From Thalassolituus hydrocarboniclasticus (GTDB lineage: Bacteria; Pseudomonadota; Gammaproteobacteria; Pseudomonadales; Oceanobacteraceae): DNA of 32,000 nucleotides. Made by a program: the position numbers and the translations under genes. Positions 1 to 32,000 of this stretch are shown here, piece after piece (within the stretch, counting starts at the first letter, position 1; each line of letters opens with the position of its first letter). The DNA lies in the NCBI RefSeq assembly GCF_025345565.1, contig NZ_CP054475.1:2844006-2876005 (forward strand), written 5' to 3'. The notes beneath the pieces were generated by a model. That model was not told the DNA's origin. It did no database searches and saw only the letters and a list, made by a program, of their open reading frames with translations.

Positions 1-421
1 TATTACTGGCAATGGTATCCCGCTGGCGCTGAACGGTGCGGTGCATCTCCCGCATACGATAAAACGAGCTGATTTTTGCCTGTAAAATAATGTGGTTATA
101 AGGTTTGCTGAGAAAGTCATCGCCGCCGGATTCCAGACAATCAGCAAGACTCTGTGCATCAGTAAGAGAGGTAAGAAAGATGACCGGAACAAAATCCTCT
201 CCGGCATCCGCCTTAATTCGACGAGCAGCCTCACGGCCATCCATCACCGGCATCATAACATCCATCAGAATGATATCCGGCCGGTGCTGGTCAAAGGCAT
301 GAACTGCCTCAACACCATTTTCCGCTTCCAGCACCTGATAACCCTGATTACGCACTATGCGCGACAGCACCATCCGGTCAATCTGATTATCATCCGCAAT
401 CAGAACTTTAATGGCATCCAT
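1..421 (-). CDS. Response regulator, receiver domain (5' part of the gene). The C-terminal output domain lies beyond the window edge. An RsbU/HsbR-like PP2C output is suspected from context only.
   Basis: My own minus-strand translation from the ATG at 421..419 gives MDAIKVLIADDNQIDRMVLSRIVRNQGYQVLEAENGVEAVHAFDQHRPDIILMDVMMPVMDGREAARRIKADAGEDFVPVIFLTSLTD...DDFLSKPY. This is the CheY-like DD/D/T/K signature. The gene is missing from the ORF track because it runs off the window. It starts 11 nt downstream of the STAS gene stop. Confidence 0.8.
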   Translation of the reverse strand, partial: MDAIKVLIADDNQIDRMVLSRIVRNQGYQVLEAENGVEAVHAFDQHRPDIILMDVMMPVMDGREAARRIKADAGEDFVPVIFLTSLTDAQSLADCLESGGDDFLSKPYNHIILQAKISSFYRMREMHRTVQRQRDTIASN

Positions 422-432
422 GCAATGTTAAC

Positions 433-738
433 TTACTGTATTTTGAACAGCTGTTCGAAATTTGAAATCGTCAGTATTTTCCGCACATCCTGGTTACAGT
501 TCACAATGCGTACGTCGGCGTTATCACCACCGGCATGATCCCTTAGCAGTAGTAACATTCCCAGCGCCGAACTATCCAGATAGGATGTTCCACCGAGATC
601 AACAACATAGCTTTGTACATCCGCCGCCATGTTTTCATAAGCATCACGGAATTCCTGATGTGCACTGAAGTCAAAACGTCCGTCGACTTTAATCGTCAGT
701 TCCCGCCCATTCCCTGCAAGAGATGCTTGTACAGTCAT
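433..738 (-). CDS. STAS-domain anti-sigma-factor antagonist (SpoIIAA/RsbV/HsbA-like), 101 aa
   Basis: The translation is MTVQASLAGNGRELTIKVDGRFDF...VVDLGGTSYLDSSALGMLLLL...ILTISNFEQLFKIQ. It carries the canonical phosphorylatable-serine motif DSSALG. I moved the start to the ATG at 738, which has a GGAGAA RBS 6 nt upstream. The 26 extra N-terminal residues in the ORF track look spurious. Confidence 0.8.
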   Translation of the reverse strand: MTVQASLAGNGRELTIKVDGRFDFSAHQEFRDAYENMAADVQSYVVDLGGTSYLDSSALGMLLLLRDHAGGDNADVRIVNCNQDVRKILTISNFEQLFKIQ

Positions 739-957
739 CTGTTCTTCTCCACCGGATAATAATGATTCCTTAAACCAAACGGGATTCTTCCGTCTTTGGT
801 TATGCAACAAGAACATTATCCTGAGTTTTGTAATACTTGCCTGACTACAATTTACAGGATTATCTGATTCTGTCGTTATCGCATGATTCCTTCAATAGGT
901 TTAGCACAAAGATGTCTTTTGTCATTGTCGCTTATCACAGCCTGCCACATAAAATTC

Positions 958-1995
958 TTATACCGCTGCCTCCAGCATCAGCTCAGCAATTCGCGACAGA
1001 GGCGCGACTTTATCGACTGCGCCAAGGTCAATTGCGGCCTTAGGCATGCCCCAGACAACACTGCTGGCTTCGTCCTGGGCCAGAGTGTAAGCACCAGCGT
1101 CATGCAACCGCTGCATCGCTTTGGCACCGTCAGCCCCCATGCCTGTAAGCATGACAGCAACCAGACGCTTTCCATCCATTTTTTCAGCCAGATCATCAAA
1201 CATAACCTCAACCGATGGCCGGTGGCGATTTACTTTTTCACCATCATCCAGAATACAGTAATAACTCTGCCCTTCACGACGGAAACGCAGATGGTAATCA
1301 CCATGGGCAATGATCGCCCGGCCAGGCCGAACCTCCAGACCGTCACAGGCCTCACGGACTTCTATCTCCATCGTACGATCGAGACGCATCGCCAGTGAGG
1401 CACTGAATACAGCCGGTATATGCTGCGTAATCACAACAGGAGGGCAATGAGCCGGCAAGCGGCTCAACACTTCCCGGATCGCTTCAGTTCCTCCGGTAGA
1501 TGATCCGATCACAATCCAGCGACGATAATTAACAGACGCCTGCACTACGGGCAGAGGCCTTAATACTTTTGCACTACTCAGGGGCTGCACTCTGGCACGG
1601 GATGCCATGCGGACTTTATCGGTCAAAGCCGCTGCGAAGGACAGAAAGCTTTCTTCATTGTGCGCCTGCGGCTTAGTTATGTAATCTACCGCCCCCATTT
1701 CCAGAGCATCCAGCGTAGCGGGAGCACCGGCTTCAGTCAGAGTAGAGACCATAACCACAGGCATCGGTCGCAGCCGCATCAGGTTATTCAGGAACTGCAG
1801 GCCATTCATTCTTGGCATTTCAACATCCAGAGTCAGAACATCCGGATTCAGCTGCTTGATTTTCTCCCGTGCAATAAAGGGATCAGCCGCCATGCCGATC
1901 ACTTCGATATCCTCAGTGGCATCAAACACTTCTTTAAGCATTTTTCTGATGAGCACCGAGTCATCTATGATTAACAATCTGATCTTATTGCTCAT
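958..1995 (-). CDS. cheB: Chemotaxis response regulator / protein-glutamate methylesterase CheB
   Basis: 345 aa. The N-terminal receiver reads IRLLIIDDS...LTLDVEMPRMNG. The C-terminal CheB esterase domain reads IVIGSSTGGTEA and LTGMGADGA. It is the last gene of the che operon. Confidence 0.95.
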   Translation of the reverse strand: MSNKIRLLIIDDSVLIRKMLKEVFDATEDIEVIGMAADPFIAREKIKQLNPDVLTLDVEMPRMNGLQFLNNLMRLRPMPVVMVSTLTEAGAPATLDALEMGAVDYITKPQAHNEESFLSFAAALTDKVRMASRARVQPLSSAKVLRPLPVVQASVNYRRWIVIGSSTGGTEAIREVLSRLPAHCPPVVITQHIPAVFSASLAMRLDRTMEIEVREACDGLEVRPGRAIIAHGDYHLRFRREGQSYYCILDDGEKVNRHRPSVEVMFDDLAEKMDGKRLVAVMLTGMGADGAKAMQRLHDAGAYTLAQDEASSVVWGMPKAAIDLGAVDKVAPLSRIAELMLEAAV

Positions 1996-2003
1996 AATTC
2001 CTC

Positions 2004-2657
2004 TCAGAACAGATCAACAGAGGTAGCATCAGGTTCAGATGATTGCGAAACCGCTTTTTTGTATGCTTCTTCCCGAACGATCAGTGTATCGTTCTGCAGT
2101 TGTTTGATACGCCGCACCTTTACAGATCCGGTATCAGGAAAATAAAGAACTTTCCGGGCAAATACATCACCAACATCTGAAGCAACCACGGTAATGTTCT
2201 CATTTGCCAGATAGTTATAGGCAAACAGTATATTACGCTGCCCAATATCACTCATCGAAGCAATCATCTGTCCACCACCAAACAGTTTTACTTCCAGATT
2301 TTCGCGCCGGCCGCCCCGCTTGAGTATCTCGTTAATCAGATATTCCATAGCCCAGTTGCCATAGCGGGAAGCATGGGTTGATGGATTTGTTCCCCATACA
2401 TCTGATGAATGCTCACCCTGCTCAGGAAGCATAAAATGATTCATCCCACCAATACCACGGACACGATCACGGATACAGGCTGCAATACATGAACCAAGCA
2501 CTGTTACGATCATTTCACCATGTGTTGAGACATAGAATTCTCCCGGAAGGATTTTTGCAGCCCAGGTCTGATGAACGTTATCCCAGTAACGGTTAACATG
2601 CTCAAACCCTGCACTGACAGGTGGCTGAACCGGACGTCCGGATAGAATCATGGTCAT
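2004..2657 (-). CDS. cheD: Chemoreceptor glutamine deamidase CheD
   Basis: 217 aa of the CheD family, with the catalytic-Cys context VLGSCIAACIRD. Its start overlaps the cheR stop (ATGA at 2654-2657). Confidence 0.9.
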   Translation of the reverse strand: MTMILSGRPVQPPVSAGFEHVNRYWDNVHQTWAAKILPGEFYVSTHGEMIVTVLGSCIAACIRDRVRGIGGMNHFMLPEQGEHSSDVWGTNPSTHASRYGNWAMEYLINEILKRGGRRENLEVKLFGGGQMIASMSDIGQRNILFAYNYLANENITVVASDVGDVFARKVLYFPDTGSVKVRRIKQLQNDTLIVREEAYKKAVSQSSEPDATSVDLF

Positions 2658-3511
2658 TTTATTTTCCGGTAGATAGTATTTCCCAATGATTCAAATCGAT
2701 CAGTTATCCCAGATAGATTTTCTGAGTGCCCGATCATGAGGTGTCCTCCGATGGGCAGAAGATCGGCATACCGGTCGAAAAGAATCCGCTGTGTATCTTT
2801 ATTAAAATAAATAACAACATTACGGCAGAAAATCACATCAAACGGGCCTTTAACAGGCCAGTTTTCGAGAAGGTTCAGGCGCTTGAAATAAACCAGACTC
2901 CTGATTTCATCTTTAACCTGAACCGAGCGTTCATCACGACTACGCAGGAAGAATCTCTTAACTAACCCCTGCTCCAGCCCTTCAACATGAGATGCCGGAT
3001 ATACTCCGGAGCGGCCGGTGTCCAGTACATTAGAGTCCAGATCCGTAGCCAGAATTTTGATATCCCAGTCTGACGGAAAACCAACCTGCCGGAGAGTAAT
3101 TGCAATTGAGTAGGCTTCCTGTCCGATAGAGCAACCTGCCGACCAGATACGTAATCGCTTGCGCTCTTTGTTAGCAAATCTCAACTGCGGAAACAGCGCT
3201 TCCTTCAGAAAAGTGAAATGATGTTCTTCACGAAAGAAAGAAGTCAGATTCGTTGTCAGCGAATTAATGAATTCTGTGGATTCAGCATCCAGATTCTTCT
3301 CCAGATAATCAAGATACTGACGAAAGGTAGAATAGCCGCACGCCCGAACACGTCGGGCAATCCGGCTGTAGACCATATTACGTTTATGGTTTCCCAGAAC
3401 AATACCTGTGAGTTCTCCCGCCAGATGAGCGATCTGTGCGAAGTCCTCATCGGTCATCAGGAATTCACGGACTTCGCTGCCAGCCTCCGGCGCTACAATT
3501 TGCATAGTCAT
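2654..3511 (-). CDS. cheR: Chemotaxis protein methyltransferase CheR
   Basis: 285 aa. It has a CheR N-terminal helical domain (NLTSFFREEHHF) and a SAM-binding motif (LRIWSAGCSIGQEAYS). Confidence 0.95.
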   Translation of the reverse strand: MTMQIVAPEAGSEVREFLMTDEDFAQIAHLAGELTGIVLGNHKRNMVYSRIARRVRACGYSTFRQYLDYLEKNLDAESTEFINSLTTNLTSFFREEHHFTFLKEALFPQLRFANKERKRLRIWSAGCSIGQEAYSIAITLRQVGFPSDWDIKILATDLDSNVLDTGRSGVYPASHVEGLEQGLVKRFFLRSRDERSVQVKDEIRSLVYFKRLNLLENWPVKGPFDVIFCRNVVIYFNKDTQRILFDRYADLLPIGGHLMIGHSENLSGITDRFESLGNTIYRKIK

Positions 3512-3521
3512 AAATCAGCAA

Positions 3522-6047
3522 TCAGAACTCTGCCCATTCATCATCGTCATCCTTAACAGACAAGCCCATGTTTTTCTGACCATGAGTGTGCCCTCCGTTT
3601 TGAGCAACAACTGCAGGTTTAGGCGCTGAAACCGGAGTTAATGCTGGTGCCATTTGACGCGGGTGGCCATCAACACTGAAGAACTCCATCATCTGCAGCA
3701 TGGACTGAGCCTGTTCAGCCATAGCCTCACCTGCAGCCGAAGCCTCTTCAACCAATGCAGCATTTTGCTGGGTCATTTCGTCCATTTGAGCGACGGCACT
3801 GTTTACCTGCTCAATACCGGACGATTGCTCTCTGGCTGCCGTACTGATTTCCTGAATCATCACCGACACCCGATCCACAGCCTGGATAATTTCACTCAGT
3901 GTTTTCCCTGATTCGTTAACCAGCGATGTACCCGCATCAACCTTATCAACACTGTCACGGATCAGATCTTTAATTTCACGGGCGGCACCTGCTGAGCGCT
4001 GCGCCAGATTACGGACTTCGCCCGCAACTACCGCAAAGCCACGGCCCTGCTCACCTGCTCTTGCTGCTTCAACCGCAGCATTAAGAGCCAGAAGGTTGGT
4101 CTGGAAGGCAATTTCATCAATCACACTGATAATATCTGCGATCTTTTTACTGGCCGCATTAATCTCATCCATTGCGACCACAGCTTTGCTGACAACATCC
4201 CCGCCGACCTGAGCTTTTTGTTTCGCAGAGCTGGCCAGCTCATTGGCATGTACTGAGTTTTCGCTGGTTTGCTTCACAGCACTGGTCATCTCTTCCATGC
4301 TGGAAGCGGTTTCTTCCAGACTGGATGCCTGCGATTCTGTCCGCTTACTCAGATCGGCATTACCCTGAGCGATTTCACTGGCACCGGTTGAAACCGTTGA
4401 TGCCGCTTCACGGATACGCGTAATAATATCGGTCAGACGATCAACGGTAGCGTTAGCATCCTGCTTGAGCTTATCGAATGCCCCCTGATAATCATCGTCA
4501 ATTTTTCGCGTTAAATTTCCATGTGCAAGTGCATCAAATACACGGATTGTGTCGCTGATAACACTATCGGCGATGGTCAGCAGACGATTCAGCCCCTGAC
4601 CAAGGTTCAGGAAAAATCCTTCCTTGCCGCTCAGATCAATACGACGGGAGAGATCACCGGAAGCTGCTGCTTCTACAATACGATCAATTTCCTGTTCAGC
4701 CGATACCTCATCGGTACGGTCTTTCCATTCGACAATAGTGCCGATGCGTTCTTTTTCATCATTGAAAATTGGGTTAGCAATCAGACCAAAGGTACGGCCA
4801 CCGACAGTGATCTGGGTTTTATAGGTATTCTGCAAGGCAGCCAGCATAGTGCGCTGGTGCTCCGGCCGCTTATGGAAGACATCAATATTCTGTCCTTCCA
4901 AGCGACTTGCATCGAATCCGGGGATATCCAGCCGTAAATCAGATTCGGCATTCTTCATCATGCTTTTTACAGCCTGATTCATGTATACGATGTGCAAGTC
5001 ATTGTCCGCGATCATCGCATTAGTAGTGACAACATCCAGCGCCTGCTTAACACGGGCATTACTGTCAGCCATCTGCTTTTCACTCGCCAGGCGGGCAAGC
5101 TCTGCAGTCATATCCTGCCATTCGACGACAGTGCCAAGGCGTTCACTTTTCTCATTGAATACCGGTGAGGCGACAAGGTTAAAAGTCCGGCCTCCTACAG
5201 AAATTCTGGTCTGATAAATACTTTTCAGACTGCTCAGCATTGCACGCTGATGTTCAGGGTTTTTGTGGAATATATCGATATTCGATCCCAGCACCTTATC
5301 GACAGAGAAATGCGGAAGATCCTTCTTAAGATCTGATTCCGCCTGACTGAGCATTTCCTGAACAGAGCCGTTAAGATAAATAACATTGTTGTTCTCATCA
5401 GCCATCATGACATTGGCCTGACACACATCCAATGCCTGCTTAATACGCTGATTTTCCTGAGAGAGTCTTTGCTCACGCTCCTCCTGACGTAAAGCTTCTG
5501 TCTGATCCAGCCACTCAACAACCGTTCCGAGACGTGAACCTGAAGATGAAAAAAGAGGTGTAGCTATCAGGTTAAAAGACCGGCCACCAACTTTGATGTT
5601 GGCGTTATATTTCGTTTTGAGTGATGCAATCATGGATTTCTGGTGCGAAGGATCCTTATGAAATACATCCATATTCGTTCCCAGCAGAGTCCTTACAGAG
5701 AATGCAGGAAGATCCTTCTGAATATCACTCTCGGCTGCATTCAGCATTTCCTTCACCGAATCATTCAGATAACGGATGTTATTCTGAGAGTCTGCAATCA
5801 TTACATTGGTATTGCATACTTCGAGAGCTTTACTCAGACGCTCAGATTCTTCTGCAGAAGCACCTGAAATTCCTCCTCGCCCGGATTGATAACTGATACC
5901 GGCACTTACGGCCAGGGCAATCAAACTGACAAGGAGATTTACAACCGTGTCGTCAGTGCGGTTAACCGATAAATATAACAACGCCAGAATCACCGGAGAA
6001 AGTGGTATGGCAACAGATAGAAACGGATTTTTCATTGCATTGTTCAT
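3522..6047 (-). CDS. Methyl-accepting chemotaxis protein, Aer2-like. Architecture: two-TM hairpin, three tandem PAS domains, HAMP-like region, MCP signalling domain, C-terminal EWAEF pentapeptide.
   Basis: The signalling domain reads [41 protein letters not shown]. There are three 130-aa PAS repeats, each containing FHK-P-HQ and VEW-D-T motifs. I moved the start to the ATG at 6047 (MNNAMKNPF...), 1 nt after the cheW stop. The longer track ORF would overlap cheW by 32 nt. Confidence 0.9.
4710..5834 (-). repeat. Three tandem 390-bp (130-aa) PAS-coding repeats inside the MCP gene
   Basis: The repeat units start at residues 83, 213 and 343 of the 852-aa track ORF, so the period is exactly 130 aa. 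Shared strings are ALDV...N-M-AD, AESD, FHK-P-HQ, VGGR-F-L-A-P-F and RLGT-VEW-D-T. Confidence 0.75.
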
Positions 6048-6048
6048 A

Positions 6049-6588
6049 TTATTCGGCCTCAGATCCCTGATAAGATTCATGCCTTAAAATAGCGCCATCT
6101 TCAAAACTGCCCTGGATAGACAAGAGCTTGCCTACATCAAGAAGAATGACCATTTTCTCGTTAACGTTAACCAGCCCTTTTATAAATCCTGAATTTTTGT
6201 CTTCGGTAAGTTCCGGCGGTTTACGTGTGGATGCATCTGCAATGGTATAAACATCAGACACAGCATCGACCACGATTCCCATAACCCGCTCACCGCTATC
6301 GCGTTCAACTTTCAGAATAATGACAACCGTCACAGGGCTGTATTCAATACGTTTAAGACCAAAACGGATACGCAAGTCCATAATCGGTACAATTGTTCCA
6401 CGGAGATTAATAACACCACGGATGTACTCAGGCGCATTGGGTATCAGGGTTGATTCTTCCCAGCCCCGTATTTCCTGAACAGCAAGAATATCAACACCAT
6501 ATTCTTCATCTGACATCATGAAAGTAAGATATTGCTGTTCATCGGCAGTACCCGATTCACTTTTTCCTGAACTTGTTACAACATCCAT
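6049..6588 (-). CDS. cheW: Chemotaxis coupling protein CheW
   Basis: 179 aa with a CheW-like domain ([25 protein letters not shown]...[14 protein letters not shown]). It lies between cheA and the MCP gene. Confidence 0.9.
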
Positions 6589-6596
6589 AATATTTC

Positions 6597-8717
6597 CTAT
6601 GCTGCCTGATCTGGCCGGGCATGGCCCGTCACAGATTTATCCAGATTTTTACCGACGTCAGAAACATCAATAATTAATGCAACGGTTCCATCACCAAGAA
6701 TAGTAGCGCCAGATACCCCGGTAACTCTCTGATAGTTTTGTTCCAGACTTTTAATAACAACCTGCTGCTGGCCGAGAAGATCATCAACAACAATGCCTAT
6801 CTTTTCATTATCACCCTCGACCACGACCAGCATCGGGTTTTCGAACTCATCCTCAGTAGCGCGAAGATTGAACAGTTCATCAAGGCGAACAATTGGGATG
6901 TATTCATCCCGTAGTTTCATCACATACTGACTGCCAGTCACATGATTCAGCGAGCGCTTCTGCAGCTGAATGGACTCAACAATAGAAACCAGAGGGAAAA
7001 TATAGGTTTCGTCTTTCACCTTAACCAGCTGACCATCAAGAATCGCCAGGGTCAGCGGTAAACGAATGATGAAGGTAGATCCTTTACCAAGTTTGGATTT
7101 CACCTCAATACTGCCATTAAGCTCAGTGATATTACGCCGGACAACATCCATTCCGACACCGCGACCGGAGATATCACTAACGACATCGGCGGTAGAAAAC
7201 CCCGGGAGGAAAATAAGCTGATGGATCTCTTCACTGCTGAGTTCCTGAGTTTCCGGAATCAGTTTTTTCTGCCTGGCTTTATTTAAAATCCGCTCTTCAT
7301 TCAGCCCGGCGCCATCGTCTTTTACTTCAATAACGATATTACCGCCCTGATGATAAGCGTTCAGAGTGATAGTCCCCTCTGCAGGTTTACCGGCAGCCAG
7401 ACGCTGTTCCGTTGTTTCCAGACCATGATCAAGAGAATTACGTACCAGATGTACCAATGGATCGCCGATTTTTTCCATCACGGTTTTATCCAGCTCGGTA
7501 TTTTCACCCAGCATGACCAGATTTACCTGTTTTCCCAGCTGTCCGCCCAGGTCACGAACCAGACGCGGGAAGCGGCTGAACGCGAAACTGATCGGCATCA
7601 TGCGGATCTTCATCACGCTTTCCTGCAGCTCTCGGGTATTCTGTTCTAACTGCGCAAGTCCTTCCTGCAGGCGGGCAAGACGGCTCATATCAAAATCCTG
7701 CCCCAATTGTCCGAGCATAGACTGAGTAATAACCAGCTCACCGACCATATTAATAAGACTGTCGACTTTATCGATGGATACCCGGATAGATGAAGGCTCA
7801 TTAGATTTAACAGCCGCACGGGGAGTCGCAGCAGGTGCGGGTTTATTAGCTGCAGATGCGCTGAGTGCCTCTGTAACTTTATCCGGTATTGCCGGAGCAG
7901 TTAGCTCCGCACTGATGTCAGAGGGTTCTGTTTCTGCCTCCGCCTGGTCTGCCAGCGCAGTACCGTCATCGGCGGCAACGGCTGATAACGGCTGATATTC
8001 AATCTCACAATCATCTGCAACCCATTCAAATACACCGGAGATATCATCGCGACTGGTATCGCCACGCACTTCCAGAATCCAGCTGAGGTAACATTGTTCA
8101 GGATGCAGGCTGGTAAACTCAGGCAGATTATCGGTTACCGGGGTTACGCTCAGATTGTCGGCACCGACCAGTTCCTGCAGTTCGCGGAACATACGGAATG
8201 GTTCGTTACCGGTTTGCAGAATATCTTCTGCCGGACGGAAAATAATGCGCCAGCCCTGAATGCTACTGTCTGCTGATGTTTCCTCCGGTTCCTGCCGTTC
8301 TGAAGGTACTTGCTGCTCAGCGTCCGAAGGCTGCTTCAGTATTTTTTCAAAGCTGGATTTTAACGCAGCTGCGCGTTCACCATCCGGTTCCGAGCCAGCC
8401 TGAAGACTACCAAGCATCGCCCGCAGACAGTCAACTGACTGCAGAAAAAGATCAATATAATCACGCTGCATACTGCGGCTGCCACTGCGGATTTCATCCA
8501 GTAGTGTTTCTACGACATGGGTAAATTCCGAAACCTGCATAAAGCCAAAGGTACCGGCACCACCTTTAATTGAGTGAGCAGCACGAAAAATAGTATTAAC
8601 ACTTTCCGCATCGACTTCCTGCGGCTGCAGGTCCAGCAATTGACTCTCCATCACATCGAGTCCTTCGAAGCTTTCTTCGAAGAAGATTTGATGAAACTGC
8701 GAAAGATCGATGCTCAT
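6597..8717 (-). CDS. cheA: Chemotaxis histidine kinase CheA
   Basis: 706 aa. It has an Hpt domain (FRAAHSIKGGAGTFG), dimerisation and HATPase domains (HLVRNSLDHG, DDGAGL, GRGVGMDVV) and a C-terminal CheW-like domain. Confidence 0.95.
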   Translation of the reverse strand: MSIDLSQFHQIFFEESFEGLDVMESQLLDLQPQEVDAESVNTIFRAAHSIKGGAGTFGFMQVSEFTHVVETLLDEIRSGSRSMQRDYIDLFLQSVDCLRAMLGSLQAGSEPDGERAAALKSSFEKILKQPSDAEQQVPSERQEPEETSADSSIQGWRIIFRPAEDILQTGNEPFRMFRELQELVGADNLSVTPVTDNLPEFTSLHPEQCYLSWILEVRGDTSRDDISGVFEWVADDCEIEYQPLSAVAADDGTALADQAEAETEPSDISAELTAPAIPDKVTEALSASAANKPAPAATPRAAVKSNEPSSIRVSIDKVDSLINMVGELVITQSMLGQLGQDFDMSRLARLQEGLAQLEQNTRELQESVMKIRMMPISFAFSRFPRLVRDLGGQLGKQVNLVMLGENTELDKTVMEKIGDPLVHLVRNSLDHGLETTEQRLAAGKPAEGTITLNAYHQGGNIVIEVKDDGAGLNEERILNKARQKKLIPETQELSSEEIHQLIFLPGFSTADVVSDISGRGVGMDVVRRNITELNGSIEVKSKLGKGSTFIIRLPLTLAILDGQLVKVKDETYIFPLVSIVESIQLQKRSLNHVTGSQYVMKLRDEYIPIVRLDELFNLRATEDEFENPMLVVVEGDNEKIGIVVDDLLGQQQVVIKSLEQNYQRVTGVSGATILGDGTVALIIDVSDVGKNLDKSVTGHARPDQAA

Positions 8718-8722
8718 ACCGG

Positions 8723-9085
8723 TTACCCCAGAACGCGTTTGATCGTGCTCAGAAGCTGTTCCGGATTAAAAGGTTTTACAATCCACCCTGTTGCTCCGGC
8801 CTGCTTTCCCTGTGCTTTTACGTCTCCAGCCGATTCAGTCGTCAGCATAAGTACGGGCACAAACTTATAATCGGCCAGTTGGCGTAATTCCTTAACTAAT
8901 TCGATGCCATTCATATTCGGCATGTTCACATCGGACAGCACCAGGTCATATTTTTTCTTACTGGCAAATTCCAGCGCCTGTACGCCATCGCAGGCCTCCT
9001 GCACATCATGCCCGGCACCACGAAGGGTAAAAGACACCATCTGTCGCATGGATGCAGAGTCATCGACAGCTAAAATACTCGCCAT
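8723..9085 (-). CDS. cheY: Single-domain chemotaxis response regulator CheY
   Basis: 120 aa. Motifs are ILAVDDS, LVLSDVNMPNMNG, LMLTTE and IVKPF. It lies 5 nt upstream of cheA. Confidence 0.9.
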   Translation of the reverse strand: MASILAVDDSASMRQMVSFTLRGAGHDVQEACDGVQALEFASKKKYDLVLSDVNMPNMNGIELVKELRQLADYKFVPVLMLTTESAGDVKAQGKQAGATGWIVKPFNPEQLLSTIKRVLG

Positions 9086-9134
9086 ATTACAGCTCCTGTT
9101 GTTTAAAAATCGTTCAAGGCCCGGCAGGTTAATC

Positions 9135-9416
9135 TTATTCGCTAAGATTTAATTCGCTGGTCAGCCCAAGATAAGCAGAGATTTCCCGCACCGAATCGCT
9201 GACACTTTGCCAGTGAATTCTGTGGCCGGTTTTTTCCAGCGTTCTTTGCAGCGACAGCACCAGCTGAAGACCCGCCGTATCACAATATTGCACCTGACCT
9301 GCTATCAGACTGATATCTCCAGCGGTGGCCAATGCCTGCTCGGCGCTGGCATACAGCTTTTCAACCTGTTCAATACTGAGCCGTTCGCCGCAGTCGATGG
9401 TGACGCTATCAGTCAT
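9135..9416 (-). CDS. Small STAS-domain protein (anti-sigma antagonist-like), first gene of the che operon
   Basis: 93 aa. The STAS-like core reads ISLIAGQVQYCDTAGLQLVLSLQR, with DTAGL where canonical antagonists have DSSG. The STAS assignment comes from motif and length only. Confidence 0.6.
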   Translation of the reverse strand: MTDSVTIDCGERLSIEQVEKLYASAEQALATAGDISLIAGQVQYCDTAGLQLVLSLQRTLEKTGHRIHWQSVSDSVREISAYLGLTSELNLSE

Positions 9417-9647
9417 AGCAAAGCCCTACATAATGTCTGATAACTAAGATTAGACGCTGATTACAAAGCTGCTAGAGATTCTGCATATAACAGCTTATTC
9501 AGGGGATATTCTGTGGAGGAAAAATGCGTGAAAGATAAAAACTGCTGCAATATGACGGAAAAATGATCACTTCAGCCGCGTTAGTTGCAGGGGGCAACAA
9601 ACGGATAGCGGAGCTCTTTGTCAGTCTTATGCATTAGGTAATGGGGG

Positions 9648-10112
9648 TTAATCTTTATTAACAGAAGTGCGCTGGAATGCGGCGCGGTTTGCCCATTCAT
9701 CAGACTGTTTCTGTAATTCTTTATCTGCTTGCTGCTCGTACTCTCTGTCCAGCCTGTCCATTAATCCGGACAGCGCTTTGACCTTGCCATGATGCTCAAG
9801 ATACTGGCGACGCGCAGCATCTGTGCGATCCTGCAGCAGTCTGATCTGTTCATTCTGAGTCCGGAGTGCGGTTTCAATCTGGCCAATAAAGCCCAGCGTA
9901 TTGTGCAGAAAGCCAGAGCTGAGCGCTTTGCCTGTCGGTGACGACAACTGCTGCTGATACTCGTTGGCATATCCGGTAAGTTGTGCCCGCTGCTGCTCTT
10001 CCTGCTGTAGCTTTTGCTGCAACCGGCCCCATTCCTGCAGTGCCTGCTGCTCGGCTTTTTCTGCCATATCAAGCAGCACCTGCAGACGGCGGGCACGCGG
10101 ATGCTTTCTCAC
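9648..10112 (-). CDS. fliJ: Flagellar export chaperone/stalk protein FliJ
   Basis: 154 aa and coiled-coil, rich in Q, E and R ([30 protein letters not shown]). It has a GTG start overlapping the fliI stop (GTGA). The position after fliI is typical of fliJ. Confidence 0.8.
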
Positions 10113-11446
10113 TGTTTAGCCTGCGGAGGAGACGGGAATAAATCGTTCAGCTGTTTTTCGCTCGCCGCCATGTCAGCACCTTCGTGCAAGCTCTGGCGCA
10201 GCATCGCTTTGATTTTTGGCAGCCGTTCAATCGCCACATCCAACAGGTTATCGCTGCCAGGCTGATAAGCGCCAACACTGATCAGATCCTGATTCTGACG
10301 GTAATGAGACATCAGTTGTTTACACAGCTGCGCCTTACGCAGCCATTGCTCGCTGACGATCTGCGGCATTACCCGGCTGACCGATGCTTCAACATCAATG
10401 GCGGGATAATGGCCTTCTTCGGCCAGCTTACGTGAAAGCACAATATGGCCATCAAGAATTGCCCGGCTGGCATCGGCGATCGGGTCCTGCATATCATCGC
10501 CTTCACTCAGTACGGTATAAAACGCGGTAATAGAACCGCCACCTTCCTGACCGTTACCAGTGCGTTCAACCAATTTAGGCAATTTATTAAACACCGACGG
10601 CGGATAACCTTTGGTCGCGGGCGGTTCGCCCACCGCCAAAGCAATTTCACGCTGCGCCTGGGCATAACGGGTAAGCGAATCCATCAGCAGCAGAACGTTC
10701 TGCCCCTGATCACGGAAATATTCGGCAACCGAGGTGCAATACTGCGCGGCACGTAAGCGCATTAATGGTGAGTCATCCGCCGGAGAAGCCACCACCACAG
10801 AGCGGCTCAGGCCTTCTTCACCAAGAATTTCGTCAATGAATTCTTTCACCTCACGGCCACGTTCACCGATCAGCCCGACCACAATAATGTCGGCCTGAGT
10901 AAAGCGCGTCATCATACCGAGCAACACGCTTTTACCGACGCCGGAACCGGCAAATAAACCAATACGCTGGCCGCGGCCAACGGTCAGCAAGGCATTGATT
11001 GCACGGATACCAACATCCAGGGTTTCGCGAATGGGAGCACGGTGCAGAGGGTTTATCGGGCGTCCCTGCAGGTTGCCCTGATCAACATCCTGTAAAGGCC
11101 CTTTCTGGTCCAGCGGCCGCCCCGTGCCGTCCAGCACGCGGCCAAGCAGGTTAAACCCCACCGGAACATCAGCAGCAACCGACAGAGGCCATACCCGGGC
11201 GCCGGCGCGCAGGCCATCGACCTGCTCAATCGGCATCAGGAAAATACGTTCACGGTCAAAGCCAACGACTTCGGCTTCGATATCCTCGGCCTGCTTACGC
11301 TCGACCATGCAGCGGTCACCCACCCGCACGCTCAGCCCTACCGCTTCCAGGGTCAGGCCAACCATCCGGACAAGCCGTCCGGCTACTTTCGGCTGATAGG
11401 GTTTTTCCGGCAACTGAATATGCTGCCAGCGCTCACTCAGGCTCAT
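10109..11446 (-). CDS. fliI: Flagellum-specific ATPase FliI
   Basis: Walker A is [13 protein letters not shown] and Walker B is [15 protein letters not shown] moved the start to [12 protein letters not shown] (ATG at 11446), which overlaps the fliH end by 14 nt. The 77 upstream residues in the track ORF lie inside fliH in another frame. Confidence 0.95.
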
Positions 11447-12491
11447 ATCCGTGATCCTCATCAGGCTCAGCATTATCTGCGTCATCCTGACCAGCCGGCG
11501 CATCATTCTGGCTATCGCCGCCTGTATTAAGCGCTGTACTGAAGGCGGTGTTGATTTCGGAACCAGCAGATTCAGATACATCCGCCGGCAATTGCTCAGC
11601 CACTGAAGCCGCTGCAGGAGCAGACTCTGCTTCCGGCAACTGTTGCTGTTCACTCTCATCCGGAAAACTGGCTGCATGATGCATCAGTTGTGGTAACACA
11701 CTGTCGAGCAACTGATTAAGGTGGTCAGCCGCGGAATATTCCACCAGTGAGTGTTCACTTTCGATACGGCAAGCACCAGCCGGGAGTTTATCATCCACAC
11801 TGTAATGCAGTTCCTGGCCGGTAACATCCAGACTGGCCTGCAGATGACGGGCATCATCCGGACCAACAAACACTTTGATCTCTTCCTCGCCTGACGGTAA
11901 CTCGGCAAGCGCATGCTGCACAAAGCGGTGAATATTCACGGCGCCATCGGCCAGCTGAGAGCCAATAACCCGTTCGCAGATTCCGGCCACCAGTGCCGCC
12001 AGAACCTCCGGCAACTGCTGATCCCGCTCGTTCAGTGCACTCTGCAGTTGTTTTATAACCCGCTCAAGACGCCCGACCACGGCATTGATATCGGCCTGGC
12101 CTTTGCGTTTGCCATCCGCCTCACCGGCACCAAAGCCTTCTTCCCGGCCTTCGGCATGGCCCTGATCAAAAGCTGCTTTATAGCCTTCGGCATGTCCGGT
12201 GTCATAGCCTTCACGCTGCCCTTGCTGACGCCCTTCGATAAGCCCCTGCTCAAGACCCGCGTTATAAGCATCGCGGCGGATATTTTCCAGCTCTTCGGCC
12301 GTCGGCAGACTGACATCAGCAATATCATCGCCCTCATCGGAGGACTGTTCTGCCGCTGCTTTTTCAGCCGCTTCCTTCTCCACCAGCCAGGCCGGAGGCT
12401 CGGTCCAGAATGGCAGGCGCCAGGGTTTTACCTCCCTGGCTTCTTTAGCAGGAATGGGCGGCAGATGATGCTTCTGATGAAGTTCTGTCAT
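11433..12491 (-). CDS. fliH: Flagellar assembly protein FliH (with an 82-aa acidic C-terminal extension)
   Basis: 352 aa. It has Gly-repeat segments ([29 protein letters not shown]) and a FliH core (VIKQLQSAL...[11 protein letters not shown]). It lies between fliG and fliI. Confidence 0.85.
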
Positions 12492-12492
12492 G

Positions 12493-13527
12493 TTACATCA
12501 TGGCCTCACCGCCACCGCCCAGCACGATTTCGCCGGCATCGGCCAGACGACGGGCGATGGTGAGAATTTCTTTCTGTGCGCCTTCCACTTCGCTGACTTT
12601 GACCGGCCCTTTGGCCTCAAGGTCATCACGCAGCAGTTCGGCTGCACGTTTGGACATATTTTTGAAGATTTTTTCCTGTACCAGCGGGTCGGCGCCTTTC
12701 AGCGCAACCACCAACAGATCGGTAGAAACTTCGCGCATCAGAGCCTGAATACCGCGGTCGTCGACATCCACCAGATTGTCGAAAACGAACATAAGGTCCT
12801 GGATCTGAATACCCAGATCTTCGTCCACTTCCTTGATCTGTTCGAGCAGATCGCTGGCCATAGTACTGTCGACGAAGTTGACGATATTGGCCGCCACTTT
12901 GACACCACCAATACTGGTGGTCTGCGCGCCCGCTTTGCCGGAGAACTGACGCTCAAGAATATCGTTCAGTTCGTGCAGCGCTGCCGGCTGTACCGCTTCC
13001 AGTGCGGCGACACGCATGATGATATCGAGGCGGACTTTCTCATCAAAATTGGAGAGGATTTCCGCCGACTGATCGGCGTCCAGATACGAGACCACAATGG
13101 CCTGAATCTGCGGGTGCTCATGACGGATCAGGTCAGCCACCTGACGCGATTCCATCCATTTCAGCGAGTCCAGACCGGTGGTGTTACCGCCCAGCAGGAT
13201 ACGGTCGATGAGCGCACCGGCCTTATCATTCCCCAGCGCCTGAGTCAGCATGTTACGGATGTAATTATCCGAGCCCAGCCCCATACCGGTCTGACCGCTC
13301 ACCGCTTCAAGGAACTCGGCCACAACCCCTTCGACCTGGGTCTGGTTAATATTATTCAGAGTCGCCATCGCGGTACCGACGCGCTGTACTTCTTTCGGCC
13401 CCATATGCTTCAGAATTTCGGCCGCATCTTTTTCGCCCAGACTCATCAGCAGTACGGCAGCACGCTCCAGCCGGCTGAGTTTGGTCAGGCCGCTATCAGC
13501 TTCCGCTGGTGTGTTCTCATTTGCCAT
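12493..13527 (-). CDS. fliG: Flagellar motor switch protein FliG
   Basis: 344 aa, beginning LSRLERAAVLLMSLGEKDAAEILKHMGPKEVQRV, with C-terminal torque-helix motifs (ALKGADP, MSKRAAELLRDDLE). Confidence 0.95.
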   Translation of the reverse strand: MANENTPAEADSGLTKLSRLERAAVLLMSLGEKDAAEILKHMGPKEVQRVGTAMATLNNINQTQVEGVVAEFLEAVSGQTGMGLGSDNYIRNMLTQALGNDKAGALIDRILLGGNTTGLDSLKWMESRQVADLIRHEHPQIQAIVVSYLDADQSAEILSNFDEKVRLDIIMRVAALEAVQPAALHELNDILERQFSGKAGAQTTSIGGVKVAANIVNFVDSTMASDLLEQIKEVDEDLGIQIQDLMFVFDNLVDVDDRGIQALMREVSTDLLVVALKGADPLVQEKIFKNMSKRAAELLRDDLEAKGPVKVSEVEGAQKEILTIARRLADAGEIVLGGGGEAMM

Positions 13528-15205
13528 GATCTTCGTTCACCCACTTGATTACGACCTGAGCTACCCGCGCCGGATCTTCGGCAATCAGCCCTTTCAGTGC
13601 ATCCAGCTGGCGCTCAAAACTTTCTGACGCCCCCGGCAGCAGGAATTCATCCATACCCGCCAGGGTGACTTTGTCATCATCCAGACCGGCTTCAGCGTCC
13701 TCCAGCTCATCCAGCAGGATCGAAGCTTCGTCGCGTCCACGGTTGGCAATACTCTTGATAGTAGGCCTGATCACACCAAAGATCAGCACCAGAATAAACA
13801 GGCCGGCAAGAATTTGTTTCATGATTTCCCAGAACCATGGCTGGGTCCAGAAATCCGGATCACCCAGTTCAATTTCGCCTTTGCCCATAAAGGGTGAATT
13901 AATGACGTTGACGCTGTCGCCGCGGGAGGCATTAAAACCAACGGCATCTTTTACCAGTACTTCAAGACGCTGCAGGTCGTTATCCGTCCAGGGGGTATAA
14001 ACCGTTTCGCCTTCGGCATTCACACTCGCGCGGTCATTCACCACCACAGCAACGGTCAGGCGGCGGATACGGCCAACCTGCTGTTGTTTATAACTCAGAG
14101 TGCGGTCAATTTCGTAATTACGGGTCGATTCAGAGCGGCGGTTAACCGCTGCACCAGCGCCTCCGGCACCACCATTAGCGACTTCCGGTGCATTGGCCGC
14201 AGCCGGCGGCTGATTGGACAAGGCTCCCGGAATTCCGCCGTTGGTTTTATCGGCATTTTCTTCGTTGAGTAACTGCTCGCTGCGCAGGGCAATTAAATCC
14301 GGGTTGTACAGTTCTTCACTTTGCTCCTGTACCGTGAAATCAACATCGGCCGAGACCTCTGCTTTATAGTTGTCGCTGCCCAGCACCGGCTTAAGAATAT
14401 TATTCACCGCCTGGGTAATTGAGCTCTGAACTTTTTCGGTATATTCAAGCTGTTTGTGAGCCAGCATTTCGCCGCTCTGCTCTTCTATTTTTGACAGCAG
14501 ATTACCCTGCTGATCAACCACCGACACATCGGCCCGATCCATTTCGCTGACACTGGATGCCACCAGATTAACAATGGCTTCCACCTGATCGCGGGATAAA
14601 TCACGACCGGCATATAATTCAACAAAGACCGACGCCCGCGGCTTGCGCTGATCGCGAACAAACACCGATTGTTTTGGCAATGCCAGATGCACACGGGCAT
14701 TACGCACCGATTTCACACTGGCAATAGTACGCGCCAGCTCACCTTCCAGGCCACGGCGATAACGGGCATTTTCAATAAACTGGCTGGTCCCCAGTGTGCT
14801 GTCTTTATCCAGCACTTCAAGACCAACGGTTTTATCGTCAATTAAGCTGGCGGCGGCCAGTTTCATTCTGGCTTCATGCAGATCCCCGGCCTGCACCATT
14901 AATATCTGGGTCGTGGGATCAATTTCGAAGGGGATACTTTCGCGCTGCAGTACCTCAATAATGTCCTGCGCATTATGATCCTGCAGACGATGAATCAACG
15001 GTTTATAGCTTGGTTCACGCGACCACATCAGAATGGCAATCGCCAAGGCAATCACCAGCGCGATACCGGCAATAACACCGATCTGACGAACAATAGAAAG
15101 ACGATTAAAACCCGATAAAACCGGGTGACCAGCCTCTGCCGTTTCCTGCGCGGCAGGCGGAGAAACTTCCAGATCGTCGGTCGTTGATGCGGCTGCGTTA
15201 TCCAT
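13517..15205 (-). CDS. fliF: Flagellar MS-ring protein FliF
   Basis: 562 aa. It has an N-terminal TM segment, FliF/YscJ-type ring-building motifs (IPFEIDPTTQILMV, LARTIASVKSVRNARVHLALP) and a C-terminal TM segment. It overlaps the fliG start by 11 nt. Confidence 0.95.
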   Translation of the reverse strand: MDNAAASTTDDLEVSPPAAQETAEAGHPVLSGFNRLSIVRQIGVIAGIALVIALAIAILMWSREPSYKPLIHRLQDHNAQDIIEVLQRESIPFEIDPTTQILMVQAGDLHEARMKLAAASLIDDKTVGLEVLDKDSTLGTSQFIENARYRRGLEGELARTIASVKSVRNARVHLALPKQSVFVRDQRKPRASVFVELYAGRDLSRDQVEAIVNLVASSVSEMDRADVSVVDQQGNLLSKIEEQSGEMLAHKQLEYTEKVQSSITQAVNNILKPVLGSDNYKAEVSADVDFTVQEQSEELYNPDLIALRSEQLLNEENADKTNGGIPGALSNQPPAAANAPEVANGGAGGAGAAVNRRSESTRNYEIDRTLSYKQQQVGRIRRLTVAVVVNDRASVNAEGETVYTPWTDNDLQRLEVLVKDAVGFNASRGDSVNVINSPFMGKGEIELGDPDFWTQPWFWEIMKQILAGLFILVLIFGVIRPTIKSIANRGRDEASILLDELEDAEAGLDDDKVTLAGMDEFLLPGASESFERQLDALKGLIAEDPARVAQVVIKWVNEDHGK

Positions 15206-15220
15206 AAGTCAGTACCAGAA

Positions 15221-15619
15221 TTAAACCGGCATATTCATAACGTCTTTATAAGCTTCGACCAGTTTATTACGCACTTGGGTCATAGCCTGAAAAGAAACGC
15301 TGGATTTTTGCAGGGCAATCATCACTTCCGGTAAATCAACGGAAGGATCACCCTGCTCAAAACGGGTTGCCAGATTACCGGCAACTTTCTGATTGGCATT
15401 CACACTGTCGATGGCATTTTTAAACATGCTCTGAAAATCCGGTACGGTATTATCACCCCGTACTGCGGTTTCATTTTCGTTCAGCTTTGCCTGTCGAACC
15501 TGATTCAGTGTGGTTTGTGGATTGACTGACTGCGGTGCATTGGCATTCTGGCTGCGCAGCTGGTTTTTCACCTGCCGCATCTGCATCAGAACCGAATTAA
15601 TATCTACGCGATCAACCAT
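15221..15619 (-). CDS. fliE: Flagellar hook-basal body complex protein FliE
   Basis: 132 aa. The conserved C-terminus reads PEVMIALQKSSVSFQAMTQVRNKLVEAYKDVMNMPV. A GAGGGT RBS precedes it, and it lies directly upstream of fliF. Confidence 0.85.
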   Translation of the reverse strand: MVDRVDINSVLMQMRQVKNQLRSQNANAPQSVNPQTTLNQVRQAKLNENETAVRGDNTVPDFQSMFKNAIDSVNANQKVAGNLATRFEQGDPSVDLPEVMIALQKSSVSFQAMTQVRNKLVEAYKDVMNMPV

Positions 15620-15659
15620 GTTGTTACCCTCAGCACTGCAATGATGGTCTGCCTGTTAC

Positions 15660-15673
15660 TTCAGAAATTTGAC
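15660..15673. promoter_or_regulatory. Candidate FleQ-box in the fliE leader, downstream of the sigma-54 promoter
   Basis: The site is TTCAGAAATTTGAC (10 of 13 specified positions). It overlaps a TGAC-N7-GTCA inverted repeat at 15670-15684. Confidence 0.25.
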
Positions 15674-15710
15674 GCTTTTAGTCACTTTTCTTACTCCTTT
15701 TACTGACACT

Positions 15711-15725
15711 GCAATAGCCTTGCCA
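15711..15725 (-). promoter_or_regulatory. Sigma-54 (RpoN) promoter upstream of fliE
   Basis: The minus strand reads TGGCAAGGCTATTGC, which is GG-N10-GC with canonical TGGCA-N6-TTGC spacing. It lies 92 nt upstream of the fliE ATG and 16 nt after the fleR stop. Confidence 0.6.
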
Positions 15726-15740
15726 GTTTATAAAGAAGAA

Positions 15741-17111
15741 TCAGGAAACCAGCATGGCCTCGACATCCACACCTTCATCACGCAGTTTCGCCATTTTATA
15801 ACGCAGGGTACGCGGGCTGATTCCCAGACGGTCAGCGGCTTCTTTGCGGCTTGGCTCTTCTTTCAAGGCGCGCACAATCAATTCCACCTCGCGGTGGCGC
15901 AGGTCACTCCCCAGCTCGCCATCATCCACGATCACTTCCGCCATTACAGGTGTTACTACACTGGTATTTTCCTGACGGTTTTTCGGCACCGGAGTCAGAA
16001 TAAAATCATTGGCGAATAATTGCGGGCCGGTTTGCATAATTAACGCGCGCTGCATGGTGTTATCCAGCTCCCGGACGTTGCCCGGCCAGGGATGGGCCAG
16101 CAATTTCTGCTCAGCATCTGCCATCAGACGCGGTACAGGACGTTTCATTTTACGCGCATGGTGTGCCAGCAAGCGTCCGGCCAATGGCAGGATATCGTCT
16201 TTACGTTCACGCAATGGCAGCCACTGCAGCGGGAAAACACTCAGGCGGTAATATAAATCTTCGCGGAATTTTCCTTCGGCAACATAGTCGGCCAGTTCAC
16301 GGTTGGTGGTGGCGACAATACGCACATCCAGATCGAGCACTTTTTTTCCGCCCAGACGCTCAACCTGACGCTCCTGTAATACACGCAATAATTTGGCCTG
16401 CAGACCAAGGTCCATTTCCGTGATTTCATCAAGCAATAAGGTGCCACCTTCTGCCTGCTCGAATTTACCCGGCATGGCGTTATAAGCACCGGTAAATGCA
16501 CCTTTTTCATAACCGAACAGCATGGCTTCCAGCATGTTTTCCGGAATCGCGGCACAGTTAATAGCTATAAAAGGCTGGTGACGACGCCCTGACTGCTGGT
16601 GAATATATCGCGCCAGTACTTCTTTACCTGTGCCACTTTCACCGCTGATAAGCACGGTAGAATCGGTCTGCGCGACTCTCTGCGCCAGCTGGAATAACTG
16701 CTGCGATGCCAGCGCTTCACATACAGGTTCGGAGTCATCGGCCACCGGCGCATCGTTATTAAACGGACGCAGCAAAGCATCCAGCTCCTGCAATTCGAAG
16801 GGTTTCATTAAATAATCATTGGCCCCACGTTGCATGGCTTTAACTGCCTGGCCAACATCGCCATAGGCGGTCATCAGCACTACCGGCAGCCAGGGATGCT
16901 CCTGCTTAATGGTCTGCAGTAATTCCAGCCCGTCCATGCCCGGCATATTGATATCCGACAGAACCAGATCAAGATTCTGGCTGCGGACAATGGCAATCGC
17001 CTCGACACCATTCGGCGCTTCACACACCTCATGGCCTTTCAGCATCAGGGTATCAACAATAGCTTCGCGCAGACGCGGATCATCTTCCACTACCAATAAA
17101 CGCATAATCAT
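15741..17111 (-). CDS. fleR: Sigma-54-dependent flagellar response regulator FleR (FlrC)
   Basis: 456 aa. It has a receiver domain (LLVVEDD, LVLSDINMPGMDG), a sigma-54 AAA+ domain ([14 protein letters not shown]) and a C-terminal Fis-type HTH. It lies 18 nt after fleS. Confidence 0.9.
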   Translation of the reverse strand: MIMRLLVVEDDPRLREAIVDTLMLKGHEVCEAPNGVEAIAIVRSQNLDLVLSDINMPGMDGLELLQTIKQEHPWLPVVLMTAYGDVGQAVKAMQRGANDYLMKPFELQELDALLRPFNNDAPVADDSEPVCEALASQQLFQLAQRVAQTDSTVLISGESGTGKEVLARYIHQQSGRRHQPFIAINCAAIPENMLEAMLFGYEKGAFTGAYNAMPGKFEQAEGGTLLLDEITEMDLGLQAKLLRVLQERQVERLGGKKVLDLDVRIVATTNRELADYVAEGKFREDLYYRLSVFPLQWLPLRERKDDILPLAGRLLAHHARKMKRPVPRLMADAEQKLLAHPWPGNVRELDNTMQRALIMQTGPQLFANDFILTPVPKNRQENTSVVTPVMAEVIVDDGELGSDLRHREVELIVRALKEEPSRKEAADRLGISPRTLRYKMAKLRDEGVDVEAMLVS

Positions 17112-17129
17112 TTCCTCCGTTCTGACGGC

Positions 17130-18332
17130 TTAAACCGGCAAAATTAATTCCGCCGACACGCCACCGGCCGGACTGTCTGTTAATAAAAAGTCTGCCCGAT
17201 GAGCACGGGCAACTGCCTGAACGACAGCCAGACCAAGACCTGTACCATTGGCTTTAGTGGTATAAAAAGGCTCCATGATTTTCTGTTTCTGCTCCGCACT
17301 CATACCCGGACCGTTATCCATTACCTGAATACGGACACGGCCTTCGCGGGTGGCACTGACCAGAATTTCCAGATGCACAGGGTTGCTGCTGGATTCCAGC
17401 GCGTTATTCACAAGGTTCATCAGCGAACTGATCAGTGCATCACGGTTACAGACAATACGGACATGCGGAATCTGATTGTCGATATGACAGGTCGCGGCAA
17501 AATTCGCCAGCGGCACCTCCATCGCTGCGGCCACACCCTGCATTAATTGTTCGAGGGTCACTTCATCATTTAATGGCGCTTCACCACGGGCAAAAATCAG
17601 CATGTCGCGCACCTGATTTTCCAGGTGACGCAAACGTTCCTGCAGTTTTCCGGCAAAGCGGATACGGGTATCTTCGGCGATCTGTTCACCGGCCAGATGT
17701 CCGGCGTACAACGTGGCTGCCGCCAGTGGTGTACGGATCTGATGGGCCAGCGATGCGACCATTTTGCCCATCGCTGACAAGCGTTCGTGCTGACTCAGCT
17801 GCGCCTGCAGGGCACGGGTTTCGGTCATATCGGTTAACAGAATTAATTGCCCCGGCTCATTGGCCATCGGGGCTGTACGCAGGTGTACACGGCGACCGTC
17901 AACCAGAGAAATTTCATGGCCATCATCGCGGCGCGGCTTAAAACATTTCTGAATTAACGTGCGCCAGCGCTGGCCACACAAAGATGCAGCTCCGGAAGCA
18001 GCTAACAGCAGCTCGTCTGCGGCCGGATTGCTCTGGCGGACATAACCGTTTTTATCCAACAGCAGAACGCCGGCCGGTAATAATTGCAGCAGACTTTCCA
18101 GGCGGTGCGCGAGCCGCTCTTTTTCCGCGAGCTCCTGCATACGCTGCGCCGAGACATTGGCTAACTCACCACTGAGCTGCTCAACTTTATTTTCCAGAAA
18201 ACTGTAGGAGTCCGTCAGTTGCTGAGACATTTCACTGAACAGCACAAAGGCCTGGCGTAACTCTGCCTGATCCATATGTCCTGACGCTGGCGAAAGATGC
18301 TCTCTCACCTGACTCAACGCTGCATTTGCCAT
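17130..18332 (-). CDS. fleS: Flagellar sensor histidine kinase FleS (FlrB)
   Basis: It has a PAS-like N-terminus, an H-box (SLAHQIRTPL) and an HATPase domain (DNGPGM, GTGLGLAVV). The track ORF begins at a TTG (18365). I prefer the ATG at 18332 (MANAALSQV), which is preceded by GAGGTG. Confidence 0.85.
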   Translation of the reverse strand: MANAALSQVREHLSPASGHMDQAELRQAFVLFSEMSQQLTDSYSFLENKVEQLSGELANVSAQRMQELAEKERLAHRLESLLQLLPAGVLLLDKNGYVRQSNPAADELLLAASGAASLCGQRWRTLIQKCFKPRRDDGHEISLVDGRRVHLRTAPMANEPGQLILLTDMTETRALQAQLSQHERLSAMGKMVASLAHQIRTPLAAATLYAGHLAGEQIAEDTRIRFAGKLQERLRHLENQVRDMLIFARGEAPLNDEVTLEQLMQGVAAAMEVPLANFAATCHIDNQIPHVRIVCNRDALISSLMNLVNNALESSSNPVHLEILVSATREGRVRIQVMDNGPGMSAEQKQKIMEPFYTTKANGTGLGLAVVQAVARAHRADFLLTDSPAGGVSAELILPV

Positions 18333-18389
18333 ATCCACCTCAGTTGCTTGTCGAAAAACCGACAAAAAAACAGTCTGAACATGGGTTGA

Positions 18390-18404
18390 GCAATTAGCGT
18401 GCCG
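18390..18404 (-). promoter_or_regulatory. Sigma-54 (RpoN) promoter upstream of fleS-fleR
   Basis: The minus strand reads CGGCACGCTAATTGC, against the consensus TGGCACG-N4-TTGC. It lies 58 nt upstream of the preferred fleS ATG (18332). Confidence 0.65.
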
Positions 18405-18433
18405 TTTTTTTAGCGCGATTCATAAAGAAAAGC

Positions 18434-18447
18434 GTCAATAAAATAAG
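18434..18447. promoter_or_regulatory. Candidate FleQ-box upstream of the fleSR sigma-54 promoter
   Basis: The site is GTCAATAAAATAAG, against my recollected P. aeruginosa FleQ consensus GTCaNTAAAtTGAC. It matches 10 of 13 specified positions, and the left half matches perfectly. It lies 30 nt upstream of the -24 element. Confidence 0.25.
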
Positions 18448-18469
18448 AAGATTCGGAGGATGGGGGTAC

Positions 18470-18504
18470 AGAAGGAAAGAGAAACGCCGCGCAAAGCGCG
18501 GCGT
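18470..18504 (-). terminator. Rho-independent terminator downstream of fleQ
   Basis: A perfect 9-bp GC-rich stem, ACGCCGCGC-aaa-GCGCGGCGT (18484-18504), is followed on the minus strand by TTCTCTTTCCTTC. It lies 32 nt after the fleQ stop. Confidence 0.6.
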
Positions 18505-18535
18505 ATCTGCGGACTATTCAAAAAAGAAGACACCT

Positions 18536-19996
18536 TCAGGCAAAATCTTTTTCTTTACGCTGCAGATTATATTTGCGCATTTTCTCGACCAAAGTCGTAC
18601 GCCGGATATTTAATTTCTCAGCAGCACGGGCCACGATGCCGTTCGCATCATCCAGCGCCTGCTGAATTAATGAACACTCCAGATCCTGCAGATATTCACG
18701 TAAGTCCAGACCATTAACCGGCAGTAATGCGGGAGAGTCGATACCCGCCAGACGGCCATCATTCTGAGTTACATCGGCAATAACCGGCGCCGACAGGCTT
18801 TCGTCATTATCGTCCACATGACGGAATTTCTTCGGCAGTTCATTCACCCCTATCACGCCATAAGGATGCAGAATCGCCAGTCGCTCCACCAGATTGGCCA
18901 GTTCCCGCACGTTTCCATGCCAGTCATGGCGGCACAGCGACATAATAGCGGCAGAATTAAAGCGGATAGAACCACGCTTCTCATTTTCCAGGCGGGAGAT
19001 CAGCTCATTCAGTAATAACGGCAGATCTTCGACGCGCTCCCGCAGGGAGGGCATATCAATCGGGAAAACATTGAGACGATAGTACAAGTCTTCCCGGAAC
19101 GTACCGTCTTCAATCATCTGCTCAAGGTTTTTATGGGTCGCCGCAATGATGCGCACATTCGTCTCAATGGTTTTATTGCTGCCCACACGCTCGAACGTAT
19201 GCTCCTGCAGAACACGCAGTATTTTCACCTGCATATTCAGCGGCATATCGCCGATTTCATCGAGAAACAACGTACCACCTTCAGCCATTTCGAAACGGCC
19301 GGGACGGCTGTTAATGGCTCCGGTAAAGGCACCTTTTTCATGTCCGAACAATTCGCTTTCGAGTAATTCGGCAGGAATAGCACCACAGTTCACCGGTACA
19401 AAAGGCTTGTTCCGGCGGTGGGAATGGTAATGCAGGTTGCGCGCAACCACTTCTTTACCGGTGCCGGATTCACCCTGAATCATCACGCTGACATCTTTAT
19501 CGGCAACCTGCATAATCAGCTCACGAACATGCTGAACCTGACGACTGGTTCCGACCAGACTGCGGAAAAGCTGCACTTCACGGCGCTCTCCACGACTGCG
19601 GTTATGTGTGTATTGTTCGCGGTACACCTGACAGCGGTGCAGACTATCGAGCAGCTTGTTATAACTCGGTGGCATTTCCACATTAGCCAACAACGCACGG
19701 TGAATATGTTCTGGCATGCTATCGGGCAGTGAGCTGTCACCCATAAAAAGAATCGGAATTCCTTTATCCCAGCTCAGCAAACCTTCAATAACATCTTCCA
19801 GCGCAACAGAGTTGCTGTCACCAAGAAGGACGGCGCTGATTTCTGTACTGTCTTCAATTTTACCTTCCACCTCCCTGCGCCAGTCGGTGGTCTGAGCAAC
19901 AATGGCCTCTTCGCCAAGAAAATCAAGAATGACTTTCATGTCGTGTCGCCGCTGCGCATCATCGTCTACCAGCAGTACTTTAATTTCTCTCCACAT
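18536..19996 (-). CDS. fleQ: Flagellar master regulator FleQ (FlrA), a sigma-54-dependent enhancer-binding protein
   Basis: The start is set to [13 protein letters not shown] (ATG at 19996, with GGAAGGAAAGG upstream). From memory, this matches the Pseudomonas FleQ N-terminus. The AAA+ domain has GESGTGKE and GAFTGA, and there is a C-terminal HTH. The motifs LFRS, KEVVARN and ELISR are present. Confidence 0.9.
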
Positions 19997-20047
19997 GGTG
20001 GTCAGCCTTTCCTTCCCAATGTGACTATCGGTCAATTCTTCTTTTTA

Positions 20048-20119
20048 TAACGTCATAAGATTGACTGGAACTACGTAAGTTAAGTAGCAATCCACAAGCA
20101 AGTCAAACTTCTGACGTTA
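20048..20119. repeat. 72-bp imperfect palindrome in the fleQ upstream region
   Basis: The left arm is TAACGTCATAAGATTGACT (20048-20066). The reverse complement of the right arm (20101-20119) is TAACGTCAGAAGTTTGACT, a 17/19 match. The spacer is 34 nt and itself contains CTAC...GTAG. Confidence 0.6.
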
Positions 20120-20186
20120 AATAATAATTTGTTGTTAAGCGCTCACGCCGGGGGCATTTATAGCTGAATGTGTCGTCAAAAGACAA

Positions 20187-20219
20187 GGCACAATCCGTCT
20201 ATCCATGACAAATTGTGCC
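20187..20219 (-). terminator. Possible weak terminator or hairpin downstream of fliS
   Basis: The stem GGCACAAT...ATTGTGCC (8 bp) has a 17-nt loop and is followed on the minus strand by TTGTCTTTTG. The large loop keeps confidence low. Confidence 0.3.
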
Positions 20220-20246
20220 GGAATTCTGGAGGGAAATGATTAATTT

Positions 20247-20711
20247 TCAGACAGAAATATGACTTTCCAGACGGGCATCGCTGACAGCTGTAACAGAAGG
20301 CGATGATGCGCTGCCATTCAGACCTTGCAGATATTCCTGACGGATACCATCCCAGCCCTGTTTAACTTCCAGCAATAAACTCATGACCTCATCAATCATG
20401 GCCAGATCATTCTGACTGGTGGCTTCCAGCAGACGCCGGTTCATATAGTCGTAAAGACGGTCAAGGTTTTGCGACAACTCACCACCCGCCGAATGATCCA
20501 GACTGCCCTGCAATGTCTGGATAATTTCCATTACCCGTCCCAGCAGATTGGCCTTGGTGTCCATCTCTTTGCGTTCGATGGCTCCTTTCGCCTGTGACAT
20601 ACGCGTCAGCGCTGCCTCCATTAACAATTGAATCAGGCGATGAGGATCGGCATCCAACACCTCGGAAGTCACGTTTACCTGCTGATATTGCTGCGCACCG
20701 CTCTTATACAT
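20247..20711 (-). CDS. fliS: Flagellin-specific export chaperone FliS
   Basis: 154 aa from the ATG at 20711, which has an AGGAGA RBS 7 nt upstream. The sequence begins MYKSGAQQYQQVNVTSEVLDADPHRLIQLLMEAALTRM and contains LDRLYDYMNRRLLEA, both typical of FliS. The 47 extra residues in the track ORF are rejected. Confidence 0.85.
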   Translation of the reverse strand: MYKSGAQQYQQVNVTSEVLDADPHRLIQLLMEAALTRMSQAKGAIERKEMDTKANLLGRVMEIIQTLQGSLDHSAGGELSQNLDRLYDYMNRRLLEATSQNDLAMIDEVMSLLLEVKQGWDGIRQEYLQGLNGSASSPSVTAVSDARLESHISV

Positions 20712-20748
20712 GTCACGTCTCCTGAATTCACAAAGGCCTGTTACCAGT

Positions 20749-20775
20749 ATTACGGCCGTACGGAGAATTTCTTTA
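20749..20775 (-). promoter_or_regulatory. Candidate sigma-28 (FliA) promoter for fliS
   Basis: The minus strand reads TAAAGAAA-N11-GCCGTAAT, against the consensus TAAAGTTT-N11-GCCGATAA. TAAAG and GCCG match perfectly and the spacing is exact. It ends 38 nt upstream of the fliS ATG. Confidence 0.4.
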
Positions 20776-20908
20776 GCCTCTGATTTAACAGACGGCCATG
20801 CCCAGTATTCCATAAAAACGGCAAGACCTCGCCGGACGGCAACCTGTAACACCCCCGATTGCCGCTATAGATATTCTCAAAGTCCTTAGTATTCAATGAG
20901 TTAGGAAA

Positions 20909-20923
20909 TGGCACGCATTGTGC
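20909..20923 (+). promoter_or_regulatory. Sigma-54-type promoter upstream of the TPR-methyltransferase gene
   Basis: The plus strand reads TGGCACGCATTGTGC. The -24 element TGGCACG is perfect and the -12 element is GTGC, at canonical spacing. The -12 element lies 44 nt upstream of the ATG at 20967. Confidence 0.5.
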
Positions 20924-20966
20924 TGATAGCCGGATTGTCAGTGCATTTTTTAATGAGGCTTCAATT

Positions 20967-22985
20967 ATGGCTAGCGCACAACTACAGACCGTCGCCCGCA
21001 ACGGTACAGGTGAATACCGCCACCTGTATGAACTGGCGAGCAAGCTGTACAGCGATGCGGTCGCACAGCAGGATGAACACCTGCTGCAGGAAGCCTGTGC
21101 GCTGGCAGAAGCAGCACAGCAGCTGCGCCCCGACAACCTTGCCGGATTAAATCTTCTTGCCCGGATTGAATTACAGCAGCACCATCTGGCGGCCGCGGAA
21201 TACTGGGTAAACCGTGGTCTGGCACTTAAACCAGACAGCGCCAGCCTGCTGTACAGTGCAGGCCATATTGCGCTGAGCCAGCAACAGCTGGATAAAGCCG
21301 AGGATTATTTCACCCGCTCCAGCCGTATCTCACGGGTGGCCACTAAAGCAGCCAACTTTCTTGCCCACGTTAAATTATTACAGGGCGATTATGTTGAAGC
21401 ATTCCGTCATTATCGTGAACTGGTCAAAACCCAGTCACGCGACAAACAGATCCGCAGTAAATTATTTGAATCCGCCTCACAGGTTATTGCAGATTTTTAT
21501 TCGGAAGAGCTGGAACAGGATCTGTTACGCTACCTCGACTTTACTGATACCGATCACAGCCAGTTACGCAGCCTGACCACCTCACTGCTGAAACATAAAT
21601 TACGGCTATCTGAAGCCGGATGTCCGCTTGAGCTGGAAACCATTGCCAGCGATAACCTGCTGTTAAAATCCCTGACCCGTTTTTATTTTTGCGACCCGCT
21701 GATTGAACGTCTGCTGCTGACGCTGAGAAAATCATTGTTATTATCCTGCAGCAGCAATCTTGCAATAAAAAAAGACCTGCTACCTCTGGTAACTTCGCTG
21801 GCGCACCAGTGTTCGCTGAATGAGTCCGTATGGTATACAACTACTCAGGAAGAAGCTCTGGTACAGCAGTTGGAAATGCTGTGCAGTAAAATGCTGAACA
21901 TCGATGAATTACAGGCAACCGATATTTATCCGGCTATGCTGCTGGTGCAAATGTACAAGCCGCTAATTCATTGTGAGTTTTTTCAGGCACTGACTCAGAA
22001 GAAACTGCAATGGCCAAAAATGATGGATAGTCTGGTTCGTTCGGCAGTCACTGAACAGCAGAACCTGAGTCGCCTTCTTGATACCATTCCAACGATTGGC
22101 ATCTGCGCCGACAGTACCTCAAAGAAAGTTCAGCAACAGTATAATCAGAATCCTTATCCACGCTGGACCGATATCGGTTACAGCCAGCCGGGCAATTATA
22201 AAACTGCGCTACAGTCTGCTTTTCCACAACATGAACTTCTGCCCCAAACAGACAATGGAACCCTGAACATTCTGGTAGCAGGCTGCGGCACAGGCCGCCA
22301 TGCTATTCGCCTTGCGCAATATTTCACGCAGGTAAAAGTCAGCGCTCTGGACCTGAGCCATAGCGCACTGGCTTATGCCAAATATCAGGCGGAGAAACGC
22401 CACTGCCATAATATTCACTTTATGCAGGGTGATATTCTGCAACTTGATAATCTGCGTGAAACTTTTGACGTAATAGAGTGCTCAGGTGTTTTACATCATA
22501 TGCACTCCCCCATCACCGGTCTGCGGGCATTAGCACAACAGCTGAAATCCGGCGGCGTAATCAAAATTGCGCTTTACAGTGCCACTGCGCGCCAGAAAAT
22601 CAGTGAGCTGCGTAAACTCTGGGGAAATAAACTACCAGGGAAACCTGCAGAAATGCGTCTGATAAGGGAAGCTCTGCTGCAGGGGTCTATCGAAGGTGAT
22701 TGGAAAGAGATCTATAATTCACCGGATTTTTACAGCCTGAGCGCCTGTCGTGATCTGCTGTTTCATGAGCAGGAGCATGTGTTTGATGTACTGGAATTAG
22801 AAGACTTTCTGGCCGGAGCCGGACTGGAATGGATTGGCATGTTGCCACCGCCCGACTCGCAGGAATTACTCAGCCTTACAGGTAAACACAGCAGCCGGAT
22901 TAGCCCCGAAGAATGGCACACGCTGGAACAGAACAACCCGCAACTCTTTGCCGGCATGTACCAGTTTTATGCACGTAAGCCTTAA
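20967..22985 (+). CDS. TPR-repeat protein fused to a class I SAM-dependent methyltransferase (substrate unknown)
   Basis: 672 aa. The N-terminal TPR-like repeats read LNLLARIELQQHHLAAAEYWVNRGLALKPDSASLLYSAGHIAL. The motif QQYNQNPYPRW precedes MTase motif I (LNILVAGCGTGRHA) and post-I/II motifs (VSALDLS, FDVIECSGVLHHM). Confidence 0.8.
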   Translation: MASAQLQTVARNGTGEYRHLYELASKLYSDAVAQQDEHLLQEACALAEAAQQLRPDNLAGLNLLARIELQQHHLAAAEYWVNRGLALKPDSASLLYSAGHIALSQQQLDKAEDYFTRSSRISRVATKAANFLAHVKLLQGDYVEAFRHYRELVKTQSRDKQIRSKLFESASQVIADFYSEELEQDLLRYLDFTDTDHSQLRSLTTSLLKHKLRLSEAGCPLELETIASDNLLLKSLTRFYFCDPLIERLLLTLRKSLLLSCSSNLAIKKDLLPLVTSLAHQCSLNESVWYTTTQEEALVQQLEMLCSKMLNIDELQATDIYPAMLLVQMYKPLIHCEFFQALTQKKLQWPKMMDSLVRSAVTEQQNLSRLLDTIPTIGICADSTSKKVQQQYNQNPYPRWTDIGYSQPGNYKTALQSAFPQHELLPQTDNGTLNILVAGCGTGRHAIRLAQYFTQVKVSALDLSHSALAYAKYQAEKRHCHNIHFMQGDILQLDNLRETFDVIECSGVLHHMHSPITGLRALAQQLKSGGVIKIALYSATARQKISELRKLWGNKLPGKPAEMRLIREALLQGSIEGDWKEIYNSPDFYSLSACRDLLFHEQEHVFDVLELEDFLAGAGLEWIGMLPPPDSQELLSLTGKHSSRISPEEWHTLEQNNPQLFAGMYQFYARKP

Positions 22986-23005
22986 TTTCTCTGCAGCAAC
23001 AGGAA

Positions 23006-23683
23006 TTACAGCTGCCACTGTATCGGTGCTTCACCACGGGAAATAAGGTAATCGTTAATACGTGAAAACTGGTGATTCCCGAAAAATCCGCGGTGCGCGG
23101 ATAACGGTGAAGGATGCACCGACTTCAGCACCAGGTGTTTCTGCGGATCAATGACGGCACCTTTTTTCTGCGCATAACTGCCCCAGAGTACAAATACCAA
23201 CCCTTCTCGCTGTTCATTCAGTGCACGGATAGCCGCATCGGTAAATTGCTCCCAGCCTTTGCCCTGATGTGATCCGGCATTGGCCTGTTCCACCGTCAGC
23301 GTTGCATTCAATAATAAAACGCCCTGATCAGCCCACGGGGTCAGATCACCACTGCCACTCATATGCAGACCAAGGTCACCTTCAATTTCTTTAAAAATAT
23401 TCACCAGCGACGGTGGAATTTTTACCCCAGGCTGCACCGAAAAACTTAAACCATGAGCCTGCCCCGGACCGTGGTACGGGTCCTGACCAATAATCACCAC
23501 ACGCACCTGCTGAAAGGGCGTGTGATTAAAGGCATTAAAAATCTGCGGACCCGGTGGAAAAATAACCTTACCCGCCGCCTTCTCTGCCTTGAGAAATTCG
23601 CGCAGATTATGCATATAAGGCTGCTCCAGTTCAGAACCAAGCACTGCCTGCCAGGATGGATGTAATTCTCCGGCTTTTCCCAT
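23006..23683 (-). CDS. ung: Uracil-DNA glycosylase
   Basis: 225 aa from the ATG at 23683, with an AAGGAT RBS. Motifs are [16 protein letters not shown] and [11 protein letters not shown]. Confidence 0.9.
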
Positions 23684-23740
23684 GATGAATATCCTTAAAA
23701 ACTGTCTGTTAACTGTCCGGGTTGTCTGTGGCAACAGGCC

Positions 23741-23771
23741 CTAACAAAACAGGCAGCCGAAGCTGCCTGTT
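23741..23771 (-). terminator. Rho-independent terminator downstream of lysS
   Basis: A perfect 10-bp stem, AACAGGCAGC-cgaa-GCTGCCTGTT (23748-23771), is followed on the minus strand by TTTTGTTAG. Confidence 0.6.
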
Positions 23772-23790
23772 GTTATCGTCTGCTCAGCGC

Positions 23791-25323
23791 TTAATCCACC
23801 AGAGGCTTCATGTGCGGGAACAGAATAACGTCTTTAATGGTGTGGCTGTTGGTAAACAGCATCACCAGACGGTCGATACCAATACCTTCACCAGCAGTTG
23901 GTGGCAGACCGTATTCCAGCGCGCGCACGTAGTCTTCGTCGTAGTGCATCGCTTCATCATCGCCGGCGTCTTTTTCTTCAACCTGCTTACGGAAACGGGC
24001 AGCCTGATCTTCGGCATCATTAAGCTCAGAGAAGCCATTGGCCAGCTCACGCCCGCCGACAAAGAATTCAAAGCGGTCGGTCACAAACGGGTTGTCGTCA
24101 TTGCGGCGCGCCAGTGGTGACACTTCCCACGGATATTCGGTAATAAAGGTCGGCTGATCCAGCTTCTCTTCGGCGGTGGCTTCAAAGATTTCACACACCA
24201 GCTTACCGGCACCCCAGCCTGCTTCTTTCGGCCCCAGATGAATACCCACGCTGCGGGCATACTCTTTCAGGGTTTCGATGTTGTTTTCAGCATCGCGCAG
24301 AACAGCCGCGTCCATTTCCGGATTATATTTGAGGATGGCATCGACCATGCTCATACGGGTAAATGGCTGGGCAAAGTCGTAGGTCGCATCGCCGTATTCC
24401 AGCGTAGTGGTACCCAGTACGCTTTCCGCCAGGAAGCGCAGCATGGCTTCCGTGGTATCCATCATATCGCGGTAATCGGCATAGGCCTGATAGAACTCGA
24501 TCATGGTGAATTCAGGATTGTGACGGGTGCTCAGACCTTCGTTACGGAAGTTACGGTTAATCTCGAACACGCGGTCAAAACCGCCCACCACCAGACGCTT
24601 CAGGTACAGCTCCGGTGCAATGCGCAGGAACATATCGATGCCCAGTGCATTGTGGTGGGTTTCAAACGGCTTGGCCGATGCACCACCGGGAATAGTTTGC
24701 AGCATCGGGGTTTCCACTTCCATAAAGCCGCGCTGCGACAGGAAGTAACGGATACCTTCAATAATTTTTGAGCGGATCAGGAAGGTACGGCGGGTATCTT
24801 CGTTAATGATCAGGTCAACGTAGCGCTGACGGTATTTCATTTCCTGGTCGGCCAGACCGTGGAATTTATCCGGCAGCGGACGCAGTGCCTTGGTCAGGAT
24901 GCGGAAGTTGCTGAGCTCGTCGATATCGACATACAGCTCGCCCTTGCCGGACAGGTGTAACGTACCGGAGCCGGCAACGATGTCACCCAGATCGAGCATC
25001 TGCCAGGCTTCGCTTTCTTTCTGCATGCCTTTGGCCATGTAAATCTGGATCGAGCCGGTGCTGTCCTGAATACCCACAAAAGGACCACCGCGACGCATCA
25101 CACGTCCGGCAACAGCAACACGGATACCGGCAGCAGCCAGTTCTTCCTGACTCTTGCTGCCGTGTTCGGCTTTCAGTTCACCGGCCAGATGTTCACGACG
25201 GAAATCGTTCGGGTGAGCATTTGATTTACAGTTGCTGCGCAGCTGTTCAAGCTTGGCACGGCGCTCGGCGATCAGTTTGTTCTCATCCTGAGCTGGCTGC
25301 TCGGTCACTTTGTTGTCTGTCAT
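23791..25323 (-). CDS. lysS: Lysine--tRNA ligase (class II)
   Basis: 510 aa. It has an OB anticodon-binding fold and class II motifs ([32 protein letters not shown]). It lies 38 nt downstream of prfB, the arrangement of the conserved prfB-lysS operon. Confidence 0.95.
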
Positions 25324-25361
25324 GGTGTTACCCTAAAAATTAGATGATACGAAGCGTGTGG

Positions 25362-26457
25362 TTACAGGCCTTTTTTCAGGCTGGCTTCGATAAACTGGTC
25401 AAGATCGCCGTCCAGTACCGCCTGGGTATTACGGGTTTCAACCCCGGTACGCAGGTCTTTGATACGGGCATCGTCAAGCACGTAAGAACGGATCTGGCTG
25501 CCCCAGCCGATATCCGACTTGGTATCTTCCAGCGCCTGAGCCTCAGCATTACGCTTCTGCATTTCCAGCTCATACAGCTTGGCTTTCAGCTGCTTCATCG
25601 CCTGGTCTTTGTTCTTGTGCTGCGAACGGTCATTCTGGCACTGAGTCACGATACCGGACGGCATGTGGGTAATACGCACCGCCGATTCGGTCCGGTTAAC
25701 GTGCTGACCACCGGCACCGGAGGCGCGGTAAACGTCGATACGCAGGTCGGCCGGGTTAATCTCGATATCGATATTGTCGTCCACTTCCGGCGATACGAAC
25801 ACCGATGAGAATGACGTATGGCGACGGTTGCCGGAGTCAAACGGGCTCTTACGTACCAGACGGTGTACACCGGTTTCGGTACGTAACCAGCCATAGGCAT
25901 ATTCACCCTCGACGCGGATAGTAGCGCCTTTGATGCCCGCGACTTCGCCTTCAGACACTTCCATCAGCTCGCCTTTGAAGCCATGCGCTTCGATCCAGCG
26001 CAGGTACATACGCAGCATCATGTTCGCCCAGTCCTGGGCTTCAGTGCCGCCGGAGCCGGACTGGATTTCAACGTAGCAGTTGTTCGGGTCCAGTTCGCCG
26101 GAGAACATACGGCGGAATTCCAGCACTTCCAGTTCTTTCTGCAGGGCAGCCAGTTCGGCGCGGATATCTTCTACCGAGTTTTCGTCTTCTTCCTCAACGG
26201 CCATGTCCAGCAGGTCACGGGCGTCACTCAGGCCGGTATCCAGGGTATCAATGGTTTTGACCACATTTTCCAGAGCAGAGCGTTCTTTGCCCAGCTCCTG
26301 CGCGCGTTCCGGGTTATCCCAGACGTCGCCCTGTGACAGTTCCTGTTCTACTTCTTCCAGACGCTCAAGCTTGTTGGCGTAGTCAAAGATACCCCCTAAG
26401 CACGTCGGTGCGCGCTGTCAGGTCTTTGATGGTTTCGAGGATCGGATTAATTTCCAA
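25362..26457 (-). CDS. prfB: Peptide chain release factor 2, expressed through a programmed +1 frameshift
   Basis: Frame 0 runs from the TTG at 26457 (M)[23 protein letters not shown] to the TGA at 26385..26383. The +1 frame continues [34 protein letters not shown] and joins the track ORF 25362..26264. The SPF (RKSPFDSG) and GGQ (SGAGGQHVN) motifs are present. Confidence 0.9.
26382..26397 (-). other. prfB programmed +1 ribosomal frameshift site
   Basis: The minus strand reads CTT AGG GGG TAT CTT TGA C. An internal SD-like AGGGGG lies 3 nt before the slippery CUU-UGA-C, identical in layout to the classical RF2 autoregulatory site. Confidence 0.85.
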
Positions 26458-26778
26458 TGTAATACCCTGTTGTCATCCGGCAGACAGGCCGGTCGGAGTC
26501 AGTACGGCCAGCACTCAGGGCGCTGACGACAAAAAAGAGGCAGCATTTTACAGAAGTCAGGCGCCGGATGCGAGTGTGTTTCGGGGGGAGTCAGCGCAGC
26601 AAGACGGCTCAGCCGGGGCCTGAAGAACACAGCGGCTACAGGCAATGATTGACCATCCCGCTGTGGATGTTGCCACCGTTTATGGAACAGACAGGAAATA
26701 TACAATAAGGCTATTGCAAATCCTTCGCATTAAGATTACATTGCAAATCAAACTGATTCGCATCCGGATTTGATTACC

Positions 26779-26973
26779 ATGTACGTATGTTTGTGCAAAG
26801 CCGTTACCCAACAACAGATTGAGCAGGCCGTCGAGCAAGGCGACAGCTACGCCCAGATCCGTCAGAAGCTGGGTGTTGGTACTGACTGCGGCTGCTGTGG
26901 CCAGAGCGCCAAGCAGATGATCCGTGAGCATACATCCCGCCTGCCGCCCTGCGAGTTCGCAGTAGCCAGCTGA
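26779..26973 (+). CDS. bfd: Bacterioferritin-associated ferredoxin (Bfd-like [2Fe-2S] protein)
   Basis: 64 aa from the ATG at 26779, beginning MYVCLCKAVTQQQIEQAV and containing GTDCGCCG. The cysteine pattern is C-x-C...C-x2-C, and length and N-terminus match Bfd. The track ORF starts 9 nt earlier at a TTG. Confidence 0.8.
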   Translation: MYVCLCKAVTQQQIEQAVEQGDSYAQIRQKLGVGTDCGCCGQSAKQMIREHTSRLPPCEFAVAS

Positions 26974-26993
26974 GAAAACTGACATTCAGATGC

Positions 26994-27023
26994 AAAAAAA
27001 GAGCGCCCTGGGCGCTCTTTTTT
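26994..27023. terminator. Bidirectional rho-independent terminator between bfd (+) and the SnoaL-like gene (-)
   Basis: The sequence is AAAAAAA-GAGCGCC-ctg-GGCGCTC-TTTTTT. The 7-bp GC stem is flanked by an A-run and a T-run, so it can work in both directions. Confidence 0.7.
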
Positions 27024-27051
27024 ATTGGCTGACAAGGACAACACTGAGCCT

Positions 27052-27489
27052 TTATCCGGCTGCCCGTACCGGACCATTTCCCCAGTCCTGAGCCATCTGA
27101 CGCTGCAGCCCGGCCAGATCGACCAGTGTATTCTGGCTGCAGACTCTGCCCCGGCGGATTTCCCAGGTAGACACTGCGCTGAAGCTAATCACTTTATTAT
27201 TGGGAGGAAAACCGAACAGGGGTTTCTGAAAGGAGCCGCTGAATGTCGATATCGTTATAACGCGATCATCTTCAGCCATGATGTCTTCAACCGACACATC
27301 AAGATCGGCAATCGAAGTGCGGATTTGTTTGACGTATTCAACGAAGGTATCAATGTCTTTAAAACCTTCGGCAAAGGTCGTGTGGTAAACAAAATCGGGA
27401 GTCGCAATCTGACGCAGCAAATTGAAACGGCCGGTATTCCAGGACAGATTAATAAAGTGTTCGACGAGTTGTTTGTTGCGCTCTGACAT
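27052..27489 (-). CDS. SnoaL-like / NTF2-fold protein (predicted ester cyclase family)
   Basis: 145 aa. It has the NKQLVEHFINLSWNTG... pattern, a central ADLDVSVEDIMAEDDRVI and TWEIRRGRV near the end, all typical of SnoaL-like cyclase-fold proteins. The assignment is by motif recollection only. Confidence 0.6.
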   Translation of the reverse strand: MSERNKQLVEHFINLSWNTGRFNLLRQIATPDFVYHTTFAEGFKDIDTFVEYVKQIRTSIADLDVSVEDIMAEDDRVITISTFSGSFQKPLFGFPPNNKVISFSAVSTWEIRRGRVCSQNTLVDLAGLQRQMAQDWGNGPVRAAG

Positions 27490-27658
27490 GGCGGATCCTT
27501 GCCTTACACAGTGAACATTCCTTTAAACAAGCCACTGTCAGCCTGCTTATCTATGTCTCGGACATTCTGGGTCACAGTGACGTAATTTTCCACTCTAATA
27601 TTTTGTAAGATATCTCGCACAACAATGCGCGATCACCCCGCTATGGAGTGATCACGGT

Positions 27659-30600
27659 TTATTTCTTGGAGTTATTCATTGCTTCAAACTGCTGCTTCAC
27701 ATAATCCAGAGTAGTATTAAGAGTGGAAATAATGGAGTCGTTGTACAGGAACTGGGCTTTAAGCCGCGCCTCCTGCGCAGAAATCCGCGCTTCCATACGG
27801 CTGCGATCTTCATCAACCGCTTCCAGTTCATCATCCAGCCCCGACTGTTTAACCCCGATGACACTCTTCTGGCCATTAAGGAAACTGTCCATAATATCTT
27901 TCAGTTGATCGCCGAAGCCGGTGATATAGGTCACACTGCCACGCTCGCCGACATTGCCACCGGTCACTTTCAGACGCAGACCGGAAGCATCATCGATCGT
28001 ACCCACCTGGTCTTTACCCGGCTCGCCATCACCCGCGCCCCGGACAAAACCAAAAACAGCAGCGGCTTCATTGGAAAAATCCATTATTTCAACAGACGAT
28101 GACGCACCGGTTGAAGCAGAAATAATGCCGAATTTATTATTGGCAAAGGATGCAGGGTCATCTGTAAATTCTACTTTTACAGCAATACTTTCATCTTTAA
28201 ATGCTGCGGTATCATTAATCGCCTGCTGCAGTGCCTGAGCCAGAGTTGCACCACTGTTGTAGGTCGCAGGCTGATTTAATGTTACTTCGGCTTCAACACC
28301 ATCGATCTTAATTTTAAAGGTGTTATTGGTTGCATCGATATTCACCGGGGTCGAAAAGTCCGCCGCTTCATTACCGATGTAATAGCCATTACTGGCTTTC
28401 ACATTACCATCTACCGCTCGCAGGAACTGGCCGCTACCCGTTGCTTCAATACCGTTGATGGTACCGGCAACGTCTTTGCCTTTAGCCGTTGATGGCGAGT
28501 ACTGACTGACATCCTGCAGGCCGAGGAAAGCGATGGATGAGCTGTCCAGTCCGGTAAAACCAACAGCTGTGCCCTGACCACCAATGGTGATATTCAGGGA
28601 GCCCAGATCTGATTCCGGATCGTAAACATAATCAACCACGGCATCCAGATCGTAGCCAAAGGTTCTGGAGGTGTCGGTCAGGCCGAGTCCGTCGTAACCA
28701 TTACTGACGGTTTCAGCCGCAAGGCCCAGCGAGCTTAGCGCTGTACCGCCAAGGTTTTTAATTTCCAGAGCGGCACCGGAGCCAAAGGTCGCAGCGGTTT
28801 TAACACCGTCTTTACTCTGGGTTTCAAAGTACAGCTGACCGCTGTCATCAACGCGGGCTTTCACATCTCCGGCAGCAAATTGCCCGGTCGCAGCCAGTGC
28901 CGTATCCAGCGCCTGCTGAATAACAATCAGATTAGAATCGGCATTATTACTGCCCGTTGTGCCATCACCGCTTACATCCACATTGATGTCGACGCCATCC
29001 AGTGTCAGGGTGAAGGTTGCATTCTGCCCGCCACTGAAATCAATACCGGCAGAAATATCGGCAAAACTGCTGCTTTGTGCACCACGGCCGTCGCTGACAA
29101 CTTCAATATATTCTTCGTGTCCGGTTGCTACCGTAGTTAATTTCAACCCGGTTCCGTCCAGACTGGCGCTGACCACACCTGCACCAAAAGCATTATCCAG
29201 GGCGGTCTGAATATCGACGATGTTGTCACCGGAGTCGCTGTTCACCAGCACATCTTTTTCCACACCCGACACATTCAGGCGGAAGCCGGCATTAGTCGCC
29301 GAAAAATCAATGTTGGTGCTGATATCACGGGTTGCCGTTGCAGTTTCCGCGCCTTTAACCGCACCGGCAAAATTAGCATCAGCGGCCAGCGTAATATTTA
29401 ACTGATTCTGAATCTCTGCCGCTAACGCATCGCCTGTTGCATAAGTACCGGCCGGAACAGATACCTTGGTGGCACTTTCGATACCATCGACCTGTACGTT
29501 AAATTCTACCGGTGAGCCAAAGGTCAGCCCCGGATCTTTACCGTTAGTCTGTACGCCCTGAGTACCATTAAGGCCCAGCTGCACATCCGAAGTATTAGTG
29601 CCAACCGCAGTCAGCTCAATACTGCGCGCCGTGCCTTCGGCCACGGTTTCAAAAATCAGATAGCCGTTGTCATCAAAGGACGCCGTTACCTGGCCATTCA
29701 GTGCGGTTGCATCAATAGCAGTCTGGATAGCCTGCAGGGTATCTTTCCTGTCACCAAATACCCCATCACCATTCAGATCCTGGCCATTGGCATTCTGATT
29801 AACCACAACAGCTACCGGACCATTACCATCAACGTCGAGAGAAAAGCTCGCGTTACTGACCGAAAAATTGATTCCGGTACTGGCAGAAACTGAGGTATTA
29901 CCAATCTGAGTAGTCGCACCTTTACCATTAAAAGCTTCGGCATTCAGCGTGGTCAGCTCGACGCCTTGATAGGTACCCTGACCAAGCTTATTAAAGCCCA
30001 GCGTGTTGGCCAGATTAGGATCGACAGCCGCAAAATACACCTGTGACTCGGAGCCGTATTTGTTTGAGGTAATGGAAAAGTTTTTATCCGTAGCACTGTA
30101 ATCAACCGAAACACTGTGCCCATATTTAGACAGGGTTTCACTGCTGTTAATCTGCAGCGCCAATTGCTTGGCCAGATCCTCACCAGAGCTGTAACTGCCA
30201 TGGGTCAGCTCAATACTGGCGGTCTGACCATTTACGTTAATACGGAAATTATCGTTGCTTTCATCAATCACAACCGGCGAAGAAAAATCCAGCGAAGACA
30301 GTGATCCACCAACGTATTTAGCCTGACTCGCTAATTGAGTAATATTGACGTCATAGGTGCCCGGCTTGGTATTAATCGAGTCGTTGACATAAGTAATCTG
30401 GCTGTCGGTGGTGGTACCGGATTTAGCCAGCAGGCCCACAATAGACGCCCGGTCTTCTGTCATCGCTTTTTTGAATTTGGCCGTATTAAAATCCAGCTGG
30501 TAGTCATTATCCCGGTTGGTATCAACCCCCAGCTCGGTCAGTGAGCGGTATTTACCGGTTAAGCCAACGATAGGTTCGCTGATCATCGCGCGGATCTGCG

Positions 30601-31609
30601 ACATCATCGTACGGATGGTAGAGTCACCCAGTAACAGGCCCGCCTGTTGCTTGTCCACGTCATAACCGGACAGATCATCAACAAAGGTTTTCAGCTCATT
30701 ATAGGCATCGACAAAACCCTGAATACTTTCCGACAGTTTGTCGGTATCGGCACTGACTGTAACGCTGATGTTTTTACCGACATCGGCATTTTTAAGATTA
30801 AGGGTCACCCCTTTAATCACTTCATCTACGGAGTTACTGCTGCGGGTGATGGTCAGGCCGTTAACATTCAGCTGCGCGTCTTCGCCGCGGCTGGTCTGGC
30901 TCATATTGGCGGCAGTATTCTGGTTTTCATTAAAGGCCAGTGCACCCAGCCCGCCACTGAGCATCGCGCCGGACTCGTCCAGCGCGACAATACGCATGGC
31001 ATTTTCAGCCCCGGTTTCTTCCGAGGTCATCAGCAGACGATAGCCGCTGCCATCGTTGATGATACTGGCGGTTACACCCATATCGGCATTATTGATCGCG
31101 TCGCGGATACCGCTGAGGGTGCGGTTGGAGTCGTCGATAGTAATGGTTTTGCCGAGACGATCCGGATTCAGGTCTTGGCTGACAAAATTGCCGCCGGCGC
31201 CATAGGTGATATCACCAAAGGTAAATACCAGTTTTCCGATACCAATAATTTCGTCAAAGCTGCTGTAGGTTTGTGTTGCCAGGGAATGGGATTTAGCCGT
31301 GTTCAGCACTTCGACATTATAGGTGCCCGGCTCGGACAGGCTGGAGGTTGTTGCGGTCAGAATATCTTCATCAGACGACGTCGCCGTGGTTGAGCTTACC
31401 AGACTCGGGCTGGACAAATTGTTAGCCGCAGACTGTACCTTCGCCATCATCGACTGAATTTCACCATAGGCGGTGATTTTGGCTTCCACCAGCTGCTGAC
31501 GGCTATCCAGACGCAGCGATGTTGCCTCTTTCTCTGCACTGATGATTTTTTCCACCAGATCCGTAGTCAGAACTCCTGACCCTAATCCCAGTGATTCTAT
31601 CGACGCCAT
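27659..31609 (-). CDS. fliD: Flagellar filament cap protein FliD (hook-associated protein 2), giant 1316-aa form
   Basis: The N-terminus (SLGLGSGVLTTDLVEKIISAEKEATSLRLDSRQQL), the canonical IN-type unit (ITIDDSNRTLSGIRDAINNADMGVTASIINDGSGYRLLMTSEETG), LLLGDSTIRTMMSQIR and the C-terminal coiled coil (RMEARISAQEARLKAQFLYNDSIISTLNTTLDYVKQQ) are all FliD-like. A GGGGGAA RBS precedes it, and it lies directly downstream of flaG. Confidence 0.85.
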   Translation of the reverse strand: MASIESLGLGSGVLTTDLVEKIISAEKEATSLRLDSRQQLVEAKITAYGEIQSMMAKVQSAANNLSSPSLVSSTTATSSDEDILTATTSSLSEPGTYNVEVLNTAKSHSLATQTYSSFDEIIGIGKLVFTFGDITYGAGGNFVSQDLNPDRLGKTITIDDSNRTLSGIRDAINNADMGVTASIINDGSGYRLLMTSEETGAENAMRIVALDESGAMLSGGLGALAFNENQNTAANMSQTSRGEDAQLNVNGLTITRSSNSVDEVIKGVTLNLKNADVGKNISVTVSADTDKLSESIQGFVDAYNELKTFVDDLSGYDVDKQQAGLLLGDSTIRTMMSQIRAMISEPIVGLTGKYRSLTELGVDTNRDNDYQLDFNTAKFKKAMTEDRASIVGLLAKSGTTTDSQITYVNDSINTKPGTYDVNITQLASQAKYVGGSLSSLDFSSPVVIDESNDNFRINVNGQTASIELTHGSYSSGEDLAKQLALQINSSETLSKYGHSVSVDYSATDKNFSITSNKYGSESQVYFAAVDPNLANTLGFNKLGQGTYQGVELTTLNAEAFNGKGATTQIGNTSVSASTGINFSVSNASFSLDVDGNGPVAVVVNQNANGQDLNGDGVFGDRKDTLQAIQTAIDATALNGQVTASFDDNGYLIFETVAEGTARSIELTAVGTNTSDVQLGLNGTQGVQTNGKDPGLTFGSPVEFNVQVDGIESATKVSVPAGTYATGDALAAEIQNQLNITLAADANFAGAVKGAETATATRDISTNIDFSATNAGFRLNVSGVEKDVLVNSDSGDNIVDIQTALDNAFGAGVVSASLDGTGLKLTTVATGHEEYIEVVSDGRGAQSSSFADISAGIDFSGGQNATFTLTLDGVDINVDVSGDGTTGSNNADSNLIVIQQALDTALAATGQFAAGDVKARVDDSGQLYFETQSKDGVKTAATFGSGAALEIKNLGGTALSSLGLAAETVSNGYDGLGLTDTSRTFGYDLDAVVDYVYDPESDLGSLNITIGGQGTAVGFTGLDSSSIAFLGLQDVSQYSPSTAKGKDVAGTINGIEATGSGQFLRAVDGNVKASNGYYIGNEAADFSTPVNIDATNNTFKIKIDGVEAEVTLNQPATYNSGATLAQALQQAINDTAAFKDESIAVKVEFTDDPASFANNKFGIISASTGASSSVEIMDFSNEAAAVFGFVRGAGDGEPGKDQVGTIDDASGLRLKVTGGNVGERGSVTYITGFGDQLKDIMDSFLNGQKSVIGVKQSGLDDELEAVDEDRSRMEARISAQEARLKAQFLYNDSIISTLNTTLDYVKQQFEAMNNSKK
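28070..30289 (-). repeat. At least six divergent IN-motif-like coding modules inside fliD
   Basis: The motif [DNT]F[SG]-x(3-12)-F-x-[ILV]-x-[VIL]-[DNS]-G starts at FliD residues 441, 581, 696, 768, 857 and 1084. Each copy is followed 15-30 aa later by an amphipathic helix such as LAKQLALQINSS, LQAIQTAIDAT, LAAEIQNQLNIT, IVDIQTALDNAF, IVIQQALDTAL or LAQALQQAINDT. Confidence 0.65.
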
Positions 31610-31668
31610 ACCTGTTCCCCCGTGTTACCGAACCATCCGGTCTGTATCAAGCTTAGATGGCCCTGAAA

Positions 31669-31710
31669 CAAAAAACCCTGTACTGGCTTTATCGGCCAAT
31701 GCAGGGTTTT
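31669..31710 (-). terminator. Rho-independent terminator between flaG and fliD
   Basis: The minus-strand RNA reads AAAACCCUG-CAUUGGC-CGAUAAA-GCCAGUA-CAGGGUUUUUUG. This is a composite stem (CCCUG/CAGGG plus the inner AUUGGC/GCCAGU) followed by a U6 run, about 40 nt after the flaG stop. Confidence 0.55.
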
Positions 31711-31746
31711 CTGAAGGGTTGTTTACCTAACCCATACACTGATCAC

Positions 31747-32000
31747 CTAAACTTGCGCGCTGAACAATAAAGATGGTTCCTCATCATTCAATTTCTGCGC
31801 CAGTTCCAGAGCCAGCTCACTGGGAATCTGTCGGATCAGTTCCGATGATGCCCGGTCATAGACGCGGATAATGGTTTTACCGCTATCTTCGTCCAGCTGG
31901 AAATCCAGTGTTCTTTCTGTTTGCTGTACATACTCATTGATACGGGAAATTGCTTCTCTGACCTGATCTTTATTCAGTTCCGCAACTTTCTCAGTTCCAA
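31747..32000 (-). CDS. flaG: FlaG-family flagellar protein (3' part; the start lies outside the window)
   Basis: My own minus-strand translation gives ...GTEKVAELNKDQVREAISRINEYVQQTERTLDFQLDEDSGKTIIRVYDRASSELIRQIPSELALELAQKLNDEEPSLLFSAQV*. The L-F-x-DE-x-G-x-x-I-x-V-x-D-x-x-x-x-E-x-IRQIP-x-E pattern is the FlaG signature. The gene is absent from the ORF track. Confidence 0.75.
   Translation of the reverse strand, partial: GTEKVAELNKDQVREAISRINEYVQQTERTLDFQLDEDSGKTIIRVYDRASSELIRQIPSELALELAQKLNDEEPSLLFSAQV

What the first reader, a model, noticed from the sequence alone, without database searches (positions are those of the whole stretch)
27659..31609. Giant (1316-aa) flagellar cap protein FliD
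The ORF is uninterrupted and has unmistakable FliD termini. The N-terminal coiled coil and head region cover residues 1 to about 435, and the C-terminal part from about 1196 to 1316 includes the terminal coiled coil. FliD proteins I know of are roughly 450-700 aa, so about 750 residues are extra. They lie in one large block (about 436-1045) and a second block (about 1080-1195), separated by the canonical KDVAGTINGIEATGSGQFL segment. I found no Cys or Trp among the 1316 residues, which fits a protein exported through the flagellar type III pathway. Giant flagellins that form thick filaments have been reported, as I recall, in marine Oceanospirillales (Bermanella, Oleibacter). A matching oversized cap has not, to my knowledge, been characterised. 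The extra mass at the filament tip could either match a thick filament or act as an adhesive or binding tip.
Basis: partly seen in the sequence, partly recalled or inferred. Interest (0 to 1): 0.8.

Follow-up and report, generated by a model that had tools for sequence, protein, structure and literature searches.

The report
Giant six-repeat flagellar cap protein
This is a real, well-conserved but unstudied 1316-residue flagellar cap protein (FliD), nearly three times the usual size because copies of its own head domains were inserted into its stalk, and caps this large sit next to the giant flagellins that build unusually thick marine flagella.

Summary
Window 27659..31609 (- strand) is one uninterrupted 1316-aa ORF with FliD_N and a split FliD_C, no Cys and no Trp. 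It is 100% identical to FliD of Thalassolituus hydrocarboniclasticus.

- **Insert:** about 820 residues (407-1226, 84 kDa) sit at one point in the D1 helical bundle, the topological site of the Campylobacter jejuni D4 domain.
- **Architecture:** the insert is a second D2-like beta domain carrying six diverged ~100-aa repeats related to FliD's own D3 domain. AlphaFold2 models it confidently (pLDDT 90, pTM 0.70). The best fold matches are FliD head domains.
- **Conservation:** 117 orthologues of 1306-1325 aa show almost no indels. The insert is as conserved as the core (dN/dS about 0.04).
- **Series:** it is the upper part of a graded series of one to at least nine extra repeats, in FliDs from about 670 to 1860 aa.
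- **Association:** all 7 FliD clusters of at least 780 aa lie beside flagellins of at least 683 aa, against 3 of 21 shorter clusters (Fisher p 1e-4). FlgK is about 1000 aa in the four Thalassolituus/Oleispira loci where it is visible, and 1018 aa in a Reinekea-type locus.

No paper describing such caps was found. The most likely function is a widened cap matched to a thick filament; a tip-adhesin role is not excluded. It is a new variant of a known kind, of moderate interest.

The parts
27659..31609 (-). fliD ORF, 1316 aa plus stop; 137 kDa, pI 4.2
   Evidence: 100% identical to P0001, T. hydrocarboniclasticus FliD
31394..31609 (-). Residues 1-72: N-terminal D0 coiled-coil segment and first D1 helix (start of FliD_N)
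   Evidence: Pfam FliD_N 11-108; alignment to Salmonella FliD
30740..31393 (-). Residues 73-290: canonical head, with D2 split around D3. D3 carries a Flagellin_IN-like motif at 155-196
   Evidence: the repeat HMM also hits 157-216
30392..30739 (-). Residues 291-406: D1 helices, the first part of FliD_C
   Evidence: FliD_C 242-406 matches profile 1-170
27932..30391 (-). Residues 407-1226: 820-aa nested insert (84 kDa) covered by no Pfam family
   Evidence: AF2 pLDDT 90.1, pTM 0.70 for residues 403-1231; Foldseek best hits are FliD head domains
30305..30391 (-). Residues 407-435: first strands of a second D2-like domain (D2'), resembling residues 83-105 of D2
   Evidence: hhalign D2a against D2' segment 1, 86% probability, E 5e-6
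29990..30292 (-). Repeat R1, residues 440-540
   Evidence: repeat HMM E 8e-31; R1~R6 99.6%
29567..29884 (-). Repeat R2, residues 576-681; includes the invariant DLNGDG..D loop at 611-623
29375..29506 (-). Repeat R3, residues 702-745; only the N-terminal half matches
29066..29326 (-). Repeat R4, residues 762-848
28718..29062 (-). Repeat R5, residues 850-964
28481..28717 (-). Residues 965-1043: all-beta segment with no match to the repeat HMM
   Evidence: secondary structure in the AF2 model
28367..28480 (-). Residues 1044-1081: D2' segment 2, holding GKDVAGTINGIEATGSGQFL
28043..28363 (-). Repeat R6, residues 1083-1189
   Evidence: repeat HMM E 3e-31. In the AF2 sub-model, 10-residue block mean pLDDT is 84-97 across about residues 1070-1199. 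Fold hits are FliD heads
27932..28024 (-). Residues 1196-1226: D2' segment 3
27662..27931 (-). Residues 1227-1316: last D1 helix and C-terminal D0 coiled coil (end of FliD_C)
   Evidence: FliD_C profile 164-235 at residues 1227-1298; Salmonella 402-467 aligns to 1249-1314
31747..32000 (-). 3' part of flaG, cut by the window end
   Evidence: Pfam FlaG E 1e-18
31670..31710 (-). Conserved hairpin between flaG and fliD, followed by a T run. Its loop holds GCCGATAA (31689-31696), the sigma-28 -10 consensus
   Evidence: In the ten related loci inspected the stem sequence varies while the hairpin is kept; the loop is GCCGATAA in nine and GTCGATAA in L010
20247..20852 (-). fliS, the usual neighbour of fliD, here 6.8 kb downstream
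   Evidence: Pfam FliS E 3e-36

Best explanation
This is the functional filament-cap gene fliD of Thalassolituus hydrocarboniclasticus. The normal cap core is intact: D0 coiled coil, D1 helical bundle and D2-D3 head. The D1 bundle is interrupted between its last two helices by an 820-residue module. That module was built by repeated duplication of the cap's own head domains. It consists of a second D2-like beta domain into which six D3-like repeats of about 100 residues are nested, five in one loop and one in the next.

Shown:
- the architecture;
- strong purifying selection on the insert;
- the graded series of repeat number across FliDs;
- the association with long flagellins, and with a long FlgK in the loci where flgK is visible.

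Inferred: as in C. jejuni, where the D4 domain inserted at this site lies on the outside of the cap away from the flagellin-folding cavity, the five copies of the module project outward and form a wide brim around a pentameric cap of about 0.69 MDa. The brim sits at the radius occupied by the very large outer domains of the giant flagellin. There it covers or docks onto the growing outer layer of the thick filament and keeps the cap seated as subunits are added. It probably has no part in the core insertion chemistry.

I put identity and architecture at about 0.95, and this structural-matching role at about 0.45.
For: - **Identity:** FliD_N plus split FliD_C; alignment to Salmonella FliD; flaG-fliD context; 100% match to an NCBI FliD.
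- **Architecture:** profile comparisons link the repeats to one another at 93-99.6% probability. D2' segment 1 matches D2 (86%) and D3 matches R2 (68%). The repeat HMM finds six repeats plus the protein's own D3. AF2 gives pLDDT 90.1 and pTM 0.70.
- **Fold:** Foldseek hits are H. pylori FliD D2-D5 (E 3e-8), C. jejuni FliD, and FliD D2-D3 crystal structures.
- **Constraint:** the insert is 65% identical across 117 orthologues against 63% for the core, with almost no indels. dN/dS against T. alkanivorans is 0.041 for the insert and 0.052 for the core.
- **Association with thick-filament parts:** the giant-FliD loci with a recovered upstream flank have flagellin ORFs of 816-1359 aa. A 1408-aa FliD lies beside a 1393-aa flagellin, a 943-aa FliD beside a 2018-aa flagellin, and a 1309-aa FliD beside a 986-aa flagellin. 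Across 28 FliD clusters, 7 of 7 large caps against 3 of 21 small caps sit beside flagellins of at least 683 aa (Fisher p 1e-4; Spearman 0.52, p 0.005).
- **FlgK:** it is not at the tip, yet it is 1001 aa in T. marinus, 992-999 aa in three further loci, and 1018 aa in the Reinekea-type locus.
- **Thick filaments:** Oleibacter marinus filaments are at least 30 nm wide (PMC6248924).
- **Position of the insertion site:** C. jejuni D4 is an insert in the D1 bundle and lies far from the cap cavity (PMC7316729 and PMC12221982).
Against: - FliDs of about 680 aa with a single extra repeat sit beside flagellins of 750-1155 aa in three other clusters (six loci), so a giant cap is not needed for a long flagellin.
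- Within the giant clade FliD length is fixed at about 1316 aa while flagellin length ranges from 816 to 1359 aa, so the two do not scale one to one.
- Head domains D2-D3 are dispensable for filament formation in P. aeruginosa (PMC8533109).
- No sequence similarity was found between the insert and the giant flagellin that might hint at a matched lattice (E 0.12).
- No coordinates, multimer model or image of the tip was available, so the position of the module is by analogy only.
- The comparative sample is small, and the clusters are not phylogenetically independent.
Confidence: 0.55

Rival explanations
1. The module is a tip adhesin. The five 84-kDa arrays of beta-rich repeats at the extreme tip of a single polar flagellum bind a surface, particle, polymer or oil-water interface. 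The link to giant flagellins reflects a shared lifestyle, not a structural fit.
For: - FliD acts in adherence in some bacteria, and C. jejuni D4 was postulated to underlie heparin binding (PMC7316729).
- The insertion site is distant from the flagellin-incorporation cavity (PMC12221982).
- Head domains are not needed for capping in P. aeruginosa (PMC8533109).
- Cap size does not track flagellin size within the clade.
- The named hosts include hydrocarbon degraders (PMC6248924).
- Invariant acidic DLNGDG..D loops could bind Ca2+.
Against: - No recognisable lectin, carbohydrate-binding or adhesin family appears in Pfam, and the fold hits are flagellar head domains.
- The only adhesin-type fold hit, 4p99, has probability 0.25.
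- In my experience exposed adhesin repeat arrays usually vary in copy number and sequence. Here length is fixed and dN/dS is about 0.04.
- FlgK, which is not at the tip, is enlarged in parallel.
Confidence: 0.25
2. The module is a passive surface coat, or a by-product of domain amplification, with no specific partner. It might shield the tip from proteases, phages or grazers, or add hydrodynamic bulk. It would persist because the D1 site tolerates insertions.
For: - The same site carries anything from one to at least nine extra repeats across FliDs, which shows high tolerance.
- P. aeruginosa FliD works with peptide tags or the much larger H. pylori head in place of its own (PMC8533109).
Against: - The insert is under purifying selection as strong as the essential core, with practically no indels across several genera.
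- The confident, compact predicted structure (pTM 0.70) argues for specific constraints.
- The association with flagellin size is significant.
Confidence: 0.12
3. The ORF is an artefact: an assembly error, a frameshift-masked fusion of fliD with another gene, or a pseudogene.
For: None found. One MAG orthologue (L011) shows a frame break, which is typical of draft assemblies.
Against: - 117 independent clusters from isolates, complete genomes and metagenomes encode 1306-1325 aa proteins that are collinear over 100% of the length.
- dN/dS is about 0.04.
- The FliD_C domain is completed only after the insert.
- The insert folds confidently.
Confidence: 0.01

Closest known systems
Salmonella enterica / E. 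coli FliD (HAP2; PDB 5h5v, 9gnz, 9m6i)
   Same: - D0-D1-D2-D3 core: residues 1-401 and 1249-1314 align to Salmonella 1-384 and 402-467.
- The gene follows flaG, as expected for fliD.
- No Cys.
- Presumably a pentameric cap that guides flagellin insertion.
   Different: - 1316 aa against 467.
- The roughly 17-residue connection between the last two D1 helices is replaced by an 820-aa multi-domain module.
- The score is below the NCBIfam equivalog cut-off (250 against 387 bits).
Campylobacter jejuni FliD with its D4 domain (PDB 6sih, 9gsx) and Helicobacter pylori FliD D2-D5 (PDB 6iwy)
   Same: - Extra globular domain(s) added to the cap.
[quoted passage not shown]
- These are the best fold matches of the insert (E 3e-8 and 2e-5).
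   Different: - One or two extra domains (proteins of 642-685 aa) against a seven-domain module.
- No sequence-level match of the insert to any PDB chain, so common origin with D4 or D5 is not shown.
- Those organisms have ordinary-sized flagellins.
Long-form FliDs of about 670-700 aa (the size class of the 672-aa NCBIfam model PRK08724)
   Same: - Same insertion point, near residue 400-435.
- Same D2'-like frame, including the GxDVxGTIxGxxAxGxGQxL segment (28 of 41 sampled).
- The same repeat type, present once.
- The giant protein is the multi-repeat extension of this form.
   Different: - One repeat against six.
- In the sampled loci they usually sit beside flagellins of about 380-600 aa.
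Giant flagellins of Oceanospirillales (Thomson et al. 2018, PMC6248924)
   Same: - Same lineage: Oleibacter, Thalassolituus and Oleispira are named there.
- Same locus (fliC-flaG-fliD).
- Same evolutionary mode: stepwise internal domain duplication enlarging the surface-exposed part of an axial protein.
   Different: - A different protein, with five copies at the tip against thousands along the filament.
- No detectable sequence similarity between the two sets of extra domains.
- Flagellin length varies among the genera while FliD length is fixed.
- The paper does not mention the cap.

Membership tests
FliD / HAP2 filament cap protein | N-terminal FliD_N domain (PF02465) | tested here: met
   Residues 11-108, E 5e-20, 72 bits against a cut-off of 24.8
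FliD / HAP2 filament cap protein | FliD_C domain (PF07195) covering D2b, the D1 helices and the C-terminal helix | tested here: met
   147 bits against a cut-off of 25.4. The match is split: residues 242-406 (profile 1-170) and 1227-1298 (profile 164-235)
FliD / HAP2 filament cap protein | End-to-end collinearity with experimentally solved FliD proteins | tested here: met
   Salmonella FliD 1-384 and 402-467 align to query 1-401 and 1249-1314, E 9e-40
FliD / HAP2 filament cap protein | Score above an NCBIfam FliD equivalog cut-off | tested here: not met
   Best is PRK08032.1 at 250 bits against a cut-off of 387; all six FliD models fall below cut-off. This reflects divergence and the insert. 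NCBI still names the protein FliD
FliD / HAP2 filament cap protein | Late-flagellar gene context (flaG-fliD-fliS) | tested here: met
   flaG lies directly upstream. fliS is present but displaced 6.8 kb downstream by housekeeping genes
FliD / HAP2 filament cap protein | Forms a pentameric cap at the filament tip and is required for flagellin polymerisation | not testable with these tools
   Needs genetics and microscopy
FliD with a D4-type accessory domain (C. jejuni type) | Globular insertion within the D1 helical bundle | tested here: met
   The insert lies between the D1 helices that end at residue 406 and restart at 1227. The definition is from PMC7316729
FliD with a D4-type accessory domain (C. 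jejuni type) | Homology of the inserted domain to C. jejuni D4 | tested here: inconclusive
   Foldseek against 9gsx gives E 2e-5 but low TM-scores. There is no sequence match of the insert to any PDB chain
Flagellin_IN motif domains (PF07196) | Pfam match above the gathering score | tested here: not met
   D3 at 155-196 scores 21.3 against 22.7. In the insert, R2 scores 13.1. Some orthologues do pass (PF07196 is listed for P0016, P0017 and P0020)
Giant-flagellin, thick-filament flagella (Thomson et al. 2018) | Flagellin of around 1000 aa or more encoded in the same flagellar locus | tested here: met
   Not visible in the window. In T. alkanivorans (FliD 94% identical) a 1041-aa flagellin ORF precedes flaG-fliD. 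The range is 816-1359 aa in 17 related loci
Giant-flagellin, thick-filament flagella (Thomson et al. 2018) | Filament at least 30 nm wide | not testable with these tools
   Measured for Oleibacter marinus, which by my recollection is now Thalassolituus marinus, in PMC6248924. Not measured for this species

The most novel reading that the evidence does not exclude
Cap, filament and hook-filament junction have co-expanded as one system. The 0.69-MDa pentameric FliD would form a wide rosette whose repeat arrays template or chaperone assembly of the outer-domain layer of giant flagellins. That would give the filament cap a role in building the outer layer, whereas it is currently described as acting on the D0/D1 core.
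Probability: 0.25. Interest if true: 0.75.

Novelty: new variant of a known kind. Interest (0 to 1): 0.5.

Why it matters
In those models the head is a lid and accessory domains have no assigned role.

A conserved cap with 820 extra, well-folded residues per subunit changes the picture. It is under selection as strong as the core, and it is linked statistically to giant flagellins and to a doubled FlgK. Together these suggest that the whole distal flagellum can be thickened as a unit.

This gives a tractable system, because Thalassolituus and Oleispira isolates can be cultured. It could show how very large flagellin outer domains are assembled at the tip, and what accessory cap domains do. It also extends the 2018 giant-flagellin observation, which did not consider the cap.

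If the module turns out to be an adhesin instead, it would be a large conserved tip organelle in oil-degrading marine bacteria.

Tried and rejected
- **Self-BLASTP of the protein** found no internal repeats. A BLOSUM62 diagonal scan, profile-profile comparison and a repeat HMM were needed.
- **Exact look-up of P0001** to obtain the upstream flagellin of the same genome failed. Relatives from genome contigs were used instead.
- **Shared origin of the FliD insert and the giant flagellin outer domains** was tested by BLASTP and rejected (best E 0.12).
- **phmmer of the insert alone against PDB sequences** gave only a chance hit.
- **The first metagenome query alignment** was too divergent, so a narrower one was used.
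- **Context look-ups** for P0137, P0153 and P0145 found no flagellin gene in the recovered DNA, through contig ends or a non-adjacent gene.
- **A sigma-54 promoter** was sought upstream of fliD and not found.
- **Artefact or fusion explanations** were rejected on the comparative evidence.
- **The second structure job** (residues 1040-1231) modelled R6 well. The D2' fragments scored low because segment 1 was missing, so the model did not sharpen the D2' assignment.


Full report
**1. Observation**

The window holds one uninterrupted ORF at 27659..31609 on the - strand. It is 1316 codons long, starts at ATG and is preceded by GGGGGA. The protein has no Cys and no Trp. The 22 neighbouring genes would predict about 19, giving a Poisson P(0) of about 6e-9. 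It weighs 137 kDa and has a pI of 4.2.

- Pfam gives FliD_N at residues 11-108.
- FliD_C is split into residues 242-406 (profile 1-170) and 1227-1298 (profile 164-235).
- Salmonella FliD residues 1-384 align to query 1-401, and residues 402-467 align to query 1249-1314.
- So a connection of about 17 residues in Salmonella is replaced here by about 820 residues (407-1226, 84 kDa) that no Pfam family covers.
- The protein is 100% identical to the NCBI entry for FliD of Thalassolituus hydrocarboniclasticus.

**2. Reality of the ORF**

The homologue search returned 422 hits. The top 120 are almost all 1306-1325 aa, cover 100% of the query, and are 59-89% identical. They come from Thalassolituus (including T. 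marinus), Bacterioplanes, Venatoribacter, Parathalassolituus, Oceanobacter, Oleispira and Bacterioplanoides, and from many metagenomes.

- In an alignment of 117 such orthologues, the insert is 65% identical to the query and the core 63%. Gaps are close to zero.
- Against T. alkanivorans, dN/dS is 0.041 for the insert and 0.052 for the core. Against T. pacificus it is 0.044 and 0.030.
- A frameshift, assembly error or gene fusion is therefore excluded.
- The insert is translated and constrained as strongly as the essential core.

**3. Anatomy of the insert**

A diagonal scan, profile-profile comparison and a repeat HMM show six diverged repeats of about 100 residues:

| Repeat | Residues |
|---|---|
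| R1 | 440-540 |
| R2 | 576-681 |
| R3 (half) | 702-745 |
| R4 | 762-848 |
| R5 | 850-964 |
| R6 | 1083-1189 |

- Pairwise profile probabilities among the repeats are 93-99.6%.
- The repeat HMM also hits the protein's own D3 domain (157-216, E 9e-4), and D3 matches R2 at 68% probability.
- Residues 405-427, within the segment 403-435 at the start of the insert, match residues 83-105 of D2 (86%, E 5e-6).
- The segment GKDVAGTINGIEATGSGQFL (from residue 1044) resembles the second half of D2 by eye; no profile match was obtained.
- The insert is therefore a second D2-like domain (D2'). R1-R5 plus a beta segment are nested in one loop, and R6 in the next. This mirrors how D3 is nested in D2.

AlphaFold2 models residues 403-1231 with mean pLDDT 90.1 and pTM 0.70. 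That is high for 829 residues and suggests a defined, fairly rigid arrangement.

- Foldseek against the PDB returns H. pylori FliD D2-D5 (6iwy, E 3e-8) and C. jejuni FliD (9gsx).
- It also returns FliD D2-D3 crystal structures (5xlj, 5h5w, 6kty) and the P. aeruginosa flagellin D2/D3 domains.
- A sub-model of residues 1040-1231 gives the same families, plus phage sheath outer domains. Its E-values are modest, 3e-3 to 6e-2.
- No enzyme, lectin or adhesin family was found.

**4. Place in the family**

A search of 1.84 billion representative proteins with the insert alone found 353 hits. The eight long ones scanned against Pfam all have a split FliD_C, and seven also have FliD_N (P0136 appears to lack its N-terminus). 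Counting repeats gives a graded series:

| FliD length (aa) | Extra repeats |
|---|---|
| about 670-700 | 1, at the same site |
| about 780-840 | 2 |
| about 900-960 | 3 |
| about 1030-1070 | 4 |
| about 1150-1170 | 4-5 |
| about 1300 | 6 |
| 1408 | 5, plus 2 more in the head |
| 1860 | 9 |

- The KDVAG-type segment follows the single repeat in 28 of the 41 FliDs of 640-710 aa sampled. It is typical of long-form FliDs but absent from the Salmonella type.
- Other named hosts of caps around 1300 aa are Reinekea and Salinibius. A 1166-aa form occurs in a Hahellaceae MAG.
[quoted passage not shown] - P. aeruginosa FliD still works without D2-D3, or with the larger H. pylori head in their place (PMC8533109).

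**5. Link to giant flagellins**

The window ends inside flaG, so the flagellin gene was examined in relatives.

- In T. alkanivorans (FliD 94% identical) the order is Maf glycosyltransferase, then a flagellin ORF of 1041 aa, then flaG, then fliD.
- The 12 genome loci with a complete giant fliD and a recovered upstream flank have flagellin ORFs of 834-1359 aa. Two loci with FliDs of about 480 aa have flagellins of 515-548 aa.
- Other lineages behave the same way:

| FliD (aa) | Adjacent flagellin (aa) |
|---|---|
| 1408 | 1393 |
| 943 | 2018 |
| 1309 (Reinekea type) | 986 |
| 1154 | at least 759 (cut by contig end) |
| 1068 | at least 626 (cut by contig end) |

- A 685-aa FliD sits beside a 384-aa flagellin.
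- With 80 further metagenome loci, I obtained 61 complete FliD/flagellin pairs in 28 FliD clusters.
- All 7 clusters with FliD of at least 780 aa lie beside flagellins of at least 683 aa, against 3 of 21 clusters with shorter FliD. Fisher p is 1e-4; Spearman is 0.52 with p 0.005.

Caveats:
- ORF lengths run from the first possible start codon.
- The clusters are not phylogenetically independent.
- Three clusters of FliD around 680 aa accompany flagellins of 750-1155 aa.
- Within the giant clade FliD length is fixed while flagellin length varies.

FlgK is also enlarged. It is 1001 aa in T. marinus, 992-999 aa in three further Thalassolituus/Oleispira loci, and 1018 aa in the Reinekea-type locus. 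FlgL is ordinary at about 413 aa. The FliD insert and the giant flagellin share no detectable sequence similarity. Thomson et al. measured filaments at least 30 nm wide in Oleibacter marinus, and named Thalassolituus and Oleispira among the taxa with the largest flagellins. They did not mention the cap.

**6. Mechanism**

What is shown:
- an intact cap core;
- a nested head-domain array at the D1 site;
- strong constraint on that array;
- a graded series of repeat number;
- a statistical link to long flagellins, plus a long FlgK in the five loci where flgK is visible.

What is inferred by analogy with C. jejuni D4: five modules project outward from the legs of a pentameric cap of about 0.69 MDa. 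They form a brim at the radius of the flagellin outer layer, covering or docking onto it during growth of the thick filament.

Parallel enlargement of FlgK, which is not at the tip, favours a structural cause over a purely adhesive one. I rate this at about 0.45. A tip adhesin gets about 0.25, a passive coat or tolerated amplification about 0.12, and an artefact about 0.01.

**7. Novelty and verdict**

These proteins are already deposited and named FliD by annotation pipelines. Accessory domains at this site are known. However, I found no paper describing caps of this size, their repeat architecture, or their association with giant flagellins.

I file it as a new variant of a known kind. A flagellum specialist would find it a natural but unreported counterpart of the giant flagellins, and it is a good experimental handle on what accessory cap domains do. 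Interest is 0.5.

Noticed in passing
window 20247..27659: fliD and fliS are separated by 6.8 kb holding a SnoaL-like gene, a bfd-like gene, prfB, lysS, ung and a divergent TPR-methyltransferase gene. Thalassolituus loci share this block, and Bacterioplanes has it apart from the SnoaL-like gene. In Oleispira-type loci the order is fliD, TPR-methyltransferase, fliS, so the housekeeping block looks like a lineage-specific insertion into the flagellar cluster.
   Followed up: partly
window 20967..22985 (+): A 672-aa protein with N-terminal TPR repeats and a SAM-methyltransferase domain lies next to fliS on the opposite strand in every giant-FliD locus whose downstream flank reaches fliS. A related methyltransferase lies upstream of the 2018-aa flagellin in L022. 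It is a candidate flagellum-associated modifier with unknown target.
   Followed up: partly
window 31670..31710 (-): A conserved hairpin with a T run lies between flaG and fliD. Its loop contains GCCGATAA (31689-31696), the sigma-28 -10 consensus, with a CTTCAG/CTAAAG-like element at the right spacing upstream. In the ten related loci inspected the stem sequence varies while the hairpin is kept; the loop is GCCGATAA in nine and GTCGATAA in L010. This may be a FliA promoter overlapping the flaG terminator.
   Followed up: partly
window 26382..26397 (-): An exact AGGGGGTATCTTTGAC lies upstream of the listed prfB ORF. This is the classic RF2 programmed +1 frameshift site, so prfB starts further upstream than the 300-aa ORF suggests.
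   Followed up: partly
L002 122..3127; L003, L007, L009; L023 1..2329: FlgK (hook-associated protein 1) is about 1000 aa in T. marinus, three further Thalassolituus/Oleispira loci and the Reinekea-type locus, well above the E. coli and C. jejuni sizes I recall (about 550-610 aa). FlgL is ordinary at about 413 aa.
   Followed up: partly
L022 1380..7436; L017 126..5708: Extremes seen elsewhere are a 2018-aa flagellin beside a 943-aa FliD, and an 1860-aa FliD with at least nine repeats from an unnamed metagenome organism. In the second case the contig starts just before fliD, so the flagellin is unseen.
   Followed up: partly
window 29741..29779 (residues 611-623): The loop DLNGDGVFGDRKD in repeat R2 is almost invariant across 58 orthologues (D, L, N, D, R and D are invariant). 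A similar DVSGDG loop occurs in R5. These may be Ca2+-binding loops.
   Followed up: no
L001 762..6063: Directly upstream of the giant flagellin in T. alkanivorans lie a Maf-type flagellin glycosyltransferase and sugar-nucleotide genes (a dehydratase, an aminotransferase and a 2-epimerase). This suggests glycosylated flagellin, and possibly glycosylated FliD.
   Followed up: no
L012 (JBLIBL010000045.1) and P0086: A contig labelled 'MAG: Polaribacter sp.' carries an Oleispira-like fliC-flaG-fliD locus, with FliD 61% identical to the query. This is probably a binning error, because Polaribacter is a Bacteroidota genus that, as far as I know, is not flagellated.
   Followed up: no
window 961..9085: A complete chemotaxis cluster follows the fliE-fliJ genes on the same strand: cheY-like, cheA, cheW, a PAS-containing MCP, cheR, cheD and cheB.
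   Followed up: no

Follow-up and report, generated by a model that had tools for sequence, protein, structure and literature searches.

The window analysed here, i.e., the whole stretch of 32,000 nucleotides from Thalassolituus hydrocarboniclasticus, carries on its minus strand an open reading frame (27659-31609, window coordinates) that encodes a filament cap protein, FliD, of 1316 aa. This protein is 100% identical to T. hydrocarboniclasticus FliD and is about three times the size of the usual cap protein. In Pfam, FliD_N (PF02465) matches residues 11-108 with 72.3 bits (cut-off 24.8), and FliD_C (PF07195) scores 147.3 bits (cut-off 25.4) in a match that is split, with residues 242-406 corresponding to profile positions 1-170 and the remainder lying at the C-terminus. 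FliD chains from the PDB (5gna, 5krw, 6ch2) align to residues 1-401 and 1255-1314. The NCBIfam equivalog models for FliD all score under their cut-offs (best NF005955, 250 bits versus 387), as is to be expected because an insertion of 840 aa breaks the model. This insertion, approximately residues 396-1234, interrupts FliD domain D1, directly before the helices that lead into the C-terminal D0. The region 28070-30289 (minus strand), to which the initial annotation drew attention, encodes residues 441-1180 and is the centre of the ~840-residue insertion.

The gene lies in a flagellar context (flagellin-flaG-fliD...fliS): the 3' end of flaG is found in the window, and the context is complete in an orthologous locus. 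FleQ, FliF, FliG and FliI are also encoded in the window. An unusual trait of the neighborhood is that SnoaL, prfB, lysS and other genes lie between fliD and fliS.

The insertion contains six copies of a module of 80-110 residues, with the order strand-strand-helix-strand-strand-strand. Modules 1, 3 and 6 (M1, M3, M6) are of type A, and modules 2, 4 and 5 (M2, M4, M5) are of type B, which is the closest to the canonical D3 / Flagellin_IN unit of FliD. The features are as follows, each with the evidence for it.

31747..32000, minus strand: 3' end of flaG, upstream of fliD (translation; same place in the orthologous locus L001)
27659..31609, minus strand: fliD, giant filament cap protein, 1316 aa (ORF, Pfam, sub-cut-off NCBIfam, 100% identity)
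30896..31264, minus strand: canonical D3 / Flagellin_IN unit, residues 116-238 (Flagellin_IN 27 bits when scanned alone; module HMM 16.7 bits)
30299..30424, minus strand: 'pre', residues 396-437, putative D2a-like beta hairpin with a PGTYDV motif, start of the insertion (hhalign, DNA repeat D6)
29984..30298, minus strand: module 1, residues 438-542, type A (BLAST, hhalign, HMM, alignment A2, AlphaFold)
29564..29878, minus strand: module 2, residues 578-682, type B, nearest to the canonical D3/IN unit (BLAST, Flagellin_IN, hhalign, HMM)
29339..29533, minus strand: module 3, N-terminal half, residues 693-757, type A (hhalign versus M1 and M6, 96.5-97.1%)
29081..29317, minus strand: module 4, residues 765-843, type B, nested inside module 3 (BLAST, hhalign, HMM)
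28718..29050, minus strand: module 5, residues 854-964, type B, nested inside module 3 (BLAST, hhalign, HMM)
28505..28654, minus strand: module 3, C-terminal half, residues 986-1035 (chimera alignments; contiguous homologue P0139)
28370..28504, minus strand: 'X2', residues 1036-1080, putatively D2b-like, GKDVAGTINGIEA (conserved between modules; canonical D2 alignment)
28040..28369, minus strand: module 6, residues 1081-1190, type A (BLAST, hhalign, HMM; AlphaFold on its own)
27908..28039, minus strand: 'post', residues 1191-1234, end of the insertion (also follows the last module of other FliDs)
27662..27907, minus strand: C-terminal D1/D0 helices, residues 1235-1316 (FliD_C remainder; PDB 5gna, 5krw, 6ch2)

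The initial annotation had proposed that the region is built from an amplified, highly diverged module, with at least six copies starting at residues 441, 581, 696, 768, 857 and 1084. The amplification is borne out by BLAST, hhalign and HMM comparisons; there are indeed six modules, and each of these starts falls at the start of an HMM-defined module, although the copy at 696 is just the N-terminal half of module 3. The motif layout described for the copies is seen in alignment A2 and in the AlphaFold secondary structure. Because BLAST of the whole protein against itself gave the identity match alone, masked sliding-window queries were used instead. In single-sequence, composition-corrected BLAST, residues 1084-1161 match residues 441-519 with 36% identity (49.7 bits, E 2e-12), and the self-alignment suggested as a check on the repeats thus returns significant self-similarity. 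Further single-sequence comparisons relate residues 752-839, 842-924 and 563-668 to one another (E 3e-7 to 1e-6), 697-742 to 1085-1136 (E 8e-6), and 1084-1112 to 762-790 (E 4e-5). Profile-profile comparisons with hhalign, built on 114 orthologues, give a probability of 99.6% for M1 and M6, which are the most alike, as had been claimed; the values are 98-98.7% among M2, M4 and M5, 96.5-97.1% for M3 with either M1 or M6, and 93-95% between type-A and type-B modules.

It could be argued that these repeats reflect chance likeness, or the low-complexity composition of a protein rich in G, S, T, A and D. The composition is biased, and some pairs are weak, e.g., X1 versus M1b with E 0.013. However, the best E-value, 2e-12, is from composition-corrected BLAST; hhalign probabilities reach 99.6%; the module HMM scores the canonical D3 above 2000 of 2000 shuffles; 367 database proteins match at E<=1e-10; and the same fold is predicted in each module. 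The chance-similarity reading is already refuted, and the probability that we leave to it is negligible.

The copy at residue 696 merits separate treatment. In the AlphaFold model, residues 693-757 show only the first half of the module secondary-structure pattern, and residues 975-1040, when compared directly with the rest of the protein by hhalign, gave no better match than E 0.013 (second half of M1). The question of whether this module is split was settled by chimera tests and an unsplit homologue. The chimera M3a+X1 aligns to M1 and M6 over 92-95 columns, while the negative controls end at 38-46. In the contiguous homologue, P0139, the chimera HMM scores 31.6 bits, versus 13.6 for M1 and 19.1 for M6. 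Judging from these alignments, module 3 is discontinuous, comprising residues 693-757 and 986-1035, with modules 4 and 5 nested inside it. The irregular spacing of the modules had been taken to imply additional inserted loops or unrecognised domains, for example at residues 950-1045. Residues had indeed been left unaccounted for, but they do not form a new domain: most of 950-1045 is explained because 986-1035 is the C-terminal half of module 3, and 1036-1080 is assigned to a scaffold.

This scaffold probably consists of pre, X2 and post (396-437, 1036-1080 and 1191-1234), which would form a second D2-like unit carrying the modules. X2 gives a colinear alignment with canonical D2 (probability 55%, E 1e-4), and pre matches residues 77-105 with an hhalign probability of 70%. 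The pre segment recurs in FliDs with 1-9 modules, and X2 is conserved between modules in FliDs with at least two. The canonical D2b profile, searched against the insert, found no significant match, and the D2-like reading of pre, X2 and post therefore stays weak. On that reading, i.e., if the three segments are D2-like, the whole insertion would be a duplicated, overgrown copy of the D2-D3 'head'.

The insert modules also appear to be related, more weakly but significantly, to the canonical D3 / Flagellin_IN unit. A module HMM trained on the six insert modules only gives 16.7 bits for the canonical D3 region, the maximum for 2000 composition-matched shuffles being 11.7, and hhalign aligns D3 (141-223) with M2 (606-682) at E 6e-5; the earlier observation that the canonical unit at residues 154-200 has the same layout is borne out by both. 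The further description of the modules as 'IN-motif-like' is the least secure of the initial claims. On the canonical unit alone, Flagellin_IN (PF07196) reaches 27.0 bits and passes its threshold of 22.7; on the insert modules of the same protein it gives 16.1 bits for M2, 10.7 for M4 and no match for the others. When the modules of orthologues are compared with Pfam, Flagellin_IN is the commonest family (11 of 42 at E<=1, best E 6.8e-5). The helix of every module contains IQxAI(D/N) or LQIN (alignment A2), and AlphaFold confirms the strand-helix-strand order. The module is thus like the 'flagellin hook IN motif' of PF07196, which has a strand, a helix with I-(N/D/Q) and a strand; the Pfam model, however, spans ~55 residues, whereas the module, at 80-110 residues, makes up an entire domain. 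The genuine flagellin IN repeats of this clade match the module in the right register, at a marginal E of 0.002.

That match being marginal, one may ask whether the type-A modules come from an unrelated source, e.g., a phage tail-sheath surface domain, with the IN likeness reflecting a convergent layout. For eight of the 42 orthologue modules there is a weak match to Pfam DUF3383 (best E 1e-4), M1 matches it with E 4e-4, and the best folds for M6 are those of phage sheath (TM 0.56-0.64), above FliD D3 (0.40-0.43). The surface insertion domains of phage tail sheaths (E217, PDB 8FVG; DUF3383) do have a similar small alpha/beta fold, at those same TM values, but the sequence matches are weak, no match of either kind is statistically secure, and the biological context differs. 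Types A and B, moreover, are themselves related (probability 93-95%), type B connects to canonical D3, and Flagellin_IN is still the commonest Pfam match; the modules, D3/IN and the sheath domains could also all be one superfamily. We consider an unrelated source for type A to be quite improbable.

The predicted structure of the insert was compared with known folds. In the AlphaFold model of residues 381-1260 (pLDDT 88.6, pTM 0.63), all modules share one secondary-structure pattern, and M6 folds alone (pLDDT 86, pTM 0.80). The best structural match of the whole insert is H. pylori FliD D2-D5 (6iwy, Foldseek E 5.8e-8); the next best are C. jejuni FliD, P. aeruginosa FliC D2/D3, and D2-D3 of E. 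coli, Salmonella and Serratia. The target-normalised TM of the whole insert is ~0.40 against E. coli and Serratia D2-D3, and its predicted fold is D2/D3-like. A single module searched against the PDB by fold gave no significant match (best E 0.08, TM 0.4-0.56), and against D2/D3 it reaches a TM of just 0.36-0.43, with non-significant E. The insert and the module profile found no match among PDB sequences, where the extra domains of H. pylori and C. jejuni FliD were not detected; an alignment of C. jejuni FliD reaching residue 539 is unsupported by this search and was rejected.

H. pylori FliD has extra domains, D4 and D5, with folds like D2 and D3 (PMC8306008). It is similar to the giant FliD in being enlarged by extra head domains (6IWY), but it has two of these, versus a scaffold and six modules (~840 aa) in the giant FliD; the two show no detectable sequence similarity, and nesting of modules is not described for H. 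pylori. In C. jejuni FliD, D4 is inserted in D1, at the cap periphery and far from the folding cavity (PMC7316729, PMC12221982). Like the insert of the giant FliD, this D4 (6SIH, 9GSX) lies within the D1 helix bundle, but it is a single domain, undetected by the module HMM or the insert. In the flagellin of Geovibrio thiophilus, D4/D5 represent a FliD-head-type domain whose copy is inserted in a loop of the domain itself (PMC11532411). There, as with our modules, a FliD-head-type domain is reused in another axial protein and is self-nested; D4/D5, however, are akin to FliD D2 and not to a D3/IN-like module, and they are part of flagellin, not of FliD.

The array had been called old and maintained, and this view is upheld. 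Tandem Repeats Finder detected no tandem array in the DNA, and no direct DNA repeat is longer than 32 nt (78% identity). A recent tandem repeat array is ruled out, as there are no head-to-tail copies at the DNA level. The layout is colinear in 62 loci, down to 41% identity, from Thalassolituus, Bacterioplanes, Oceanobacter, Oleispira, Bermanella, Saccharospirillum and others. The completed architecture is a fixed trait of an entire family of marine gammaproteobacteria. The dN/dS ratio of the insert is 0.041, compared with 0.044 and 0.094 for the N- and C-terminal parts of the core, respectively, so that purifying selection on the insert is as strong as on the FliD core. Intermediate forms are found among FliDs elsewhere, namely pre-M1-post (701 aa), pre-M1-X2-M6-post (~830 aa), forms with an unsplit third module (1068 aa), and forms in which M2 alone is missing (1171 aa). 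These forms show, or at least argue strongly, that the insert arose by stepwise ancient duplication and nesting. The series of 1, 2, 3, 5 and 6 modules, with one nested inside its own relative, illustrates how an axial flagellar protein grows.

The module HMM matches 1348 protein clusters. The carriers include FliDs with 1-9 copies, flagellins of up to 2382 aa, a hook protein (FlgE), and an RTX-type secreted protein (P0257). Among the best 150 matches, P0222, with SdrD-B repeats, revealed no module on local re-scan and is probably spurious. No Pfam model passes its threshold on this module family, and no solved structure is detectable by sequence; the module thus represents a widespread domain family that is barely detected by current Pfam models.

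The clade is known for giant flagellins and 30-nm filaments, and Thomson et al. (2018, PMC6248924) asked whether other flagellar components are correspondingly large; FliD is not mentioned in that paper. For the cap, the answer is yes: it has three times the usual size, a fixed length, and a sequence constrained like the core. The giant flagellins of the Oceanospirillales resemble the giant FliD in that they occur in the same clade, are encoded by a neighboring gene, and have undergone internal domain duplication followed by insertion, which resulted in split domains. They differ in that flagellin is the filament subunit and varies widely in length, whereas FliD is the cap and its length is fixed. 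Wherever the flank is long enough, a large or giant flagellin (732-1361 aa) is encoded directly upstream, in the order flagellin-flaG-fliD, while FliD is nearly constant at 1298-1331 aa; within the clade, the cap is therefore not simply scaled to the size of flagellin. In the 1060-aa flagellin encoded beside the closest complete orthologue, the module HMM found no match. Thus, in the Thalassolituus lineage examined, the outer domains of cap and filament are not of the same family, and the idea that the cap copies the outer domains of its own flagellin is rejected for Thalassolituus. The largest flagellins of the same clade do have four module copies. These are fitted better by the generic module HMM than by any specific FliD module HMM, and are therefore not recent transfers from fliD. 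A trend of FliD size with flagellin size is also seen outside the clade, in three loci, where a 1408-aa FliD is found by a 1393-aa flagellin, a 916-aa FliD by a 704-aa flagellin, and a 781-aa FliD by flagellins of 495 and 675 aa.

What, then, might the insert do? We think it reasonably likely that it is a nested, D2-D3-like growth that forms a peripheral ring or skirt and enlarges the cap to match thick filaments. Since the insertion point lies in the same domain as C. jejuni D4, i.e., at the cap periphery and away from the folding cavity, the five copies of the insert in a cap would by analogy most probably surround it as an outer ring or skirt. As a class, FliD proteins form pentameric caps that promote the polymerisation of flagellin. 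Such a ring would occupy the radial shell that is taken by the huge outer domains of giant flagellins in the thick filament, and it might contact, cover or template these domains while successive flagellins are incorporated. Its building block would be a module family that, in other bacteria, serves for the outer domains of flagellin.

FliD is an adhesin in several pathogens, and the modules might instead form a beads-on-a-string stalk at the tip that binds surfaces, particles or oil-water interfaces, and that is unrelated to flagellin size. A relation to virulence and antigenicity has been suggested for H. pylori D4/D5 (PMC8306008); the module also occurs in the RTX-type secreted protein, and it resembles the surface-exposed domains of phage tail sheaths. 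That FliD length is constant while flagellin length is variable would likewise agree with an adhesive stalk. Yet Pfam scans of the protein and modules detected no known binding domain or motif, and purifying selection is very strong and uniform, with a length that is constant across genera, unlike in typical variable adhesins. In addition, the nested domains and a pTM of 0.63 over 880 residues favor a compact body over a loose string. We regard the adhesive stalk as rather unlikely.

The peripheral ring or skirt offers a testable hypothesis on how a cap handles flagellin outer domains that are much larger than the folding chamber known from Salmonella. Extending it, one might speculate, tentatively and with some doubt, that the outer mass of the cap co-evolves with the filament: the inserts of the five subunits, each with its nested array of six modules, would make up a second, outer tier that templates or chaperones the lattice of giant-flagellin outer domains, and the module would be a building block common to the outer domains of FliD, flagellin and hook proteins, with a distant counterpart in the surface domains of phage tail sheaths.

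The 3' end of flaG lies upstream of fliD in the window, and the interval flagged initially, 28070-30289, encodes residues 441-1180 of the fliD product, all within its open reading frame. Databases annotate this giant gene as FliD and nothing further. The segments of the gene and protein referred to here are as follows, with Pfam or the module HMM described below named where it assigned them; the scaffold segments pre, X2 and post recur in FliDs of few modules.

27659-31609, minus strand: fliD, 1316 aa
Residues 11-108: FliD_N (Pfam)
Residues 242-406: FliD_C (Pfam), split; profile positions 1-170 of 236, with the remainder at the extreme C-terminus
Residues 396-437: scaffold segment pre
Residues 439-540: module M1 (module HMM)
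Residues 578-681: module M2 (module HMM)
Residues 694-755: module M3, N-terminal part (module HMM)
Residues 765-845: module M4 (module HMM)
Residues 854-964: module M5 (module HMM)
Residues 1036-1080: scaffold segment X2
Residues 1082-1189: module M6 (module HMM)
Residues 1191-1234: scaffold segment post

The FliD equivalog models of NCBIfam match residues 1-401 and the C-terminus, with scores under their cut-offs, and residues 1-401 and 1255-1314 align with the FliD structures solved for E. coli and Salmonella. From the split domain and the structure matches, we conclude that the protein is a FliD into which some 840 residues (about 396-1234) have been inserted. The insertion site is in D1, directly ahead of the helices leading into the C-terminal D0. 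The T. hydrocarboniclasticus FliD in the database is 100% identical to the protein encoded here.

The initial annotation had described a module recurring at least six times. This internal repeat is real, on three levels. When BLAST was used to compare the single sequence with itself, each query segment being masked, the best match was that of residues 1084-1161 to 441-519 (E = 2e-12, 49.7 bits, 36% identity), followed by 752-839 to both 842-924 and 563-668 (E about 3e-7), 577-655 to 853-930 (1e-6), 697-742 to 1085-1136 (8e-6) and 1084-1112 to 762-790 (4e-5). Profile-profile comparison of segments taken out of an alignment of 114 full-length FliD orthologues gave 99.6% over 99 columns for M1 and M6, 98.7% for M2 and M5, 98.3% for M4 and M5, 98.0% for M2 and M4, 97.1% for M3 and M6, and 96.5% for M1 and M3; the cross-type pairs of M6 with M2, M4 and M5 reached 93-95%. 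These scores thus define two subtypes, namely type A (M1, M3, M6) and type B (M2, M4, M5). Lastly, an HMM trained on the six modules from 12 orthologues recovered 6/6 modules in the window protein, with boundaries that agree with all six copy starts proposed from the sequence alone. The module alignment yields the consensus (I/L)DFS...N.xF.(L/I).V(D/N)G....V.(V/L)..., then a helix, L..xIQ.AI(D/N), and then ...V.A..D..G.L.(F/I).(T/S)...G....(I/V)E(I/V)......LG(L/F).

In the AlphaFold2 model, the secondary structure of the copy at residue 696 stops after the first half of the module pattern. Residues 988-1030 (LDAVVDYVYDPESDLGSLNITIGGQGTAVGFTGLDSSSIAFLGLQ) have the pattern seen in the second halves of M1 and M6. 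In a chimera of residues 690-750 fused to 986-1035, aligned to M1 and M6 with hhalign, the match lengthened from 42-46 to 92-95 columns and the score rose from about 59 to about 68. Two positive controls, in which the added piece was the second half of M2 or of M5, produced the same lengthening, whereas with six negative-control segments the match stayed at 38-46 columns. A 1068-aa FliD (P0139) that is devoid of M4 and M5 has a contiguous module at residues 685-785, which matches the chimera HMM end-to-end with 31.6 bits, versus 13.6 for M1, 19.1 for M6, 11.3 for M2, 0.9 for M4 and 4.3 for M5; an HMM of residues 986-1035 alone matches the second half of that module with 20.9 bits. Thus, the chimera test and the unsplit P0139 module together indicate that M3 is split, i.e., that M4 and M5 are nested inside it. 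The irregular spacing of the modules had been attributed to inserted loops or unrecognised domains; an unaccounted stretch does exist, but part of it is the second half of M3 (986-1035), beyond the nested M4-M5.

The scaffold segments share motifs with canonical D2 (PGTYDV versus PGTYNV; GKDVAGTINGIEA versus GEDAQLNVNGLTI; GLRLKVTGGNVG versus GVTLNLKNADVG), and a pre+X2+post chimera aligns to the D2 pieces D2a+D2b, colinearly across the junction (48 columns, E = 1.2e-4, probability 55%). These likenesses are suggestive of a D2-like scaffold, and a Foldseek search with the whole insert, in which FliD heads score best, is in agreement with this reading.

Canonical D3, which was left out of the training of the module HMM, scores 16.7 bits on it, versus a maximum of 11.7 in 2000 composition-matched shuffles. 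In hhalign, D3 residues 141-223 match M2 residues 606-682 (77 columns, E = 6e-5, probability 66%), and type-B HMMs also detect the canonical D3 of other FliDs. These comparisons indicate homology of the modules to the D3 unit of FliD, a unit that Pfam places in Flagellin_IN. The proposed likeness to the IN motif holds as homology to canonical D3, but membership of Flagellin_IN as now modelled by Pfam is sub-threshold: against a threshold of 22.7 bits, the canonical unit alone passes (27 bits), M2 scores 16.1 and M4 10.7, and the Pfam scan of the window protein found no Flagellin_IN match in M1, M3, M5 or M6. Among 42 module sequences, Flagellin_IN was the most frequent Pfam match (11/42, best E = 6.8e-5), with DUF3383 next (8/42). 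When genuine IN repeats of clade flagellins were compared by hhalign, the top two matches had the expected register but were weak (E = 0.002 and 0.03).

The array is old and under selection, as had been supposed. The fliD DNA contains no tandem array and no direct repeat longer than 32 nt. With one genome per species, the complete colinear insert was found at 62 loci, in Thalassolituus, Bacterioplanes, Bacterioplanoides, Oceanobacter, Parathalassolituus, Oleispira, Bermanella, Oceaniserpentilla, Venatoribacter and Saccharospirillum (identity in the last, 41%); FliD is 1298-1331 aa long where the gene is complete. The insert has a dN/dS of 0.041 relative to T. alkanivorans (N-terminal core, 0.044; C-terminal core, 0.094), and single modules lie between 0.015 and 0.057. 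Shortened ORFs occur at L029 (694 aa), L059 (698 aa) and L060 (677 aa). At L059 and L060 the match stops at the contig end; at L029 the flanks are complete and tblastn matches the full length, which makes a frameshift or an assembly error the likelier cause.

Among 1.84 billion proteins, the module profile matched 1348 representatives at E<=0.001 and 367 at E<=1e-10. Of the best 150 among the 1348, about half are FliDs with an insertion at the same site, which range in size as follows.

Modules and length of FliDs among the best 150 of 1348 matches
1 module: 701 aa
2 modules: about 780-830 aa
3-4 modules: about 900-1070 aa
5 modules: about 1166 aa
6 modules: about 1300 aa
9 modules: 1860 aa

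The architectures of these FliDs can be ranged in a series: pre-M1-post, pre-M1-X2-M6-post, some with the third module unsplit, one with only M2 absent (P0124), and some with extra modules beside canonical D3 (P0125). Pfam scans of a sample of the non-FliD matches identified, among others, flagellins of 649-2382 aa (2-13 modules), a FlgE hook protein (3 modules), an RTX protein and some unannotated giants. The extremes (P0145, P0127, P0135, P0148, P0197) are a flagellin of 2382 aa with 13 modules, the 1860-aa FliD with nine, and unannotated proteins, 2684, 6694 and 6873 aa long, with 7-9.

AlphaFold2 modeling of residues 381-1260 with 41 orthologues gave a mean pLDDT of 88.6 and a pTM of 0.63. 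Every module has the same predicted order of elements: it opens with two to four short strands, continues with a helix of 13-19 residues and three more strands, and often closes with a short helix. M6, when modeled by itself, forms a compact domain (pLDDT 86, pTM 0.80). The best Foldseek match of the whole insert is H. pylori FliD D2-D5 (E = 5.8e-8), with C. jejuni FliD, P. aeruginosa FliC D2/D3 and D2-D3 of E. coli, Salmonella and Serratia FliD also at the top. PDB searches with the insert and the module profile found no module in solved structures by sequence; by fold, single-module matches were non-significant (phage sheath, TM 0.54-0.56; FliD D3 regions, TM 0.36-0.46), and in BFVD they were modest, to phage tail-sheath and small phage proteins. 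The M6 model (residues 1081-1190) is similar to the domain inserted at the surface of myophage tail sheath proteins (TM 0.56-0.64) and also to a penton protein of a giant virus (structures compared: PDB 8kee, 8fvg and 8env, and BFVD tail sheath proteins); there are weak sequence matches too, Pfam DUF3383 among them. The resemblance may point to one 'decoration' fold common to tubular assemblies.

The giant FliD architecture, fixed across a whole family, is linked to the clade with giant flagellins. In this clade (Bermanella, Oleibacter), Thomson et al. showed giant flagellins as well as filaments measuring 30 nm or more; they count Thalassolituus and Oleispira among those with particularly giant flagellins, and they raise the question of whether further parts of the flagellum are enlarged to match (PMC6248924). 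In the literature searched, FliD was not mentioned in connection with any of these genera. A flagellin of 732-1361 aa lies upstream of giant fliD at 51/51 clade loci with enough upstream flank. Neighboring pairs outside the clade are FliD 1408 aa/flagellin 1393 aa, FliD 916 aa/flagellin 704 aa, and FliD 781 aa/flagellins 495 and 675 aa. The largest clade flagellins (1273-1361 aa; L042, L050, L061, L004, L045, L026 and L022, upstream of fliD in Bermanella, Oceanobacter, Oleispira and T. marinus) carry 2-6 copies of the FliD module family flanked by canonical IN repeats, with four copies in the Bermanella type (L042, L050, L061); no copy was found in the 1030-1060-aa Thalassolituus-type flagellins. 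These modules may be the 'DX insert' of Thomson et al.

Domain D4 of C. jejuni FliD, which is likewise inserted in D1, sits at the cap periphery, far from the flagellin-folding cavity. By analogy, the most likely arrangement is that the five inserts surround the cap as an outer tier, at the radius of the outer domains of giant flagellins. We favor a role in which this tier would cover or template those outer domains as subunits are added. The main rival is that the insert acts as an adhesin at the filament tip; FliD length is constant in the clade while flagellin length varies, which argues against simple scaling and keeps the adhesin reading alive. Extra FliD head domains have precedents in H. 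pylori D4-D5 and C. jejuni D4, as do domain reuse and nested duplication in the outer domains of G. thiophilus and giant flagellins. The giant FliD is an extreme, internally nested form of such enlargement, and no description of its architecture was found in the literature searched.

The usual position of fliS is next to fliD. Here the flagellar cluster is broken up, with other genes between fliD and fliS/fleQ (20247-27489):

20967-22985, plus strand: TPR and class I SAM methyltransferase fusion, 672 aa, amid flagellar genes
23006-23734: UDG-superfamily gene
23791-25323: lysS
25362-26420, minus strand: prfB (release factor 2)
27052-27489: SnoaL-like gene

The listed prfB ORF begins only at PCRF profile position 38, and a programmed +1 frameshift site, CTTTGAC, lies at about 26388; such frameshifting is a classical feature of prfB. 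The broken-up arrangement also occurs in Thalassolituus sp. LLYu03, where the order is maf, flagellin (1060 aa), flaG, fliD (1320 aa), SnoaL and onward. The TPR-methyltransferase protein may be a flagellin-modifying enzyme; similar methyltransferases adjoin fliD/fliS/fliT in an unrelated metagenomic locus (L064).
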